Below are positions 1 through 64,000 of a stretch of DNA of 64,000 bases, in pieces. Numbering within the stretch: the first letter of the stretch is position 1; each line of letters begins with the position of its first letter. The notes beneath the pieces were generated by a model that was not told the origin of the DNA, did no database searches, and saw only the letters and a program-made list of their open reading frames with translations. Position numbers and translations under genes: made by a program. Location of the stretch: positions 199,070 through 263,069 of the forward strand of contig DASREM010000056.1 in NCBI GenBank assembly GCA_035652095.1. The letters run 5' to 3'. Source of the DNA: Terriglobales bacterium. GTDB taxonomy: Bacteria > Acidobacteriota > Terriglobia > Terriglobales > Acidobacteriaceae.

Positions 1-114
1 CGCTTTGCCGTCGTAGGCCTCCCCCGCGATTTCGAATTGATCCTGCAAGCTGGCGCGCACGCCGTCCAGGATTAACGCATGATCATCGCCCAGCAACACG
101 CGGATTCGCTTCAT
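1..114 (-). CDS. Response regulator, receiver-domain N-terminus (gene continues beyond window start)
   Basis: Reverse complement of 1-114 reads MKRIRVLLGDDHALILDGVRASLQDQFEIAGEAYDGKA, a typical NarL/FixJ-type receiver N-terminus with the DD acidic pair. It is divergent from the HisKA_3 kinase at 246. Not in the ORF track because it is truncated. Confidence 0.7.
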   Translation of the reverse strand, partial: MKRIRVLLGDDHALILDGVRASLQDQFEIAGEAYDGKA

Positions 115-245
115 GCGCAACTCCAGACCGCCTTTATCATACTTCTTCCTCGCGCAAGCTGAAACCGTCACCGTTTTGTATGTCGCAACTCTGAATTGTG
201 GCATCATCACTGCAAGGGTTCGTCTCATCCACGTTTGGGGAGCTT

Positions 246-1988
246 ATGACAGTGCAAAGGGAGCATATGGCCAATCCTGCCGGCGTGCGCGATTCTTTAT
301 TACGGCGCTCTCTGATCTGGAGCCTGGTGGGGATAGTCACGATTGTGTTGATCGCCATCAGCGGGTTCAGCACTCTTCAACAAGTCGATCGCTTCGACTT
401 CTGGCTTGATCATAGCCGCGTAGTGATCGGGAATATCAAGAATCTGCAGACCGACCTGACCAAGGCGGAGAGCGCCGAGCGAGGGTACCTGCTCACCGGT
501 TTGGACCGTTATCTTGACCCTTTCCATGTCGCCGAGTCGGAAATGTTTGCCAGCTTTGCCAAGTTGAAGGGTCTTACCGCCGACAATCCGGGTCAGCAGG
601 AACGCCTGGACCGGCTCGAACCCCTGATGCGCGCGCGAATGAGCGTCATGAACGACATCATTAAACTGCGCGCGACCTCCGGTCTGCGCCCCGCCCTGGA
701 TCTGATATTACCGGGACGGGGGGACGAAATGACGAGACAAGTCCGGGAACTGGCCCAAGAGGTGGAGGACGAAGAATACCGGCTTCTCGGGGAGCGCAGC
801 CGTAACCGTCAGAAATGGCTTCGCCTGGGATTTATCGGAACCTTGCTGGCAGCAACCCTGGCCATGGTCGCCATGATTACCGCCCCTTTTGATGTGCGCC
901 GGGCTATCCTGCAGCGCGAACTGGCAGCCGAGAAGTTGCGGGCGGCTGAGTCCCGGGCCCACGCTTTGTTCGAGTCGGCGGCGCAGGGAATCTTCGTTGC
1001 GGACCGTGAGGGTCGTATCGTGATGGCGAACCCCGCCATGACCACGATCTTCGGGTATTCTCCCGAAGAATTGCAGACCATGAAGGTCGAGCAACTGGTG
1101 CCGGAGAGCTTACGCCGTCGTCACGTCGGCCTTCGTGATCAGTATTTTCACAATCCTCAAAGTCGCCCTATGGGGCTTGGGATGGATCTGCAGGCGTGTC
1201 GCAAAGATGGCTCCAACTTCTATGCCGAGATCAGCCTGAGTCACATCGAAACCGCGACCGGAACCATGGCCGTGGTTTTCGTTACTGACATTTCCAAGCG
1301 CCGCGCCGACGAACAAGCGATTTTGCAACAACGTGCCGACTTGCGCGGCCTGGCAGGGAAGCTCATGACCGCCCAGGACGACGAGCGTCGCAGGATCGCG
1401 AGAAACTTGCACGACGACCTGTCACAAAAATTAGCTTATCTCTCGATTGACCTGGGGAAACTCGCGATGCGGCCGCTGGAGCGGGAGGTTGTCGATCACG
1501 TGCGCGGCCTGCAGCACCGTGCGGCTGAAGCCGGGGAAACCGTCCGTGCCATCTCCCACGAACTGCATCCCTCGGTTTTGGATGACATAGGGCTGGAAGC
1601 CGCTCTGGAGCAATATTGCGAAGAGTTCCAGGGCCGCACCGGTATCGAAACTACGTTCCATGTCGGCAATCTCCCCCCGCACATCCCTCGACAAGTGGCG
1701 AACTCTCTCTATCACATCGGACAGGAATGTTTGCGTAACGTGGCAAAGCATTCTCGGGCTGAGAAGGCCAGCGTTACCTTGTCGGTAAGCGGCAACATCA
1801 TGCGCCTGGAAGTGGATGATCGAGGGATCGGCATGAAAAGCGAACCCAGGGCTGGTTCTTCTTTGGGCCTGGTCGCGATGAAAGAACGTGCACACCTGGT
1901 GAATGGAAGCGTTGCCGTCGCGTCTCGCGAAGGAGAGGGCACCAAGGTAATTGTAGAGATTCCTCTTGAGGAGAATGGCCAGGGGTAG
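246..1988 (+). CDS. Sensor histidine kinase (CHASE3-like periplasmic domain, TM, PAS, HisKA_3, HATPase_c)
   Basis: ORF 198..1988. I prefer the ATG at 246, preceded by GGGGAG. ERGYLLTG-type CHASE3 signature, then a TM segment. PAS-like block (GIFVADREGRIVMANPAM...FGYSPEEL). H-box RRRIARNLHDDLSQ. G-box DDRGIGM...SLGLVAMKERA. Confidence 0.85.
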   Translation: MTVQREHMANPAGVRDSLLRRSLIWSLVGIVTIVLIAISGFSTLQQVDRFDFWLDHSRVVIGNIKNLQTDLTKAESAERGYLLTGLDRYLDPFHVAESEMFASFAKLKGLTADNPGQQERLDRLEPLMRARMSVMNDIIKLRATSGLRPALDLILPGRGDEMTRQVRELAQEVEDEEYRLLGERSRNRQKWLRLGFIGTLLAATLAMVAMITAPFDVRRAILQRELAAEKLRAAESRAHALFESAAQGIFVADREGRIVMANPAMTTIFGYSPEELQTMKVEQLVPESLRRRHVGLRDQYFHNPQSRPMGLGMDLQACRKDGSNFYAEISLSHIETATGTMAVVFVTDISKRRADEQAILQQRADLRGLAGKLMTAQDDERRRIARNLHDDLSQKLAYLSIDLGKLAMRPLEREVVDHVRGLQHRAAEAGETVRAISHELHPSVLDDIGLEAALEQYCEEFQGRTGIETTFHVGNLPPHIPRQVANSLYHIGQECLRNVAKHSRAEKASVTLSVSGNIMRLEVDDRGIGMKSEPRAGSSLGLVAMKERAHLVNGSVAVASREGEGTKVIVEIPLEENGQG

Positions 1989-2140
1989 TCATTCAGGGTC
2001 TCCAGAACCAGCGGCAGCTCCCGACTGCTCGCCAGATGTCACTCGCACAAACTCTTCTTTTCCTGCCGCATCGAATCTCCCCCAACCTGCGAGGGTTTTT
2101 CGACGGGGGTTTGAGCGGTGAGTAGTTACGAGGAGAGTGT

Positions 2141-3292
2141 ATGCAGCCTGTATCGAGAACTCAGTTCCATCGGAATCGCTTTGGACGGCGTGCGTTGCTG
2201 AAAGGGGCCGCCGGCGCATTCATCGGAGCCTCAGCTCTACATCTCGGAGCGGAAGCCGCCATTGCGGAAAGGTCGAGCCCGGAAGACCAGAACAATCACT
2301 CCGGCCATCTGCGCAAACGAATGTTGGGATTCATGCTTCCGCACGAACAATTTACGATTCCGCAGTTGCTTGAGTTCGGGACTGCCGCAGAGCAAGCCGG
2401 GTTCGACCTGCTGGCGACCAGCGATCACTTCCAGCCCTGGCAGTCGAACGAAGGGCATGCCGGTGAAGCTTGGGTCACCATGGGTGCCCTCGGTGTGCGT
2501 ACCCGGCGGGCCTGGATTGGTCCTACTGTCACCTGCCCGACCTTCCGCTACAACCCGGCAGTGGTAGCGCAGGCATTCGCCTCACTTAACCTTCTCTGCC
2601 CGGGCCGGATCTTTCTCGGAATTGGTTCCGGAGAAGCTCTAAACGAAGAAGCTGCCACCGGCACCTGGCCAAAATGGGAGGAGCGTTCCGAGCGGCTCAT
2701 TGAAGCCACCGATCTCATCCGCCAGCTTTGGACTGGACAACTCGTTGATCATAAGGGCAAGTATTACACCGTACATGCGAAGTTGTTCGATCCGCCGGTC
2801 AGGCCCATTCCTTTGTTGATGGCGGCCAATGGCCCCAAGGCGATGCGACGTGCGGGTCAGTATGCCGACGGTCTAGTGACCGATCCTAAGACCTGGAAAC
2901 AACATAAGGCAGAATTTATTGCCGGGGCCAAGGCCGCAGGCAAAGATCCCGGCAATATGCCTGTCCTGGTGGAGCAATACGTGGTCGTGGGCGACAGGAA
3001 AGAAGCCGAGGCCGCGGCCGAGCTATGGCGCTTCGGGCCGAAAGCGTTCAAGAGCTACTACAACATTCGAGATCCGCAGACGATTCAGCAGCGCGCCGAT
3101 TCAGAGGTCCCGCTGGAAGAGGTGTATGGCGACTGGCCGGTGAGTACCGATCCCGCCGCACACATCAAAGTTGTGAACGAATTGTTCGAGAGCGGCGCCA
3201 GCATCGTGAACATCCATAGCGGTCAGGCAGATCAGAAGCGAGTCAGTGACTTCTATGCGAGAGCCGTAGTTCCGCAAATCAAGCGGACCTGA
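2141..3292 (+). CDS. Luciferase-like monooxygenase (LLM) class oxidoreductase, F420-dependent G6PDH-like subfamily, with twin-arginine signal peptide
   Basis: N-terminus FGRRALLKGAAGAFIGASAL is a Tat motif. The body (MLPHEQF...LATSDHFQPW...GIGSGEALNE) matches my memory of the LLM/F420-dependent oxidoreductase family. GAGGAGAG SD lies 4 nt upstream of the ATG. Confidence 0.7.
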   Translation: MQPVSRTQFHRNRFGRRALLKGAAGAFIGASALHLGAEAAIAERSSPEDQNNHSGHLRKRMLGFMLPHEQFTIPQLLEFGTAAEQAGFDLLATSDHFQPWQSNEGHAGEAWVTMGALGVRTRRAWIGPTVTCPTFRYNPAVVAQAFASLNLLCPGRIFLGIGSGEALNEEAATGTWPKWEERSERLIEATDLIRQLWTGQLVDHKGKYYTVHAKLFDPPVRPIPLLMAANGPKAMRRAGQYADGLVTDPKTWKQHKAEFIAGAKAAGKDPGNMPVLVEQYVVVGDRKEAEAAAELWRFGPKAFKSYYNIRDPQTIQQRADSEVPLEEVYGDWPVSTDPAAHIKVVNELFESGASIVNIHSGQADQKRVSDFYARAVVPQIKRT

Positions 3293-3413
3293 CGCTGGCC
3301 AGAGTGCGATCTTGCATTCATACCATGCAGCACCGGTGCGCCTTTCTTCATCTGAAAAGTGCGGCAGGGAAATGAGCCCTGTGGATCGCCAAACTTTCTT
3401 TCGAGGATTTGCC

Positions 3414-3923
3414 ATGAAGACAGAACGACTGCAGGACCTCTTCGAACTCGGGCTTTGCTACATCAACGACTGTGAGACAAAGCTGGTCAAAAAAGGCTTG
3501 CCGGCCATGATTGATGCTGCTTCCTCGCCTGAGCTGCGGCAGGCGCTTGAACAACACCTGCGAGAGACCCAGAACCAGGTTATGCGACTGCAGCAGGTGT
3601 TCTCGATTATCGGTAAAGAACCCGACACCGAAGACAATGACATCGTGGACGAGATGACTAAGGCCGCCGAGAAGAAGATCAAGAACATCGATGCTTCGCC
3701 ATTGCGTGATGCCGCCCTTATCGAATCTGGGAATGTTGTTGAACACTACGAGATTGCAACCTACGGGTCTCTAATCGCATGGGCTCGGCAACTGGGCTTC
3801 AGCGAGGCAGCTACTTTATTGCAACAGACGTTGGATGAGGAAGAAACGGCCGATGAGAAGTTGACCGCTTTGGGAGAGAAGGTGATCAATCCCACCGCGG
3901 CCCAACACCTTCGGGCTGCGTAG
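3414..3923 (+). CDS. DUF892 / YciE-YciF ferritin-like stress protein
   Basis: ORF 3312..3923. Internal ATG at 3414 preceded by GAGGA. MKTERLQDLFELGLCYINDCETKLVK...VEHYEIATYGSLIAWA is characteristic of the DUF892 family. Confidence 0.7.
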   Translation: MKTERLQDLFELGLCYINDCETKLVKKGLPAMIDAASSPELRQALEQHLRETQNQVMRLQQVFSIIGKEPDTEDNDIVDEMTKAAEKKIKNIDASPLRDAALIESGNVVEHYEIATYGSLIAWARQLGFSEAATLLQQTLDEEETADEKLTALGEKVINPTAAQHLRAA

Positions 3924-3941
3924 GGCAACGACTGACGGAAG

Positions 3942-3972
3942 CGTGGCGGGGTTTCCCGCCACGTGAGATTTT
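3942..3972 (+). terminator. Rho-independent terminator between convergent genes
   Basis: Perfect 9-bp stem CGTGGCGGG / CCCGCCACG with GTTT loop, followed by TGAGATTTTCAG. It lies 19 nt after the DUF892 stop codon. Confidence 0.6.
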
Positions 3973-4286
3973 CAGTTCTCTTTGACCAGCTTAGCTTTCT
4001 TTGCCAGTGCGTGCTCTTCACGGAAGAGTCGAGCCACATCCCCAAGAGGCATTACGTAAGTAACCTGCTGCGGTGCTTCCCACAGCGGCCGCTCGCCCTT
4101 CGCCGAGGTGAGACTGGACGATTCCAGCAGGTTCTCCTCTCGTGAGAGAGCCTGCTGCGTGGCGCGTTGGGGATGGCTCGGAACACTCATTACTTGCGGT
4201 TGGCTGCTAAGCACCGCTCCCACCTGTGCTGTAGTTGCGCCGATACCGAACAGGAACAGACAAGATAAAGCCAAAACGTACTTCAT
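3972..4286 (-). CDS. Small secreted hypothetical protein
   Basis: ORF 3972..4325. Start placed at MKYVLALSCLFLFGIGATTAQ (signal peptide) with a GGGAGG SD upstream. No recognisable domain. Confidence 0.45.
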   Translation of the reverse strand: MKYVLALSCLFLFGIGATTAQVGAVLSSQPQVMSVPSHPQRATQQALSREENLLESSSLTSAKGERPLWEAPQQVTYVMPLGDVARLFREEHALAKKAKLVKEN

Positions 4287-4516
4287 ACATCCCTCCCAGA
4301 GTCCCTGAAAATCTCCTGCGGGCACGTTTCATGACTACGCGAATCAAAAGTCCGGCGTGAACAGGCTGGGAAAATGCACGTCTCTGACCAAAGCTTGGCG
4401 ATCAGCAACATTGCTCTACGCGACTCCGGCGATCGCGGGGTGCAATCATTTGCATAGTTTTGGCACGACCTTGGATTTGCCCTGCATCACGATATCCTGT
4501 AGGAGTTCCTTTTCCC

Positions 4517-5122
4517 ATGGTTGAGCTCATTCCACTGCCCGGCGCAGAGTTGTACTATGACGCGGATTTCCTGGCCGCGGACGAGGCCAGCGCCTTTCTG
4601 CAATCCTTGCTGAACCGCTGCAAGTGGGCGCGACGGAATACCTCTTTTGGGTATCCTGTCCCTCGCGATGAAGCCTATTACGGCGATCCCGAAACTCAGT
4701 ACACCTACTCCAGGCGGCAGTATTCCCCGTTACCATGGTTACCGGAATTGCTTGAGCTCAAACGCCGGGTTGAAGAGGCAACTCCGCCGAGTGCATATCG
4801 GGAGATCGGACTCGACCGGCGCGGATACAACGCCGTCCTCTGCAACCTGTACAAAAACGGAAACGACAGTGTTGGACTGCACGCCGATGCCGAACCCGAG
4901 ATGGGGCCTGTGATTGCCTCCGTCAGTCTCGGTGAGCCGCGCCTATTTCGGCTGAAACACAAAACTGCCCCGCTGATTTTCTCCAGAACACTTCCTCACG
5001 GTAGCCTTCTGATTATGGCAGGGGATACACAATTGAATTTCAAGCATGAGGTTCCCAAACAGCCGCAGGTGAGCGGGCCCCGTATTAATCTTACTTTCCG
5101 TCGAATTCATCACCACGTGTGA
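4517..5122 (+). CDS. alkB: Alpha-ketoglutarate/Fe(II)-dependent dioxygenase AlkB (alkylated DNA repair)
   Basis: ORF 4460..5122. ATG at 4517 follows AGGAG. NAVLCNLYKNGNDSVGLHADAE (HxD iron ligands), HEVPK and RINLTFRRI are AlkB/2OG-Fe(II) oxygenase hallmarks. Confidence 0.8.
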   Translation: MVELIPLPGAELYYDADFLAADEASAFLQSLLNRCKWARRNTSFGYPVPRDEAYYGDPETQYTYSRRQYSPLPWLPELLELKRRVEEATPPSAYREIGLDRRGYNAVLCNLYKNGNDSVGLHADAEPEMGPVIASVSLGEPRLFRLKHKTAPLIFSRTLPHGSLLIMAGDTQLNFKHEVPKQPQVSGPRINLTFRRIHHHV

Positions 5123-5134
5123 AGCGCGCCAGGC

Positions 5135-6364
5135 TCACTTCGTTGCCAATCCGCTTTTCACAGGAACCGCAGTTCGTGAAAACACTGTCCCGTGCGGATA
5201 GGCGTCCCCCTTAAAACCGTGCGGCCACGCCTTGCCGTCCATGCTGACTCCGGGGCGGTCGCTTCCCGGATCACGAAACCGGTTATCGATCTTCAATGCC
5301 CCGTTTTCAGGGTCGAAGCTGAGCATGAACAAGCGATGCTCGCCATATTCGCCGGAATTCAGAATGATGCGACGATTGTCGGGGTCGGTCGCGATCCAAT
5401 GCGGCTTCTGCTTATCGTCAAAGGTGATGCGCGACACTTCTCGGATCTTACCCAGGTCGGAAATGTCGTAGGCAGCCAGTGCGTGCGCGGAGAACAGGGT
5501 TTGCACCCAATAGCGACCGATGCGCAGCGGCACCGCGCAAATCTCGCCATCGAACGTATTCACATGACGGACGGAAGGGTGATCCGTCTCTAGGCCCTGC
5601 AACTGGTACAGCCCGCAGTTGAATGTGTGAATGAGTACTGTCTTGCCATCGTCGAGAAGACGCGGTTCGCCTGGCGCATCCTGCTCCGATCCACGAGGAC
5701 CGGGGGGCAGCACCATGGTGCGCAAAAGCTTCAGGTTCGACAGCCGCCAGATCTGAATCGTGCGGGTTTCGCCGTCGGTCTTGAAATGCATGGATGTATT
5801 CGTGCTCACGACACGGTCGAGGGCCGGCAGAACGACGAGGCTATACGGCCGAATGAGTTCGCTTTTCGCAGCCTGATCCATGGCGCTGCCGCTGCGGATC
5901 AGGTGGCCGCGCTCGTCGAACTCGACCAATCCTCCGCCCTCGCTTTTCGGTTCGTGACCTCCGTGATACTGAAACGTTGCCAGCACGCGGCCGTTGCTGA
6001 GGCGCACATAGGTGTGCGGGTGCATGTATCCACCCAGGTCGCCAAATGATGTGACCAGCGCAGGATGCTGCGGCTCGCGCAAGTCAAACAGCATGCTGCG
6101 TCCGCTTTCGAACGCATTGGCGAGCAGGAATCCGTCCTGTGACATCTCGCCTTCCGTATGATGGGGAGTTCCGCTCGGGCCGGGCACTGCGGCGGAAGCT
6201 ACGATCTCGCCATATCTGGCGGAGGCAGGATCGGCGTCGAGCACCGCAAGGAAATCACTGCTTTGCCTGTTATCGTCGCCTGCCCATACGAAAAGGTAGG
6301 ACCCGGGTTGCACATGTGTGCCCGCGCTCAGCAGCAAAAGAAAACCAACGAAGAGATTGCGCAT
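5135..6364 (-). CDS. Secreted beta-propeller protein, distantly selenium-binding-protein (SBP56)-like
   Basis: Signal peptide MRNLFVGFLLLLSAGTHV. YLFVWAGD...DFLAVLDADPASARYGEIV...HHTE resembles the SBP56/methanethiol-oxidase N-terminal region. The family call is from memory only. Confidence 0.4.
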   Translation of the reverse strand: MRNLFVGFLLLLSAGTHVQPGSYLFVWAGDDNRQSSDFLAVLDADPASARYGEIVASAAVPGPSGTPHHTEGEMSQDGFLLANAFESGRSMLFDLREPQHPALVTSFGDLGGYMHPHTYVRLSNGRVLATFQYHGGHEPKSEGGGLVEFDERGHLIRSGSAMDQAAKSELIRPYSLVVLPALDRVVSTNTSMHFKTDGETRTIQIWRLSNLKLLRTMVLPPGPRGSEQDAPGEPRLLDDGKTVLIHTFNCGLYQLQGLETDHPSVRHVNTFDGEICAVPLRIGRYWVQTLFSAHALAAYDISDLGKIREVSRITFDDKQKPHWIATDPDNRRIILNSGEYGEHRLFMLSFDPENGALKIDNRFRDPGSDRPGVSMDGKAWPHGFKGDAYPHGTVFSRTAVPVKSGLATK

Positions 6365-6408
6365 AGTGAGTCATTCTTCTGGCTTGTGAGCGGCTTGTCA
6401 AACGAGAG

Positions 6409-8244
6409 CTACTGTACCACGCATACGGTCACGCTTTGTTGCGGCGCGTCCATGTGCAGCGTCCTTTCCTGAATCTGACCCTGGCCGGGACCGAATATGC
6501 AATTCAGGCCCTTCGCGTTTTGCAGCGGGGTGTCGGCTAAAGGAAAGGTGACCGCCTGCTCTCCCTGTGGTTGATTGTTGAGCACTACAAGCAAACGGTC
6601 TCCGGTGGTTTCTCGAACAAACGCATAGCTGGTGTCATTCCAGCCGATGTTCGTATGCGTCCCCTTCCGCAATGCGGGATGTTCTCTTCGCAGCCGCAAT
6701 AGTGACGCGACATGCTGGAAGGCCTCCTGCTGTTCGGGAGTCCTGCCTGCCTCGGTAAACGCGTTTTGCGCATCTCCCGCAAAGCCTCCGGGGAAGTCAC
6801 GGCGATTGTCTGGATCCTCGCCGCCATCCATCGCAATCTCATCGCCCGCGTAAATCTCCGGTACCCCGCGCATCGTCAGGAGCAGCGAGAAGGCGGCCTC
6901 GAGCTTCTGCTTCGATCCTCCGGCATCCCGTAGCATACGGGTGCCGTCGTGATTGCCGATGAAAGTAACAAGCCGTTCAGCGCGTGGATAAAGGGAATCC
7001 TGCCGCAGGACGTCAACCAGGCGTTGTGCCGGCGCATGGTGATCGAGCACATCCCGTATCGCATAGTAAAGCGGAAAATCGAATACGGTGGTCACTCCCG
7101 AATCCACCCCATCAAACTGCGCTCGTCCGCCCTGAAAGAAAGACGTAATCGCCGGGTTGGAATCGGAAACCTCGCCCAGGCTGTAAAGATGCGGGAATAC
7201 GTTCCGCATCGCTTTATGCCATTCGCTCCAGGAGCGGCGGGAGGAGTACGGGAAGGTGTCAAGCCGGAAGCCGTCGAGTCCAGCAATTTCGGTCCACCAG
7301 AGCGCATTCTGGGTCAGGTATTGCTCGAGCAACGGATTGTCCGGATTCAGGTCGGGCAGTTTGTCCACGAACCATCCTTCCAGCACATTTCGATAATTGG
7401 CTGGACTGGCGTGCGGATCCACGAGACCGTTGAAGTTGTATTGCGCTGCCAGGTGGTGCTGAGGCGTTCCGTGAAGCCACCCTGCAATGGGCGGATCGTT
7501 GGCCCAGGGATCGTTCGGTCCGATGTGATTCACCACGTAGTCCATCAGCACCTTCAATCCCATTTTGTGGGCCGCCACGACCAGTTGCTGGTAATCGTGG
7601 AGCGATCCCATATGGTCGTCCACTCCGTAAAAATCGACGACATGATACCCGTGATAGTCGGAATCGGTGTTCTTCCACACCGGGGTAAGCCAGAGAGCGG
7701 TCACCCCGAGGTCGCGCAAGTAGGGCAGGTGATCCTGCACCCCTTTCAGGTCGCCACCGTGATAGACGCTGGCTTTCGACCGGTCATAGGTTCCGTTTGA
7801 GTTCGGAGGACGATTGTTGCCGGGATCGCCGTCTGCGAAGCGATCCGGCATGATCAGGTAGATCACGTCATCCGACGAAATCCCTGTGGGAGTAAAGCTC
7901 TTATTGCGGCTCAAAAGGGGGAATTTCACCGTAACTGCGCCCGAAGCGCTCCGCACTCGCAGCGGAACCTGTCCAGCGCGCGCGGATGCATTCACCTTTA
8001 ACCAAACGAACAGGTAGTGGTCGCTCGCACCTGACTGCGTACGAGTGATGGTGACGCCGGGATACGAGGTGCTGACGCCACCATCGTCCAGATTCTCTCC
8101 GGTAAGGAGAAGCATGACTTCCGGGGTAAATGAGGTCCACCAGTTGGGAGGATCAACTTTGGTTACGTGCGGCGCGTCGGCCGCCGTTGCGTTCAGACAT
8201 AAAAAAATAGCAACGATAATTGCAACACTGAGGTGGGTACGCAC
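6409..8244 (-). CDS. GH13 alpha-amylase family glycoside hydrolase (cyclomaltodextrinase/neopullulanase-like), secreted
   Basis: ORF 6409..8628 runs into the upstream gene. I place the start at the GTG at 8244 (AAGGA SD 7 nt upstream), giving signal peptide VRTHLSVAIIVAIFLCLNATAADA. GH13 conserved regions: DYVVNHIG, GFRLDTFPY, GEV, FIGNHD. Confidence 0.85.
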   Translation of the reverse strand: MRTHLSVAIIVAIFLCLNATAADAPHVTKVDPPNWWTSFTPEVMLLLTGENLDDGGVSTSYPGVTITRTQSGASDHYLFVWLKVNASARAGQVPLRVRSASGAVTVKFPLLSRNKSFTPTGISSDDVIYLIMPDRFADGDPGNNRPPNSNGTYDRSKASVYHGGDLKGVQDHLPYLRDLGVTALWLTPVWKNTDSDYHGYHVVDFYGVDDHMGSLHDYQQLVVAAHKMGLKVLMDYVVNHIGPNDPWANDPPIAGWLHGTPQHHLAAQYNFNGLVDPHASPANYRNVLEGWFVDKLPDLNPDNPLLEQYLTQNALWWTEIAGLDGFRLDTFPYSSRRSWSEWHKAMRNVFPHLYSLGEVSDSNPAITSFFQGGRAQFDGVDSGVTTVFDFPLYYAIRDVLDHHAPAQRLVDVLRQDSLYPRAERLVTFIGNHDGTRMLRDAGGSKQKLEAAFSLLLTMRGVPEIYAGDEIAMDGGEDPDNRRDFPGGFAGDAQNAFTEAGRTPEQQEAFQHVASLLRLRREHPALRKGTHTNIGWNDTSYAFVRETTGDRLLVVLNNQPQGEQAVTFPLADTPLQNAKGLNCIFGPGQGQIQERTLHMDAPQQSVTVCVVQ

Positions 8245-8306
8245 GGATGAGTCCTTTAGGACAGAGAAGAGAGGGGGACAAATTCTTGTCCCCCTGCTCG
8301 AGAAGG

Positions 8307-11300
8307 TTAGAACGTAATTCGCAGTGCGAATTCGATCTGACGTTCCGTGTTCAACAACGTGTTTGTGACTTGCCCGAAGCTTCCGCCGTTGAAATCGGCG
8401 TTGGGCTGGTCGAATTGCGGCGTGTTTGTAACGTTGTAGAACTCCGCCCGGAACTCGGTGTTGAAGCGCTCCGTGACTTTGAAGTTCTTGCTCAACGAGA
8501 GGTCCAGCGTCTTGCGTGCCGGTCCGGTGAACGGATTCCGAGGAGAGGTGCCGGGCCTCAGGTAAACGGTGTTGTTGGGTCCAAAGGTCACGGTTGGCGG
8601 ATGAACGAATGCGGCTGTGTCGAACCATTCGGTCGTCTTGTTCAGTTGATTCAGCGGGCCTGCCAGGTCCGGCCGGGTCACCGGCGAACTGGACGTGTCC
8701 GTGATGTCAAATGGCAAGCCGCTTTGCAGGGTCAGGATGGGGTTGATCTTCCATCCGCCCAGCACCGCCTCTTCGATCCCATTGAAGTTGTTGCCAATCA
8801 TCTTGCCGCGGCCAAACGGCAGTTCGACCAGCGAACTGAGGATGAAACGATGGCGTATATCCAGGTTTGAATTGCCACGCTCCTTCTTCCAGTTGAAATA
8901 GTCGAAGTGATCCTGCTGGTTATACGGCAGCCGGTCCAAGGTCCCCGGCGAATCATCAATTGTGTGTGACCAGGTATAGGAAGCGTTGAACTGGATGCCG
9001 CGGGATAGCCGGCGTTCCAACTGCGCCTGCAGCGAGTTGTAGGACGAACTGCCCTCGGTGATATTGGTGTTCACATTCCCGAGATTCGGGAACTGCCGCG
9101 AGCCCGAAGGTTGGTTGTAGTACTGCCGATTCAGGTTGAACAGCGTTTGCAGCTTCACTCCGTGCACACCCACGTAGCCCAGGCTCATGGATGTATTCGC
9201 GTCAAGTTCCCGCTGCACCTGCACGTTCCACTGTTCCGCATACGAGTTGCGGTCCCCTTGTGGATAGGAGATGACGCTGACGTTGGTAGGATTATTCGGA
9301 TCTACGGCGATGGGGCCCTTGCCCGGCAAAGCGATGGTTCCGGCGAGCGTCGGGTCACTGGTTCCGTCCGGAGCGCGCCCTTGCAGGTTGATGCGGAACC
9401 CATCGGTGTAGTTGAACTGGCTCAGTCCCTGGTAGGGAGGGTTCTGTGCCAACTGGTTGTCAATGCCGCCGCGGTCGAGGAAATAAAAGATTCCGAAGCC
9501 ACCGCGAAGGATCGTTTTGCCATTGCCGAAGGCATCGTAAGCAAACCCAATTCTCGGCGCCCAGTTATTCTTGTCGGTTGGGATCAGACTTTCGGAGGCG
9601 CCGTTCTGCCCGGCGATCAAAAGATGTCCCGCCGTGCAGGGGACAAGCGGATTCGCAAGACACGCCCCGGTCGGATCAAAGTTCGCCTGCAGGTTGTTGG
9701 TTTCCAAGGGCCACGTATAGAGGTCGTAGCGGATGCCCAAGTTCAAGGTCAGGCGGCGCGTGACTCTCCAGTCATCTTGCGCGTAATACCCGGTTTCCCA
9801 GTTGCGCGTGTGAGAGAAGCCGAGCACCGGGCCTACCTGGTAGTTATTTACAAATCCCGCCAGGACGTCGGACACTTCGTATCCGGTTGGGCTTGGGCTT
9901 TGACCGTTGCCGAACAGGAAGAAGAACCCTTTGCCGGCAAACGGCCGGAACAGGTTGACCTGACGCCGCAGCACGGTGGCGCCGAACTTGAGCGTGTGAT
10001 TGCCTTTCACGAGCGAAACACTGTCCGAGAACTGGAACGTCTGCTCCGGCACAATGTATGGACCGTAATCCCCGGTGTACTCCAGTTGGTCGTTGAATCC
10101 ACCAATCAGAGCGCCGCCACCCAGAACTGAAGTGGTGTTGGCATTCGGAATGCCAAGATTCGCCGAGACCGGGGTGTCGTTAAACGGGGGTGTATAGCCG
10201 AACTCGGTTTTGACCCAGCCAAATCGGAATTCGTTGATCAAGCTGCTGCCAAAAGTGTGCGTCTCGCCAAGCACTACAGCGCGCGGTTTGTTCGATTGCA
10301 CGCCCGAGCCGAAACCTGCCGGCAGCGCCGGCAAACGCGAACTGGTGGTTTCCTTTTCTTTTCCGTAGCTGTAGCGTCCAAACAGCGAGTCATGTTGTGT
10401 CAGGTTGTAGTCGATTCGTACGTCGAAGTCGTCGAACTTCTGAATCTGCGTCCGTTGCGTCACATAATTCTGCTTAATACAGACGCCATTGGTGTTGACT
10501 TGGCCGCACAGTGAATTGCTACCCAGCACATTTGGTTGCGGATAGGCATTCAAGTAGGCTTGGCCCGGAGCGATGATTTCGCCGGCGGGAATGAGGTTGC
10601 CGGCCAGAGGGAGGCCGGTGATGGGGTCCGTGAGTTGGATCGGGGTGGATAGGGCCAGCAACTCGGAGAAATCCCCCTGCCGCATCAGCGGAGTCGGGAC
10701 GGTCGCGCGATCCTGTCCCAATGGGAGGTATTGGCGCAATCCCTGGTAATCGCCGAAGAAGAACAGTTTGTCTTTGATGATCGGCCCGCCAATCGATGCA
10801 CCGAACTGATGCCTTTTGAATTCCGCCTTGGGGCCGCGGACAAAATAGGGCTTCGCGTCCAGATTGTCATTGCGAAGGAAGTAGAACCCGCTCCCATGAA
10901 GCTGGTTGCTGCCCGAACGGTAACTGCTGTTGACGACTCCGCCGCCGGCCCTCCCGAATTCTGCCGGAGCCACGCTGGTATCAACGCGGAACTCCTGGAT
11001 GGCCTCCGCTGGAGGAAAGAAGATGATGGTGTTCACTAGCGACTCGTTATTGTCCACTCCATCCAGCAGGAAGTTATTATTCTGCGGGCGCAATCCATTC
11101 ACCGACAGGGAAGCCCCGCCCGTATTGTTGTAACGGAAGGTTTCGGCCTGGTTCCCCGCGCCCGTCGCCTGTCCGCTCGCTACACCGCGGGTGACACCTG
11201 GCACCAGGGTCGCGAGTTGCGTGATGTTTCGCCCATTCAGGGGCAATTCCGTGATCTGTTGGCCAATCACGACCTCGCTGATATTGGAACTACCTGCTTC

Positions 11301-11711
11301 GACCAGCGGCACATCGCTTGTAACCGTGACGTTCTCGGTCACATTCCCGATTTGCAAGACGGGATTGAGCACGGCGACCTGCTGCGTCTGCAGCGTGATC
11401 TGCTGGCTCACAGTCTTGAACCCGCTTTGCTTGACGTCCACTTTGTAGCTCCCGGGCGGTAGCCCGGGGATGGTGTACGACCCTTCAGGGCCTGTTTGTG
11501 TCTCCACGGTCTTGCCGGTACCTAGATTGGTGACTGTGACAGTGGCTCCGGCAACCACGGCGCCGTTTGGGTCCGCCACAGTTCCGGTCAGGCGGGCTGT
11601 ATCGGTCTGGGCGTAGAGCGCGGGCATCCACAACAACGCCAGGAAACAGCCAAGAATCACGAACCAACGCGTTTGTCTTTCACGGGACGATAGTTTTGGC
11701 AAACTGCACAT
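8307..11711 (-). CDS. TonB-dependent receptor-like outer-membrane protein with N-terminal CarboxypepD_reg domain
   Basis: ORF 8307..11819. ATG at 11711 is preceded by GAGAGGGA. Signal peptide ends ...ALYAQ. TGTVADPNGAVVAGATVTVTNLGTG...PGSYKV is a carboxypeptidase-regulatory-like fold. The plug and a long barrel follow, ending ...FALRITF. Confidence 0.85.
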   Translation of the reverse strand: MCSLPKLSSRERQTRWFVILGCFLALLWMPALYAQTDTARLTGTVADPNGAVVAGATVTVTNLGTGKTVETQTGPEGSYTIPGLPPGSYKVDVKQSGFKTVSQQITLQTQQVAVLNPVLQIGNVTENVTVTSDVPLVEAGSSNISEVVIGQQITELPLNGRNITQLATLVPGVTRGVASGQATGAGNQAETFRYNNTGGASLSVNGLRPQNNNFLLDGVDNNESLVNTIIFFPPAEAIQEFRVDTSVAPAEFGRAGGGVVNSSYRSGSNQLHGSGFYFLRNDNLDAKPYFVRGPKAEFKRHQFGASIGGPIIKDKLFFFGDYQGLRQYLPLGQDRATVPTPLMRQGDFSELLALSTPIQLTDPITGLPLAGNLIPAGEIIAPGQAYLNAYPQPNVLGSNSLCGQVNTNGVCIKQNYVTQRTQIQKFDDFDVRIDYNLTQHDSLFGRYSYGKEKETTSSRLPALPAGFGSGVQSNKPRAVVLGETHTFGSSLINEFRFGWVKTEFGYTPPFNDTPVSANLGIPNANTTSVLGGGALIGGFNDQLEYTGDYGPYIVPEQTFQFSDSVSLVKGNHTLKFGATVLRRQVNLFRPFAGKGFFFLFGNGQSPSPTGYEVSDVLAGFVNNYQVGPVLGFSHTRNWETGYYAQDDWRVTRRLTLNLGIRYDLYTWPLETNNLQANFDPTGACLANPLVPCTAGHLLIAGQNGASESLIPTDKNNWAPRIGFAYDAFGNGKTILRGGFGIFYFLDRGGIDNQLAQNPPYQGLSQFNYTDGFRINLQGRAPDGTSDPTLAGTIALPGKGPIAVDPNNPTNVSVISYPQGDRNSYAEQWNVQVQRELDANTSMSLGYVGVHGVKLQTLFNLNRQYYNQPSGSRQFPNLGNVNTNITEGSSSYNSLQAQLERRLSRGIQFNASYTWSHTIDDSPGTLDRLPYNQQDHFDYFNWKKERGNSNLDIRHRFILSSLVELPFGRGKMIGNNFNGIEEAVLGGWKINPILTLQSGLPFDITDTSSSPVTRPDLAGPLNQLNKTTEWFDTAAFVHPPTVTFGPNNTVYLRPGTSPRNPFTGPARKTLDLSLSKNFKVTERFNTEFRAEFYNVTNTPQFDQPNADFNGGSFGQVTNTLLNTERQIEFALRITF

Positions 11712-12067
11712 GATGATCCCTCTCTGTCTTATGCTGCCTCGCGTTCGCATTTTGGCGCCGCGACATTGTTCGATCATTCCTAGCATCGTTCGTGATGACT
11801 GCGATGTGTTCGCCGTCACACCACGTGCCTAGTCTGAGTCAGGCCTACGTGTTTCAGAATCTTCCAAATAACATACCTGTACATCCATAAAACAAGAGTA
11901 CTGATGAAGAAGGGATTATTGAGTTGAACGGCACGATAGTTTCTGCTTCTCTCGAGAGCGGTGGAAGTCTCCGCGAGGTTTGATACCGTTACACCAATTA
12001 ACCCTTCAGTTGCAGTGCGTTTCCAGCTTTGTTACTGTGTTGTTACATCGGTCGTTGGCGATTTCAC

Positions 12068-13294
12068 ATGTCGCAGCGGGATCAGTTCGCGAAGGAAATC
12101 GAAAAGCTTACCCGCAGCAGCGTGCTTCATGGTTCAGAGTCGTTGTGCAAAATGCTTCAGTATTTAGGGAAGCAAGCCCTCGACCATCCCGGAACCCCGG
12201 TCAAGGAATACCAGTTAGCAACCGAGGTATTTGGTCGCTCCGCCGATTTCGATCCCTCCTCTGATTCCACCATTCGGGTTCAAGCCAGCCGTTTACGAGT
12301 GAAGCTAGCGGAGTACTACGGCTCGGAAGGGGCCAGCGACCCCGTGATTGTGGAGTTGCCCAAGGGATCATATGCTCTGACCTTTCACCCGCGCGCGACC
12401 AACGGGCGAGGCGCTCCCGTAGTAAATGACCGCACAGAAGAGAAACCTGCGCCGCCCCCTTCTTGGAGTCGCACATCCACCATGGTGGCTGTCGCCGCCG
12501 TTGTTGTGGCCGTAGTGGCCATCATTTCCGCCTTCTCACGAGAGCGTCGCCCGACTGTCGCTGCCACCGCAGCGTCTGCTCCTCAGGCGTTCCAGGTATT
12601 CTGGAACACGTTCATCTCCGATCCAGCGGATCCGTGGGTGATTTTCAGCAATGCGGCATTCATCGGGCGCCCCGAGACCGGCATGCGCTATTTCAACTCC
12701 GGTAAGGACGGCAATAGTCAAATCTGGGACCATTACACCGGCGTCGGCGAAGTTCTTGCGGTACATCAACTGGATCAAGCATTTGGGGTGCTGGGCCGCC
12801 ATGTGCGCGTAAAGCGCGGCAGCCTGTTTTCGCTGGACGACGCTGAAAACAATAATTTGATCTTTGTTGGATCTCCCTCGGAGAATCTCACCCTTTCTGA
12901 CATTCCGAGCACCAAAGAATTTGTCTTCCAGCGCATGGAGTCTGGTCCGCGCAAGGGGGACCTGGCCCTGGTCAACAAAAACCCTCAACCCGGCGAGCCC
13001 GAGGCATTCCTGGCATCACCCGTCGGCGTGCCGCTCGTCGAGGATTACGCCGTAGTGGGTCTGGTACCGGGAATGAACCCTTCCCGCTCCGTCCTGATTC
13101 TGGCGGGAACTACAACTTTTGGAACCCAGGCCGCCGCCGAATACGTTTGCCGTCAGAATTCGCTGCAACAACTACTTTCTCGACTCCGTGCTTCCAAGGC
13201 AGGAGATGTGAAGCCATTCGAAGCCCTTCTACGCGTCAGAGTCAGTCGTGGGGTTCCCGTCGACACCGAGTTGGTCTCCGTTCGCATGCGCTAG
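12068..13294 (+). CDS. Membrane-anchored putative regulator/sensor (N-terminal winged-helix-like domain, one TM, extracytoplasmic domain)
   Basis: ORF 12029..13294, with ATG at 12068. The motif KEYQLATEVFGRSADFDPSSDSTIRVQASRLRVKLAEYY...VELPKGSYALTF is recurrent at the N-terminus of acidobacterial signalling proteins. TM segment MVAVAAVVVAVVAIISAF. The C-terminal roughly 250 aa are unassigned. Confidence 0.4.
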   Translation: MSQRDQFAKEIEKLTRSSVLHGSESLCKMLQYLGKQALDHPGTPVKEYQLATEVFGRSADFDPSSDSTIRVQASRLRVKLAEYYGSEGASDPVIVELPKGSYALTFHPRATNGRGAPVVNDRTEEKPAPPPSWSRTSTMVAVAAVVVAVVAIISAFSRERRPTVAATAASAPQAFQVFWNTFISDPADPWVIFSNAAFIGRPETGMRYFNSGKDGNSQIWDHYTGVGEVLAVHQLDQAFGVLGRHVRVKRGSLFSLDDAENNNLIFVGSPSENLTLSDIPSTKEFVFQRMESGPRKGDLALVNKNPQPGEPEAFLASPVGVPLVEDYAVVGLVPGMNPSRSVLILAGTTTFGTQAAAEYVCRQNSLQQLLSRLRASKAGDVKPFEALLRVRVSRGVPVDTELVSVRMR

Positions 13295-13366
13295 GTTTTT
13301 TCTTCCGATCTCGGGATTTCCTGGGTTCAGTCAGTTATCATTCCCGCGAACAGGCCATTCTCTTCT

Positions 13367-15778
13367 ATGCGAAACTTCTTTTGGGTAGCCTTGTGGCTCG
13401 CTACGGCAGTCTCGTTCGTTGAAGCTCAGCCCCAATACTTAAATCATGCCGATGCCGTAAAGGCTTTGCCGGATGGAGTTGAACTTGCCATCGGCTCTTC
13501 CCGGCTCCGGATAACGGTCCTAAGCTCCACGGTCCTCCGTTTTCGTTACTCTCTGACAGGCTCGTTTCCGCAGGAAAATCCCTTCGTGGTGTTGCAGAAT
13601 GCTTTTCCTGATTTGAAGAGCGCGCCGCGATTCGAGCATTCCAGCGGCCGCGAAACTCTTCAGACGGACGCCCTCAAGGTGGAAATAGCTGACTCGCCAC
13701 TCCACATTCGAGTCCTCGATGCCAGCGGCCAGCCTGTCGCGCAGGATTACCAGAATTCTCCAGTCCAGTTCAACGGAACTGCGTTTCGAGTCTGGAAGGC
13801 GATGCCGCAGGACGAACATTACTTCGGCCTCGGGGACAAGGCCGGCCCCATGGATCATCGCGACCAGGCTTTCACCATGTGGAATACCGACGCGGTGGAT
13901 TGGACCCAGGGCTCAGATCCTCTCTACAAGAGCATCCCTTTCTTCATGGCCGTGCGTCATGGGCGCGCCTACGGGATTTTCTTGAACAACACCTTCCGTA
14001 GCAGCTTCGAATTCGGAAAGCAGCACCGTGACGCATATTCCTTCGGTTCCGAAGGCGGAGAACTCGATTATTACTTCTTCTACGGCCCTTCGCCTAAGCA
14101 GGTCCTGGAATCGTTCACTGCCCTGGTAGGGCGGACTCCACTACCTCCTAAGTTCGTGCTGGGATACCAGCAGTCCCGCTACAGCTACTTTCCTGAGAAG
14201 CAGGTGCGTGAGATTGCGGCCGAATTTCGCGTCAGGAAAATTCCCTGCGACATGCTGTACCTCGATATCGATTACGAGGACAAGTACCGCAGCTTCACCA
14301 TTGATCGCGAACGCTTCCCGAATTTCGAGCAAATGGTCCGCGACTTGGACTCCCAGGGGTTCAAGATCGTGCCCATTGTTGATGTGCACCTCGCACAACA
14401 GCCTGGCTACAAGCCATATGACGAAGGCATGCAGCACGACTATTTTGTAAAGAATGCGGACGGTTCCGTCTATGTTGGACCGGTCTGGCCCGGCCCCAGC
14501 GTGTTTCCGGATCTCACGCGGGCTGACGTGAGAAAGTGGTATGGGGATCTATATGCCGACTTTCTGAAGATGGGAATTCGCGGATTTTGGAATGACATGA
14601 ACGAGCCTGCCGTCTTCCGCTATCCCGAGAAGACGATGCCGCTCGACGTGGTTCACAGCATGGAAGGCCGCAATACAGACCACCGCGAGGTGCACAACAT
14701 CTTCGGCATGGAGAATGTTCGCGCCACTTATGAAGGGATGCTGCGGCATAATCCGGACTTGCGTCCTTACGTCTTAACCCGAGCTGGCTTCGCCGGCACG
14801 CAGCGCTATGCCGCTACCTGGACGGGCGACAACGCCGCAACCTGGATCCATTACAAGCTTTCCGTCACCGATCTCCTCAGCATGGGACTCTCTGGTTACC
14901 CGCTGGTCGGCGTGGATGCGGGTGGCTTCGCTTTTGATCCCACTCCCGAGCTCCTGACCCGCTGGACCGAACTGGCGATGTTTCTCCCGATTTTCCGCAA
15001 CCACTCCGCAAAGGGCACCCGCTTGCGTGAGCCTTGGGTCGATGGACAAGAACACGAGGCCATTCGGAAACGCTATATCGAAGAGCGATATCGTCTCTTC
15101 CCGTATATTTACACTTCCATGGAAGAGACGTCCCGCACCGGCGTTCCTCTGATGCGACCAATGTTCCTCGAATTTCCGTACGATCCTGCTCTGGAAACCG
15201 TCGACCGCGAATTCTTGTTCGGCCCAAACATCCTGGTCGCGCCCGGGAATGAGACAACCAATGCTTACGAGGTGATGTTGCCGGCAGGAACCTGGTACGA
15301 ATTGTGGTCTGGGCGCGCGGTTTCAGGCAAGCAGATGGTGAAACCCTCGCTCGATACCCTTCCAGCTTATGTGAGGGCTGGTTCGATTCTGCCTGAACAG
15401 CCTGTAATCCAAAGCACTGGTGAGAAGCCAAACGGTCCGCTTCAGCTCGCGGTGTATCCCGGGCCCAATTGCCAAGGGACTCTTTATGACGATGATGGCA
15501 ATAGCTTTGCCTATCGAAGAGGTGAAACGCTGCGGATGAGCTTTAACTGCGAAGTAAGCCCGCAAACTTTGCGAGTGAGCATTCTGAAGCCGCAAGGTCC
15601 ATACCCGCCATGGTGGACCGCAGTGCAAGTGCAAATGTTCGGAGTCTCCCATTCCCCAACCGCGGTCAGTGTGAATGGAAATCGTGTGTCAGATTGGAAG
15701 TTCGACTCCGGGCGCGAAATGTTGACTTTGGAAATTCCGCAATCATCCACGGCGAGCGAAATTATCGTCCGCCAATGA
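13367..15778 (+). CDS. GH31 alpha-glucosidase, secreted
   Basis: Signal peptide MRNFFWVALWLATAVSFVEA. GH31 signatures YLDIDY and GFWNDMNEP (nucleophile region), plus TWTGDN. Confidence 0.9.
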   Translation: MRNFFWVALWLATAVSFVEAQPQYLNHADAVKALPDGVELAIGSSRLRITVLSSTVLRFRYSLTGSFPQENPFVVLQNAFPDLKSAPRFEHSSGRETLQTDALKVEIADSPLHIRVLDASGQPVAQDYQNSPVQFNGTAFRVWKAMPQDEHYFGLGDKAGPMDHRDQAFTMWNTDAVDWTQGSDPLYKSIPFFMAVRHGRAYGIFLNNTFRSSFEFGKQHRDAYSFGSEGGELDYYFFYGPSPKQVLESFTALVGRTPLPPKFVLGYQQSRYSYFPEKQVREIAAEFRVRKIPCDMLYLDIDYEDKYRSFTIDRERFPNFEQMVRDLDSQGFKIVPIVDVHLAQQPGYKPYDEGMQHDYFVKNADGSVYVGPVWPGPSVFPDLTRADVRKWYGDLYADFLKMGIRGFWNDMNEPAVFRYPEKTMPLDVVHSMEGRNTDHREVHNIFGMENVRATYEGMLRHNPDLRPYVLTRAGFAGTQRYAATWTGDNAATWIHYKLSVTDLLSMGLSGYPLVGVDAGGFAFDPTPELLTRWTELAMFLPIFRNHSAKGTRLREPWVDGQEHEAIRKRYIEERYRLFPYIYTSMEETSRTGVPLMRPMFLEFPYDPALETVDREFLFGPNILVAPGNETTNAYEVMLPAGTWYELWSGRAVSGKQMVKPSLDTLPAYVRAGSILPEQPVIQSTGEKPNGPLQLAVYPGPNCQGTLYDDDGNSFAYRRGETLRMSFNCEVSPQTLRVSILKPQGPYPPWWTAVQVQMFGVSHSPTAVSVNGNRVSDWKFDSGREMLTLEIPQSSTASEIIVRQ

Positions 15779-15779
15779 T

Positions 15780-17153
15780 TCAGTCGGCATAGCTGACAGC
15801 CGCGGGTTCGGCCTTCTTGCGCAGCGGTTCATCCACATCCTGCACACGCTGCATCAGGATTGCAGCGATCAGCATGAACACGCCCCCTGCGATCACCGCG
15901 GAGAGACGATTGTTGTGCAGCAGGTGCAGCATCACCCAGCCGAAAAGCAGGGATGCCGTAATCTCGGGTATCACGATAAAGAAATTAAAAATTCCCATGT
16001 AGACACCGGTTTTGTTTTTCGGCAGTGATCCTGCCAGGATGGCGTACGGCATGGCCAGCGTGCTTGCCCAGGCAATGCCAACCCCGGTCATCGAGAGCAA
16101 CAGCAAGTACTTTTGATGAATGAAGAAGACTGACACCAGGCCCAGCGCTCCGCAGACCAGGCATAAGCTGTGAGTGTGCCGGCGCGTGATCTTACCAGCG
16201 ATCACCGGGAGCAGCAGTGCAAACCCGGAGCATACGGCCGAGTACATTGCGAAGCAGATGCCCGCCCACGCCACTCCATCCCCATATAACGACGTGCTCG
16301 GATCATCGGCCCCAAATACGTTGTGAGCCACTGCGACCGGAAAGTACAGCCACATGCAGAACAGGCCCAACCATGTGAACACCTGGACCCATGCTAATTG
16401 CCGCATGGTGGCGGGAATTTCGGCGATGGAATCCAGGATTTCACGCGCATTCTGTAGTAAGCCGGCGCCCTGTTTCTTTTTCCGGCGAAATTCTTCCAGA
16501 TCATCTGGCGGGTATTCCCTGGTCGTAAAGATGGTCCAAAGCACAGCCGACAAGAACGCTGTCGCCCCCACATAAAAAGAGATTCGCTGCACGGCTGGGA
16601 TGGAACCGCGGGCCGAAACATTCTGGACGTGGAAGACTTGCGTCAGCAGCCAGGGCAAAGCCGAAGCTACGACTGCGCCCAGGCCGATGAACAAGCTCTG
16701 CATCGCGAATCCTGAAGTACGCTGATCCTCCGGGAGCAAGTCGGCAACGAAGGCGCGAAACGGCTCCATACTTACGTTGATTGAAGCGTCCAGCACCCAG
16801 AGCAGTCCCGCCGCCATCCATAACGCAGAACTTCTCGGCATCAGGATGAGCGCCGCCGAACTGAGAATTGCGCCCGCTAGAAAGTACGGGCGCCGCCGCC
16901 CTAGGGGTCCCCAAGTCCGGTCACTGGCATGACCAATGATGGGTTGTACGATCAGTCCGGTCAGGGGGGCCGCTAACCACAGAATCGGAATCTGGTCGGG
17001 CCGTGCGCCCAGGTATTCGTAGATCGCGCTCATGTTGGCCATCTGCAGCCCCCAGCCAAACTGGATGCCCAGAAATCCGAAGCTCATGTTCCAGATCTGC
17101 CAGAAGCTCTGCTGAGGTTTTTGCATGAAAGCGCCGCGCGAACCATGATACAT
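15780..17153 (-). CDS. MFS sugar transporter, SLC45/GPH-like (maltose/sucrose:H+ symporter type)
   Basis: ORF 15780..17264. The start is uncertain (ATG 17153 or 17126). FGFLGIQFGWGLQMANMSAIY...PLTGLIVQPIIGHASDRTWGPLGRRRPYF is typical of SLC45-like MFS proteins. About 12 TM segments. Confidence 0.75.
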   Translation of the reverse strand: MYHGSRGAFMQKPQQSFWQIWNMSFGFLGIQFGWGLQMANMSAIYEYLGARPDQIPILWLAAPLTGLIVQPIIGHASDRTWGPLGRRRPYFLAGAILSSAALILMPRSSALWMAAGLLWVLDASINVSMEPFRAFVADLLPEDQRTSGFAMQSLFIGLGAVVASALPWLLTQVFHVQNVSARGSIPAVQRISFYVGATAFLSAVLWTIFTTREYPPDDLEEFRRKKKQGAGLLQNAREILDSIAEIPATMRQLAWVQVFTWLGLFCMWLYFPVAVAHNVFGADDPSTSLYGDGVAWAGICFAMYSAVCSGFALLLPVIAGKITRRHTHSLCLVCGALGLVSVFFIHQKYLLLLSMTGVGIAWASTLAMPYAILAGSLPKNKTGVYMGIFNFFIVIPEITASLLFGWVMLHLLHNNRLSAVIAGGVFMLIAAILMQRVQDVDEPLRKKAEPAAVSYAD

Positions 17154-17329
17154 GGAGCACCTGGCACCATTTGCGATAAACAGGACACCCCTCCACGCAG
17201 GCGTATCCTGAACCGGAAAGGCCCGCCGCCGCATCTCTACCCTAAGCTGGGCCTTTGCCCGCAAAAGCGAGGGATCTAGCGTGCGCTAAACCCGACTCAT
17301 GGTGGCTAGCCGCACAAGACAGGAACAAC

Positions 17330-18295
17330 ATGAAGATTGCGAACAACGTTACGGAACTGATCGGAAACACCCCGCTGGTGCGTCTCAACAAAGTGACGCA
17401 AGGGGCAGTCGCGGACGTAGTCGCGAAACTTGAAAGCCAAAATCCTCTGGGTAGTGTGAAGGATCGCATCGGCGTGAGCATGATCGAAGAAGCGGAGAAG
17501 GCAGGCAGGATCACGCCGGGCAAGACCGTACTCATCGAACCGACCAGTGGTAACACCGGGATCGGTCTAGCGTTCGTTGCTGCCGTAAAGGGCTACAAGT
17601 TGATTTTGACCATGCCCGAAACCATGAGCCTGGAGCGGCGGGTCCTGCTGCTCGCCTTCGGCGCGGAAATCGTTCTCACTCCTGGCCCGAAAGGGATGAA
17701 AGCGGCCATTGCCAAGGCTGAGGAACTGCTCGCCGCTAGTCCCAACGGCCACATGCTGCAGCAATTCGATAACCCGGCCAATCCCAAGATTCATGTTGAA
17801 ACCACCGGCCCTGAAATCTGGAACGACACGGATGGCAAGATTGATATTCTGGTTTCCGGCGTTGGCACCGGCGGCACCCTGACCGGAGTTTCCGATTACA
17901 TTAAGCCCCGCAAGCCATCGCTCCGCGTGGTTGCTGTCGAGCCTGCCGACAGCCCGGTCTTGTCGGGAGGAAAGCCCTCGCCGCACAAGATCCAGGGTAT
18001 CGGAGCGGGTTTTGTTCCAAGCATTCTGAAAACCGATTCCATCGATGAAGTGATCACTGTCACCAATGATGACGCCATCAACATGGCTCGCCGTCTTCCC
18101 AGGGAAGAAGGGCTGCTGGTAGGCATCTCTTCGGGTGCTGCGGTGATTGCCGCTCTCCAGGTTGCGCGGCGTCCGGAGAACGCAGGCAAGCTGATTGTCG
18201 TGGTACTGCCCTCCTTCGGCGAGCGCTATCTCAGCAGTATTCTGTTCGAAGGGCTTCGGGAGCAGGCATTGCAGATCCCGACTTCCCAGGTGTGA
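17330..18295 (+). CDS. cysK: Cysteine synthase A (O-acetylserine sulfhydrylase)
   Basis: ORF 17255..18295. ATG at 17330 follows [32 protein letters not shown] (PLP lysine region), [12 protein letters not shown] and GTGGT are all present. Confidence 0.95.
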
Positions 18296-18298
18296 CAC

Positions 18299-19003
18299 AT
18301 GCCTCAACTGCTGGCTTCAATCCGGGAAGATGTTGCTACTGTGCTGGAGCGCGATCCGGCGGCCCGCTCACGTCTGGAAGTCTACTTGTGTTACTCCGGC
18401 CTGCACGCAGTGTGGCTTCATCGCATCAACCATTGGCTCTGGAACCGTGGGTTCTTTCTGCTCGCGCGCTGGTTGTCCCAGATCGGCCGCTTTCTTACCG
18501 GCATCGAGATTCATCCCGGCGCCAGGATCGGCCGCCGGCTTTTCATTGATCATGGACTCGGCGTGGTCATCGGGGAAACCGCGATCATCGGCGACGACGT
18601 AACCTTGTACCAGGGCGTGACCCTGGGAGGAACGGGCAAGGAGCGCGGCAAACGCCACCCCACTATCGAAAGCGATGTGGTCATTGGCGGCGGGGCCAAG
18701 GTGCTTGGCAACATCACCGTGGGCCGCAATTGCCGCATTGGCGCCGGTTCGGTGGTATTGAGGAACGTTCCGGAAGATTCAACAGTCGTCGGCGTGCCAG
18801 GGCACATCATCTTTCGCAACGGCAAGCGGGTGATCATCACCGATCCGAAACAAATCAACGACCCGCTCTCCGAAGCCTTGGCCGCGGTGGCCGGTGAAGT
18901 CAACAAATTACGCGAACGCGTGTGCCGCCTCGAAGGCACCGGCAGCGAGCCTTCTCCAGAGTGCCTGCAGAAGATCATCGAGGAAGTGGACTACCAGATC
19001 TAG
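18299..19003 (+). CDS. cysE: Serine O-acetyltransferase
   Basis: [42 protein letters not shown] and hexapeptide repeats ([24 protein letters not shown]). It starts 3 nt after cysK. Confidence 0.95.
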
Positions 19004-20436
19004 GTTTCTTCCAGAACTCCGTGGACGGAGTCCAAAACCCATGGCGGTGCCGGCCGCATCTGAGGCAGAACGGCCTGCTTGGGAAGGTAATCCGAAAGCG
19101 CGAAAGCAAAAATCCAGAACACCACACATAAGTAATAGCCCACCGCGAAAAGCCAATCCTCAAAGCAGGCGTTCACCAGTCCCGCGGTGGAAACGAGGGC
19201 GAGAGGCACAGCGTAGTCCCGCATCCTCCCGGTCCTCGCCAGGGTCGTCCAGGCTCTCCCCACCTGGATGATGAGGAGCAGAACCAGGCTGGCAAATGGG
19301 ATGACCCCCAGTAACCCCACCGATTCCAGAATCGCCAGGAAACTGTTGCCGTGTTCGCGGGTCGTGCGGCTATTAGAGGAATACATTCCAACTTCAACGG
19401 CCTCATCCGATTCATTCGATGCGGTGCCAAAACCTGTTCCGAACCACGGATTCTCGTGAATGCTGGCCATTGCGTCTTGCCACGGGGAACGGCGCGACCC
19501 AAGAATTCCTCCTTCTACCTTTCCTTTGTAGAGATAGAACGATTCCACGGAGGAGTCTGTGGGCTTGGTCGGGATGTCCACATTGTCCGATTCAGAAGGG
19601 GTCACCAGGATGGCAATGGCGGCCGTGACCAGAACCGCGGCCGACATCTGCACCAGCAGTCGCCGGCGCCGCGCGAAGATTGCCAGCATAAACGACGCCA
19701 CCAAGGCAGCCAGGATTCCAGATCGTGAGCGGCTGAAGAACAACAGGATCAAGGCAACGATCAACGCCACAATCCGGCGTCTTCTTAGAGGCGTCCCTTT
19801 TTCGGCGGTGAACGTGCCCCACAAGAGCAAAGGCTCCCCCACTACTCCCATGACTGCACCCAAGGAGTTGGGGTTTCCAAAAATGGCTAACTGCAATCCA
19901 AAATAGGCCAAGGCGGTCGCATAGACTGTGATCTCAATTGCCGCCAGCAAACCTCCAAAAAACCTTTCCTCCTGCGTGTTGATGGCCAGGCGCGCGCCAC
20001 TGCAGGTATAGAGGAATAGCAATAGCAGGCTCGCAGTTTTCGCAAACGACATGAGTGGAAACGACGACACCATCGACGACACCGCGGCCGCAACCACGCA
20101 AAAAAAAGCATTCAGGTGAAAGATGGAGAAAGTGTGAGGCTGCTCCTTCATATAGAGCACATACCCCACCAGGGCGCCCATTCCCAGTACTACCCAGCGG
20201 CCCGAGGTAAACACCCCATTGAACGGCACGGCCATTCCGGCAAGGCAAAACGCGAGCAGCAGCACCGGAAGAAATCGCTTGCGATAATTGAATGCTGCGG
20301 CGAGTACCAGTTCCAGAAAGACCAGTCCGCCGAGGTAAACAGGATTGGTGAAGTACGCTGAACGCAGCAAGGCAGCCACAGTACCAAGCGTGCAGAGTAG
20401 CGCCAATGCAACCCATGCGGCCGCCTTGGCATTCAT
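19000..20436 (-). CDS. O-antigen ligase (Wzy_C)-like polytopic membrane protein
   Basis: About 10-12 hydrophobic segments. [20 protein letters not shown] resembles the Wzy_C core. A large loop precedes the last TM segments. Confidence 0.5.
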
Positions 20437-20585
20437 CGGGACTATGTGATCAGAGATGATTCTTCAGCTTAACCGGGGCTTCCGGATTCCGGCTATTGTC
20501 TATTGAGGAAACCGGAATCAGGTTGCCAGGGCCGAGTTCGTTTTGCGTGCCTGATGGGGAAGTCACGTTGTATGCTCAACGCGTA

Positions 20586-21917
20586 ATGCCTTTCAGCCAC
20601 AAATCGCCTGCTCCGGCGCTGTTTCTTGGGCTCGCCATCACCGTGGCCGCAATTGTCGCCTATTCGGCCTACGTCACCAAGCGAATTTCCGGACTGCGCC
20701 AGTTGCAGAACACTTTGGTTGACCGGAACCGAAAAGACTCCCTTCAATTGCTGCGCATACAAAATGATCTCAATTCCCTGGCGCTAGCCATGCGCGACAT
20801 GTTGGATCACGACGAGCCGTACCCTCTCACCGCCTGGTCGGCGCAATTCCAGCGAATACGCGCCGACCTGGAAGACGCCCTGCGCCGGGAGCAGGAAGTT
20901 GCTGTCGTCGATCGCACTCCGGAACAGCGGGAATATCTTTCCCGCTCGATTGCGCAGTTCTGGGATGCAACCGAGCGGATGTTCCAGGTGGCTCAGCGGG
21001 AAAACGACGGCGCAGCGAAAACCCAGATTCTTTCTCTGCAGGAGCGGCAGGCGGCGCTCAGCAACATGGTGGCTCGCTTGTTAGTGCAGAATAATGAGAG
21101 CGAGGAAAAGGCGGCCGCGCAGATCGCGGCCATCTACGACCGGGTCCAGCAGCAGGTTTACTGGTTACTTGCCGCAACCTTGACCGCCATCCTTCTGACC
21201 AGCCTGTATTTGATCCGATCTAACCGGCTATTGTTTTCGCAGTTGGCCCTGCTTTCGGAACAGCGCAGCGAGTTGGCGCAGAAACTCATCGCCACCCAGG
21301 AGTCCACCTTGCGTCACATCTCACGCGAGCTGCACGACGAATTTGGTCAGATCCTGACGGCCATCGGCGTGATGCTCGGGCGCGCCGGCAACCAGCTGGC
21401 CAGCAACTCGCAGCTGCGGCAAGATCTAAAAGAAGTTCGTGAAGCTGCGCAGAACGCGCTCGAGAAAGTGCGAAGCCTGTCTCAGGCCCTTCATCCCGTC
21501 ATGCTGGACGAAAGCGGCCTGGAGCCGACACTCGATTGGTATTTGGCAACCGTGCAGCGCCAGACAGGAATCAACGTGAGCTACGAAAAACGGGGGAAGC
21601 GATTTGCCATCGATGGAGATGCTGCGGTCCACGTGTATCGCGTAGTGCAGGAGGCCTTGAATAACGTGATCCGGCATTCCGGCGCAAAGAGCGCCTGGGT
21701 GCGCCTGAATTATTTCCCTGAGAAGCTGGAACTGGAAGTCGAAGATCGCGGAACCGGCTTCGATTCCCCCGCCGCCAACCCGGCAGGCATTGGCTTGGTC
21801 GCCATGCGGGAGCGTTCTGAACTACTGGGCGCCTCGCTGGAATTCACGGCCCCAGTCCAGGGCGGAACTTTGATACGTTTAATCGTGCCGAGGAATTCTG
21901 ATTCTCATGGCGGATAA
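20586..21917 (+). CDS. Sensor histidine kinase (two TM, HisKA_3, HATPase_c; NarX/LiaS-like)
   Basis: ORF 20496..21917 begins at a TTG. I prefer the ATG at 20586 (MPFSHKSPAPALFLGLAITVAAIVAY). H-box ISRELHDEFGQILT. EVEDRGTGF...GIGLVAMRERS. Confidence 0.85.
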   Translation: MPFSHKSPAPALFLGLAITVAAIVAYSAYVTKRISGLRQLQNTLVDRNRKDSLQLLRIQNDLNSLALAMRDMLDHDEPYPLTAWSAQFQRIRADLEDALRREQEVAVVDRTPEQREYLSRSIAQFWDATERMFQVAQRENDGAAKTQILSLQERQAALSNMVARLLVQNNESEEKAAAQIAAIYDRVQQQVYWLLAATLTAILLTSLYLIRSNRLLFSQLALLSEQRSELAQKLIATQESTLRHISRELHDEFGQILTAIGVMLGRAGNQLASNSQLRQDLKEVREAAQNALEKVRSLSQALHPVMLDESGLEPTLDWYLATVQRQTGINVSYEKRGKRFAIDGDAAVHVYRVVQEALNNVIRHSGAKSAWVRLNYFPEKLELEVEDRGTGFDSPAANPAGIGLVAMRERSELLGASLEFTAPVQGGTLIRLIVPRNSDSHGG

Positions 21918-22536
21918 AATCACCGTTCTGCTCGTGGATGATCATAGCCTCGTTCGTCGTGGATTCCGCCGAATCCTCGGCGATGAAGCGGATCTCGAAG
22001 TGGTAGGCGAGGCCAGCGACGGGCTGGAGGCTGTTCGCCGTTCTGAGGAACTACACCCTCAAGTAGTGGTCATGGATTGTGCCTTGCCCGGCCTGAATGG
22101 AATTCAAGCGACCCGCAAAATCTTGGAAAAGAATCCGGAAACGCTGGTGCTGATGCTCAGCATGCATCCTGAGGAGACCCTTGTTCGACAGGCTCTCGAG
22201 GCCGGGGCCCGAGGGTACATCCTCAAAAGCGCGGTCGACCTTGAACTGGGCGCTGCAATACGCAAGCTCGTCGGCGGAGAAATTGTTCTCGACTCACAGT
22301 TGAATCGTGCTCCCGCCTTGAAGGGAGAACGTAGTGCGGCCTTGACTGCGCGAGAGCTGGAGATCCTGCAAATGATTGTTGATGGCAAGTCCAACAAGCA
22401 AATTGCGTCAACGCTCAAGCTCAGCGCCAACACGGTGGCGGTGCACCGCGCCAACATCATGGACGCACTCGGTATCCACAAAACCGCGGAACTTGTGGTG
22501 TACGCGATTCGCAATGGCCTGGTGAACCTGCCTTGA
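21907..22536 (+). CDS. NarL/FixJ-family response regulator (receiver + LuxR-type HTH)
   Basis: ITVLLVDDHSLVRRG...VVVMDCALPGLNG. C-terminal LTARELEILQMIVDGKSNKQIASTLKLSANTVAVHRANIM. Overlaps the kinase stop by 11 nt. Confidence 0.9.
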   Translation: MADKITVLLVDDHSLVRRGFRRILGDEADLEVVGEASDGLEAVRRSEELHPQVVVMDCALPGLNGIQATRKILEKNPETLVLMLSMHPEETLVRQALEAGARGYILKSAVDLELGAAIRKLVGGEIVLDSQLNRAPALKGERSAALTARELEILQMIVDGKSNKQIASTLKLSANTVAVHRANIMDALGIHKTAELVVYAIRNGLVNLP

Positions 22537-24287
22537 GACACTTGGAAGGATGCGGCTTCACCAGCGCCGTTAAGGCTGTTCCGGGATTCCTGAACCGGCG
22601 TTCATTCCTTGCCGGGCTGGGAAGCGCTGCCTCGCTGCTAGCGGTACGTCCGCTCGGTTCCGTCTTTGCTGCTGCAGATCCCGGCTTCAAACTGGTTGAC
22701 GTCAGTGCCAGTGCCGGCATTCGTTTTCACCACAACAGCGGGGCTTACGGATCGAAACTCCTGCCGGAAACCCTCGGCTCAGGCTGCGCTTTCCTCGACT
22801 ACGATGCCGACGGTTGGCAGGACATTCTGTTGGTCAACGGAAGCGACTGGCCTTCCCACCAGCGCCGTCGCAGCCCCCTCGCGCTCTACCGCAACAACCG
22901 CAACGGAACCTTTACCGACGTCACGCGCAGCGCTGGACTCGACGTCGAGATGTATGGCATGGGGGTAGCCGTCGGAGACTACGACAACGACGGATTTCCC
23001 GACATCTTCATCACTTGCGTCGGGCAGAATCGCCTCTTCCGGAATACCGGCAAAGGCACATTCGCGGATGTGACTTTACCGAGCGGCCTGGGCCCTCGAA
23101 CCGGTTTCAGCACCTCGGCTCTTTGGGTTGATTACGATCGCGACGGCTTACTTGATCTTTTTGTCTGCAATTATGTGAAGTGGTCTGCCGAGCACGACGT
23201 GTTTTGCAGCATGGATGGTAAGCGCAAGTCCTACTGCACTCCTGAGGCGTATCGCGGTGAAACCTGCTGGCTGTTTCACAATCGCGGCAATGGCACATTC
23301 GAGGATGTGACCGCCTCCAGCGGCATTTTCGATACTAGTTCGAAATCTCTCGGCGTGGCCATGCTGGATTTCGATCAGGATGGTTGGCCCGATCTCCTGG
23401 TCGCTAATGACACACAGCCCAACAAGCTGTATCGCAATCTCCGAAACGGGAGCTTTCAGGATGTGGCAGTCGGCGCAGGCATCGCCTTCAGCACCGAAGG
23501 CAAGGCTCGGGCAGGAATGGGACTCGATGCCGCGGACTTCCAGAATTCCGGGGGTGGCACCGGGGTCGCCATCACCAACTTCGACAACGAGATGATCGGC
23601 CTTTACCAGCTTTCCGGCAAGGATTCTTTCTCGGATGTAGCGGTCACCAGCGGAGTGGGTCTGCCGTCGAAGAACACTCTGGGCTTCGGCTGCATATTTT
23701 TCGACGCTGACCTGGATGGCGCGCTCGATCTCGCTGTGGTCAATGGCCACATTGACGATACCGTGCGCAACGTTCACGGCGCCGGGTATGCACAATCGCC
23801 CCAACTGTTCCTGAACAACGGTAAAGGAAAATTCCGTGACGTAGCCGCCCTCGTCGGCGGCGGATTCGACTCCCCCAAGGTGGGACGAGGCCTGGCCTAC
23901 GGCGACTTTGACCGCGATGGCGATCTCGATCTTCTGATCACTTCCAACCATGGACCAGCGCTTCTCTACCGCAACGATCAGTTGTCCGGGAACAAGAGCG
24001 TTCGCGTGAAGCTCACGGGAACGAAATCAAACCGCGATGGCATTGGCGCCCGAGTCCGGCTCTTCGCCGGCGGCATCACTCAAACGCGGTGGGTCAAAAC
24101 CGGTTCCAGCTACCTGTCACAATCAGAACTCCCCCTGACCTTCGGCATGGAGAAGCACGCGCAGGCCGACAGGATCGTGATTGATTGGCCGAGTGGGAGG
24201 ACCGAGGAGCACAAAAACCTCACCGCAGGACACAGTTATCACTGCATTGAAGGGAAGGGGATTCAGTTCGAGGAGTTCAAAAGTTGA
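22533..24287 (+). CDS. CRTAC1-family protein (FG-GAP/VCBS repeats + ASPIC/UnbV domain) with Tat-like signal
   Basis: NRRSFLAGLGSAASLLAV. Repeated D.D.DG.[PL]D[IL] motifs. C-terminal NRDGIGARVRL...TGSSYLSQSELPLTFG is the UnbV/ASPIC signature. The only in-frame starts are TTG codons (22533 or 22542), and 22533 overlaps the regulator stop (TTGA). Confidence 0.8.
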   Translation: MRHLEGCGFTSAVKAVPGFLNRRSFLAGLGSAASLLAVRPLGSVFAAADPGFKLVDVSASAGIRFHHNSGAYGSKLLPETLGSGCAFLDYDADGWQDILLVNGSDWPSHQRRRSPLALYRNNRNGTFTDVTRSAGLDVEMYGMGVAVGDYDNDGFPDIFITCVGQNRLFRNTGKGTFADVTLPSGLGPRTGFSTSALWVDYDRDGLLDLFVCNYVKWSAEHDVFCSMDGKRKSYCTPEAYRGETCWLFHNRGNGTFEDVTASSGIFDTSSKSLGVAMLDFDQDGWPDLLVANDTQPNKLYRNLRNGSFQDVAVGAGIAFSTEGKARAGMGLDAADFQNSGGGTGVAITNFDNEMIGLYQLSGKDSFSDVAVTSGVGLPSKNTLGFGCIFFDADLDGALDLAVVNGHIDDTVRNVHGAGYAQSPQLFLNNGKGKFRDVAALVGGGFDSPKVGRGLAYGDFDRDGDLDLLITSNHGPALLYRNDQLSGNKSVRVKLTGTKSNRDGIGARVRLFAGGITQTRWVKTGSSYLSQSELPLTFGMEKHAQADRIVIDWPSGRTEEHKNLTAGHSYHCIEGKGIQFEEFKS

Positions 24288-27200
24288 GCCGCAGCGCGAG
24301 TTGGATCACGCGCGGCTGACTCGTGTATAGCAAGCGGCCGAAGGTTGGACTGTTGATGTTGGTGTCGGGGTTCGCAAACTCGGCCCGGTTCAGAAGGTTG
24401 AAGATATCAGCGCGGGCCTCGATCCGCCATCGCTCCGTGATGGCTGTGCTCTTCGAAAAAGCCAGGTCGATATTGAAGCGTCCCGGGCCACGGAGAAAAT
24501 TGCGAGGCAGTGAGCCATAAGTCCGTGCTGCTGGATTCGCAACTGCTTGCGCATCACTCGGAAAATTGGCCGCCGTAAAGCTCGTAGGATCAAACCAGTA
24601 ATTCGCGCTTCCACCACCGAAACCGTGCCGTGAGCGAGCATCGAAATAGGTTACTGGTCCGACCAGGTTCGCCCGGACCAGGTCGGCATCGCCCGCTCCC
24701 GTCGGTCCAGGACTGGTGTAATCAAACTGGCGGGGAAGGTTTGCGAATACGTCGAGCGGCAAACCGGTCCGCCAACTCACGATTGGAAAAAGGTTCCAGC
24801 CACTGGTCAGGCGCTTGGGTGCGGAAGTCCATTCGCGAGCAAAGGGCAATTCCCAGCCTCCGCTGAACACGATGCGATGCCGGATATCCATGTCGGCCGA
24901 CCCGCGAAACAGGTTCGACGCGTAAAAAGGGACTTCCCAGTTGCGATTCTGGAAGCCTGACGCATTATCAATATTGTGCGAATAGGTGTATGCCAGGGTG
25001 AAATAGGAGTGCCCAAAAAAGCCATCTCCTGTCCCTTGTTTCTGTAAGCTCAGCAGTAACGCGTTATAGTTCGCCTCCGCAACGTTGCGGAACTCCTTGA
25101 TGGCGGCATAGCAGAGGTTCGCCGGGTCTGTCCCGCACCTGCTGCCCGCCGGTGTCAGGTTCAGGATTCGGTCAAAGGTGCCCAAGACTACAGGGTTCGC
25201 CTGCTGCAACGCGGTTAAAGCGTGCGAACTGGATCCAACGTAGCTCGCTTCGGCAACCGTGTTATCGGCAACCTGGTGTTGTAACGTAAAGTGGTATTGA
25301 TAGGTGTACGGCGTCCGGAGATGCGGATCCACGACGAAGACGCTGCCCGAGGCGCCAATCGGCAAATATCCGGCGGCTGCGAAATCCAGATTCTTCGGTG
25401 GAGGTTGCGATGGAAAAGGATCTTGCACTCCCGCCGCGGCAAACGGCGCCGTCAGGTAGTTCACTTCTGAGGTGGGGTTCGACGCCAAGGGATTGAACAG
25501 AAGTCCCGCGCTCGCGTAAAACGGCTCTTGCCCATTGAACTGCAGATTGTCTTCGCCCTTTAGAATGTCGTAGAGAACTCCGAATGCGCCGCGCAAACTC
25601 GTCCTTCCGTTTCCGCGTGGGTCCCAGGCGAACCCAATTCGAGGCGAAAAGTTATTGCGGTCGGGGAAATTGACTCCGTGCGGGGCGCCCACGTCTCCCT
25701 GGAAGAGCAAGCCTGGCGGGGCATTGGGAAATACCGACGACTGCCGGCCTGGAACGATGGAGAAGGTGCGACCTTCGGTATCGGATTTCGGCGTGCTGTA
25801 TTCGTACCGCAGCCCCAGGCTCAACACCAGGTTCTTGCGCACGTGCCATTCATCCTGCGCAAAGCCATAAGTGAACTTGCTGCGGATATTCGAAGCGGCA
25901 TTCGCCGACTGCGTGTACTGCACCGGCAGGCCAAGCAGAAAATCGGCAAAAGAATTCCCGCTGAAAAGCCCGATCGAGCCGGCAAACACAAACTGGCCAT
26001 TCACCGTGAATGCGAACAGGGTATTGTTTTGAAAGGCCGATAGGCCGCCGCCAAATTTCCAGTTGTGCCGTCCCCGGGTCCAGGTCAACGCGTCAGAGAC
26101 CGAGAAGGTGTTATCGGTGAAGACCTGCGGCCCGATCACGCTGAACCCGATTGCCAGGCCATTATCGAAGAACAGGTTCGTCGGCCCGGTAGGCAGATCG
26201 GATGTGATCCCAATTCCCAAACGGTTCGGAGTCGGCAATTGCCGGCCCGGCTTTGCGGCGTTATTGCGGCTTCGCTCGGCGGTAAATTTCAGTTCATTAA
26301 GAAGGTTCGATCGAAAGATGTGTGCGTACGAGATGTTGGCAAAGTAATCGTTGCCGCGGGAAAGATCGGGATACCCCGGCACGTTGGCGTAGTCAAAGGG
26401 CGTGACTGCATAAGTGCGGTCCCAACCCAGGGTGATTGCCAGCTTGTTACGCTCGTTCAGATCCAGGTCAAATTTGCCGGTGAGTTCGTCGCGATGGAAC
26501 GTCACCTTCTGCTCGAAATTCAAAAGCCCGGTTGGAGATGTTGGAATCAGGCCCGCTGAAAAATAATTGCTCGCAACGCTGTTGATCCTGGAGGGATCGA
26601 TGACCCCCTGCTGCGCCAACGCAGGATTCGGCTGGAAAAATGGGTTTGTCTGAAGAAAGGCGGCAACCCCGGGATCGGGAACTGGATTTCCGGCATTGTC
26701 CCGGGAAGATTGTGAGAAGTCTCCATTCGCTTCCAGCGGTGTGAATGTCGGCACATTGTGCAGGGGTTGGTTCTCCACCAGTCGCTCGCCCTGGTATCCC
26801 ACAAAAAAGAAATAGCGGTCTTTTCGATCGATGAGATGCGGAACCACCATCGGCCCACCCAGGGTTCCGCCGAATTGGTTTCGCTTCAATACATTTCGCG
26901 GCAGCCCCCCTTGCTTGTTGAAGAAGCTGTTTGCGTTCAGCGCATCGTTGCGCAGAAAATCGAACAACGTTCCATGCAGGGTTTTCGACCCCGACTGTGT
27001 GGCAACTGAGATCACTCCACCCGAATTGCGTCCATATTCCGCGGGATAGTTGCTGGTGAGGATGCGAAACTCCGCCACGGTGTCGGGGTTCGGAACGTAT
27101 ACGGCGCGATTGTCAATCAGGTCGTTGTTCAACCCGCCGTCCAGCAGGTAGTTGATGGAATCGCTACGCCCGCCATTCACGTTGAATGTGCCGACCCCGT

Positions 27201-27735
27201 TGCGGGAATAGTCAAAGTCGCTGGGCGTAACGCCGGGTTGGAGCAGGGCGAGGTCGCGAATGTCGCGGCCATCAAGCGGCGCATTCCGAACCACGTCCCC
27301 GGTCACTACCTTGCCCAAGCTCGGGCTGACCGTTTCAACCTGCTGGCTCAGATCGGAAACCTGAATTTCGACAGGCGCGGCGCTGAGCCGTAGCTTGATA
27401 CTTAGCCCGCGAACGTCGCCCACATGCAGAACTACGTTCTCGATCTCAGCGACCGCAAAGCCGTCCTTTTGCGCCGTGATGAGGTACTGCCCTGGTTGCA
27501 GCAGCGGAACGCTGAAGTATCCGCTCTCGTTGGTGACAGCTTCGCGCTTGAGACCCTGGTCCAGGTTAAGCAGGGTCAATTTCACGCCGGACAGCAGCCC
27601 TCCGGTCTGATCGGAAACGGCCCCTTCCACGCTGGCTCGCTGGGCATAGCTCAGGCCAGACAGGACAACCCACACTACCAGAAGTAGAGTCACCAGAGGC
27701 AGGCGGGCTGTCACAGTCTCTTCCCGAGAGTCCAT
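24277..27735 (-). CDS. TonB-dependent receptor-like outer-membrane protein with CarboxypepD_reg domain (second copy)
   Basis: ORF 24277..27807. Start uncertain (27735 or 27807). Signal peptide ...LSGLSYAQ. GAVSDQTGGLLSGVKLTLLNL...PGQYLI. The long barrel ends ...LALRLNF. Same architecture as 8307..11711. Confidence 0.8.
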   Translation of the reverse strand: MDSREETVTARLPLVTLLLVVWVVLSGLSYAQRASVEGAVSDQTGGLLSGVKLTLLNLDQGLKREAVTNESGYFSVPLLQPGQYLITAQKDGFAVAEIENVVLHVGDVRGLSIKLRLSAAPVEIQVSDLSQQVETVSPSLGKVVTGDVVRNAPLDGRDIRDLALLQPGVTPSDFDYSRNGVGTFNVNGGRSDSINYLLDGGLNNDLIDNRAVYVPNPDTVAEFRILTSNYPAEYGRNSGGVISVATQSGSKTLHGTLFDFLRNDALNANSFFNKQGGLPRNVLKRNQFGGTLGGPMVVPHLIDRKDRYFFFVGYQGERLVENQPLHNVPTFTPLEANGDFSQSSRDNAGNPVPDPGVAAFLQTNPFFQPNPALAQQGVIDPSRINSVASNYFSAGLIPTSPTGLLNFEQKVTFHRDELTGKFDLDLNERNKLAITLGWDRTYAVTPFDYANVPGYPDLSRGNDYFANISYAHIFRSNLLNELKFTAERSRNNAAKPGRQLPTPNRLGIGITSDLPTGPTNLFFDNGLAIGFSVIGPQVFTDNTFSVSDALTWTRGRHNWKFGGGLSAFQNNTLFAFTVNGQFVFAGSIGLFSGNSFADFLLGLPVQYTQSANAASNIRSKFTYGFAQDEWHVRKNLVLSLGLRYEYSTPKSDTEGRTFSIVPGRQSSVFPNAPPGLLFQGDVGAPHGVNFPDRNNFSPRIGFAWDPRGNGRTSLRGAFGVLYDILKGEDNLQFNGQEPFYASAGLLFNPLASNPTSEVNYLTAPFAAAGVQDPFPSQPPPKNLDFAAAGYLPIGASGSVFVVDPHLRTPYTYQYHFTLQHQVADNTVAEASYVGSSSHALTALQQANPVVLGTFDRILNLTPAGSRCGTDPANLCYAAIKEFRNVAEANYNALLLSLQKQGTGDGFFGHSYFTLAYTYSHNIDNASGFQNRNWEVPFYASNLFRGSADMDIRHRIVFSGGWELPFAREWTSAPKRLTSGWNLFPIVSWRTGLPLDVFANLPRQFDYTSPGPTGAGDADLVRANLVGPVTYFDARSRHGFGGGSANYWFDPTSFTAANFPSDAQAVANPAARTYGSLPRNFLRGPGRFNIDLAFSKSTAITERWRIEARADIFNLLNRAEFANPDTNINSPTFGRLLYTSQPRVIQLALRLNF

Positions 27736-27858
27736 TCGTTTTACGAAACGGTGTGCAGAAATCAGCACGAACGGGGCGAGCGTAAGCCCAAAGCATAACA
27801 TGCACACTTCTACTATCGACAGCCGTAGTACGCCTGCAAATGTAAAATTTTAAGCTGC

Positions 27859-29775
27859 CTAGGATCCCATTCGGTGCAGAACCGAGAGGAGTCGCGCCAG
27901 GCTTCCGGCAGTTTCCGGGCTGGCTGTGGAACTGGTGAACAAGGCGCGCACCAGATCGTTCTGCTCCTGGGCCAGCCGCAGCAGGTTGGCAGAGTCCTTG
28001 GTATTGGAGTCGTTCGAGATATCAGCAACCATGCCTTGGTCGCCTACTTTAGAAAGCATTTCCGCTTGCTGGTGCGCCAGGTTTGCGATCCAACGCCGGT
28101 GGTCTTGACGAATTTCCTCTACTTTAGCCAGTGATGCCGCATCCAGCTTGCCGGTCCGTTCGCTGGAGAACTCGCGATCCAATTTTTTCAGCGCCCAGGC
28201 ATGAAGGAAGGTTTGCCGCGCCAGCGTAACGACTTCATTGGAAAAAACCGCGATCTGCTTATCGATTCCGTCCGCTGCCGCCCCGGTCTGCACAAAGTGC
28301 TTATGCAGTTGATCGTAGAGCGGCATTTTGGCGCTCGAAAGATCGGCCAAGGTGGCGGTGTAGCTCGGACTGCCGCTGGAAGCAACCCGGTCGCTCAAGG
28401 TGTCGGGCGGTGCGTACAGTTCGGCGCCGCTCTTCAATTCCCGAGGCAGGTACAGTTCGATGCGTAACGGGCCGGCGACCCCTTTCAAGGACTCCCGAAT
28501 CCTTCCCCGTCGCCCCGGGCCATCCACCAGACCCTGCACCAGCAATGAGCCATCTGACATCGGGAACAGGTAGATTTCCTCTCCCAGGCAGGCGTCGGCT
28601 CGATGCAGGGCGGCCGCCACGGCAACCTCTTCCGTGCTGGCCTGGGAATTCAGGTAAGTGAGCGGCGAAGGCTTGTGAGTCGGCCCGTTCGGCTTCTGTC
28701 CCGCGTCATTAACGGAAAGATCGACGGCTCCGCTCAAATGCGCGATTTCGGCTTCGCGAGGTTCCACCTTATACGAGGTGCGTGTAAAGCGGTATTCGCG
28801 CGCCTCGTCCTGCGAGCCAGTATAGATGCTTAGCTGAGCGGGAGCGAAATCACTGCTGTCCAGGGTCAGCATCGCTTCGGAGATTCCCGATTCGTGCGCT
28901 GAGGCGAACGGGTAATGCAACTCGATCGCGCCCTCAGAACGGCTTACGGAAGTATCGGTGCGGTTGCGCGAGCTCACCAGTTTACGAAAGCTTGCCGAAG
29001 AAACATCGGGAACCCACTGCTGGGCGGTAAGGTACCGCAGTAGCTGATCGTCATCCCCGCCCGGGGTAAATACGGAACGCAGCAGATCCGCCGCAACCGC
29101 ACCCGAGTTCTTCGCAGACATCTCGAAGGGCCCGACGGCGGTCTGCGCGCTCACGTATGTTGGACCCTGTGAGTCTCGTACGAGGGTGATGTTCCCCAGG
29201 GCCTTTGAGCTTCCTCTGCGGCGTTCGACCCGCTCCACGGTCAAAGACGTCCGGGTAACCTGGCCGGCATGGGCGGTGTGCGTGGTTTCGTACTTCTCGG
29301 CCCGCGTCAGAAGCGTGTCGGCTGATACCCGAGTATTGAGCACATCGGTAAACATCACGACAACCAGGCACGCTACCATCGCGGTTGCGATCGCCGCCTG
29401 CCGGTGCGCGAGTAAGGCTGTTCCGATTTGCGTACTCCAACGCCGCCAACCGAAGAATTTCTCGAACATGCGTTCGGTGACATGGGACGACGCTTCCGCT
29501 TCACGCGCATGCCGCCCCAGGCGCTGCCGGAATTGCTCCACCCTGTTTTCGTCAAGCGCGCCGGGTTCGGGCAAAAGCGACTGGCGGGTTTGGACGAAGC
29601 TCTCGATGCTTGACTGGATCACTCCAGCCCGGCTGCGGCACACCCAGCAGCTTTCAAGATGAATCTTGGAAATCTGAAGCTCGGAAGCGGGGAGCTCTCC
29701 ATCCAGGCACGCAATGATCTGCGCGTCGTTAAGATGCGGGGGAAGAAGGGGTTTCTGATCAGGCCCGCGCTTCAT
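27859..29775 (-). CDS. Anti-sigma factor, zf-HC2-type N-terminus, one TM, large extracytoplasmic domain
   Basis: LNDAQIIACLDGELPASELQISKIHLESCWVCRSR is a zf-HC2-like motif. TM segment AAIATAMVACLVVVMF. Overlaps the sigma factor stop by 17 nt. Confidence 0.7.
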   Translation of the reverse strand: MKRGPDQKPLLPPHLNDAQIIACLDGELPASELQISKIHLESCWVCRSRAGVIQSSIESFVQTRQSLLPEPGALDENRVEQFRQRLGRHAREAEASSHVTERMFEKFFGWRRWSTQIGTALLAHRQAAIATAMVACLVVVMFTDVLNTRVSADTLLTRAEKYETTHTAHAGQVTRTSLTVERVERRRGSSKALGNITLVRDSQGPTYVSAQTAVGPFEMSAKNSGAVAADLLRSVFTPGGDDDQLLRYLTAQQWVPDVSSASFRKLVSSRNRTDTSVSRSEGAIELHYPFASAHESGISEAMLTLDSSDFAPAQLSIYTGSQDEAREYRFTRTSYKVEPREAEIAHLSGAVDLSVNDAGQKPNGPTHKPSPLTYLNSQASTEEVAVAAALHRADACLGEEIYLFPMSDGSLLVQGLVDGPGRRGRIRESLKGVAGPLRIELYLPRELKSGAELYAPPDTLSDRVASSGSPSYTATLADLSSAKMPLYDQLHKHFVQTGAAADGIDKQIAVFSNEVVTLARQTFLHAWALKKLDREFSSERTGKLDAASLAKVEEIRQDHRRWIANLAHQQAEMLSKVGDQGMVADISNDSNTKDSANLLRLAQEQNDLVRALFTSSTASPETAGSLARLLSVLHRMGS

Positions 29776-30334
29776 TCCGCACCTCGAATTTTTTTAGACC
29801 GCGAGCCAAATACACGCTAACCGCTTTCTGACTGATTCCCAGCACGTCGCCGATTTCCTGGTAACTCAATCCTTCTGCGCGCAGCAGCAGGCAGTGCTTT
29901 TCGCGCTCATTGAGGACCTGCAGAGAGTTCGCGATCTGTTCCTGCACGATCAGATCATTTTCCGTAGAACGCGGAACATCATTCAGGTTGCGTGCGGAAA
30001 GCCATTCCGCGCATGCCACTTCATGGATTCCGCGCCTGCGTATGTGGTCGATCGCGAGATTGTGCACGACCCGGTAAAGCCAGCTGCGCACATTCAGGAT
30101 CTGCGCGTTGCGTTGCAGCTGATCAAACAATTTCAAGAACGCAATCTGCACCAGGTCCTCTCCCTCGCCAGCCGAGCCCACCACCTGGTACGCATATCCC
30201 AGCAACGACGGCCGCATCGTCGCATAGAGATCAACAATATTTTCCTGGAGAGGGTTGGTACGCCGGGGACCTTCGGCGCAGTCGGCCCCAAAAAGCTCGC
30301 TCCGATTCAAAATGTGTTCTTGGCCCATGATCAC
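29759..30334 (-). CDS. ECF-type RNA polymerase sigma-70 family factor
   Basis: Region 2 (LVQIAFLKLFD...SWLYRVVHNLAIDHIRR) and region 4 (LNEREKHCLLLRAEGLSYQEIGDVLGISQKAVSVYLARG). Confidence 0.9.
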   Translation of the reverse strand: MIMGQEHILNRSELFGADCAEGPRRTNPLQENIVDLYATMRPSLLGYAYQVVGSAGEGEDLVQIAFLKLFDQLQRNAQILNVRSWLYRVVHNLAIDHIRRRGIHEVACAEWLSARNLNDVPRSTENDLIVQEQIANSLQVLNEREKHCLLLRAEGLSYQEIGDVLGISQKAVSVYLARGLKKFEVRNEARA

Positions 30335-30538
30335 GACGTTGCGTTCTACGTTTTCGAGCCCGGAAGCATTGCCCGAAAACGCAGCAATGCACCTTGTATA
30401 TCATCAACTTGCCCTTTTCCGTCCCGCAAAAAGAAATATTTTCTTGGCCCTGCAGGATGTTAGCAAACCCGCATTGCAGGCCGTCACAGAGGATGCAAAA
30501 CCTAACATATCAATGCGCAAAGTCTGTGCACTTTCAAG

Positions 30539-30823
30539 ATGCTCCCTGAACTGCTTCTCGATTTCGGTCATGGTGCTGGGGTGAGTTGGAAGCTGCCCGG
30601 CCGCCTCTCGGCATCGGCTTCTGACCCGCTCACCGCTTTCGATCGGGCGCTGGTTCGCTTGGTCGCCCAAGGCCTGCCCGACCGCGTGATCGCCCAACGC
30701 CTCGCCCTCGAAGAAGACCAGTTTCGGGACGCTTTAATCAATATTTTCAGGAAGTTAGCGTTGGCTGGGCTTCTTGACCAGTTGCTCTACACAAATAACG
30801 AAACAGATCAGATTGCTTGTTAG
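30539..30823 (+). CDS. Small LuxR/GerE-type HTH protein (candidate)
   Basis: LTAFDRALVRLVAQGLPDRVIAQRLALEEDQFRDALINIFRKL fits the LuxR C-terminal HTH pattern. A strong terminator follows at 30926. The start codon is uncertain. Confidence 0.45.
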   Translation: MLPELLLDFGHGAGVSWKLPGRLSASASDPLTAFDRALVRLVAQGLPDRVIAQRLALEEDQFRDALINIFRKLALAGLLDQLLYTNNETDQIAC

Positions 30824-30925
30824 TACAACCCGTCCCTATCTCGTCATAGGGCTGCGAGTGCGTTCCACTGTGCAGCGACAAAGTTCTCCCTGCCAGTCTT
30901 GAACTGGATTTTACCTGCCCCCTAA

Positions 30926-30969
30926 GGAGCTCAGTCCGCCCCTGGATATGAGCTCCATTTTTTGTTTTA
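30926..30969 (+). terminator. Rho-independent terminator
   Basis: GGAGCTCA / TGAGCTCC 8-bp stem with a 15-nt loop, followed by ATTTTTTGTTTTAT. The T-tract abuts the stop codon of the convergent sigma-54 activator gene. Confidence 0.6.
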
Positions 30970-32448
30970 TCGGGATCGCTGTTCTTCGGCAGGGTTTCCT
31001 TGCCCTGTGCCCTCAACATCGTCGTCGCCGTGGATCAGGCCGAATTTTTTTAGCTTATAACGCAGCGCGTCACGCGAGATATCCAGCAGGCGCGCGGCAT
31101 GCGTCTGGTTCCCATCGGCCTGCCGCATGGCCAATTCCACCATGGCCCGTTCCATCTCCTCGAGCGAGGTGCCGCCCTCGGGAATATAGAGTCGCGGCAG
31201 CATCCGGCCGTTGGAAAGCTGTTGGCCGCCATCACTGGGCGTCGTACGCTCGAACGCGGTCAGCCCACCCGATTCGGCCACCGAAAAGGGCAGATAGATC
31301 GGACGCAGCAGCGGTTCGTCTTCCAGGATCATCGCGCGCTCAATTGAATTCTTCAGTTCGCGCACATTCCCCGGCCAGTTGTGACCCAACAGCAGGCGCC
31401 GGGTTTCTTCCGTGATTCCGCGAACCGATTTCTTGAATTTCCGGTTGTAGCGGTCAATGAAAAACTCCACCAGCGGTGCGATATCGTCTTTGCGGTCTCG
31501 CAGCGGTGGAATGAAAATCGCGATGATCGCCAGCCGATAGTACAGGTCTTGCCGAAACTGGTTTTCTCGGACCGCTTTTTCGAGGTCTCGGTTGGAAGCT
31601 GCGATGACCCGCACGTCCACCTGCATGTCGCGCACACCGCCCACCCTGCGAATCACCTGGTCTTCAAGCACCCGCAATAATTTGGCCTGCAGCAGGGGCG
31701 AGAGTTCGCCGATCTCATCCAGAAAGAGCGTTCCGCCGTCCGCCATCTCGAACAGGCCTTTCTTCATCTGCTTGGCATCGGTGAATGCCCCCTTTTCATG
31801 GCCGAACAGCTCCGCTTCCATCAAGGTTTCCGGAATGGCCGAGCAGTTGATGGCGACGAACGGCTTCTCCTGGCGCACGCTTTCGTAATGAATCGCCTTC
31901 GCGATCAGGTCTTTTCCCGTCCCGCTTTCCCCCTGGATCAGGATCGTCGTCGCCTCGCTGGCCGCCACCTTGCGCACGAAATTCATCAGTTCCGTCATCT
32001 TCCCGGAAACCCCAATGACCTCGTGATACCCGGTTCGCCTTCGCACCTCGCCGCGCAGGCTCTGCACTTCGTGGCGCAGACGCGTCGTCTCCAGGGCATT
32101 CTTGATGGCAACGCCCAGCTCTTCAAAGTCGAGAGGCTTACCCACGAAGTCGTAAGCGCCCAACTTCAGCGCGTGCTTCACATCGTCCAATTGCGGGTCG
32201 GCGGTGATCATGATGACGGCGCGAGCATCGCCGTTCTTTTTCATTTGCTCCAGAACTTCAAGGCCGCTCATGTCGGGCAACCGGACGTCCAGCAGGATGA
32301 GATCCGGGCTTTCGTGTTGCGCGAGCTTCAGCGCAGCCTCGCCGGTTTCCGCTTCGGCAACGTGATATCCCCATTCTTCACACTTCTGCCGGAGCGACCA
32401 GCGCACCAGCCGCTCGTCATCGACGACCAGGATTTTCTCCGACGCCAT
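30967..32448 (-). CDS. Sigma-54-dependent response regulator (receiver + AAA+ + Fis-type HTH; NtrC family)
   Basis: KILVVDDERLVR...LILLDVRLPDMSG. Walker A GESGTGKD. ELFGHEKGAFTDA (GAFTGA loop with Gly to Asp at position 5). LFLDEIGEL. C-terminal GNQTHAARLLDISRDALRYKLKKFG. Confidence 0.9.
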   Translation of the reverse strand: MASEKILVVDDERLVRWSLRQKCEEWGYHVAEAETGEAALKLAQHESPDLILLDVRLPDMSGLEVLEQMKKNGDARAVIMITADPQLDDVKHALKLGAYDFVGKPLDFEELGVAIKNALETTRLRHEVQSLRGEVRRRTGYHEVIGVSGKMTELMNFVRKVAASEATTILIQGESGTGKDLIAKAIHYESVRQEKPFVAINCSAIPETLMEAELFGHEKGAFTDAKQMKKGLFEMADGGTLFLDEIGELSPLLQAKLLRVLEDQVIRRVGGVRDMQVDVRVIAASNRDLEKAVRENQFRQDLYYRLAIIAIFIPPLRDRKDDIAPLVEFFIDRYNRKFKKSVRGITEETRRLLLGHNWPGNVRELKNSIERAMILEDEPLLRPIYLPFSVAESGGLTAFERTTPSDGGQQLSNGRMLPRLYIPEGGTSLEEMERAMVELAMRQADGNQTHAARLLDISRDALRYKLKKFGLIHGDDDVEGTGQGNPAEEQRSR

Positions 32449-32632
32449 AACGTGATTAAGCTTACTACGGCGGCACTTGATTTACCCGCGCGCGTCTCAC
32501 CGGCTCATGGAGGCATCGTCCTCCTTGACGCCATGCCGGAGCGGGACCTTCTTGGGCATGAGGACGGAAAGCCTCTTTTGTGCACCCCTTTTTGGGGGAC
32601 GCGGGATCAGAGGTCAGATTTGCGTTTACTTC

Positions 32633-33352
32633 CTATCTTTTGGCTGCCAGGACGTAGATCACCCAGGGCGCCAGGTGGGTTTCACTCACCCAGTTGACTC
32701 CTTCATTCGCCTTGCCCAACGGTTTGCAAATTTCGACTACCTCCAGGCCAGACGCGAGGTAGATGTGATGGTAAGCCTCGTCGGTACACAGCACGTCCTC
32801 TGCTGGCTTGCCGCCGCGAAATTCGGTGGTCACAATGCGAACCACATCTCCATCTCGCGCAAGCTGATTTTGGGGAAAGTCCCGCGTTGAAAATGACGCC
32901 CACTCATGGGTGTATATCTCAGGCGAAGAGACGATATTTATGGCGCGCCCGGCAGGAGCCAATACCTTCCTGATCGCGCGCAGGCATCTTTCCTTTTGCG
33001 GCGCCGGAATATTGTCGAAGGGGAACGCAGCCAGCACGAGATCGAAGCTGCCCGCCGCAAATTGGCTCAAGTCTCCATTTTCGAGCAGCACGTACTCGCC
33101 ACTCGGGTCAACCTGTCTCGCGTTTCGAATCATGGACTCGGCAATGTCGACTCCCGTCACGCTGAAGCCGTAGGAGCGCAGAAGCCGCGTGGAGCGGCCT
33201 GTTCCGCACCCGAAATCCAAGGCGCGCCTCCCGATCACATGGCGACCTAGGATGCCCGGCAGATCGCGGTATACCAAGTGATATGTGCCGCTCCATTCCA
33301 GGCCCGCATATGAATTCGCGTAGTCTTCGTCCGCGTACACATTGTGGAACAT
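32633..33352 (-). CDS. Class I SAM-dependent methyltransferase
   Basis: Motif I ALDFGCGTGRSTRLL, followed by GVDIAESMI and DLVLAAF. Confidence 0.8.
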   Translation of the reverse strand: MFHNVYADEDYANSYAGLEWSGTYHLVYRDLPGILGRHVIGRRALDFGCGTGRSTRLLRSYGFSVTGVDIAESMIRNARQVDPSGEYVLLENGDLSQFAAGSFDLVLAAFPFDNIPAPQKERCLRAIRKVLAPAGRAINIVSSPEIYTHEWASFSTRDFPQNQLARDGDVVRIVTTEFRGGKPAEDVLCTDEAYHHIYLASGLEVVEICKPLGKANEGVNWVSETHLAPWVIYVLAAKR

Positions 33353-33364
33353 GCGGTTTCCCCC

Positions 33365-33862
33365 TTAAACCGTTGGTGGTGAAGAGCGCGCCTGATGGGC
33401 GCAACTGGTGCGGTAAAGACGTGCGGTCCCAACTAAATGAGCAAGGCCGACACACAATGCAGTCGCCGAGAACAACAGCAGCCGGAAAGGGTACGGACGT
33501 CTCAGCGAGACGACGGTCTCTGAAATGATGAGCAAACCGCGCATTAAGTAGATTGCAGTTACAACGCTAAGAACGGCACGCAGCAGCGGGAGAGGGCGTA
33601 TCTTCCCCGCGCCGGACAGTGCGTAGAGACCCGAGCATGCCATGATGGTTCCTATTCCGAGACATAAAATTACGTATGACCTGTAACTCCGCATACTGAA
33701 TTGGGCGGGGCCGCCGAAATAGTCGATCCAAGCGACCGGCCAGCAGATTGCACTGACTTGGAATATTGCGAAGGCCAGAGAGAAACACCCGCCTATAAAG
33801 AGGAAGTTATTGTGTGCAGTCGTGGGCCGAAAGGCCGGTGCTGCCGCCGCGGCTTGCTGCAT
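33365..33862 (-). CDS. Hypothetical integral membrane protein (about 4 TM)
   Basis: ORF 33365..33913. I prefer the ATG at 33862, preceded by AGGGGGA. Hydrophobic segments throughout. No recognised family. Confidence 0.4.
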   Translation of the reverse strand: MQQAAAAAPAFRPTTAHNNFLFIGGCFSLAFAIFQVSAICWPVAWIDYFGGPAQFSMRSYRSYVILCLGIGTIMACSGLYALSGAGKIRPLPLLRAVLSVVTAIYLMRGLLIISETVVSLRRPYPFRLLLFSATALCVGLAHLVGTARLYRTSCAHQARSSPPTV

Positions 33863-33891
33863 ATGTCCCCCTGCATTCAACGCGATCTCTC

Positions 33892-34251
33892 TCAGATATA
33901 CTGCCAGAGGCACAGCTCGTTACCATCGGGATCATGGAAAAACGAGAGTAGACCTCCGTCTTCCTTCGTTATCGGAGTCGTTGCCACCCCCCTCGCCTGC
34001 AACGCTTCGCTGGCCTCGTGAATATTGGCTGCGCAAAGGCTCAGGCGGGCATTGCCGGTCCCGGTGAGCGCGATGCCGGCGGGGCTGGGCACGAGCTCGA
34101 ACAGGACCCCATTCAAATCGAAGCGCGCGACGTAATCGCGAGAGACCAGTTGCATCCCGAGAATATCGCAATAGAAACGAATGGACCTTTCCATATCGGT
34201 GACGTGGTAATACACGGCATCAAATCTCACATTCAGTTCTGGATTCCCCAT
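33892..34251 (-). CDS. VOC-family (glyoxalase/bleomycin-resistance fold) protein
   Basis: ORF 33892..34281, with start at MGNPELNVRFDAVYYHVTDMERSIRFYCDILGM. Ends ...FFHDPDGNELCLWQY. Confidence 0.75.
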   Translation of the reverse strand: MGNPELNVRFDAVYYHVTDMERSIRFYCDILGMQLVSRDYVARFDLNGVLFELVPSPAGIALTGTGNARLSLCAANIHEASEALQARGVATTPITKEDGGLLSFFHDPDGNELCLWQYI

Positions 34252-34355
34252 GGCGCACACCTGCCATGCATTAGTGTGCATGCATACGTATTAGCTTGTC
34301 TGTGATTGGAAGAAGAGGGTGTTTGTAAACCTCAGTGCGGCGGGAAGTGAATTCG

Positions 34356-35597
34356 TCAGCTCGCGACTTCCACTCCACTCGGGCGCATGATCGGCAGTCG
34401 CACCAGGAATGTTGTACCGCGTCCAGCCGAGCTTTCCACGTCGATTTTCCCGTCATGTTCCTCGACAATCCGCTTGGCCAGCGACAGGCCCAGGCCCGTT
34501 CCATTCCCCTTGGTGGTGTAGAAAGGCCGGAAGATGTTGGGCAGGTGCTCCGGCGCAATGCCGCGCCCAGTATCGGAGACCGCGATTGCGGCGTAACCAC
34601 CATCTTCCGTGATCTCTACCGTGATCGTTCCGTGGCCTTCAATCGCCTGGATGGAATTGAGCAGCAGATTCAGCAGGACCTGGTGAATTTGATCGCTATC
34701 ATGCTCAACTTCGGGAAGCGCAGGGTCCTTCTTGAGTTCAATCTTGATCGCCTTCGACAATGCCTGCTGCCGCGCCAGCATCACCGAATGCTCAACCGTC
34801 GTATTCAGATCGCTGCGCCGAATCTCCGGAGGATGTGGCCGCGCGGTCTGCAGCAGATCGGTGATGATATGGTTGATCTGTGCGATCTCCTGGCGCACAT
34901 CCTTGACTACCGCCCGTGCCGGACTCGTGGATGGCAAGTCGCGTCCGACAATTTCGATCACCCCGGCGATTCCTGCGAGAGGGTTCCGAATTTCATGAGC
35001 TAATCCGGTAGCCAGTTCTCCCAGCGTGGCCAGATGTTCCGCGCGTGACATCTGTGTCTGATGCAAGCGATGGATCTCCTCCCGGCTCTCGCGCAACTGC
35101 TGGACCATGCGGTTGAAATTCCTTCCCAGATCGCCGATTTCGTCATTTCGGGTGTCGAAGCTCACCCGGACGTTCAAGTCTCCTTCGCCAACGTGCCCGA
35201 TCTTTTCCTGGAGCTCTACCATCGGGCGCTGTACAAAGACGGCAAGAACAAAAAGCAGGGCTGCGCAAATGGCGACCGCTCCCGCGCCCGCAACGTAGAG
35301 AACAGTGTGGCGCTCCGTATCGCGCCATGACACCGTCGCCAGCATGAACAACAGCAATCCATTGAACAAGACAAATGCCACGGGAAGGATCGCCTTCAAC
35401 TGCCAATTCACGCGGAAGAACGATACCCCGGAACGCTCTTGGGCCCTTCGCAGGCTGATGTCGCGGCCGGCGCCGGAAGCAGGCGCGATGCCCCGCAACT
35501 TCTCCGAGGCAAAACGGACGGAAGCGGTTCCCGGTTCCGCTTCCGTCCGATTCTGTTGTTCGGAAAGCCGCATTTGCTTTTGATCAAGCATATGCAT
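34356..35597 (-). CDS. Sensor histidine kinase (2 TM with minimal loop, HAMP, HisKA, HATPase_c; NtrB-like)
   Basis: ORF 34356..35726. The start (35597 or 35591) overlaps the ccsA stop. HAMP region [16 protein letters not shown]-box [17 protein letters not shown]...[18 protein letters not shown]. Confidence 0.85.
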
Positions 35598-36984
35598 GCA
35601 ATCCCGACAACAGATACGTAACCCCGAAGAAAGTGAACATGACCACTCCAAAGCCAAGAATGGCGAAGTAGGCTGCACGCCGGCCCCGCCATCCGCGCGT
35701 GATGCGCATGTGCAGATAGCCGGCATAGACCAGCCAGGTGATGGCGGCCCAGGTTTCCTTCGGGTCCCAACTCCAGTACGAGCCCCAGGTGCGGTTCGCC
35801 CAGTAGGCTCCGGCCGCGATCATCAGGGTGAGCAGCGGGAAGGCAATCGCGATCGTCTTGTAGGTGATCCGGTCCAGGTCCTCCGAGGAGGGCAACATTC
35901 TCTCCAGGTCCTGGCGCCGCCACAGCAACAGCAGATACAGGAGCGAGGCGAAAATTCCTCCCACCAGTCCCGACAGGATGAATGGGCTCGCTTGCAGGCT
36001 GGTGGGAAACAGTCCATCCACATCCAGCGATGGATAACGTCCATCACGCACTCGCAGCAGGAAGAACACCAGCGACAGCGCCTGAAGGAGGATGCTTACA
36101 AACACCGCGCGGTTAGCGATCGCCAGGAAGTTCTCATCCTCTTTCAACCGAAAAGCCAGGTAGAGCGCGAATGGTGCCGCCACTGCGACCAGCACTACCA
36201 GCATCAACCAGCCCAGCTCAGGAATGACAACAAAAAGGCGCATGCCCTTGGCCACGAACATTTCAGATTTCTGTTCCGGGTTCCAGCCAATCACGTTCAG
36301 GCCCCCCCACTTTTCGAAGCGGGTCAGGATTCCGGCATAGATGGCAATCGTAAAAAGGCTGGTGGCCGCCAGGAACGTCTCGGTTTTCATCTGATCCTGA
36401 ATGAGAAACATCATGGCCAATGCAAAACTCAGCGCGCAGGCCGCGTAGGCCAGCATGGCTAGAGTCACATGCACGTGCAGCCATGTGGATTGCAGCGCCG
36501 GAACCAGCGGATGGACATCGGTGCGCAGCAATTGCATCAGCACCACGCCAACGATCGCCACCGGCATGGTGACCGTGCCGATCACTTTTACTCCGTACTT
36601 CTTTTCTGCAATGAGCGTCAGGACCGCCAGCGTCCACACGAAACTCAGCAACATTTCGTAGATGCTCGCAAACGGTGGGTGCCCCGCCTCGTACCAGCGG
36701 TGTGCGACCGCCCCAGTATTGGCCAGCAGTCCGGCCCAGGTGGCGAGCGACGCGAAGCGCACATAGGAGGCGACCCCGGTCACTCCGAATCCCAGATACA
36801 GCGAGCCCGCGGCCGCGTAAAAGATCAACGAGGCATAAAGCAGATTGGACTCATTCAGAAGATTGCCGCTCTTCACCACATTCAGAAATGCCATGAAAAG
36901 CAGGAACGCAACACTCAGTCCGACCATCACGACCAGGGTCGTTCCGGTGGCTGCGGGTTGCTGTTCCACTCTTGTACGTGCCAT
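35584..36984 (-). CDS. ccsA: Cytochrome c biogenesis protein CcsA/ResC (System II heme handling)
   Basis: WWD-type tryptophan-rich motif [21 protein letters not shown]. Polytopic membrane protein. AAGGAGGA SD upstream. Starts 19 nt after resB. Confidence 0.9.
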
Positions 36985-37002
36985 GGGAAAAGTCCTCCTT
37001 CT

Positions 37003-38460
37003 TTACCGGTTCCCGACTCCGGCCAATGAAGGTTCGTGCTCGTGCTCCGGGATGCACGTTTCTTTTTGCTGCTTCAGTTCCGACTGAATCTCTTCCACCA
37101 GCTTGCGGAACTTGTGTTCGAAAACATCTTTGTTCTTGTTGGCCGCTCCGCCCACCCAGAGTTGCAGGGTGCCATTGGCGTCGTGGACTACCGTTGCCCA
37201 GAACCGCGTGTGAACCAGGTAGAAGACGATCGCCAGTCCGAGCCCCATCAAGATCACGCCTGCCCACACCGCCCATTGACCCGGCTCATGTGAAACCTGC
37301 AGGCCCGTGAAGTAGGCCATCTTCAAATCCTTGGGCTCGAACTTGTACGGCGATGCCGCGTTCTGCTCGAAACCTTCGATCGCCGGAATCCAGTAGTTCA
37401 CCGACTTTCCGGACTTCCTGGATTCGACAATGAGGTGAGCTGCGGGATTGTCTACTTGAGTGGATCGCGTGTAGATCTGTCCGTCTCGCACCACGTAATC
37501 CGGAATAAACTCGGCGAACTTCACCGTGGTGTCCGGATCCAGCTGCGCGACTTCGTCCACATTCAGGCTGATCTCCTGGGTTCCAGCTTTGTCGGAGGTG
37601 GCGTTCAGCACCAGCTTGTCCACCTTGCCGGTCATTCCGTAACTGGATTGATAGAAGCGGATGCCGCCGTAGACCAGGGGATCGTTGACAACGATCTCTT
37701 TGCGCAGAGTGTCGCGGCCGGCGTCCACCACCACCAGCTTCGACCACCATTTCTTGGGCGAGCCGTCGGTGTAATTCTCCTGGCCGGCAGCTTCACATCG
37801 AATGGCGATCGGAAGCACGCGCGTGCTGCCATCGCGCATTTGGACCTGGTTTGAAGTTTCCCCGCGGGTCAAAGAGATAAATCCGCGCCATCCCCAGACC
37901 GCATCCACGATTCCGCCCAGGAAGATGAGCAGCAGGCTGGCGTGGACGATGTAGACCGCGAATTCCGAGATGCGATGTTTTTCGGCGTACAACGAGGTGC
38001 GATGCTCGCTGGTTACGCGCTCTGGTTTCAAGTGCATGCGCCGGAAGGCCCGCTCGGCGGCAGCGATCGCAAACGCTTCGTCGCGGACCGCAAGTCGGAC
38101 CTGGTTTGGAAGCGCTTTCCGGAAAATCTCATCCGTGCTCTTGTAGGGCCGCGCGACGTATCGCCAGGCGTTTGGGAAGCGCTCGATGGATGCCGCGACG
38201 ATGCTGAAGCTCACGGCCACTAACAGCAGCACGAACCACCAGGCATGAAAGATGTCGGTCAGCCCGAGCGCATCCAGCAGCTGCAACATCTGCGGCGAGT
38301 ATGCGCGCTGCATCTCGTCGGGCTCGGTGACGGGCCTCTGAAGAATGATGGTGCCCGCTGCCGAAACGATTACGACCAGGATCAGAAGGATCACGCCGGT
38401 CTTGATCGAACTGACGGTTTGCCAGAATTTGCGACTTGCCCGTGCCAAGCTCCCAGCCAT
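37003..38460 (-). CDS. resB: Cytochrome c biogenesis protein ResB/CcsB (System II)
   Basis: N-terminal FWQTVSSIKTGVILLILVVIVSAAGTII. Large soluble domain and C-terminal TM segments. Position immediately upstream of ccsA is typical. Confidence 0.85.
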   Translation of the reverse strand: MAGSLARASRKFWQTVSSIKTGVILLILVVIVSAAGTIILQRPVTEPDEMQRAYSPQMLQLLDALGLTDIFHAWWFVLLLVAVSFSIVAASIERFPNAWRYVARPYKSTDEIFRKALPNQVRLAVRDEAFAIAAAERAFRRMHLKPERVTSEHRTSLYAEKHRISEFAVYIVHASLLLIFLGGIVDAVWGWRGFISLTRGETSNQVQMRDGSTRVLPIAIRCEAAGQENYTDGSPKKWWSKLVVVDAGRDTLRKEIVVNDPLVYGGIRFYQSSYGMTGKVDKLVLNATSDKAGTQEISLNVDEVAQLDPDTTVKFAEFIPDYVVRDGQIYTRSTQVDNPAAHLIVESRKSGKSVNYWIPAIEGFEQNAASPYKFEPKDLKMAYFTGLQVSHEPGQWAVWAGVILMGLGLAIVFYLVHTRFWATVVHDANGTLQLWVGGAANKNKDVFEHKFRKLVEEIQSELKQQKETCIPEHEHEPSLAGVGNR

Positions 38461-38634
38461 ATGAGTGCCTCTCGTTCTGTAGACAAGAAAGCACGTACCG
38501 CGCCACAGGGCGAAACAGCCAGAAGTGCTTTACAGGCATCAAGTTGACAAATTTGGGGCAAAGGGCCCCTCGCGCCGCGTTGGGCCATATCACACAGGGA
38601 ATCAGCGGGAAGCGGGGTTTTGACCCACTCCCCC

Positions 38635-38650
38635 TGTGATTCCGATCACA
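38635..38650. promoter_or_regulatory. Perfect CRP-type palindrome TGTGA-N6-TCACA in the divergent control region
   Basis: Sequence TGTGATTCCGATCACA. An extra TGTGA half-site lies 6 nt downstream. It sits between the resB start (38460) and the cytochrome operon start (38967). Confidence 0.35.
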
Positions 38651-38929
38651 ACCCGATGTGATTCGAGTCCTACGGACAAGCTTGGATCCCGTGTGGAATA
38701 TCCGCAACGGGAATGTCGGCTCAATTTTCCATTTCGGAACTACGCGAAAAGCAGCCGCAGCCCTCCGTGCGCACTTGGGTCATTTCACCGAGTCCAGTGT
38801 GGCAGATGGCCCATTTTGATAAAGAAGACGGACCAAATCACACCGCCGCGTCTCCGCAATCCGCTCTCAATCTCTTAATTTCGAGGAACTTGCAATCGGC
38901 GTTGAAAAAATCCACAGCGCACCTCGTTG

Positions 38930-38945
38930 CGGCGAGCAGCTTGCA
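38930..38945 (+). promoter_or_regulatory. Candidate sigma-54 (-24/-12) promoter element
   Basis: CGGCGAGCAGCTTGCA has GG and GC separated by the canonical 10 nt and a TTGCA -12 box. It lies only about 22 nt upstream of the GTG at 38967, so the leader would be very short. Confidence 0.25.
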
Positions 38946-38966
38946 CTTGCATCGGCGGAGGTTGCC

Positions 38967-39776
38967 GTGAAGTACTCGCAGAGAACGCTCCTGATGCTCC
39001 TGATGGTGGTTCTGGCAACTGCCATGCCTTTGGCAGCGACCGAACACCCGGTGAAGCTCGAAAAGGATGCCGACTGCGCCTCCTGCCACGAGGACAAGGC
39101 GAAGGGCAAAGCAGTGCATTCGGCCATCGCCATGGGTTGCACCACTTGTCACGACGTGAAGACCCAGGGCGAAACCACTACAGTGGAATTCACCACCCCC
39201 AAAGATCAGCTCTGTTTCACCTGTCACGAAAAATCCAAGGAAGAAGTTCTTCACGGGCCTTACGAAAAAGGTCAGTGCGTGACTTGTCACGATCCCCACA
39301 CCAGCGACTTCCCCAAGCAGTTGCGAGCTGAGGGCAACCCGCTGTGCCTCGAATGTCATGCCGCCCGCGCCAAGATGGAAGACACGATCAGTCTCTTCGG
39401 CGGCAAGCAGTCCATGTCCAAGGCGGACTTCGAGCAGGCCCCCAAGATCGTTCCCGACACGATGACAAAGAAGGGGCATCCGTTCTCACGTCATCCCATT
39501 GCCGATGTTCCCGACCCGGTGCGGAACGAGAAGATGTCCTGCCTGAGCTGCCATCAATCCCACGCAGGCGCGCAGTCGAAGCTCATCACCACCGCCAAGA
39601 CCAACAACGGCGACATATGCGAGGCGTGCCACCAGACATTCGAAGCCAAAATGCACAACGATATGCAACAGAAGTTCGGCCCCATCGAAGAGAAGAACCG
39701 CAAAGACGTGGAAGACCAGTTCAAGAAACAAGTTCAGGAGCGGCCGGCTGCTCCTCCCAAGAAGGGGTCGAACTAG
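38967..39776 (+). CDS. Heptaheme c-type cytochrome (Cyt A), secreted
   Basis: GTG start preceded by GGCGGAGG. Signal peptide MKYSQRTLLMLLMVVLATAMPLAA. Seven CXXCH motifs: CASCH, CTTCH, CFTCH, CVTCH, CLECH, CLSCH, CEACH. Lys/Glu-rich C-terminal tail. Confidence 0.9.
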   Translation: MKYSQRTLLMLLMVVLATAMPLAATEHPVKLEKDADCASCHEDKAKGKAVHSAIAMGCTTCHDVKTQGETTTVEFTTPKDQLCFTCHEKSKEEVLHGPYEKGQCVTCHDPHTSDFPKQLRAEGNPLCLECHAARAKMEDTISLFGGKQSMSKADFEQAPKIVPDTMTKKGHPFSRHPIADVPDPVRNEKMSCLSCHQSHAGAQSKLITTAKTNNGDICEACHQTFEAKMHNDMQQKFGPIEEKNRKDVEDQFKKQVQERPAAPPKKGSN

Positions 39777-39778
39777 CC

Positions 39779-40831
39779 ATGAAAAAATTTCACAAGACGC
39801 TGATCAGTACCCTCCTGGGAATCGCAGCCCTGTGGATGCTTCCCCAACCCGCAGCCGCGAAGGACAAGCAGCAGCCCGCCGCTCCCACAAACCTGGTGTG
39901 GCCGTTGCCTCCGGACAAGCCGAGGCTGAAATTTCTGGAGATGATTACCAACAACTTCGATGTCGAACCCAAGAAGAAACTGTCCTGGGTGGACAAGATG
40001 GTCGGCAATGCCGACCCCAACATTCCGGAAACTTTCGAGCGCGCGACCGGAGTGGCGGCCGATTCCAAGGGCCGGGTCTTCGTAGTATCCGCGCAGCGCC
40101 AGATGCTCTACATCATCAGCAAAGAGAAGCATGAGGTCATCCGGGTCCGTGGCGATCGCGGGTTGGTCTTCAAAACTCCCTTGGGAGTGGTGGTGGACTC
40201 GCAGGACAACTTCTATGTTGCCGACGCCAGCCTGGCTTCGGTGATGAAGTTCGACTCGCAAGCGCATCTGCAAGCTGCGATCGGTTCTGATGCCGGGTTG
40301 AAGAACCCGACGTTCCTGGCCCTCGACGAAGGTCGCCGTCGCCTGTTCGTGGTGGATTCCCACCTGCACCAGGTCCTGATCTTCAACCTGGACACGCTGC
40401 AACTGGAGAGCACCGTCGGCAAGCGCGGGGAGAAGCCCGGCCAGTTCAATTACCCGGTCGGGATCGCGGTCGGTCCTGATGGCAGTTTCGCGGTTACCGA
40501 TACCGGAAGTTGCTCGGTCGAAGTCTTCACCGCCGACCTCAAGTTTGTTCGCCGTATCGGACGCCAGGGCACGCGGGCGGGTGAGTTCGTTCGGCCCAAG
40601 GGCATCGCTTATGACAGCGAAGGCCACATCTGGGTCGTGGATTCCGCATTCAACAACGTCCAGATCTTCAACCCGGACGGAAAGCTCCTGATGTTCGTGG
40701 GTTCGCATGGACAGAACGCCGGCGAATTCAGCGTGCCGGTGGGGATCTACATTGACAAGAAAAACCGGGTGTACATCAGCGACAACCTGAACGCCCGGGT
40801 CCAGATTTTCCAGTTCCTGGGAGGGAACTGA
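39779..40831 (+). CDS. NHL-repeat six-bladed beta-propeller protein (NHL-1), secreted
   Basis: ORF 39344..40831. The ATG at 39779 lies 2 nt after the Cyt A stop. Signal peptide MKKFHKTLISTLLGIAALWMLPQPAAA. Repeated blades of the type G.F..P.G[IV]A.D..G...V.D....V..F. Confidence 0.85.
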   Translation: MKKFHKTLISTLLGIAALWMLPQPAAAKDKQQPAAPTNLVWPLPPDKPRLKFLEMITNNFDVEPKKKLSWVDKMVGNADPNIPETFERATGVAADSKGRVFVVSAQRQMLYIISKEKHEVIRVRGDRGLVFKTPLGVVVDSQDNFYVADASLASVMKFDSQAHLQAAIGSDAGLKNPTFLALDEGRRRLFVVDSHLHQVLIFNLDTLQLESTVGKRGEKPGQFNYPVGIAVGPDGSFAVTDTGSCSVEVFTADLKFVRRIGRQGTRAGEFVRPKGIAYDSEGHIWVVDSAFNNVQIFNPDGKLLMFVGSHGQNAGEFSVPVGIYIDKKNRVYISDNLNARVQIFQFLGGN

Positions 40832-40934
40832 CATGAGTTCTGTTCTGCACGTTCGTGCCTTACAGAAATCAACAAGCAGTACTGCTGCAGTAGAACTACG
40901 TTCGAGTTGTACAACTCAAAAAGACGGAGGTCTT

Positions 40935-41636
40935 ATGAAATTCATGACGAAAGTCGGCGTACTGGTACTCCTTGTGGCGCTGGTCACCACGATGGGTTTC
41001 GCCAAGGCGTCGAAGAGTTCCATGGTGAACTCGAAGCACGACCTGCGCTCGACGTATAACGCAGCGACGTTCACGCTGTGTAACTTCTGCCACGTGGCTC
41101 ACAAGACCGTGGCTGACACTTATCCGAGCAACATCGGCCCCTTGCTCTGGAACCACACGCTGTCGAGTGCGACTACATACGGCGTATATACCAGTAATAC
41201 ATTTGCAGCTTATGGGACCGATATCTCGGACCTCGGTCCGCTGAATGCGGGAGCCTACGTAAGCAGCAATCTGTGCCTGAGCTGCCATGACGGAACCGTG
41301 GCGGTCAATTCATGGTATGCACCGCCAGCCTGCCTTCCCACTTATGGGCCTTGCCCGCAGGGCACGACGTTTGTCCCGAACGACGCAAGAGTCACCGATC
41401 TGACCAACACTCACCCGGTGAACTTCACGTACTACGGACAGCCGTGGATCAGTTCTGCGCACGTATTGGCACCCGCCAATGCGAATTTCGTAGATGGCGC
41501 GGGCGAAATCCCACTGGAGACCGGCAAGATGCAGTGCGCGACCTGCCATGACCCGCATAACGGCGGTTCTGGCATCTTCTCGCAGACGTTCCCGACGCAA
41601 GCCAGCGGAACCTTCTGCACCTATTGCCACCTGTAA
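40935..41636 (+). CDS. Tetraheme c-type cytochrome (Cyt B), secreted
   Basis: ORF 40833..41636. ATG at 40935 follows GGAGG. Signal peptide MKFMTKVGVLVLLVALVTTMGFA. Four CXXCH motifs: CNFCH, CLSCH, CATCH, CTYCH. The N-terminal SKHDL...CNFCHVAH module is shared with Cyt C. Confidence 0.85.
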   Translation: MKFMTKVGVLVLLVALVTTMGFAKASKSSMVNSKHDLRSTYNAATFTLCNFCHVAHKTVADTYPSNIGPLLWNHTLSSATTYGVYTSNTFAAYGTDISDLGPLNAGAYVSSNLCLSCHDGTVAVNSWYAPPACLPTYGPCPQGTTFVPNDARVTDLTNTHPVNFTYYGQPWISSAHVLAPANANFVDGAGEIPLETGKMQCATCHDPHNGGSGIFSQTFPTQASGTFCTYCHL

Positions 41637-41644
41637 GTTCATGC

Positions 41645-41669
41645 GAGAGAGGCGCCCGGCGCCTCTCTC
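41645..41669 (+). promoter_or_regulatory. Strong intra-operon hairpin (perfect 12-nt arms) between Cyt B and the barrel gene
   Basis: GAGAGAGGCGCC-C-GGCGCCTCTCTC followed by CTCTTTC. Located 9 nt after the Cyt B stop and 34 nt before the barrel ATG. Confidence 0.5.
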
Positions 41670-41702
41670 CTCTTTCACCCGAGTAAGGAACCGGAGAGGG
41701 AA

Positions 41703-43556
41703 ATGAAATCGGGAAACACAATCCGGATCCTGGTGACGGCGGGCCTTCTCTCCCTGGGTTTGTGCCAGGCCCAGGAACTGCAAGGCTGGCACCTCAGAAG
41801 CACCATCGGGTTCGACTGGTCCAGGGACAGTTTCAATTCCATCAGCAGTACCTTCCCCGAAAACAGCACACCCGCAGGCAGTATCGGCGGCGAGGTGGGA
41901 ATGGACCTCAGCGGCATCGTGATGGATCCGAAGTTCCTCACCTTTGACAGCAATTTCAACTTTTCTCACAATGCAATCTCCACCGGGGCGACCGATTACG
42001 GCGATGGATTGCTGAGTGGAGGAATTAACCTCAGTGCGCTGCCCGGCAGCCATTACCCGCTTGAGGTTTACTACCAGCGCAGCGGTGCCGATACCAACGG
42101 TGATCTGTTCGGGTCCAATACCAACACCGCGCAATTCCGGGTTCGCGAGACCCTCGACTTCAGAAACGTGCCCCACATTGTTCTCGCTTACAACCAGAAC
42201 AGCAACGACGTGAAACTGGTGACCTCGCTGACCGACACCAGCTACAAGCAATCCGACGTGGGCATTCAGGCCAACGACCGCACCGCCGGTTGGTCCTGGA
42301 ATGCGGGATTCAATGTTGGGAAGTTCGATTCGACGGCCATTGGCGACCTGGCCCTCGCCGGAGATACGCACCAGGACTACCGCACCCTCGACGCTCGCGC
42401 GTACCGCTCGCTGTTTTCAGGTAAGGGAGTTCTCAGTTCGGACTTTTACAAGCAACATTATTCTTTCGACTTCCCCGGAACCGGCACCTCGCTGACCGAT
42501 AGCCTGTTGCTCTCCGAGAGTCTGATGGTGCAGCACACGGAGAAGCTCTCGACACACTATTCGTACTCCCTGTCGCGCCAGAGCGTGGTGAATGACTTCA
42601 CGCCTGCTCCAGGAGGCTTGACGGTCCTGAATCTGCCCGCCCTGAACTCGCATACGGTGAGTACCGGGGTGGACTACCAGTGGTTTAAGCCCATCCGCGT
42701 GTTTGAAACTGTCCGCTACGATCGCCTGTCGCCTTTTTCCGACACCTTCGAATCGCAGACTTCCTATCTGCAATCGTCGTCAGGGGTTACGCTGCAAAAG
42801 AGATTTCGCGGCTTCGACGTTAACGCCACCTATGCAGGCCAATTCCAGAGGCTGGGAACCAACCTGGAAAATTTCGGGAACACGTTCTCCAGCAACGTGG
42901 ACGCCCGCATCGGATGGGGGGATGTGAAGAAGCTGCACGTGGCCGGTACTTACCGCTACAACCGGCTGAATTTCGTGCAGCAACTCGGCGGCTTCACCCG
43001 GTACAAAATCGCCGGCGTGGAGGCGGAGACCACTCGATTCTGGGGCGTGCGCCTGCGCGGCGGAGTCGAGCATGGCAGCGTGGACATCCTCAATATCTCT
43101 GGCGACACTTCCCGCTCCTACAATAATGTGAGTTTTGCGCTGGAGTCCCGCCGCTACCAGTTCATGGCCAGCAGGGGCATGGAAGATGGCGCTGGCTCGA
43201 TTTTCCCAAACCCGCTGATCGGTCAGTTCTTTATCGCTACGCCGCTTCCGGTTTCGCAGTTGATTGGGACCCCACTTCTGAATCGGAATACTACCAGCAC
43301 CAACTTCAGCTTCACCGGACGCCCGAAGAACAACCTCCAGATCACCGCGTTCTTCCGCAAGGAAAATGATCTACTGTTCAGTTCGACGCAGGATTACCGG
43401 CTATGGGAAGTTCGTGGACAATACAATATTGGTCGCATCAGCATTGATGCCGGAGTAGGGAACATCCGGACGACGATCGATCAGCAGAACAATCTGAGCG
43501 GATTGGCAATCAATCGCTACTGGTTCCGCATCCGCAGGACATTCAACTTTTTCTGA
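41703..43556 (+). CDS. Large outer-membrane beta-barrel-like protein (617 aa)
   Basis: GGAGAGGGAA SD upstream. Signal peptide MKSGNTIRILVTAGLLSLGLCQA. Alternating-hydrophobicity, Gly/Ser/Asn/Tyr-rich sequence. C-terminus ...RIRRTFNFF has the terminal aromatic typical of OMPs. No recognisable enzymatic motif. Confidence 0.65.
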   Translation: MKSGNTIRILVTAGLLSLGLCQAQELQGWHLRSTIGFDWSRDSFNSISSTFPENSTPAGSIGGEVGMDLSGIVMDPKFLTFDSNFNFSHNAISTGATDYGDGLLSGGINLSALPGSHYPLEVYYQRSGADTNGDLFGSNTNTAQFRVRETLDFRNVPHIVLAYNQNSNDVKLVTSLTDTSYKQSDVGIQANDRTAGWSWNAGFNVGKFDSTAIGDLALAGDTHQDYRTLDARAYRSLFSGKGVLSSDFYKQHYSFDFPGTGTSLTDSLLLSESLMVQHTEKLSTHYSYSLSRQSVVNDFTPAPGGLTVLNLPALNSHTVSTGVDYQWFKPIRVFETVRYDRLSPFSDTFESQTSYLQSSSGVTLQKRFRGFDVNATYAGQFQRLGTNLENFGNTFSSNVDARIGWGDVKKLHVAGTYRYNRLNFVQQLGGFTRYKIAGVEAETTRFWGVRLRGGVEHGSVDILNISGDTSRSYNNVSFALESRRYQFMASRGMEDGAGSIFPNPLIGQFFIATPLPVSQLIGTPLLNRNTTSTNFSFTGRPKNNLQITAFFRKENDLLFSSTQDYRLWEVRGQYNIGRISIDAGVGNIRTTIDQQNNLSGLAINRYWFRIRRTFNFF

Positions 43557-43566
43557 TAGGTGGGCC

Positions 43567-44649
43567 TTGAGTTTATTGACTATTTCGCGCCGGCGGCTCT
43601 TCTGGACAGCGGGAATCGCGTTTGTACTGGCGACACTGTGGTCGTGGCCGGCCAGCGACGCCGCCTCCAAGCCCCCGGAGGTTTTGTTGCCCGCGCAGCT
43701 GGAATGGGTCGGCACGTTGCGCAGCGCCGCTGATGTTACTCCGAAGCCGGGCTTCTTCAAAAAGATGGTGAAGAAGATCGTCGGCCTTGATGACCGCGAT
43801 CGCGCCATGCTCATGCCCTATGGCATCGCTGTGGACTCGCAGGGGCGGGTGCTGGTTGTGGATACCCGCGAACGCCAGGTGCACGTCTTCGATGCGCAGC
43901 GCAAGAAGTACAAGACCTTCCACGCTCCCGATCGTGATCCCTTTGCCGCTCCCATCGCCATCGATACCGACGCCGAAGGCAGGATTTACGTCTCCGATTC
44001 GGTGCGCGCGCGAATCTTCGTATTCACCCCCGACTTCAAGTTTGTCCGCACCCTGGGCGCGATCAGTAAAGATGAGAGTATCTTCAAGCGCTGCACCGGG
44101 CTGGCGATCGATAGGGGACAAGGCAAGCTGTACGTGGTCGACACCGTTGCCATGAACGTGGTGACGATGACGCTGGATGGCAAGGTCCTGGGCCGGATGG
44201 GCAAGCCAGGGGACGGTCCGCTTGAATTCAATTACCCAACCCAGATCGCGGTAGCGCCGGACAGTTCGCTGTGGGTGATGGACTCCCTGAACTTCCGGGT
44301 GCAGCACCTCGATGCCAACGGCACGGTTCTTTCCGCGTTTGGACGCCTGGGCGACAGCATCGGCGATTTCGATAAGCCGAAGGGCATCTCGCTTGATAAC
44401 CAGGGCCGCGTCTACGTGGTCGAAGGACGCAACGACCGCGTTCAGGTCTACAGCCCGGAAGGGAAGCTGTTGTTCTTCTTCGGGCGTACCGGCAATGCCG
44501 ATGGAGAGTTTTTCCTTCCCACCGGCATCACGGTGGACCGCGAAAACAAGATTTACGTCGCCGATAGCTACAACCGCCGCGTCGCCATCTTTCATGCCAA
44601 GCCAGGCGCGGACGGCGGAATGTTCTCCGGGCCCGCGGGAGGACAGTGA
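43567..44649 (+). CDS. NHL-repeat six-bladed beta-propeller protein (NHL-2), paralogue of NHL-1
   Basis: TTG start assumed, as there is no upstream ATG. The N-terminus ISRRRLFWTAGIAFVLATLW has an RR-containing n-region. The blades align with NHL-1, for example GKPGDGPLEFNYPTQIAV versus GEKPGQFNYPVGIAV, and FDKPKGISLDNQGRVYVV versus FVRPKGIAYDSEGHIWVV. Confidence 0.8.
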   Translation: MSLLTISRRRLFWTAGIAFVLATLWSWPASDAASKPPEVLLPAQLEWVGTLRSAADVTPKPGFFKKMVKKIVGLDDRDRAMLMPYGIAVDSQGRVLVVDTRERQVHVFDAQRKKYKTFHAPDRDPFAAPIAIDTDAEGRIYVSDSVRARIFVFTPDFKFVRTLGAISKDESIFKRCTGLAIDRGQGKLYVVDTVAMNVVTMTLDGKVLGRMGKPGDGPLEFNYPTQIAVAPDSSLWVMDSLNFRVQHLDANGTVLSAFGRLGDSIGDFDKPKGISLDNQGRVYVVEGRNDRVQVYSPEGKLLFFFGRTGNADGEFFLPTGITVDRENKIYVADSYNRRVAIFHAKPGADGGMFSGPAGGQ

Positions 44650-46532
44650 TGCGGCTTCGGCTGGCCTTCATACTCGCGCTAGTGATGGCGGCGGTGGTGG
44701 TGGGGCGGCTTTCCGCTGCCCGGAACAAGCAATTCATCGCCAACACCAAGCACGATTTCCGGATCACCTCGGGGGCAGGCATCCGCTCCACGTCGAAGCA
44801 GGATGTCTGCATGTTTTGCCATACTCCGCATAACGCCGGGCCGCCCACGACCGGGATGTGGAACCGGAAACTTTCGCAGCGTGAATTTCCCGGCTACAAC
44901 AGCAGCACGCTTCAGTCCACCATCACCCCGATCAATGCGCAGGACGCATCGAAACTCTGCCTGAGCTGCCATGATGGCACCATCGCGCTTGGCGACACAC
45001 AGAACGAGGGATTGATCCAGTTCGTGCAGGGGGCGAGTTACACCTTGCCTCCCAACTCGACGGCGAACCTGGTGGGGGCAAACGGAACCTTTGCCGACGA
45101 TCATCCATTTGGCTTCGTTCCAAGGCGAACCGCAGACATTCACGATCCACCGCCGGGCGATGCGGTGCATCTCGACAGCAGCGGCAAAGTGCAGTGCACC
45201 AGTTGTCATGATCCACACCAGGAGTCGATTGATTCAGTGTCGGACAAATTCCTGGTCAAGTCGAATGACTCCTCTCTGCTTTGCCAGAGCTGCCATTCCA
45301 CGCAGGGCTGGGCAAGGTCGTCCCATTCCCGACCGCCCGACCTGGCCGAGGACCTGCGCTACACCAGCACGCAGGGCGCGCATACCGGCTATACGGGCGT
45401 GGGAAAAAATGGATGCGAGAGTTGTCACCGGCCGCATTCCGCGCAAGTGGGCCAGCGGCTTCTGAAATTAGCCGAAGAGAATACCTGTTACCAATGCCAC
45501 GATGGGTCGGTCACCACGATCGGCATCAAGAACGAGTTCGTGAAGACCTACCGCCACCCGGTGCAGACTGTCTCGGGTATACACGACGATTCCGAGAGCC
45601 CGACGTCCGCGCTGTACCCGATGCCGGAAATCAGCCCCGGTGCGGTGCGCCATGCCGAGTGCATGGATTGTCACAATGCCCACTATGCCAATAACACTCC
45701 GGGACAGGCGCCAGTGGTAAGCGGCTCAGTGCTGGGAGTGAAAGGCCAGTCGCAGGGGAACACCTTCCTGCCAATCGCGAGGAACGAATACGAGATCTGC
45801 TTCAAATGTCACGCTGACAGCGCCAATCGTCCGCAGGCGACTGACACGGGCACGGGCGGAATCGGCTTTGGAAGAAATCCGCAGCGCCAGTTCGACGCGG
45901 GAAATCCGAACAAGGGCAACGCTCGCGTGGAGTTTTCTTTCGGCGTGTCGTACCACCCGGTAGTGCGCCCGGCGAGCCTCTCGAGCGGCGTGGGGGGAAT
46001 GGTGCCCAGCCTGCGCCCAGCTCCGGTCAGTCCCGGTGGGCTTGCGCTTCCGAATCGTACGCTGTCTTCCTCCAGCTACATCTACTGCACGGATTGTCAT
46101 AACAGCGACACGGGACGGAACCTGGGAGTGGGGACTTCGGGCGCATCCGGCCCGCACGCCTCCAACATTGCCCATCTGCTCGAGCGGCAGAACATGCTGG
46201 AACCGCCACCCGCGCTGCCGGGCAAGAGTTCGGCAGGCGTGCCCTTTTCGGTCAGCAACTATGGGCTCTGCGACAAGTGTCACGACGTGCAGAACAGCAT
46301 CCTGCGAGACGTGAGCTTCAAGTATCACAGCACGCACACGCAGCAGGACGGCGCATCGTGCTCCACCTGCCATGATCCGCACTCGTCGTCTTCTCCGATG
46401 CTGATCAATTTTGACTTGAGCATCGTGGCGCCGAACAGCGCGGGTCAACTCGCTTTCGTGCAGAGCGGCCCCCGGCATGGCAGCTGCAGTCTCAGCTGCC
46501 ACGGGCAAGACCATAAGAGTTCCACCTACTGA
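44646..46532 (+). CDS. Large multiheme c-type cytochrome (Cyt C; 11 CXXCH + 1 CX3CH)
   Basis: The start (GTG 44646 or ATG 44649) overlaps the NHL-2 stop. Signal/anchor MMRLRLAFILALVMAAVVVGRLSAA. CXXCH motifs: CMFCH, CLSCH, CTSCH, CQSCH, CESCH, CYQCH, CMDCH, CFKCH, CTDCH, CDKCH, CSTCH. Terminal CSLSCH. Many are of the C..CH.PH / C..CHD type, as in doubled-CXXCH cytochromes. Confidence 0.9.
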   Translation: MMRLRLAFILALVMAAVVVGRLSAARNKQFIANTKHDFRITSGAGIRSTSKQDVCMFCHTPHNAGPPTTGMWNRKLSQREFPGYNSSTLQSTITPINAQDASKLCLSCHDGTIALGDTQNEGLIQFVQGASYTLPPNSTANLVGANGTFADDHPFGFVPRRTADIHDPPPGDAVHLDSSGKVQCTSCHDPHQESIDSVSDKFLVKSNDSSLLCQSCHSTQGWARSSHSRPPDLAEDLRYTSTQGAHTGYTGVGKNGCESCHRPHSAQVGQRLLKLAEENTCYQCHDGSVTTIGIKNEFVKTYRHPVQTVSGIHDDSESPTSALYPMPEISPGAVRHAECMDCHNAHYANNTPGQAPVVSGSVLGVKGQSQGNTFLPIARNEYEICFKCHADSANRPQATDTGTGGIGFGRNPQRQFDAGNPNKGNARVEFSFGVSYHPVVRPASLSSGVGGMVPSLRPAPVSPGGLALPNRTLSSSSYIYCTDCHNSDTGRNLGVGTSGASGPHASNIAHLLERQNMLEPPPALPGKSSAGVPFSVSNYGLCDKCHDVQNSILRDVSFKYHSTHTQQDGASCSTCHDPHSSSSPMLINFDLSIVAPNSAGQLAFVQSGPRHGSCSLSCHGQDHKSSTY

Positions 46533-46538
46533 GCTTTG

Positions 46539-46973
46539 TTAGTGGGCTTTCTGCAGCGTCTCTGGGACTTTCTGTTCTATCACCTGCTGCTTGTAGCAGT
46601 ATTGTTTCTCGTTGTGCCCCATCCCGGTAGGATCGGTTTTCTGCTTGGGGGTGAGCACGATGACGGAATCACGTTTTCCCGGGATGCCGCCCTTCACGGG
46701 CCCCTTGGCACGATAGCTGCCAGAGATGCCGCTTTCGGCATAGTGCCCAGAGGTAAATTTGATGGCTCCCGACGCCGGAGTGTAAGAGTAGTTGCCCTTG
46801 GAGCCGGAAACTTCGTAGGTTCCGTCCGCGTGCATTTGCAGGTTGGCAATATCGAAGAACTGTCCCTCCCCGACCACCACGCAGCCATAGCGGCCTGCCG
46901 GCGCTTTCTCCTTCTTCTGCTGAGCGATTGCCGGCATAGAAATCAGGATTAGAAGCATGAGAACACTTTTCAC
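46539..46973 (-). CDS. Small secreted hypothetical protein
   Basis: ORF 46539..47030. GTG at 46973 is preceded by AGGGGAG, giving signal peptide VKSVLMLLILISMPAIAQQ. Convergent with Cyt C across a 6-nt gap. Confidence 0.45.
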   Translation of the reverse strand: MKSVLMLLILISMPAIAQQKKEKAPAGRYGCVVVGEGQFFDIANLQMHADGTYEVSGSKGNYSYTPASGAIKFTSGHYAESGISGSYRAKGPVKGGIPGKRDSVIVLTPKQKTDPTGMGHNEKQYCYKQQVIEQKVPETLQKAH

Positions 46974-46992
46974 GGACGCTCCCCTTACAAAC

Positions 46993-48465
46993 TTATTTTC
47001 GTACGAGAATGATACATTGGCCGTCTTCATAAATGATTTCGTATTTGTCCAGGTTGGCCAGGATAAAAGTCAGGGCTACGCCCTTGGGTGCGAGGATGAC
47101 CTTTGCCTGATCCAACTGTGGATTTGTCAACCACGCGGGTTTTCCGTCCCAACTATCTTCCACCAAGGTCAGGAACTCGTCGCCGTAGAGATTGGTCCGG
47201 CCGTCGATGGCAACTTGCATCTCGGGAAGCTTCCAGATGAGGTACCCTCCCCAGTCCAGCAGGCTGAATAGAGGACCGCTGTAATGCGCGGATTCCAGGA
47301 AGTGGCAGGCCTGGGAGGGATAGATACTGTCTACCTGCGTCTTGAGTGCGTTCTCGTCGAAGTTAGGGCTCAGCGAAGCCGCGACTGCGATGACGAAACA
47401 CGTAATTACGAGGACGATCGGCTTGTGCCACTCCGGAGTTCTCGCGCCTGGCCGCCGGTCTGAAACCACTGCGAGGATTGCTAACCCCACCGTGACCAGG
47501 AACCACGAATCGCGCTCGGCACGAAATGCCGCCATGGTGAAAGCCACAAACAGAATGACAAATAGAGGGCGAAACTGCCGCCGGTAGCCTAACGACAACG
47601 CCACGACCAAGGCCAGCATGAGCTCGACGTAATCTTTTATCCGCCGGAAGTCCAGCGCCTGCAGTTCGATGATGATGTCGAAGGCTTTGGTCTGGGTCGC
47701 GTACTGCCAAACGACCGTGTAGATTCCGACGAAGTAAGGGTTAAGCAGCGTCGCCGCAAACGAAGCTGCGAGCAACTTCCAGAGAACCTGTGAGACGGCC
47801 CACTCCTCCGGACTGACCGGTTGCCGCAGCAGTTTTCGAATCCATGGCTCGGCTGCGGCAACCGCCAGGGTGAACAGACCGTAGACAAACTGGATGTGCA
47901 GGTTTGCCCACAGCAGATATAGCAAGGGAATCCACCAACCATAGCGGGCATTATGCTCGATTCGAGCTCGCAACAGATAGTCGAGCTGAAGGATAAAGAA
48001 CAGCACAGTGAACAGGCCGGGGCGTGGCCAGAGCAAAGGATAGGTGAGATATAAGCCGACCGCAGTCAGCGCGGCCGCAGGTATGGGCTCAACATAACGC
48101 GACAGCAGTCGCAGCAGAGCCCAGGAGATCACCAGGGCCATTAGCGCCGTGTAAAGAACGATCCCCCGCAAGCCCAGGATTCGGTAGAAGCCCCCTAATA
48201 GCAGTTCGAAGAGCCAACTATAGGCAGCCCAGGGGGCACCGGCGCGGGTATAGGAGAACGGGTCGCTATGCGGCAGTGCATGATGTTGCAAGATCCAATT
48301 CGCAGTCTGCAGATGCCAGCCTACGTCCGGATCAATCGCAGCATCGCCCTGGTGCAGGACCATGGCCGCTGGCGTTGCTAATACGGCAATTTGCGCCAGC
48401 ACGGAGATATGTTCTTTTTTCACGCGCAGCAGGCCGGCATGGCAGGGAATTTCTCCATGTCTCAT
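46993..48465 (-). CDS. Polytopic membrane protein, GT-C-fold glycosyltransferase-like (function unassigned)
   Basis: About 11-13 hydrophobic segments followed by a C-terminal soluble domain. An acidic loop (DPDVGWHL...HSDPFSY) near the first TM segments recalls GT-C enzymes. The family is not firmly recognised. Confidence 0.35.
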   Translation of the reverse strand: MRHGEIPCHAGLLRVKKEHISVLAQIAVLATPAAMVLHQGDAAIDPDVGWHLQTANWILQHHALPHSDPFSYTRAGAPWAAYSWLFELLLGGFYRILGLRGIVLYTALMALVISWALLRLLSRYVEPIPAAALTAVGLYLTYPLLWPRPGLFTVLFFILQLDYLLRARIEHNARYGWWIPLLYLLWANLHIQFVYGLFTLAVAAAEPWIRKLLRQPVSPEEWAVSQVLWKLLAASFAATLLNPYFVGIYTVVWQYATQTKAFDIIIELQALDFRRIKDYVELMLALVVALSLGYRRQFRPLFVILFVAFTMAAFRAERDSWFLVTVGLAILAVVSDRRPGARTPEWHKPIVLVITCFVIAVAASLSPNFDENALKTQVDSIYPSQACHFLESAHYSGPLFSLLDWGGYLIWKLPEMQVAIDGRTNLYGDEFLTLVEDSWDGKPAWLTNPQLDQAKVILAPKGVALTFILANLDKYEIIYEDGQCIILVRK

Positions 48466-48663
48466 TATCGGGCGCGGGCAAACATCGCTCTGTGATCCAG
48501 ATCACTGAGCAGCAAGGGGCATAGACGATTCCTGGGATGCCCTCCCGAGATGACATCGCTTCCCCAAATGAAACCGTCGGGCTTTTCTGTTCCGGAATTC
48601 TTTGCATTACCTCCGTTTAAAGTCCCCCTCTTTCCGATGGAACGGGTGAACGGAGTGAACCTC

Positions 48664-50244
48664 ATGCCCGAATCCGAGAAAAAGCAAAGGTCTTCGAAAG
48701 ATGAATCACCGGACAGGCTCGCGCACCTGGCGCGGGCGGTCGAGCAGTCGGCAGACCTGGTCCTGATCACGGATCGGAACGGGGTGATCGAGTACGTGAA
48801 TCCCGCGTTTGAGACCTTGACTGGATATACGCGGGACGAAGCCGTTGGCCGCAACGCGCGCCTGTTGAAGTCCGGCCTGCACGATCCCGCATTCTATGAA
48901 GAGTTGTGGTCCACCATCCTGGCGGGTTCCGTCTTCCGCGGAGCTCTTGCAGACCGCAAGAAAAATGGGGAAATTTTCTTCCTGGAGAAGACCATTACCC
49001 CGATCCGCGATGCGAACAACGAAATCGTGCGCTTCATCTCCAATGATCGCGATATCACCGACCGCAGAAGGCTCGAGGCCCAGTTGCAGCAAGTCCAGAG
49101 GATGGAGGCGCTCGAAGCTTTTGCTGGCGGCGTCGCCCACGACTTCAATAACCTGCTCATGGTGATGAGCGCTTATGCCGAACTTACTCTGGAAGCGCTG
49201 TCCTCCGACAGCCCGCTAAGATCAAACATCAACGAAATCCTGCAGGCGACCCGCCGCGCCACTGACCTTACCCGCCAGCTGCTCGCATTCAGTCGCAAGC
49301 CGAAGAGCCTGGTTCAATCTTTGGATCTAAACTCCGTATTGCGAGACTTGGGGTGTGTGCTCCCCCGCCTTCTCGGCGAGAAGGTGCACCTTCAGATGGT
49401 GCTCGGGGAGGATTTGAGGAACGCGAAGGCCGATCCTGCCGAGATCGAGCAAGTCATTCTCAACCTGGCGGGAAATGCCCGGGACGCTATGCCAAACGGA
49501 GGCCACCTGCGAATACAGACCTCAATGGTTGAACTCGAGGAGAGCTATGTCCAACATCATGCCGTGGCCACTGCGGGCGAATACGTGCTACTTACGATGG
49601 TGGATTCCGGGGAGGGAATTGCCCCGGAGCACATGGCCCACATCTTTGAACCGTTCTACACGACTAAACCCAGAGGGAAAGGCACAGGGTTGGGCCTCGC
49701 TACTGCATACGCCGTGGTGAAGCAGTGTGGCGGACACATCTGGGTGTACAGCGAAAAAGGGCTGGGCACAACTTTCAAGATCTACATTCCCACGGTTGGG
49801 AAGAAACCGGCTCAGGCAAGCGTCTCTCTCGCCCCCGACGCTCCCTCCGGAACAGAGACCATTCTGCTTGTAGAGGACGATCCGGCGCTACGGAAATCCG
49901 AAATGGAATTCCTGAAAGCCAGCGGCTACACGGTTTTGGAGGCGTCTGATAGTGAGGACGCCGTGGAGACGGCGCGCAGCTATTCTGGCGTGATCCACCT
50001 CATGATCACCGATGTTGTCCTTCCGAAGATGGATGGAACTCTGCTCGCGGAAAAAGTGCTCGGACTGAGGCCACAAATGAAGCTGCTGTTTATCTCGGGC
50101 TTTGCAGAGCATAGCGTCTCGCAGCGCGGGCTGGTGAACTCCGAGGGGAATTTTCTCGAGAAACCGTTTACAAGGAGAATTCTAGCCGAGAAAGTACGTC
50201 AGATTCTCGGCGCTTCCGGCCGCGCCATGGCCGCATCAGTCTGA
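48664..50244 (+). CDS. Hybrid sensor histidine kinase (PAS, HisKA, HATPase_c, receiver)
   Basis: ORF 48550..50244. The start is uncertain (48550, 48637 or 48664; 48664 has a GGAG upstream). PAS block VLITDRNGVIEYVNPAFETLTGY. H-box GGVAHDFNNLL. DSGEGI...GTGLGLATAYAVV. Receiver TILLVEDDPALR...LMITDVVLPKMDG. Confidence 0.85.
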   Translation: MPESEKKQRSSKDESPDRLAHLARAVEQSADLVLITDRNGVIEYVNPAFETLTGYTRDEAVGRNARLLKSGLHDPAFYEELWSTILAGSVFRGALADRKKNGEIFFLEKTITPIRDANNEIVRFISNDRDITDRRRLEAQLQQVQRMEALEAFAGGVAHDFNNLLMVMSAYAELTLEALSSDSPLRSNINEILQATRRATDLTRQLLAFSRKPKSLVQSLDLNSVLRDLGCVLPRLLGEKVHLQMVLGEDLRNAKADPAEIEQVILNLAGNARDAMPNGGHLRIQTSMVELEESYVQHHAVATAGEYVLLTMVDSGEGIAPEHMAHIFEPFYTTKPRGKGTGLGLATAYAVVKQCGGHIWVYSEKGLGTTFKIYIPTVGKKPAQASVSLAPDAPSGTETILLVEDDPALRKSEMEFLKASGYTVLEASDSEDAVETARSYSGVIHLMITDVVLPKMDGTLLAEKVLGLRPQMKLLFISGFAEHSVSQRGLVNSEGNFLEKPFTRRILAEKVRQILGASGRAMAASV

Positions 50245-50309
50245 TCTGGAAGCGCCCCTCATTCCGCGCCGCAGAATCCGCTCCCCTATAATGTTCCTTC
50301 CGTGTTCCG

Positions 50310-52127
50310 ATGAATCCAATTGTGTCCCCCGTCCGCGAAGACTCCTCTAGTGCGGCCCGTCGCCCTGGCCGGCCCACCTGCTCGCTCCTGATCATCACCG
50401 CAGTGTGGCTTGTGATTTACGCGGGAAGTATTTTCAGTCCTGCCCTGCTGGACGATGCAGATTCGGTGCACGCGGAAGCCGCCCGCGAAATCCTTCTTCG
50501 GCACGACTGGGTTACGCTGCATATCGATGGCCTGCGATACCTGGAGAAAGCCCCCTTGATGTACTGGGGCATCGCATCCAGCTTCTTGACTTTCGGGGTT
50601 GCGGAATGGAGCGCGAGGTTGCCCCTTGTTCTTGGTGTGCTTGCCTCGCTGCTGGCCGTGTACGCCTTTGGCCGAAAAGCTTACGGCGAACCGGGCGGCT
50701 TCTGGTCGGCCATGGTGATGGCTACTGCGATCGGTCCTTATCTGTTCACCCGGTTCCTGATTCCCGATGTTCTGGTCGGGCTTTGGCTGACTCTCACCTT
50801 CTTATTTTTTCTTGAGACGCTGAAAGATGATGCTCCCTCTCGTCTCGCATGCTGGGGCATGGCGGCTGCGACCGCGCTCAACGTGCTCACCAAAGGACTG
50901 ATTGGCGTCGTCTTTCCAATTGCAGTGATTGGACTGTTCCTGCTGGTGACAGGAAATTTAAAGCACTTGCTTCGTTTGAGATTGGTTTCCAGCACGTTGG
51001 TGTTCCTTGCCATTGGAGCGCCTTGGCATATCCTGGCGGCCCTTCGCAATCCGGACCAAGGTGGTGTTCGGGGTTTCCTCTGGTTTTACTTCGTCAACGA
51101 GCACTTCATGCGCTACCTGAACAAACGGATTCCCCGCGATTACGACACCGTGCCTTTTCTGGTCTTCTGGGGATTGCTCTTGGTGTGGGTTTTTCCCTGG
51201 AGCGCATTTCTTCCGCAGGCGCTGCGTGAGGTTCCGTGGCGCCACCTAAGATCCAGGTTAACAAGAGCGCAGATGGCAAACCTGCTCTGCTTGCTATGGG
51301 CCTTGGTCATCCTGGTTTTCTTCAGCTTTTCCAGCCGTCAGGAGTACTACACCATTCCGGCATTGCCGGCGCTGGCGCTGCTGGTCGGAGGATGGCTTGG
51401 CCGAACCGCGAAAGAGCATAATGCCGGAGTCCGCGCGTCTCTCATTCTGTTTGTGATCGGAAGCGTTGCTGCTGTCGCTGCGTTTGTTGTGCTTGTTTTG
51501 TCGCAGCCTCCGCCACCCGGAGTCGAGCTGGCGAGTCTGCTCAACATGAGAAGCGCACAGGACTATGCCCTTAGTTTTGACCATATCTTCGACCTGACTC
51601 CTCAGGCGTTCGGGATGTTTCGCGCCCCTTTGCTGGGGACGGCCCTGGGGTTGTTTGCCGGCACCGGCTTGAACTGGTGGCTCCGCCGCCGCAACCTGCA
51701 CAGGGCAGGGAATTATGCGTTGGCCGGAATGATGATGGTTCTGCTGTTTTGTGTTCATTCCGCCCTGGTCACGTTTTCACCCATTCTGTCGTCGAAGCAG
51801 CTTGCGCTGGCCATCAAGCCCCACCTGGCACCGTCCGATGAGGTTGTGATCGACGGTGAATATGAACAAGGCTCCACGCTGAATTTTTATCTTGGAGTTC
51901 CGGTTCGCGTGCTGCACGAAAGGTCTGCGAACCTCTATTACGGGTCACTATTTCCGGATGCGCCGGATGTGTTCGAAACGCAAGAAACCTTTTTGCGGTT
52001 GTGGGATGGTCCCCGGCGCGTGTTCCTGTGGACGAGCGAGAAAGACCCGAAAGCGCTTCGCAACGCCTCCAGCTTTCTGGTAGCGCACAGTGGCGGCAAA
52101 TCTGTGTTTACCAATCAGCCGCTTTGA
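50310..52127 (+). CDS. ArnT/PMT-like glycosyltransferase (GT39/GT83, PMT_2 domain)
   Basis: LLDDADSVHAEAAREIL...YLEKAPLMYW is the typical first periplasmic loop of ArnT-like GT-C enzymes. More than 10 TM segments and a C-terminal soluble domain. Confidence 0.75.
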   Translation: MNPIVSPVREDSSSAARRPGRPTCSLLIITAVWLVIYAGSIFSPALLDDADSVHAEAAREILLRHDWVTLHIDGLRYLEKAPLMYWGIASSFLTFGVAEWSARLPLVLGVLASLLAVYAFGRKAYGEPGGFWSAMVMATAIGPYLFTRFLIPDVLVGLWLTLTFLFFLETLKDDAPSRLACWGMAAATALNVLTKGLIGVVFPIAVIGLFLLVTGNLKHLLRLRLVSSTLVFLAIGAPWHILAALRNPDQGGVRGFLWFYFVNEHFMRYLNKRIPRDYDTVPFLVFWGLLLVWVFPWSAFLPQALREVPWRHLRSRLTRAQMANLLCLLWALVILVFFSFSSRQEYYTIPALPALALLVGGWLGRTAKEHNAGVRASLILFVIGSVAAVAAFVVLVLSQPPPPGVELASLLNMRSAQDYALSFDHIFDLTPQAFGMFRAPLLGTALGLFAGTGLNWWLRRRNLHRAGNYALAGMMMVLLFCVHSALVTFSPILSSKQLALAIKPHLAPSDEVVIDGEYEQGSTLNFYLGVPVRVLHERSANLYYGSLFPDAPDVFETQETFLRLWDGPRRVFLWTSEKDPKALRNASSFLVAHSGGKSVFTNQPL

Positions 52128-52163
52128 ATTCCTGGGACTATGTTCGGCGGAGATAGATGAATC

Positions 52164-53324
52164 TCACGAGGGCAGACGAGCAAGCTTTCCATCCTTGAGA
52201 AGGAAAGAGTCGCCTCGCCAGGCCACGGTATGTCCGGTGAAGCTGACGATCCAGACAAACAGCGCGACCAGGTCACGCAATGGAACCAGCCAAATGGTAC
52301 GCCGCAATTGCCGGTCCCCTACCACCTGGCTTCCGACCACAAACGCGACCACCAGGCGCATGCAGACTGTAATCGCCAGGAGCAGCAGCGCCCAGGCGCT
52401 TCGCGACAGCAAAAGGGCGGCAAGCGCCCAGGGTATGCCAAAGGTCAACGCCAGCCCGACGTAGCCCCAGCGCCGTGAATCCCGCGTGCTGCGTGCCCAC
52501 CTCAACTGGTGTCGCACGAAGTCGCCGAACGTGTACGGCGGCAAGAATGTCTCTACTACTCCTGCCGACAACTGCACTGTTCGGCCCGCCTTGGCGATGC
52601 GTTTGCCAAGTTCGTAATCATCCGCGAGGAAGTCAACCAGCACCTCGAACCCGCCAATCGCGTCCAAGTCGCGCCGCTGAAATGCCAGGGTTGAGCCCAA
52701 ACCGAAATGGATTCCTTCCAGTTTCTTAGCTGCCAGCACCCCGGCGATAAAATCGGTGCTGATTCCCACCGACTCCAGGCGCGATCCCAGGGTGGGCGCG
52801 GCAATGCCTCGATACAGGCACGTCACCATTCCTGCGCCCGCGATAAGCGGCGACACGACGGTCTTCAAATAATTTGGCGCGACACGAATATCGCTGTCGT
52901 TGATCACCAGGAATTCATTCCGGGCATAGGCCAGCATCTGTGCCAGATTGCTGACTTTGATGTTGGTCCCCAACCGCTCCGTGCAGACCACCATCTGGAT
53001 TGAGTGACGGGGAAATTCTGCTTTCAGCTTCTCGACAAGCGCGACTGCCGGATCGTCACCGTCGCTGACTCCGAAGATGATTTCGTATGCGGGATAGTCT
53101 TGCAAACAATGACTACGGAAACTCTCATACATCTCCGGATCGGTCCCCTTCAGGGGCTTGAGGATCGATACCGGAGGTGCGCTGGGATCTACCTGCTGCG
53201 GCAATTGCCGCCGCTCCCGAAGAAAGGCCTGTGCGCCCCACAAACAGAGACAGTAGTAGGCAATACTGGAGAGAGCTCCAAGCACAGCCAGGACTATCAG
53301 GGCACCAACCAAATGCGGCAACAT
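52164..53324 (-). CDS. GT2-family glycosyltransferase, ceramide-glucosyltransferase-like (Glyco_transf_21 / HpnI-like)
   Basis: PVSILKPLKGTDP, INDSDIRV (D.D) and RHQLRWARSTR (Q/RxxRW motif). N- and C-terminal TM segments. Confidence 0.7.
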   Translation of the reverse strand: MLPHLVGALIVLAVLGALSSIAYYCLCLWGAQAFLRERRQLPQQVDPSAPPVSILKPLKGTDPEMYESFRSHCLQDYPAYEIIFGVSDGDDPAVALVEKLKAEFPRHSIQMVVCTERLGTNIKVSNLAQMLAYARNEFLVINDSDIRVAPNYLKTVVSPLIAGAGMVTCLYRGIAAPTLGSRLESVGISTDFIAGVLAAKKLEGIHFGLGSTLAFQRRDLDAIGGFEVLVDFLADDYELGKRIAKAGRTVQLSAGVVETFLPPYTFGDFVRHQLRWARSTRDSRRWGYVGLALTFGIPWALAALLLSRSAWALLLLAITVCMRLVVAFVVGSQVVGDRQLRRTIWLVPLRDLVALFVWIVSFTGHTVAWRGDSFLLKDGKLARLPS

Positions 53325-53366
53325 ACATTCTCAGGGTATCAGAGCGTGGTTTATTAAAGGCATTTT

Positions 53367-54629
53367 CTATTCGTAACGCAAGGCCTCGATAGGGTCCAGA
53401 TTGGCCGCTTTCCACGCCGGATAAATGCCGAAAAGCAACCCTTCCAGGGCCGCCGCCACCAGTCCGAATGTCGCCCAGAATACCGACATGCGCGCAGGCA
53501 AGGAACTCCAGATGGCAGGGATCGTCCATGTGATCACAGCGCCGAGAAGCACGCCGATCACTCCCCCCAGCGCGGTCAAAGTAATTGCCTCCAGCGTGAA
53601 CTGCAGTAGGATGTCTCGCTTGCGCGCTCCGATGGCCTTGCGCACACCGATCTCCCGCGTTCTTTCCGTAACCGAGACCAACATGATATTCATCACTCCC
53701 ACTCCGCCGACGATCAGGCCCACGCTGGAAACCGCAAACATGAAAACGAAGATCGCACCCGTCACCTGGTTCCACACATCGGAGATCGAGTCCTGCGTGA
53801 AGATCGCGAAGTTGTCCGGCTTGTCCACCGGGACCTTGCGGCGGCGCCGGAGCAGGTCGCGCATCTCGTCAATCACCTTGGGCATGTCCTGGTGCGAAGT
53901 CGCTTTTACGCTGATCCAATACTGCTTGAGTTCCGGGTGTAGTTTGCGGAACACCGATAGCGGAAAGATGACGCGATTATCGTTCGGGTCCTTGCCTCCG
54001 GAAAGCACACTCTTGACCGGTACCATGACTCCAATTACGGTGAACGACTGCCCTTCGATGTTGATCTGCTTGCCAATCGGGTTCTCGGTCGGAAACAGTT
54101 CTTCCGCGGTGCCGCTGCCCAGCACGATAAACGGCGCATGGTGCTCGTCATCAAGATCGCTAAACCACCGTCCGGACGACATCTCGAAGTCATATACATC
54201 TTTGACCGACGCGAGATCGCCCTCAAGAATGGTGTTCTTGGCGCGGCGATCTCCATATTTGACGACATACGTTCCGGTGCCGAACTCCGGCTGCACAAAT
54301 TGCAGCGTCGGCGTGACTGCCTTGACGTGCGGCAAATCCTTCATTGCGATCGCGTCTTCGAGGGTCAGTTCACGGCGCTTGCGCATCTCCTCGGTGGGAA
54401 AGCCGAGGTGAAACGGCTCCAGGTGAAATGCAAACACGATATCGGAACCGATGCTCTGAATGACCTGCGCAACGTTGTCGTTCAGTCCGCGTACTACAGA
54501 AGAGATGCCGATAACGACCGCCACCCCAATCACAATCCCGAGCACGGTCAGGGCGGAGCGCAGCTTGTTGCTGCGGATCGTGTCCATCGCCATCTGGACA
54601 ATTTCACGGTAATCGCGCCGGCGTAACAT
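53367..54629 (-). CDS. MacB-type ABC transporter permease (MacB_PCD + FtsX domain)
   Basis: ORF 53367..55040. The ATG at 54629 lies 2 nt after the upstream gene stop. [27 protein letters not shown]...[29 protein letters not shown]. Confidence 0.85.
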
Positions 54630-54631
54630 GG

Positions 54632-55879
54632 TCAGAGCTCGAATCTCAGTGCCGCAATCGGGTCCAACGATGCTGCCCGCCGGGCCGGATATACACCGAA
54701 GAACAAACCCACGCTGCCGGAAACCACAAGCGCCGCGAACACGGCCCACAGGCGCACATCTGATGGCATACCAATCAGCAACGTGATCAGCTTCGCGACG
54801 AAAATTCCGCTCATGACTCCCAGCACCCCCCCCACCAGAGACAGGGTTGCCGATTCGATCAGGAATTGCAGCAGCACGTCCCGGCGCCGCGCCCCCATGG
54901 CTTTGCGCACGCCGATTTCCCGCGTCCGCTCCGTGACCGAAACCAGCATGATGTTCATGATCACAATGCCACCCACCACCAGCGCAATCGAGGCGATCAC
55001 GATCATCACAATGAAAAACGTTCCGCTCAGGTTCGCCCAAATGCTCAGGAAACTCTGGTTGGTTTCCGCGGCGAAGCTGTCCGGTTTGCCTGGCGCATCA
55101 TGCCGCCGGGCTCGCAGAATCGCCCGCGATTCATCCATCGCCGCATCCAGTTCCGCGCCGACCCCGTTCGCCTTGCCCGAGATCCGGATGCTGGTATGCT
55201 CCCCGAATTGCTTCAGGTAAGAGGTAATGGGAACCGCGACGTAGTTGTCGCGGCTCGCAAATAAGTTTTTACCCTGCTTCTTGCCGATTCCAATGATGGT
55301 GTAGATCTGGCCGTCGACGCGAATCTCCTTGCCCAGCGGGTCAATCCCCGGAAACAGGTGGTCCACCAGGTCCGTTCCAATCACTGCGACGTTGGATCGT
55401 GTGTTCTCGTCATTCTCGGTGATCATCCGGCCGGCAGTCAGATCGAGGTCGAGGATTTCCGCCATGGATGGCGTTAAGCCGCGCAGAAAAACATCATTGA
55501 CAGTTTGCTCGCCGTATTTTACGTGCCCACCGGGGCTGAACGCGGAGGCGCCAATCATAGTGCAATGGCGGCACGCCTCGCGCACTGCGGCGTAATCTTC
55601 CATGGTGAGGTCTTTGCGTTTCTGCCCTTCCAGGAACTGATCGACGTTGGTAATGACAGGGGTGACCTTGCTGATAATGAAAACGTCGGCCCCGAGATTG
55701 AAGATCTTCTCCGCGACGTAGCCGTTGATTCCGCCGACGAACGTCACCACCGCAATCACCGCCGCGACGCCGATGACGACTCCGAGCAGGGTCAACACCG
55801 AGCGCAATTTGTTCGCCCACAGTGAAGCAATCGAGATGCGAACTCCTTCGAGGAAGTTCATTGGGCTTAAACCGCGCAT
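54632..55879 (-). CDS. MacB-type ABC transporter permease (second copy)
   Basis: [27 protein letters not shown]...[29 protein letters not shown]. Start at 55879 or 55861. Confidence 0.85.
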
Positions 55880-55982
55880 ACAAAGGCGCGTTCTCTAAGT
55901 CTAGCAGAGCGTTTTTCTTTGCGGCCCTGCGTGATACGTGCATGGTGATTCGCGGTATAATTCGCCCGGTTTCGGGGGTTTT

Positions 55983-57668
55983 ATGAAGTTCCGCGTTATC
56001 CTCCTCGCTCTCTGTGCTTTCGGTTTGCCTTATTCTCTGCGTGCGCAAAATCCTGTGCCGCTGATCTCGCCTCCGCTTACGCCGGCGAGTGTGGTCCCAG
56101 GTAGTGGCAGCTTTACGCTTACAGTTCATGGGACCGGCTTCGTGAAAGGGACGGTGGTCAAGTGGAATGGCAGCACAAGGACCACGACCGTGGTCAGCGA
56201 ATCGGTGCTGATGGCGCAGATCAACGCCAATGACGTGAGCGTCGCCGGAACTGCGATTGTGCGGGCAGTGAATCCTGCACCGGGCGGAGGCGCTTCCAAT
56301 GCCGCCTTTTTGTCCGTCACCAACCCCATTTCCAATGTCGGATGGCTGGGCAAGTCAAACTGGCGCGCCGATGGCGTCCAGATTCTCGCCGTTGATGTGA
56401 ACCAGGACCGCAAGCTCGATGTGCTGCTCGCCTCGACATACAGAAATTCATTGACGGTACTCCTTGGCAACGGCGATGGGACACTCCAGCCGGCGGCCTC
56501 TTACCCCGCCGGACGTCTGCCCACGGCTGCGATTACTGGCGACTTCAACAAAGATGGCAGCCTGGATATTGCACTCATCAACCCTTTTGATGACGCGGTC
56601 TCCGTCCTGATGAACCATGGCGACGGGAGCTTTGCAGCACCGGTGTCTTACGGTGTCGGTTCCGGAGCCGGTCCGGCTGGTTTAGTTGCAGGCGATTTCA
56701 ATCGCGACGGCATCCTGGATGTCGCGGTGTCGCTCCTTAGCCAGCAGGGCATTTTCATGCTTCTCGGCAACGGAGACGGTACTTTTCACAACGGCAGCGT
56801 TTCACCAGCCGCGGATCTGCCCGATCAACTGGGTGCGGGCGACTTCAATGGCGACGGAAAGCTCGACATCCTCGTCGTTAACTTCAACCCATTCATCTCG
56901 GTCATGCTGGGGAATGGCGACGGAACCTTTCAGGCAGCGCAACAATTCACCGCGACCGGATACGCACCGCCAGAGATTGCCGATCTCAATGGTGACGGAA
57001 AACTCGACGTGTTGCTCGCCGCCGGGACCGGAGGCATAGCCACTCTATTGGGAAACGGTGATGGCACTCTAGGGCCGGTGAAGTATTACAGCTTCCAACG
57101 CAAGCCCCCTGGGTGGCTGGCGCTCGCCGATTTCAACGGCGACGGAAAATTGGACGTAGCCGCAGTCGGCGGCGGCAACAAGGTCACTGTGCTTCATGGA
57201 AACGGTGATGGAAGCTTTCGACCCCCGTTTTACGATTTCGCGACCGGACCGTCCTCCTTCGGAGTTGCCGCCGGAGACTTTAATGGCGATGGCAAGATGG
57301 ATCTGGTCAGCAGCAGCAACGTCACCCCTGCCAACATTTCAGTTCTGTTGCAGTCAGCAGCTGTTTTTTCTGTGACAGCCGTGTCTTTCGGGGGCGTAAA
57401 GGTCGGCACCAGCAAGTCCTCGACCGTGACCCTGACCAATGCGGCGGCTTCAGCGTTGACGATCAGCAGTGTCAGCATCATTGGCGAGAACCCAGGCGTC
57501 TTCTCGCAGACCAATGACTGCGGAAGCAGTGTCCCCGCTGGGGCCAGTTGCACATTCACCGTAGTGTTCGCCCCGACTTTCGCTGGACCGCGGGAGGCTT
57601 TGCTCTCCGTCTCCGACGGCTCCAGCAGCAGCCCGCAAAGACTTGCTCTGAGCGGCTCCGGAAACTAG
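55983..57668 (+). CDS. Secreted FG-GAP/VCBS-repeat protein with N-terminal IPT-like and C-terminal Ig-like domains
   Basis: ORF 55938..57668, ATG at 55983. Signal peptide MKFRVILLALCAFGLPYSLRA. At least 7 repeats of GDFNGDGKLD type. The C-terminus (GASCTFTVVFAPTFAGP) is like choice-of-anchor-D/ASH-type domains. Confidence 0.75.
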   Translation: MKFRVILLALCAFGLPYSLRAQNPVPLISPPLTPASVVPGSGSFTLTVHGTGFVKGTVVKWNGSTRTTTVVSESVLMAQINANDVSVAGTAIVRAVNPAPGGGASNAAFLSVTNPISNVGWLGKSNWRADGVQILAVDVNQDRKLDVLLASTYRNSLTVLLGNGDGTLQPAASYPAGRLPTAAITGDFNKDGSLDIALINPFDDAVSVLMNHGDGSFAAPVSYGVGSGAGPAGLVAGDFNRDGILDVAVSLLSQQGIFMLLGNGDGTFHNGSVSPAADLPDQLGAGDFNGDGKLDILVVNFNPFISVMLGNGDGTFQAAQQFTATGYAPPEIADLNGDGKLDVLLAAGTGGIATLLGNGDGTLGPVKYYSFQRKPPGWLALADFNGDGKLDVAAVGGGNKVTVLHGNGDGSFRPPFYDFATGPSSFGVAAGDFNGDGKMDLVSSSNVTPANISVLLQSAAVFSVTAVSFGGVKVGTSKSSTVTLTNAAASALTISSVSIIGENPGVFSQTNDCGSSVPAGASCTFTVVFAPTFAGPREALLSVSDGSSSSPQRLALSGSGN

Positions 57669-57718
57669 CAGCCCACCGCTGGATGCGGGGTCGGAGCATC
57701 CCATATACTGGGAATGTT

Positions 57719-58194
57719 GGCAGCCGGGCCGGACGGTCGCTCCCGCTTCGTCAAGGAGCGGGGGAGGAAAGTCCGAACTCCGCAGAGCAGTGTGCCGGAT
57801 AACGTCCGGGACGGCAGGTTCAAGCCTGTCGGACGGAAAGTGCCACAGAAAACATACCGCCCCGCCTATTCTGGAAGGAGTGCAGAGATTTCCGCTGATC
57901 TTTCCAGAATGGGCGAGGTAAGGGTGAAAAGGTGCGGTAAGAGCGCACCGCCGCCGCAGTAATGCAGCGGGCAGGGCAAACCCCACACGGAGCAAGACCA
58001 AATAGGGAGGAACCCCGCCCATTCTGGCCAGAGTGCTGCCTGTTGGGCGCTCCGGCGAGAATGGGCGGGGACGTGCCGGCTCGGCGCGTCACCACCTCCG
58101 GGTAGGTCGCTTGAGCCGCGCAGTAATGCGCGGCCCAGAGGAATGACCGTCCCGCCGCAAGGCGGACAGAATTCGGCTTACAGGTCCGGCTGCC
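57719..58194 (+). ncRNA. rnpB: RNase P RNA, bacterial type A
   Basis: GGAGGAAAGTCCGAACTCC (P4 5' strand). GGTAAGGGTGAAAAGGTGCGGTAAGAGCGCACCG. GCAAGACCAAATAGGGA. AGAGGAATGACCGTCC...ACAGAATTCGGCTTAC (P4 3' strand). P1 pairing of GGCAGCCGGGCC (57719) with GGTCCGGCTGCC (ending 58194). Confidence 0.95.
58169..58184 (+). repeat. Direct repeat copy 1 (GAATTCGGCTTACAGG), inside the 3' end of rnpB
   Basis: Exact 16-nt match to 58391..58406. Confidence 0.9.
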
Positions 58195-58197
58195 ACA

Positions 58198-58366
58198 TTC
58201 ATTGACCCGTTGACTCGCCTGCAACTCGCCCGTGCCTATGCTATGTCCGGGGACGTCACAAAAGCCAAAGCCGCGTACCAGGACTTTCTCGCGCTCTGGA
58301 AGGATGCCAAATCCCGACATCCCCATTCTGAAGCAAGCCAAGGCTGAGTACGCCGTAGTGCAATGA
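58198..58366 (+). pseudogene. Frameshifted C-terminal fragment of a TPR-type protein
   Basis: Frame a reads ...IDPLTRLQLARAYAMSGDVTKAKAAYQDFLALWKDA. After a 1-nt shift, frame b reads NPDIPILKQAKAEYAVVQ*. Together these form a common C-terminal ending of acidobacterial TPR/kinase proteins. There is no start codon or upstream body. Confidence 0.55.
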
Positions 58367-58390
58367 ACACGCTCCCGCGTGGGGCCCGGC

Positions 58391-58406
58391 GAATTCGGCT
58401 TACAGG
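58391..58406 (+). repeat. Direct repeat copy 2 (GAATTCGGCTTACAGG), overlapping the stop of the SDR gene
   Basis: Exact 16-nt match to 58169..58184. Confidence 0.9.
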
Positions 58407-59854
58407 CCTTGGCCCGTGTAAGCAGGCTGTATCGTGATGCTGTGCGTAGCCTTTCTGCACACTGCTTGGACCATGCCCCGGAAGATTAGAATGTGAGCGG
58501 GGTAAAGAACCCACCAGTAAAGTTCCCCGAATAATCCGCGTGGCTCAAACCAGGCGCAGCAGCGAAGCAACGTCCGGCTAGTAGGCTGAGGAGAAACCAA
58601 GAACTCCAACCAGGCACGACCCGGGAGCTTCATTTCCGCCCGCAGGAGCAGACGGCGGTCCGCCTCGAGATCCTGTACGTACCAAAAGTCAATGTGATCA
58701 TTCTTCTTCAAGGAGGCGATGCCAGGGCCGGGTTTCATCCCAACTCCTCCCAGGAACCGGTCCAGCCAACCGCGGATGCGCCACAAGCTGTTCGCATAGA
58801 GATAGCCGTTCGAACCGCCGAGGTGCGTGATGACCGAGAAAACCTCCTTTGGCGACGCGTCTGCAACCGCTTGACGGATGTCGCACAGAACGCCGTCCCG
58901 CCGAGTGAATACGTGCGCAGGACGGCATGGAAGAGTCTCTCTCAGAGAATCGTCCGGTAGCGCTCGGGTCAGCGTCCTCTCAATGGCAGCCGCATAACCC
59001 ATAGGCCTTATTGCAGGGAATAGCTCAGCAGCACGGGTGTTTTTGCAGACAACCTCGGTGCGCAAGCCCTCAATCAGTGGACGCGCGATCGAGGTGGGAA
59101 TTGGGGTCACCAGGCGCAACCAGTAGGAAGACAGTCGCGGTGTCAAGACGGGCACGCGGAGCAACCAGCGCTTGAGCCGCCGAGCTTGGGCATAGGTGAG
59201 CATCATGCTCCGGTAGGTTTCAATTGTTGCGCCCCCGATTTCAATCACCTGATCCGTTGACTCTGGTGACTGCAGCGCCGCGACCAGATAGTCGAGAACA
59301 TCATCGATCGCAATGGGCTGAGTGCGCGTAATCACCCAGCGGGGACAGATCATGACAGGGAGCCGCTCAGTCAGGTATCGAATCAACTCGAACGAGACAC
59401 TGCCATTGCCGACAATGATGCCTGCGCGGAACTCTGTGACCGGCGGTCCGAACCTGCGTAGAGTCTCGCCGGTTTCATGGCGGCTCTTTAAGTGCAGGGA
59501 AATTTGTGACGTTTCGGACGCGAGACCGCCAAGGTAGATGATTCGTTTCACTCCTGCCTGGCGGGCCGCCACGGCAAAGTTGTTGGCGGCGAGCCGGTCC
59601 CGCTCCTGGAAATCTCCGCCGGGGGCGGACATGGAGTGAATCAGATAGTAGGCAACCTCGATTCCCTGCATTGCTGTGGCAACGCTCTCCGCTTGCAGTA
59701 CGTCGGCAACTACAATGCGCGTGCTATCGGCCACTCGCGGATCCACCCGCGAGGCGTTCCGCACCATGCATGAGACTTCGTGTCCCGAATCCAGCAGACG
59801 CGGGATCAGCCTGGTGCCTACATATCCGGTCGCACCACTGACCAGAATTTTCAT
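58400..59854 (-). CDS. NAD(P)-binding SDR-family protein fused to a DUF2867-like C-terminal domain
   Basis: ORF 58400..59938. The ATG at 59854 overlaps the tspO stop (ATGA). MKILVSGATGYVGTRLIPRLLDSGHEV is a Rossmann GxxGxxG motif. The C-terminal half resembles DUF2867 (from memory). Confidence 0.7.
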   Translation of the reverse strand: MKILVSGATGYVGTRLIPRLLDSGHEVSCMVRNASRVDPRVADSTRIVVADVLQAESVATAMQGIEVAYYLIHSMSAPGGDFQERDRLAANNFAVAARQAGVKRIIYLGGLASETSQISLHLKSRHETGETLRRFGPPVTEFRAGIIVGNGSVSFELIRYLTERLPVMICPRWVITRTQPIAIDDVLDYLVAALQSPESTDQVIEIGGATIETYRSMMLTYAQARRLKRWLLRVPVLTPRLSSYWLRLVTPIPTSIARPLIEGLRTEVVCKNTRAAELFPAIRPMGYAAAIERTLTRALPDDSLRETLPCRPAHVFTRRDGVLCDIRQAVADASPKEVFSVITHLGGSNGYLYANSLWRIRGWLDRFLGGVGMKPGPGIASLKKNDHIDFWYVQDLEADRRLLLRAEMKLPGRAWLEFLVSPQPTSRTLLRCCAWFEPRGLFGELYWWVLYPAHILIFRGMVQAVCRKATHSITIQPAYTGQGL

Positions 59855-60336
59855 GCTGCTCCCAGATTCAGTCGCCAGATTTTGAAATTCAGCAGCGCTG
59901 CAAAAGCGACCCACAGAGCGTAAGGCACCATGAGCCAAAATGCCAGGCGGGAAACCGGCCGGAATGTCACCGCAGTTGCGGCAATCGTACCGAGCAATAA
60001 CACAATCTCAATCAGCGCCATTCCCGGCCGGTGTAGTGCAAAGAATAGCCCTGACCAGGCGACATTCAGCGCCAATTGGCCGAAGAACAGAGCCAGAGCA
60101 AATCTTGCGCCGCTCCATCCCGCTCTTCGCCAAACCAGCCAGGCACTGGTTGCCATCAGGAAATACAGAGCCGACCAAACCGGGGCGAAGATCCAGTTGG
60201 GTGGGTTGAAGGAAGGCTTTTTCAGGTCTGCGTACCAGGTGCTAACCGAGAACGAGGTCCAGATGGATCCGATCCCAGCACCGCCGTAGCACAACAACAA
60301 AAAAAAGATAAGCATGAGCCAGCGGTTGTTAGACAT
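59851..60336 (-). CDS. tspO: TspO/MBR tryptophan-rich sensory protein
   Basis: WYADLKKPSFNPPNWIFAPVWSALYFLMATSAWLVW. Five TM segments, about 160 aa. Confidence 0.9.
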   Translation of the reverse strand: MSNNRWLMLIFFLLLCYGGAGIGSIWTSFSVSTWYADLKKPSFNPPNWIFAPVWSALYFLMATSAWLVWRRAGWSGARFALALFFGQLALNVAWSGLFFALHRPGMALIEIVLLLGTIAATAVTFRPVSRLAFWLMVPYALWVAFAALLNFKIWRLNLGAA

Positions 60337-60405
60337 GAGTGGCCTCTATTTGTGTCACATTCTCGACATACTGATGGCAATCGAACTCTTGAAGCGCTGG
60401 CGCAT

Positions 60406-60441
60406 GAGAAAAACAGGGGAGGACGCAAAAACGTTCTCCCC
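60406..60441 (-). terminator. Rho-independent terminator of the fasciclin-DUF378 pair
   Basis: The minus strand reads GGGGAGAACG-TTTTTG-CGTCCTCCCC (9 bp with one mismatch) followed by TGTTTTTCTC. It lies 15 nt after the DUF378 stop. Confidence 0.6.
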
Positions 60442-60456
60442 GTCTTCCGTTTTCAT

Positions 60457-60699
60457 CTAACGAGCGCGGGCCGGAGCCGATTCGTGCCCCCAGCGATGCT
60501 GAATGGATTTGAACGAGACAGCCTGGTACAGCGCCGCCAAGCCAACCAGGCCATAGACGACGGAACTGAGAGTTGAAGTTTCGCCGAATCTCATTCCGAA
60601 AGTAGCGGCCACCAGGTCGAAGTGCGCAATGCTTACCAGGCCCCAGTTCAGTCCGCCAACTACAAGCAGTACAGCTGCGATTACATCTAACGTCTTCAT
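60457..60699 (-). CDS. DUF378 small membrane protein
   Basis: ORF 60457..60711. ATG at 60699 follows GGAGGA. MKTLDVIAAVLLVVGGLNWGLV...VYGLVGLAALY is the DUF378 signature. Confidence 0.8.
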   Translation of the reverse strand: MKTLDVIAAVLLVVGGLNWGLVSIAHFDLVAATFGMRFGETSTLSSVVYGLVGLAALYQAVSFKSIQHRWGHESAPARAR

Positions 60700-60715
60700 C
60701 TTTTCCTCCATTTGC

Positions 60716-61201
60716 TTAGTCTTTTGGTAGAAGTACGGTGTCGATTACGTGGATCACGCCGTTGGAAGCCAAAACATCGGCTTTCAGCACCTTGGCGTCA
60801 TTAACCATGACGGTGCCGTCATTGACCGTCAGTTTCAGGTCCTGGCCATTGACGGTTTTCGCAGACGAGAGTTTTACAACCTTCGCTGCAGTCACGTCGC
60901 CCGACACCACGTGGTAGAGCAGGATGGCCTTCAACTTCTCCTGGTTCTCGGGCTTGAGAAGCGACTCGACTGTGCCCGCCGGCAGCTTGCTGAAGGCTTC
61001 GTCTGTCGGAGCAAACACGGTGAAGGGTCCTTTGCCTTTCAGGGTGCCGGCCAGACCGGCGGCTTGAAGTGCTGTGGCTAACGTGTTGAAAGTTCCCGCG
61101 GCGACCGCGGTGTCAACGATGTCCTTTTGCCCGGATCCGGCCGCTGCCGGCAAGGCACTTACGAGGACACTGAGAATCAATGCAAAACTAGCTGCTTTCA
61201 A
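60716..61201 (-). CDS. Fasciclin (FAS1) domain protein, secreted
   Basis: TTG start with AAGGAG SD. Signal peptide (M)[36 protein letters not shown] and [13 protein letters not shown] are FAS1 H1/YH/H2 motifs. Confidence 0.9.
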
Positions 61202-61786
61202 TTCAATTTCTCCTTGTCGTAATTCTGTGTCGTTGCGATGCTGCCCGCTTGTTCTGTTAACTATAGAGAACAGTTATTTGATGTGTACGACAAACAGCAA
61301 GATAATCAAATACATGTGAATGCCGGTCAAAATGAAAACCATCTCTTGTACCGAGGAGAAAGCAGGGGGAAGGGGGTGGTCATGGGCAGGTGGGAGAGCG
61401 CTCACAGTGGGTTTCGCGGCCTTGCCGCAGAGCGTGGCAGAGTCTTTCCTTATTGGCTCCGATTGCGGGGTGACGAGCGATCCGCCACAACCATAGTTGT
61501 GACGCAAAACCTGCCATCAATGCCCAAAGCTGACATCATTGATGCTTGGCTCGATGGGCGGCGTTATCGCAACAAATCTCCTTCTCCGACCTAGCGTTAT
61601 CGCCCCTTTGCCGGCAATGTTGCTCCCGGAGATAAGCCAGCGTGGGAGCCCGCGTTCCCGCACATGGCTATGTGAGCCATGTCACAGGGTGTCTGCCCTT
61701 GACAGCGCACAATGACCGGAGAGGCCGCCCTGAGGACCTTGCCGGTCCTCGCCTTCTGGTCCCCGTTCGGACCGGGCGCGACTGTG

Positions 61787-62986
61787 ATGAACAACTCTGC
61801 CCGCAAAACCCGCTCCCTGATTGCGGGGAATGAACTACTCATGCTCGTCGTGGCGGTGACGTGCGTTCTGATGCCCGCATGTTCTCGTCCCAATACAACG
61901 GCTCCGGTCGTCTCCGCGGTACCTGTTCTGGCGGCGACGGTGGAGCAGAAGAATGTACCGGTAGAGATACAGGCCATCGGAACTGTCGAAGCCTTCTCCA
62001 TGGTGTCTGTGAAGACCCAGATTACCGGAGAGCTGACGAATGTGTTCTTCAAGGAAGGGCAGGACGTCCACCAGGGTGATCTGATCTTCAAACTGGATGA
62101 GCGGACCTATGCCGCGGAACTCAAAAAACAGCAGGCCAACCTTGCCCGCGATACGGCACAGGCCAGGCTGGCGCAGCTTGATGCGGAGCGCTTCGCGGGC
62201 CTCTTTAAAGAAGGGGTCATATCGCACCAGCAGTACGATCAGGCACAGGCGAGCGCACAGGCGCTGGATGCGGTGGTGCAGGCCGACGTTGCCGCGGTTG
62301 AAAACGCTCGCGTGCAGTTGACCTATTGCTCCATCTACTCGCCGATCAATGGCCGCACCGGTCCGTTGATGATCCATCGTGGAAACATGATCAAGGCGAA
62401 CGACACGCCCTACCTGGTGAATATCAGCCAGGTCGAGCCAATCTTCGTCAGTTTTGCGGTTCCAGAACAGTATCTGGCCGATATCAAGGTCAATGCTTCG
62501 AAGCGTGATTTGGTGGTGCGAGCCGCGATTCCGGGAAATGATGCTCCCGCCGTGGGCAGGCTGAGCTTCATTGACAACGCGGTCGATCCGGTCACGGGCA
62601 CCATTCGATTGAAGGGGCAATTCGCCAACGCCGATCGCCGGCTGTGGCCGGGCCAGTTCGTGAACGCTACCCTCACCCTCTCTGAGCAGGTTGGAGCTGT
62701 TGTGGTTCCATCGCAAGCCATCCAGAGCGGACAGCAGGGCCAGTATGTGTTTGTCATCAACCCCGATCTGACAGTCGCAGCACGTCCGGTGGAGGTGAAT
62801 CGTAGCAGCCACGGGCAAGCCGTGGTTAACCAGGGCCTCAGCTCTGGAGAGCGTGTGGTCACAGACGGCCAACTGCGACTGGTGCCGGGGTCCAGGGTCG
62901 AGATCAAGCCTGCGCTGGCGGTTCCGTCCCCAGAACGAAGCGCCCCCGAGAAGCCGGCCGTCGCCGCCAAGGACGCGCGGTCATGA
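61787..62986 (+). CDS. RND efflux periplasmic adaptor (membrane fusion protein)
   Basis: ORF 61712..62986, ATG at 61787. Lipoprotein-like LMPACS. VKTQITGELTNVFFKEGQDVHQGDLIFKLD. Coiled-coil region. YCSIYSPINGRTG. Confidence 0.9.
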   Translation: MNNSARKTRSLIAGNELLMLVVAVTCVLMPACSRPNTTAPVVSAVPVLAATVEQKNVPVEIQAIGTVEAFSMVSVKTQITGELTNVFFKEGQDVHQGDLIFKLDERTYAAELKKQQANLARDTAQARLAQLDAERFAGLFKEGVISHQQYDQAQASAQALDAVVQADVAAVENARVQLTYCSIYSPINGRTGPLMIHRGNMIKANDTPYLVNISQVEPIFVSFAVPEQYLADIKVNASKRDLVVRAAIPGNDAPAVGRLSFIDNAVDPVTGTIRLKGQFANADRRLWPGQFVNATLTLSEQVGAVVVPSQAIQSGQQGQYVFVINPDLTVAARPVEVNRSSHGQAVVNQGLSSGERVVTDGQLRLVPGSRVEIKPALAVPSPERSAPEKPAVAAKDARS

Positions 62987-64000
62987 ACGTTGCCGAACTG
63001 TTCATTCGGCGTCCGGTCATGACGACGCTGGTCATGCTTGCCGTTCTGCTGTTCGGTGTTATGGGATACCGGCTGCTCCCGGTAAGTGACCTGCCCAACG
63101 TCGATTTTCCAACCATCCTGGTGTCAGCGAGCCTGCCGGGAGCGAACCCCGACACCATGGCCTCGGCGGTCGCGATGCCCTTGGAGAAGCAGTTCTCCAC
63201 CATCGCGGGGCTGGACTCGATGAGTTCGACCTCCAACCAGGGATCGACACAGGTTACCCTCCAGTTCAGCCTGGACCGAAGCCTGGATGCAGCCGCGCAG
63301 GATGTGCAGTCCATGATCGCGAAAGCCACGCGCGATCTGCCACAGAACATGCCGTATCCGCCGTCGTACCAGAAGGTGAATCCCGCGGACTCTCCCATCC
63401 TTTACCTTTCGCTGAGTTCGCCGACCATGCGCCTTTCCGATGTAGACGAATATGCGGAGACGTTAATGGCGCAGCGTATCTCGATGATCAGCGGGGTGGC
63501 GCAGGTCAGCGTCTACGGTTCGCAGAAGTATGCCGTGCACGTCAAGCTGGATCCCAAGGCGCTCTCGAGCCGCGATATCGGGATGGATGATGTTGCCAAC
63601 GCCATCAGGAATCAGAATGTCAACCAACCCACGGGCATTCTCTATGGCAGCCATCAAGCTTTTGTCGTGCAGGCCAACGGTCAACTGCGGAACGCTGCCG
63701 AATACGCTCCGATGATTGTGGCTTACCGCAATGGCGCACCGGTCCGGCTTTCTGATCTGGGCGAAGTAGTGGACGGAGTTGAAGGGGACAAGACTGCGAG
63801 TTGGTACTTCGACCGGCAGCGCGGTTTGCGGCGCGCCATCGTGCTCGCTATTCAACGCCAGCCCGGCACCAATACCGTGGAAGTGGTGGATTCTATCCGC
63901 CAACTGCTGCCAACATTTCGCCAGCAGATGCCGTCGGCCGTGGACCTGCAGGTGCTTTACGACCGTTCCGTTTCCATTCGGGGCTCGGTAGACGATGTCC
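62983..64000 (+). CDS. RND efflux permease (AcrB/MdtB-like), N-terminal part (continues past window end)
   Basis: The ATG at 62983 overlaps the adaptor stop (ATGA). [45 protein letters not shown]...[13 protein letters not shown]. Absent from the ORF track because no stop codon lies in the window. Confidence 0.9.
   Translation, partial: [339 protein letters not shown]

Follow-up and report, generated by a model that had tools for sequence, protein, structure and literature searches.

What six cytochrome, propeller and barrel genes packed on one strand of the genome of a soil member of the Acidobacteria (Terriglobales) would do together, and whether such an assembly is new, is the question raised by this locus, which lies in a stretch of DNA of 64,000 nucleotides (the window). 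The six genes and the two cytochrome-maturation genes next to them are the following.

35584-36984, − strand: CcsA-type protein, System II maturation (Pfam Cytochrom_C_asm, E=2.2e-48)
37003-38460, − strand: ResB, System II cytochrome c maturation (Pfam ResB, E=7.6e-84)
38967-39776, + strand: CytA, heptaheme c-type cytochrome, predicted to be exported (269 aa, 7 CXXCH)
39779-40831, + strand: NHL-1, six-bladed NHL β-propeller, predicted to be exported (350 aa)
40935-41636, + strand: CytB, OmcE-like tetraheme cytochrome (233 aa, 4 CXXCH)
41703-43556, + strand: predicted outer-membrane β-barrel of UetC or EET1-porin type (617 aa, C-terminus ...RRTFNFF)
43567-44649, + strand: NHL-2, second NHL β-propeller predicted to be exported (360 aa)
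44646/44649-46532, + strand: CytC, dodecaheme cytochrome of UetJ or EET1 type (627-628 aa, 11 CXXCH plus CSLSCH)

The layout reported in an earlier note on this DNA was recovered: the six genes are tightly packed, with gaps of 2, 103, 66 and 10 nt and one overlap of 1-4 nt, the heme motif counts are those listed, and the operon is divergent from both maturation genes, located upstream on the − strand. N-terminal export signals, judged by eye, are present in all six proteins, and the lipobox, which according to the note the cytochromes lack, is absent from all six. The 22-23 heme sites of the operon fall within 7.5 kb, while in the rest of the 64-kb window a single ORF with one CXXCH is the only other ORF with a heme motif; such a concentration is therefore not due to chance. 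CytA, CytB and CytC are the only multiheme cytochromes of the window. The cluster had been described as devoid of a CymA-type quinol dehydrogenase, and this holds for the whole 64 kb, in which no NapC/CymA-type gene or other inner-membrane quinol dehydrogenase was found. Pfam profiles identify NHL repeats in both propellers (E=1e-30) and Paired_CXXCH_1 in all three cytochromes.

The locus had been presented as a trans-outer-membrane conduit of undescribed composition. The parts of the module, the barrel and the synteny uphold the conduit, whereas the novelty is not supported: the parts list is already published as the uet cluster of Ca. Tenderia (2022), as the minimal omcE cluster of Desulfuromonadia (2025) and as the "EET1 Porin-NHL-CytC" of peat Terriglobales (2026). 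These appear to be one homologous module, a link drawn by the present analysis, and the operon is a member of this already described family. The earlier reading had also overlooked that CytB and the N-terminus of CytC are homologues of OmcE, with which the likeliest mechanism moves from a static Mtr-like conduit towards a filament-forming system. ResB and CcsA genes also adjoin the omcE clusters of Geobacter and uet-type loci, as published for the omcE cluster (bioRxiv 10.1101/2025.10.22.684050) and for uet (bioRxiv 10.1101/2022.05.06.490989; PMC10734462), and resB/ccsA is a conserved neighbour of the barrel-propeller-cytochrome module.

OmcE is the subunit of a Geobacter nanowire (PDB 7TFS), and CytB aligns with it over the full length (phmmer, E=1.7e-8) at an identity of only ~30%. 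In the alignment of CytB with the OmcE proteins of G. sulfurreducens and D. soudanensis, H35, C49xxC52H53, H56, C114xxC117H118, H160, C201xxC204H205, H208 and C228xxC231H232 are invariant, and the eight OmcE heme ligands are kept across both OmcE proteins, CytB and the N-domain of CytC. The AlphaFold2 model of CytB, from which the hemes are absent, is of low confidence (pLDDT 55), its sole significant Foldseek match being 7TFS (E=2.4e-4, TM 0.51). Nanowire-competent OmcE homologues have been chosen by the proximity of a gene for a large outer-membrane barrel and one for a β-propeller (bioRxiv 10.1101/2025.10.22.684050); CytB has the barrel gene directly downstream and NHL genes on either side, though its propellers are non-lipoproteins. 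Judged by its sequence, CytB is a full-length OmcE homologue, and in the present analysis it is a candidate nanowire subunit. Tetrahemes of the OmcE-like kind abound, with matches in more than 584 stretches of genomic DNA and 1284 protein hits.

CytC is built from an OmcE-like tetraheme N-domain (~residues 10-217), referred to here as the head, and an eight-heme extension. The N-domain, in which all eight OmcE ligands are found, matches 7TFS (E=4e-14) and 9yuq_N (E=8e-14); we infer that 9YUQ is the OmcE structure of the work of Petersen et al. Exactly 11 CXXCH and one CX3CH occur in 50 of the 52 full-length CytC homologues, among which each of the twelve heme sites is at least 96% conserved; the "undecaheme" carries a conserved twelfth site, CX3CH. 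All CytC heads in the tree (53/53) fall in one clade holding only 3 of the 71 tetrahemes, and by this phylogeny the head is an ancient, separate, near-monophyletic paralogue of OmcE-type tetrahemes. Synteny of the gene set in other genomes, which the earlier reading had expected, is strong: in a sample of 80 external loci from species-representative genomes, barrel, NHL protein and 12-heme cytochrome occur together in 44, from ~10 phyla. They are directly adjacent in that order in 31 of these 44 loci, and 27 also have an OmcE-like tetraheme.

The 617-aa protein had been taken for a barrel, and its AlphaFold2 model (pLDDT 64) bears this out, with 28 strands by DSSP and MtrB as the top Foldseek match (6r2q_B, E=4.4e-12, TMq 0.50). 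The same number of strands is predicted for UetC (Eddie et al., bioRxiv 10.1101/2022.05.06.490989; PMC10734462). In Pfam and NCBIfam the protein matches no family, MtrB/PioB included. With an iterated profile, 60 of 82 loci were found to have a counterpart on the same strand, the barrels of other phyla being joined to this one by transitive iteration only; direct hhalign comparisons of barrels between phyla gave nothing significant, and homology of the ~750-aa (752-aa) Geobacter barrel to the 617-aa protein was not detectable. The barrel is proposed to be a sheath or anchor for a cytochrome crossing the outer membrane. CytA contains paired-CXXCH repeats of the MtrA/DmsE kind (Pfam Paired_CXXCH_1, E=7.5e-29); among PDB entries MtrA is closest to it (6r2q_A, E=2.4e-8), the 9-heme cytochrome encoded in the omcE cluster of G. 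sulfurreducens is also matched (E=7e-32), and its 65.7 bits against the DmsE family (TIGR03508) stay under the cut-off of 192. It is proposed to be a periplasmic electron feeder. NHL-1 (Pfam NHL, E=1.2e-30, plus DUF5128) matches over its full length the NHL lipoprotein encoded in the omcE cluster of G. sulfurreducens (E=1e-52), and UetI-type propellers at ~1e-50; we propose that it scaffolds or chaperones a cytochrome of the OmcE fold. NHL-2 (Pfam NHL, E=4.5e-31), with a twin-arginine-like N-terminus, matches a Geobacter NHL protein (E=3e-45) and, again at ~1e-50, UetI-type propellers.

We propose, with a probability of roughly 0.6, that the six genes code for a machine of the OmcE/Uet/EET1 family, located at the outer membrane and serving extracellular electron transfer, with a filament of CytB. 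In the model, the heptaheme CytA would take up electrons arriving in the periplasm and hand them to CytC, the dodecaheme that would span the outer membrane, inside the 28-strand barrel or attached to it. Electrons would leave CytC through its OmcE-like head to the tetraheme CytB, and CytB would polymerise, as OmcE does, into an insulated heme filament by inter-subunit histidine-heme ligation. Each OmcE-fold cytochrome would have its own NHL propeller as a scaffold or chaperone, in the periplasm or at the outer membrane, and the adjacent ResB and CcsA would load the 23 hemes. Organic matter, humic or particulate, or else Fe(III) would probably accept the electrons. Several observations were counted against this reading: the low-confidence model of CytB, its ~30% identity to OmcE, the transitive-only links of the barrel, the non-lipoprotein propellers, the lack of a quinol dehydrogenase in the window and of a 12-heme homologue in the Geobacter omcE cluster. 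In the literature, the only family members shown to form filaments are those of Desulfuromonadia, the papers on the uet and EET1 systems yielded no deletion or biochemical evidence, and it is disputed how much cytochrome filaments matter physiologically (PMC11077965).

The head of CytC could anchor or seed such a filament. A bolder idea, which we hold only tentatively and consider unlikely, is that CytC would be the missing base of OmcE-type nanowires, with its eight-heme tail passing through the 28-strand barrel and its head as the template for CytB polymerisation. Since none of the heme ligands of the filament subunit is lost from the head, it could template CytB through the same inter-subunit His-heme bond. 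OmcE operons are stated to encode no tip or stopper candidate (bioRxiv 10.1101/2025.10.22.684050), and on this idea the one offered by CytC may thus have been overlooked. If true, a single heteromeric assembly would serve as the wire's anchor on the cell and as its electrical link to the periplasm, and the uet, EET1 and omcE clusters would be one system over at least 10 phyla.

The likeliest alternative, though less probable than not, takes barrel and NHL propellers mainly as a secretion or assembly apparatus for the cytochrome polymer, usher-like or similar to the proposed OscEFG pathway for OmcS, and outside the electron path. The Geobacter osc operon is proposed to supply factors for OmcS folding, secretion and morphology, and the OmcE bundle paper favours porin-mounted secretion, large barrels being present in most OmcE and OmcS regions. 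Such an apparatus is compatible with the filament-bearing machine rather than exclusive of it; yet the conservation of the 12-heme cytochrome beside barrel and propeller, directly adjacent in 31 of 44 loci, argues that a wire crosses the membrane there.

Somewhat less probable is a static porin-cytochrome conduit of Mtr or Uet style, in which CytA or CytC would occupy the barrel and CytB, a monomer outside the cell or in the periplasm, would feed soluble or surface acceptors. It would fit the resemblance of the barrel to MtrB above other structures and of CytA to MtrA, the uet model, where UetC forms a sheath and the cytochromes UetA and UetJ are separate entities outside the cell, and the modelling of EET1 as an Mtr-like membrane-spanning complex; moreover, the OmcE bundle paper cautions that not all of the very common OmcE-like tetrahemes need polymerise. 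However, CytB keeps all eight OmcE ligands, including the histidine donated across the filament subunit interface, its genomic context is the one by which nanowire-competent homologues are picked, and the barrel does not match the MtrB/PioB family.

We think it improbable that the same hardware runs inward, with Fe(II), reduced humics, cathodes or partner cells as the electron donors, the role suggested for uet in the electroautotroph Ca. Tenderia and in Gallionella. The homology of CytC, propellers and barrel to uet-type components, the association of uet with cathode-oxidising and iron-oxidising bacteria and the reversibility of Mtr-type conduits would allow it, but Terriglobales are organoheterotrophs, peat EET1 is read as respiratory export to organic matter, and the window contains neither autotrophy genes nor the cupredoxin or triheme Uet accessory genes; the sequence does not tell direction. 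A periplasmic multiheme enzyme (a nitrite, hydroxylamine, sulfite or tetrathionate reductase, for example) beside an unrelated porin is most improbable, as the weak partial matches to NrfB, NrfH, HmcA and TmcA models are far under curated cut-offs and reflect generic CXXCH repeats only, no CXXCK or other catalytic-heme motif is found, and cross-phylum synteny with barrel and propellers is not expected of a soluble enzyme. The profile search put none of the characterised families of periplasmic enzymes above its cut-off, as the reading in the earlier note requires.

With MtrCAB of Shewanella and Pcc/Ext of Geobacter, the operon shares a logic that combines a large barrel with a paired-CXXCH cytochrome in the periplasm and another cytochrome on the outer side; MtrB is the structure closest to the barrel and MtrA the closest PDB sequence to CytA. 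It differs from them by 28 strands instead of 26, the lack of a lipoprotein cytochrome, the two propellers and the OmcE-fold cytochromes. Membership of the MtrCAB/Pcc family was considered and rejected: the barrel has no MtrB_PioB match, the cytochromes stay under the cut-offs of the DmsE and OmcA/MtrC families (65.7 bits against 192 for TIGR03508, 21 against 209 for TIGR03507), and there is no lipobox.

The uet cluster (undecaheme electron transfer; Ca. Tenderia electrophaga, Gallionella) comprises the tetraheme UetA, the 28-strand UetC, the NHL proteins UetH and UetI, the undecaheme UetJ and adjacent ccsAB, and all these classes are present here. In two uet-type loci (L022 and L036), used in the comparison for their published uet gene order and not being the Tenderia proteins themselves, the undecaheme is similar to CytC (E=2e-40) and the propellers to those of the operon (~1e-50); the barrel enters the profile in its second iteration (E=5e-8). 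The uet gene order differs, UetJ-type proteins (811-852 aa) are ~200 aa longer than CytC, and uet is proposed for electron uptake. The PPIase UetB, the triheme c7 UetD, UetE, UetG and the cupredoxin UetF are uet-only, none being encoded at 38967-46532, where the heptaheme CytA stands in place of the accessory genes.

EET1, whose core is transcribed in peat (Fiorito et al., bioRxiv 10.64898/2026.05.27.727921), comes from the same order, Terriglobales, and has the same three-gene core: a porin resembling MtrB, an NHL propeller and a large, OmcE-like multiheme cytochrome. It is defined by adjacent porin, NHL and cytochrome genes in Terriglobales or UBA7540, an arrangement found at 41703-46532, the likeness being one of gene order and structural matches only: the porin resembles MtrB (6R2Q) with a TM of 0.48 in the paper and 0.50 here, and the cytochrome matches 7TFS in both. 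The paper lists up to six associated genes per MAG, but stresses the three-gene core only, counts 13 heme motifs under a different scheme and mentions neither a separate OmcE-like tetraheme, such as CytB, nor the link to uet.

The minimal omcE cluster (Petersen et al., bioRxiv 10.1101/2025.10.22.684050) was described from five listed phyla, Acidobacteriota not among them. Its propellers in Desulfuromonadia are lipoproteins, whereas those of the window have no lipobox, and the Geobacter-type cluster encodes cytochromes with 9 and 8 hemes but lacks a 12-heme one headed by an OmcE-like domain. Nevertheless, with OmcE, a large barrel, a pair of multiheme cytochromes and a pair of propellers beside resB/ccsB, it is a six-part match to the operon; the G. 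sulfurreducens cluster matches the window in NHL (E=1e-52), CytA-like (7e-32) and OmcE (1e-11) proteins, and its genes for NHL, OmcE and barrel follow one another in the same local order as here.

The six genes of the operon were found as the earlier note had given them, with intergenic distances of 2, 103, 66 and 10 nt and one overlap of 1-4 nt exactly as claimed.

Genes of the operon, each on the same strand as the other five
38967-39776: CytA, 269 aa, 7 CXXCH motifs
39779-40831: NHL-1, 350 aa, no heme motifs
40935-41636: CytB, 233 aa, 4 CXXCH motifs
41703-43556: barrel, 617 aa, no heme motifs, C-terminus ...TFNFF
43567-44649: NHL-2, 360 aa, no heme motifs
44649-46532: CytC, 627 aa, 11 CXXCH motifs plus CSLSCH

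Pfam and NCBIfam confirmed the NHL repeats of the two presumed propellers (E about 1e-30) and the doubled-CXXCH domains, and gave no family assignment to the 617-aa protein, whose existing annotation, in a MAG of the Terriglobales (Acidobacteriota), is hypothetical protein. A lipobox, said to be missing from the cytochromes, is absent from all six proteins. ResB and a CcsA-type protein are located upstream of the operon and are divergently oriented, also as described. The CcsA-type protein (35584-36984, minus strand) has 466 aa, against 283 aa in its Geobacter counterpart, with a long N-terminal extension, and the Cytochrom_C_asm match listed for it is restricted to the C-terminal third (best stretch, residues 334-463). 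Since the rest of the 64-kb window contains no heme-motif ORF save one with a single CXXCH, the clustering of heme genes is not due to chance.

Genes flanking the operon
30967-32448, minus strand: sigma-54-type response regulator, signalling
34356-35726, minus strand: HAMP histidine kinase, signalling, adjoining ccsA
46993-48465, minus strand: polytopic membrane protein, 490 aa, no Pfam family, just downstream
48550-50244, plus strand: PAS hybrid histidine kinase, signalling
50310-52127, plus strand: PMT_2 glycosyltransferase, just downstream
52164-53324, minus strand: GT2, just downstream

No sigma-54 (-24/-12) motif was found upstream of CytA, scans around the operon for sigma-70 promoters, terminators and sigma-54 (-24/-12) motifs gave nothing exceeding the shuffled expectation, and a weak hairpin directly 3' of the CytC stop (46584-46601) was not significant. 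Homologues of the 490-aa membrane protein adjoin the cluster in three Acidobacteriaceae loci (L025, L028 and L045) among the external loci fetched from species-representative genomes. The PMT_2 and GT2 genes 3' of the operon parallel the GT2/4/39 glycosylation genes that follow the Geobacter omcE clusters, where OmcE is apparently glycosylated (bioRxiv 10.1101/2025.10.22.684050).

The proposal that the 617-aa protein is a barrel is supported by structure prediction. The protein was modelled as 28 antiparallel strands with moderate confidence (pLDDT 64), and the structure that the model matches best is that of MtrB from the Mtr complex (6r2q_B, E=4.4e-12, TMq 0.50), with TonB-dependent receptors and LptD next. 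CytA is MtrA-like in its paired-CXXCH repeats and matches 6r2q_A (E=2.4e-8); its scores against the curated family models were under every cut-off. The barrel family is narrow at one-step sensitivity, its profile retrieving only 75 clusters from 1.84 billion representative proteins. When the Terriglobales barrel family was compared by hhalign with single barrels of other phyla the probabilities ranged from 0.2 to 63%, and the Geobacter-type barrels, used singly and as a two-sequence alignment, gave less than 2% both against the alignment of Terriglobales barrels and against the iterated one. As direct profile comparisons fail, homology of the barrels across phyla rests on stepwise iteration and conserved position.

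CytB aligns end to end with OmcE, the nanowire subunit of Geobacter sulfurreducens (PDB 7TFS, 232 aa; E=1.7e-8), and residues 1-210 of CytC match 7TFS (E=4e-14) as well as chain 9yuq_N (E=8e-14). The latter was read as the D. soudanensis OmcE bundle because its entry comprises 16 chains under the name 'putative multiheme cytochrome c' and that structure is the subject of a preprint. When CytB and the head of CytC were aligned with the two OmcE sequences of solved structure and with homologues from acidobacteria, all four CXXCH motifs proved invariant, as did H35, H56, H160 and H208 (CytB numbering); OmcE homologues are reported to conserve this same set of four CXXCH and four further histidines. 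Cryo-EM structures exist for the OmcE subunit, and OmcE filaments are held in part by a histidine of one subunit that ligates a heme of the next. The AlphaFold2 model of CytB was poor (pLDDT 55), its sole significant PDB match by Foldseek being again 7TFS (E=2.4e-4, TM 0.51).

Exactly 11 CXXCH motifs and one CX3CH near the C-terminus were found in 50 of 52 members of the CytC family, from various phyla, with all twelve heme sites at least 96% conserved; in the window the CX3CH is the CSLSCH at 46484-46501. Conservation of this site suggests that the so-called undecaheme is probably a dodecaheme, and publications that give UetJ 11 hemes may have counted one too few. A distance tree groups all 53 CytC-type heads in a single clade, which takes in only 3 of 71 stand-alone tetrahemes; the fusion of the head is old and not a local duplication. 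When co-evolution of head and CytB was tested, the tetraheme nearest to the CytC head belonged to the head's own locus just once in 36 cases, which speaks neither for nor against it. We propose the OmcE-like head of CytC as a candidate filament base, a component for which the OmcE bundle paper found no candidate encoded in omcE operons.

Each NHL gene adjoins one gene of the OmcE fold, in the window and in most other loci. The signal of NHL-1 is of the ordinary Sec type. The N-terminus of NHL-2 (43567-43680; signal region MSLLTISRRRLFWTAGIAF...) has a twin-arginine-like SRRxLF motif, and therefore NHL-2 might be exported in the folded state by way of the Tat pathway.

What the analysis shows is the homology of the parts, the conservation of the ligands, the topology of the barrel and the synteny. 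In the mechanism that we favour, CytA would collect periplasmic electrons and CytC, seated within or upon the 28-strand barrel, would carry them over the outer membrane. From the OmcE-like head of CytC the electrons would pass to CytB, which probably polymerises like OmcE; the two propellers would serve the two OmcE-fold proteins as scaffolds or chaperones, and ResB/CcsA would mature the 23 hemes. In this mechanism we infer the barrel-threading cytochrome, the polymerisation, the role of the propellers, the acceptor and the direction in which electrons flow. It competes with a static conduit of the Mtr or Uet type, with electron uptake into the cell, which has been proposed for uet, and with a reading of barrel and propellers as mainly a secretion apparatus. 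We consider an enzyme system of the periplasm very unlikely, since all Nrf, Hmc and Tmc matches fall far short of the cut-offs.

Conservation of the proposed conduit was analyzed in one genome per species. The scan gave more than 584 OmcE-like stretches; the best 80 loci were kept, and the ORFs called in them were searched with the six window proteins and the iterated barrel profile. Together with the window's own sequence, present twice, they make a set of 82 loci, and 60 of these have a barrel of about 600-700 aa on the same strand. The synteny that the earlier reading implied was found: of the 80 external loci (the best 80 of more than 584), 44 combine barrel, NHL and a full-length CytC homologue, directly adjacent in that order in 31 of the 44 and with an OmcE-like tetraheme also in the flanks in 27. 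The carriers belong to Acidobacteriota (14), Verrucomicrobiota (6), Desulfobacterota (5), Calditrichota (5), Bacteroidota (4) and Planctomycetota (3), and further to Proteobacteria, Nitrospirota and Zixibacteria.

Three arrangements deserve separate description. Locus L003 (JBLMXE010000301.1, a MAG labelled Chlamydiota bacterium) keeps the same six genes in order, and its CytB homologue, 61% identical, is by far the closest genome match among the loci listed; this 8.5-kb contig looks like an Acidobacteriota contig mis-binned as 'Chlamydiota'. Locus L042 (Candidatus Frackibacter sp. WG13, NZ_FOTT01000002.1; Halanaerobiales, Firmicutes) has two adjacent five-heme OmcE-like genes near an NHL protein, a 14-heme cytochrome and ResB/CcsA, and lacks a barrel of the window's family. 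A second acidobacterial variant (L020, L028, L033, L038, L045, L070 and L080) has the order 16-heme cytochrome, NHL, 4-heme protein of 305-337 aa, barrel, NHL, 12-heme cytochrome. The 4-heme protein escaped the OmcE searches, and another cytochrome seems to replace the stand-alone OmcE-like tetraheme in this variant.

In soil and peat, Terriglobales rank with the most abundant bacteria. [quoted passage not shown]

The functional guess of the earlier note was reasonable, but the operon cannot be called undescribed, its family having been described bioinformatically in 2022, 2025 and 2026; the composition then considered unusual, with its interleaved propellers and its lack of both a lipoprotein cytochrome and an inner-membrane partner, is the hallmark of that family. 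What appears to be unstated in the literature consulted are our hypotheses of a common module, its range of about 10 phyla, the twelfth heme site and the CytC head as filament-base candidate. The Verrucomicrobia porin-MHC cluster (He et al. 2017), described as pairing a porin with an eight-heme periplasmic cytochrome, is not equated with the window module.

The full six-gene set has the composition of the minimal omcE cluster, the nanowire cluster of Desulfuromonadia, whose contexts were reported in five phyla, Acidobacteriota not included (Petersen et al., bioRxiv 10.1101/2025.10.22.684050). The Geobacter omcE locus has the order purHDE, ppcA, resB, ccsB, 9-heme, 8-heme, NHL lipoprotein, OmcE, barrel (about 750 aa), glycosyltransferases. 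Its propeller resembles NHL-1 (E=1e-52), its 9-heme protein CytA (E=7e-32) and its OmcE CytB (E=1e-11). Relatedness of the two barrels is not detectable, and the Geobacter locus lacks a CytC homologue. In the uet cluster of Ca. Tenderia (Eddie et al., bioRxiv 10.1101/2022.05.06.490989) the tetraheme UetA, a PPIase, the 28-strand barrel UetC, three trihemes, UetF, the NHL proteins UetH and UetI and the undecaheme UetJ are followed by ccsAB. Loci L022 and L036 have exactly this gene order, PPIase and ResB/CcsA included; their undecaheme resembles CytC (E=2e-40), their propellers the window NHL proteins (about 1e-50), and their barrel enters the profile of the window barrel at the second iteration (E=5e-8). 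EET1, transcribed through peat profiles, comprises an MtrB-like porin (6R2Q, TM 0.48) together with an NHL scaffold and a multiheme cytochrome that resembles OmcE (Fiorito et al.), and window genes 41703-46532 correspond to its core. We hypothesize from these comparisons that a single homologous module is common to uet, EET1 and the omcE clusters and spans about 10 phyla, Acidobacteriota included, and the locus would thereby tie three separately named systems into one widespread module.

Follow-up and report, generated by a model that had tools for sequence, protein, structure and literature searches.

The two NHL beta-propellers encoded in the 64,000-nucleotide stretch of DNA analyzed here (the window) are probably accessory proteins of an OmcE-type filament/porin system, in which they may serve as non-catalytic binders of client cytochromes. 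The operon in which they lie is very likely related, though diverged, to the omcE cluster of Geobacter/Desulfuromonas, with a second half that corresponds to the EET1 core of peat Acidobacteriota.

The operon and its two propellers

The operon has the order CytA (7 haems)-NHL1-CytB (4)-barrel (617 aa)-NHL2-CytC (12). Its genes and those flanking it are as follows.

30967-32448, - strand: sigma-54 response regulator (Pfam)
34356-35726, - strand: HAMP histidine kinase (Pfam)
35584-36984, - strand: CcsA, system II cytochrome c maturation (Pfam Cytochrom_C_asm, E 2.2e-48)
37003-38460, - strand: ResB, system II cytochrome c maturation (Pfam ResB, E 7.6e-84)
38967..39776, + strand: CytA, 269 aa, Sec-exported 7-haem c-type cytochrome with 7 CxxCH
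39779..40831, + strand: NHL-1, 350 aa, Sec-exported six-bladed NHL beta-propeller without lipobox or haem motif
40935..41636, + strand: CytB, 233 aa, OmcE-family tetrahaem cytochrome, candidate filament subunit
41703..43556, + strand: barrel, 617 aa, outer-membrane beta-barrel of ~26-28 strands, Sec signal, C-terminal ...FNFF
43567..44649, + strand: NHL-2, 360 aa, TTG start, Sec-exported NHL beta-propeller, predicted six-bladed, paralogue of NHL-1
44646..46532, + strand: CytC, 12-haem cytochrome with 11 CxxCH and a C-terminal CX4CH
50310..52127, + strand: PMT_2 (GT39/ArnT-like) glycosyltransferase, downstream of the cluster (Pfam PMT_2, E 1.9e-12)

Both propellers score far above the cutoff of 20 bits for Pfam NHL (PF01436; NHL-1, 104.4 bits, E 1.2e-30; NHL-2, 105.7 bits, E 4.5e-31) and also match DUF5128, the "6-bladed beta-propeller" family (PF17170; 54 and 57.8 bits, respectively; cutoff 22.9). 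BLASTP aligns the two colinearly over 339 aa with 32% identity (E 2e-54), and they share blade motifs, one pair being FNYPVGIAV in NHL-1 and FNYPTQIAV in NHL-2 and another being FVRPKGIAYDSEGHIWVV in NHL-1 and FDKPKGISLDNQGRVYVV in NHL-2. The sequence-only reading had called two paralogous six-blade propellers and quoted these motifs, and on both points it was right. The AlphaFold2 model of NHL-1 (pLDDT 94.6, pTM 0.88) has 24 strands, that is, 6 blades of 4, with blade 6 closed by the N-terminal strand 49-56, and its closest PDB folds by Foldseek are the NHL domains of Thin, TRIM2, TRIM3, and TRIM71, which bind macromolecules (TM 0.82-0.87; top structures include 6xg7, 7qrw, and 7qrv). The colinear alignment with NHL-1 suggests the same six-blade fold for NHL-2.

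The residues invariant across 88 propeller homologues are the repeat Gly, Asp, Pro, Lys, Arg, and Phe; no His, Cys, Ser, or metal triad is invariant among them. Membership in the catalytic NHL-like families (PAL, SGL/lactonase, Vgb lyase, and ScyF) was considered and rejected, ScyF reaching 140 and 179 bits (cutoff 350) and Vgb_lyase 17.8 and 26.3 bits (cutoff 50). These observations bear on a possible enzymatic function, such as that of a lyase- or lactonase-like propeller whose target is a substrate or a modification of the cytochromes. Weak Pfam/NCBIfam overlaps with SGL, Arylesterase, Vgb_lyase, and ScyF, together with the occurrence of PAL (3fvz) among the fold matches, point in that direction, but every such family match is sub-threshold or a partial repeat, the best folds are non-enzymatic NHL domains, and the 88 homologues lack a conserved catalytic residue of the kinds named, which makes an enzymatic function highly improbable. 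From the range of roles proposed at the outset (scaffold, chaperone, substrate-binding, or catalytic subunit), a non-catalytic partner or scaffold is the most reasonable; most likely, the propellers are non-catalytic adaptors or assembly partners.

Both propellers carry export signals, with cleavage regions ...PQPAAA|KDK in NHL-1 and ...PASDAA|SKP in NHL-2. The suggestion that NHL-2 might have a Tat-like n-region did not hold up: orthologues whose mature parts are ~80% identical have SRTRLLW, SRARFLW, SNKQFVW, SKRRVGW, or SKKGMAG at the SRRRLFW site, so that the twin RR is found in the window's NHL-2 only (RT, RA, NK, KR, or KK elsewhere) and the conserved S/T-R-R-x-F-L-K motif is missing. Because the RR is not conserved, the signal reads as an ordinary Sec signal peptide. 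Neither propeller has a lipobox, Cys being absent from the cleavage site in both (there is one Cys in the whole protein). The homologous propellers of Desulfuromonadia, in contrast, are lipoproteins with AGC, GGC, or SGC lipoboxes, and membrane tethering therefore differs between the two groups.

Where the propellers act is relevant to two further explanations. They might be filament morphology or anti-aggregation factors, located outside the cell or at its surface, like OscD of the OmcS companion cluster; OscD is described as propeller-like, a likeness of description, with a proposed influence on the morphology of OmcS nanowires (PMC13194489, citing Shen et al. 2025), and the propellers DFE_0451 and DFE_0463 of D. 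ferrophilus were detected among extracellular proteins. This seems improbable, as the lipoprotein nature of the Desulfuromonadia homologues is easier to reconcile with the cell envelope than with the medium and the propellers show no specific sequence feature that would point to such a role. [quoted passage not shown] We regard this as quite improbable, since the barrel is the sole outer-membrane route for a folded 35-kDa propeller and since two propeller clades strictly locked to two cytochrome types (see below) speak for protein partners rather than an external ligand.

Cytochromes, barrel, and flanking genes

The cytochromes tie the operon to OmcE. CytB has a single sequence match in the PDB, Geobacter OmcE (7tfs_A, E 1.7e-8, residues 5-232 against 5-230), and its haem ligands, 8 Cys and 8 His (H35, H53, H56, H118, H160, H205, H208, and H232), are invariant with Geobacter OmcE and relatives. 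CytC consists of a complete OmcE-like module of four haems at the N terminus and an extension with 8 more: its residues 2-217 align colinearly with the entire CytB (29% identity, E 1e-17) and its head aligns with Geobacter OmcE (28.5% identity, E 5e-18). The head keeps all 8 His ligands, and OmcE, CytB-type proteins, and CytC heads share the 8 Cys and 8 His invariantly; CytC has no lipobox. CytA matches Pfam Paired_CXXCH_1 (E 7.5e-29) and shares 30-35% identity with both multihaem cytochromes that precede the omcE propeller in Geobacter (E 4e-20 and 2.5e-19).

Pfam and NCBIfam searches gave no family for the barrel. Its AF2 model (pLDDT 81) is all-beta with 28 strand elements, and the closest PDB fold is MtrB (6r2q_B, E 6.7e-12, TM 0.54/0.51). 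Profile comparison with the Geobacter omcE-cluster barrel detected no homology (hhalign probability 1.9%); position and fold are those expected of a large outer-membrane barrel after omcE, and a haem-less ORF of 560-660 aa occupies the barrel position in all related loci.

ResB and CcsA are transcribed divergently from the cluster, and their adjacency recurs in 15 close loci and in the Geobacter omcE locus. The histidine kinase and the response regulator are likely the cluster's dedicated regulators; homologous genes adjoin the cluster in close loci, and in loci of Ignavibacteria and Bacteroidota they lie directly upstream of it. The DNA comes from a soil metagenome, for which no RNA runs were found.

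Conservation, phylogeny, and proposed role

Gene order is kept in 80 related loci, and the adjacency of NHL and cytochrome genes is accordingly conserved, as the sequence-only reading had expected. A 4-haem gene is next in 72 of 83 NHL1-type cases from these loci, and a gene with at least 8 haems (11-12-haem) is next in 55 of 70 NHL2-type cases, the remainder being mostly contig ends; NHL-2 orthologues with 50-84% identity occupy the same position in close loci. By comparison, the cytochrome upstream of NHL1 varies, with 7, 8, 12, 16, or 21 haems, and other loci have instead a 23-haem gene that is encoded on the other strand or lies at another place. CytA is the cluster's variable "large/periplasmic" multihaem partner. 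The proposal of a 1:1 pairing of each propeller with a cytochrome stands insofar as the association with cytochromes is conserved, but the constant neighbor of NHL-1 is the downstream CytB and not CytA.

A single tree branch (SH-aLRT 99) parts all NHL1-type from all NHL2-type genes, that is, the two context classes; the genes come from Acidobacteriota, Ignavibacteriota, and Bacteroidota and from a single MAG of Pseudomonadota. The duplication is therefore old, and a recent local event is not supported. The propellers of the Desulfuromonadia omcE cluster form the sister group (100/98) of the NHL1-type clade (99/85). The Geobacter propeller directly upstream of omcE is 31% identical to NHL-1 over 325 aa (E 2e-51) and 31% identical to NHL-2 (E 1e-44), and NHL-1 is, on sequence grounds, orthologue-like to this lipoprotein. 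The second propeller of Desulfuromonadia is an independent duplicate with no OmcE-headed cytochrome after it. Judging from the aligned sequences, what was anciently duplicated was probably the whole cassette of propeller plus OmcE-fold cytochrome.

It is possible, though we propose it tentatively, that each of the two non-catalytic propellers is specialized for the one OmcE-fold client encoded directly downstream. NHL-1 and NHL-2 would be Sec-exported binding proteins acting in the periplasm near the outer membrane, the client of NHL-1 being the tetrahaem filament subunit CytB and that of NHL-2 the OmcE-headed 12-haem CytC. They would hold or orient their clients and pass them to the 617-aa barrel; the haem chain would exit the cell through this barrel or on it, with CytA supplying periplasmic electrons. 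The analysis shows homology, synteny, fold, export signals, an old split, and the lack of a conserved catalytic site, whereas such physical contacts, their location, and filament formation by the window's system are inferred. The absence of an OmcE-headed client behind the second Desulfuromonadia propeller means that a rule of one propeller per OmcE-fold client is not universal.

The missing lipobox and the lack of detected homology to the Geobacter barrel run against this reading, and so does gene spacing: NHL-1 is coupled to the upstream CytA and separated by ~100 nt from CytB, a coupling that would suit a complex of CytA and NHL1 in 1:1 ratio. The last position of CytA is 39776 and the NHL-1 ATG is at 39779, a gap of 2 nt (TAG CC ATG); AGGTGG precedes the TTG start of NHL-2, whose TGA stop overlaps that of the CytC start codons (GTG 44646 / ATG 44649). 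Both spacings had been pointed out from the sequence, and the coupling is kept in ~32-37 close relatives (median gaps, 2 nt [-4..41] for CytA to NHL1 and -1 nt for NHL2 to CytC), where CytB has spacers of ~100 nt before and ~79 nt after it; the gap from barrel to NHL2 is 11 nt.

It is accordingly conceivable, if less likely than not, that the propellers are static 1:1 scaffolds, along the lines of the sequence-only reading and the EET1 preprint, NHL-1 with CytA and NHL-2 with CytC, forming permanent parts of a porin-cytochrome conduit with no role in filament assembly. The tight coupling in relatives suggests equimolar synthesis, the barrel fold is MtrB-like, and propellers such as BamB are permanent scaffold lipoproteins; in the accessible part of the EET1 preprint, multimer models of membrane-spanning complexes are presented as well (bioRxiv 10.64898/2026.05.27.727921). 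Against static scaffolds, the upstream cytochrome is inconstant (7-21 haems, or a 23-haem gene that is divergent or downstream), whereas adjacency of NHL1 to the tetrahaem gene is constant, Geobacter included, and with a bona fide OmcE homologue among its genes the operon would build more than a simple conduit. Residual covariation of distance matrices, which is confounded by probable recombination of the cluster's middle block, is negative for CytA-NHL1 (-0.15), again against static scaffolds; its strongest signal is for CytA-NHL2 (r 0.82) and not for NHL2-CytC (0.34), which runs against the proposed clients.

A bolder version of the client-binding reading, which we consider doubtful, is that the cluster builds a heteromeric wire by chaperone-usher-like logic from the duplicated cassette of propeller and OmcE-fold cytochrome. 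Chaperone-usher pili, BamB, and LptE offer accessory-protein analogies for the propellers. The resemblance lies in the gene logic, in which a major polymerizing subunit, set between longer spacers, is accompanied by a large barrel and by binding proteins dedicated to it in the periplasm; there is no homology to any of the three, the comparison being pure analogy, and we know of no cytochrome with a donor-strand mechanism. NHL-1 would cap the unsatisfied haem and His arm of the periplasmic CytB monomer, preventing premature polymerization, and NHL-2 would cap CytC likewise. The OmcE head of CytC could then dock on one end of the CytB polymer via the conserved inter-subunit His-haem link, and its 8-haem tail could plug the wire into the barrel and CytA, as base or cap. 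An initiator and an anchor are not apparent in omcE operons (mBio 2026, PMC13712944); if true, the wire would supply candidates for both.

Comparison with known systems

By sequence, an Mtr/Pcc conduit was rejected: the barrel has no family, the DmsE-family match of CytA is sub-threshold (65.7 bits; TIGR03508 cutoff, 192.2), CytC lacks a lipobox, and the OmcA/MtrC model reaches 21 bits against a cutoff of 209. The likeness is limited to the barrel fold (MtrB). The remark that NHL proteins fall outside the described Mtr and Pcc conduits is narrowly true, but propellers beside multihaem cytochromes are well documented (PMC13712944; PMC5815863; PMC5539420; bioRxiv 10.1101/2022.05.06.490989; and the accessible part of bioRxiv 10.64898/2026.05.27.727921).

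Exported six-bladed NHL propellers are conserved beside multihaem cytochromes in the SEEP-SRB1/Desulfuromonadales core operon, which combines a six-bladed propeller with 16-haem and 26-haem cytochromes and a PPIase (PMC5539420), and in D. ferrophilus, where DFE_0451 and DFE_0463, likened here to the window's propellers by description and not by sequence, adjoin multihaem cytochromes (DFE_0448-0451 / 0461-0465; PMC5815863, PMC8322314). These propellers are proposed to stabilize an outer-membrane cytochrome complex (PMC5539420, PMC5815863, PMC8322314). The window differs in having another cytochrome set, with neither the PPIase nor the 16/26-haem pair. The Uet cluster of Tenderiales/Gallionella, with the NHL proteins UetH and UetI (bioRxiv 10.1101/2022.05.06.490989, PMC10734462), likewise combines, by description, a pair of NHL propellers with a porin and cytochromes in a single cluster next to CcsA/CcsB, but its cytochromes are an undecahaem and trihaem c7-type ones, it also encodes a cupredoxin and a PPIase, and it serves electron uptake.

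A closer match comes from peat Acidobacteriota: EET1, whose "Porin-NHL-CytC" core occurs in 49 MAGs and has transcripts in situ, equals, as described by Fiorito et al. (bioRxiv 10.64898/2026.05.27.727921), the window's barrel-NHL2-CytC. Its cytochrome is a 13-haem OmcE-like one, and its NHL is proposed as a scaffold, the same scaffold hypothesis as considered here. Both are from Terriglobales (the window's relatives carry Terriglobales labels), and they share an MtrB-like porin with 6R2Q as top PDB match, a Sec-exported NHL/DUF5128 propeller with 6XG7 as best fold, and an extracellular 12-13-haem "OmcE-like" cytochrome. The accessible text, however, describes a three-gene core with one NHL and calls the system convergent and "entirely divergent in sequence"; it mentions neither the upstream half (CytA-NHL1-tetrahaem OmcE) nor NHL paralogy nor homology to the omcE cluster.

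The omcE nanowire cluster of Desulfuromonadia, known from G. sulfurreducens (OmcE filament, PDB 7tfs) and D. soudanensis, carries "two beta-propeller lipoproteins" (Petersen et al., mBio 2026, PMC13712944), and GT2, GT4, and GT39 genes are commonly downstream of it (PMC13712944). The Geobacter locus reads ResB-CcsA-MHC-MHC-NHL (lipoprotein)-OmcE-752-aa barrel-GTs, and the core order MHC-NHL-OmcE-barrel is common to the window. Both have an OmcE-family tetrahaem cytochrome that keeps all 16 haem-ligand residues, immediately preceded by a homologous NHL propeller and immediately followed by a large barrel without haems. Two more multihaem cytochromes (in the window, CytA with 7 haems and CytC with 12), the two-propeller state, ResB/CcsA alongside, and a glycosyltransferase nearby complete the likeness. 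The differences are that Acidobacteriota lie outside the five phyla listed in PMC13712944, that the propellers are lipoproteins in Desulfuromonadia but not in the window, that the barrel has 617 aa rather than 713-752 aa with no sequence homology detected, and that ResB/CcsA are divergent rather than co-oriented. Moreover, the window's second propeller is of another, older lineage, and the gene after it encodes a 12-haem cytochrome with an OmcE head, a protein missing from the Desulfuromonadia loci examined. The cluster type has already been described in papers of 2025-2026, so the window's cluster belongs to a known system, to which it adds a soil acidobacterial case.

An operon built around an OmcE homologue

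The two NHL beta-propellers of the window, NHL-1 and NHL-2, lie with three cytochromes and a haem-less barrel protein in a compact plus-strand operon:

38967-39776, + strand: CytA, cytochrome with 7 CxxCH motifs
39779-40831, + strand: NHL-1, NHL propeller
40935-41636, + strand: CytB, cytochrome with 4 CxxCH motifs
41703-43556, + strand: barrel, 617 aa, haem-less, with a signal peptide and a C terminus ending in ...FNFF
43567-44649, + strand: NHL-2, NHL propeller with a TTG start
44646/44649-46532, + strand: CytC, cytochrome with 11 CxxCH motifs and a C-terminal CSLSCH

Genes for ResB, CcsA, a HAMP histidine kinase and a sigma-54 response regulator are upstream and divergent, and a PMT_2 glycosyltransferase is encoded downstream. 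The kinase-regulator pair (30967-35726) accompanies the cluster across phyla (L038, L041, L049, L051, L052, L056, L060, L064 and L066), and in Ignavibacteria and Bacteroidota loci it is on the same strand, directly upstream of the cluster. A GG-N10-GC/TTGCA element lies at 38931-38945, ~22-36 nt 5' of the CytA start. The source is a soil metagenome and the relatives are labeled Terriglobales; a search of sequencing runs found the stretch in one DNA run from a soil metagenome and in no RNA run.

The sole PDB sequence match of CytB is chain A of 7tfs, the Geobacter tetrahaem filament subunit OmcE (E 1.7e-8, full length), and that chain, used as a query, retrieved a Geobacter sulfurreducens protein with 98% identity. 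The Geobacter locus runs purHDE, a c7 cytochrome, ResB, CcsA, 9-haem and 8-haem cytochromes, a propeller that is a 361-aa NHL lipoprotein, OmcE, a 752-aa family-less barrel, and glycosyltransferases; the core order of multihaem cytochrome, NHL protein, OmcE homologue and barrel is thus common to this omcE cluster and the window. The Geobacter propeller is 31% identical to each of NHL-1 (E 2e-51) and NHL-2 (E 1e-44), and CytA resembles Geobacter multihaem cytochromes (E 4e-20 and 2.5e-19). Eight Cys and exactly eight His are invariant in an alignment that combines OmcE and three more homologues (Desulfuromonadia-type and gammaproteobacterial) with CytC heads and CytB-type proteins; the His are those of the four CxxCH motifs and four further ones. 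Between the two barrels hhalign detected no homology, and only an MtrB-like fold is common to them.

Among the glycosyltransferases of Desulfuromonadia omcE loci there is also a gene for a membrane protein of 500-521 aa that contains the motif NTFFNQWTYDD (L081:14191-15693, L084:10850-12415), located in L084 between omcE and a second propeller; neither copy has a Pfam match on record.

Two propeller clades and their cytochrome neighbors

The sequence-only reading had described NHL-1 and NHL-2 as paralogs with common blade motifs. Both indeed exceed the Pfam NHL and DUF5128 thresholds and contain those motifs, and they align colinearly over 339 residues (32% identity, E 2e-54). An NHL-1 profile, run against species-representative genomes, found 390 relatives, and the comparison used the best 80 loci. 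Among these best 80 of 390, the six-gene order is intact in every close locus whose contig is long enough to show it, with ortholog identities of 51-74% for NHL-1 and 50-84% for NHL-2. Distant loci, from Bryobacterales/Solibacteraceae, Ignavibacteriota, Bacteroidota and one gammaproteobacterial MAG, follow the pattern propeller (NHLa), 4-haem cytochrome, barrel-sized haem-less ORF, second propeller (NHLb), 11/12-haem cytochrome.

Propellers of the NHL-1 kind are followed by a tetrahaem gene in 72/83 cases and those of the NHL-2 kind by a gene with at least 8 haems in 55/70, the remainder being mostly contig ends. In a tree of 152 sequences, a single branch (SH-aLRT 99) splits all 72 tetrahaem-preceding propellers from all 54 that precede at least 8 haems, once two rows with a truncated CytC are masked. 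A careful 72-sequence tree places the Desulfuromonadia omcE-cluster propellers (100/98) as sister to the NHL1-type clade (99/85). The second propeller of L084, a Desulfuromonadia-like metagenome locus, is a duplicate inside the Desulfuromonadia group, so that the two-propeller state arose more than once and the NHL-1/NHL-2 split is old. A local duplication, for which a phylogeny had been proposed as the check, is ruled out as a recent event by these trees.

In L014, the closest relative, CytC is followed by a further OmcE-like tetrahaem gene (L014:16993-17706, 69% identity to CytB), and L026 carries the NHL-cytochrome-barrel-NHL-cytochrome unit in two tandem copies (L026:440-6924 and 9920-14885). 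Seven Solibacteraceae-type loci (L043, L055, L059, L061, L067, L068 and L072) have a third, highly divergent propeller after the 11-haem gene, which forms a separate long-branched clade (100/100). Copies of the whole cluster with 60-71% identity also occur in MAGs assigned to Chlamydiota, Chloroflexota ("Limnocylindrales"), Bacillota and Actinomycetota (L001, L018, L021 and L022); these are more likely mis-binned acidobacterial contigs than cases of transfer.

Within the operon, histories are discordant. CytA, CytB, NHL-2 and CytC are closest to those of L014 (82%, 70%, 84% and 86% identity), while NHL-1, 67% identical to its L014 counterpart, groups with the L001 type (70% identity; support 98/83). 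On this comparison, NHL-1 seems to have been replaced or to have evolved faster, and the barrel perhaps too. Distance-matrix (mirror-tree) covariation returned the modules {CytA, NHL2} and {NHL1, CytB, barrel}. We set this analysis aside for partner assignment as uninformative on contacts, because the NHL-1 history is discordant and recombination of the contiguous middle block can suffice to produce the pattern without physical contact.

Each propeller had been proposed as the partner of the cytochrome to which its gene is coupled, NHL-1 with CytA and NHL-2 with CytC. The coupling itself is real (a 2-nt gap and an overlap, respectively) and conserved, with median gaps of 2 nt and -1 nt in 32-35 close relatives. 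The coupling on which the NHL-1/CytA pairing rests is, however, lineage-limited: the cytochrome upstream of NHL1-type genes has 7, 8, 12, 16 or 21 haems, and in Bryobacterales/Solibacteraceae-type loci its counterpart, with 23 haems, is encoded downstream or on the other strand. By gene order, the universal neighbor of NHL1-type genes is instead the OmcE homologue, in Geobacter likewise.

CytC residues 2-217 align with the whole of CytB (29% identity, E 1e-17) such that all four haem sites coincide, and this head matches Geobacter OmcE more strongly (E 5e-18) than CytB does (E 5e-15). Since CytB and the CytC head are both OmcE-fold, each propeller is followed by an OmcE-fold module, which suggests ancestral duplication of a propeller-plus-OmcE-fold pair. 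In CytC (44646-46532), a complete OmcE-like four-haem module (~2-217), which retains all 8 His ligands, is joined to an 8-haem extension whose last motif is an atypical CX4CH (CSLSCH). We regard the protein as a candidate for the base, cap or anchor of an OmcE-type polymer, a component for which omcE operons were reported to have no apparent candidate (PMC13712944).

The OmcE-like gene is set apart by spacers of ~100 nt before and ~79 nt after it (577 and 163 nt in Geobacter), as would suit a major subunit that is strongly expressed and tuned on its own. At 41645-41669, immediately past the CytB stop and ahead of the barrel gene, there is a perfect GC-rich palindrome (GAGAGAGGCGCC/GGCGCCTCTCTC); together with the conserved ~79-nt spacer, it fits a putative partial terminator raising the ratio of subunit to machinery, as happens after pilin genes.

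Fold, export and putative role of the propellers

The six-blade layout recognized from sequence is borne out by an AlphaFold2 model of NHL-1 (pLDDT 94.6, pTM 0.88), with six four-stranded blades, the sixth completed by the N-terminal strand 49-56. Its closest PDB folds are the NHL domains of Thin, TRIM2, TRIM3 and TRIM71, so that the predicted fold is that of macromolecule-binding NHL domains. Neither propeller sequence has a haem motif or a lipobox, in contrast to the Desulfuromonadia omcE-cluster propellers, which are lipoproteins. Because these relatives are lipoproteins, the Sec-exported propellers are predicted to sit at the outer membrane, on its periplasmic side. Tat export of NHL-2, suggested by its SRRRLFW n-region, was rejected, as the RR becomes RT, RA, NK, KR or KK in orthologues.

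A catalytic role is less likely and was also rejected: the invariant residues among 88 propeller homologues are the Gly, Asp, Pro, Lys, Arg and Phe of the repeat motif, with no conserved catalytic residues, and all scores of NHL-1 and NHL-2 against enzyme-type families are sub-threshold. In a loop-class analysis, conserved B-C loop residues were clade-specific only (10/24, none common to both clades); as a test of face-specific conservation this is weak because top and bottom were assigned by convention, not from coordinates.

Taking the lack of catalytic residues and the sub-threshold enzyme scores together with the NHL-domain fold, Sec export and lipoprotein relatives, we tentatively favor a reading, at somewhat less than even odds, in which NHL-1 and NHL-2 would be dedicated non-catalytic adaptors or assembly helpers acting on OmcE-fold proteins at the barrel. 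The main rival, in which the propellers are permanent 1:1 scaffold subunits, seems to us somewhat less probable, and surface binding and control of morphology are less likely still.

Relation to the omcE and EET1 clusters

The discussion of PMC13712944 names as unsettled how cytochrome nanowires get out of the cell and what starts, anchors and stops them, and the propellers are constant yet uncharacterized members of nanowire clusters. The present analysis offers a testable rule, that one propeller clade always precedes the tetrahaem subunit and the other always an OmcE-headed 12-haem protein, and therefore narrows the search for the propellers' clients. This may be of use in picking targets for Geobacter genetics and in the ecology of electron transfer to solid or humic acceptors of soils and peat.

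Reports that associate NHL propellers with multihaem cytochromes go back to 2017-2018 (PMC5539420, PMC5815863). The composition found in the window is that of published omcE clusters, which adjoin resB/ccsB and frequently have GT2, GT4 and GT39 genes after them (PMC13712944); the locus extends the set of true OmcE homologue, propeller and barrel to Terriglobales soil bacteria. The "Porin-NHL-CytC" cluster EET1 of peat Acidobacteriota is described in a preprint as an MtrB-like porin (best match 6R2Q), a Sec-exported NHL "scaffold" (6XG7) and a 13-haem, extracellular, "OmcE-like" cytochrome, transcribed through peat profiles; that description presents the system as convergent with Mtr and mentions one NHL only (bioRxiv 10.64898/2026.05.27.727921). 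For our model of the window's barrel (pLDDT 81, ~28 strands), the best-matching fold is MtrB 6r2q_B, the same as for the EET1 porin, and from this and the described parts, barrel-NHL2-CytC is the EET1 core as the preprint describes it. EET1 would thereby be tied by homology to the omcE family.

Publications of 2025-2026 describe the two-propeller omcE cluster and the acidobacterial Porin-NHL-CytC core (PMC13712944; bioRxiv 10.64898/2026.05.27.727921), and the window locus adds one more to already described cluster types. Judged against those descriptions, three points appear to go beyond them: EET1 and omcE are linked by homology, with a true tetrahaem OmcE present in Terriglobales; NHL-1 and NHL-2 are split deeply, each locked to its own putative OmcE-fold client; and the 12-haem protein with an OmcE head is a candidate for the base or cap.
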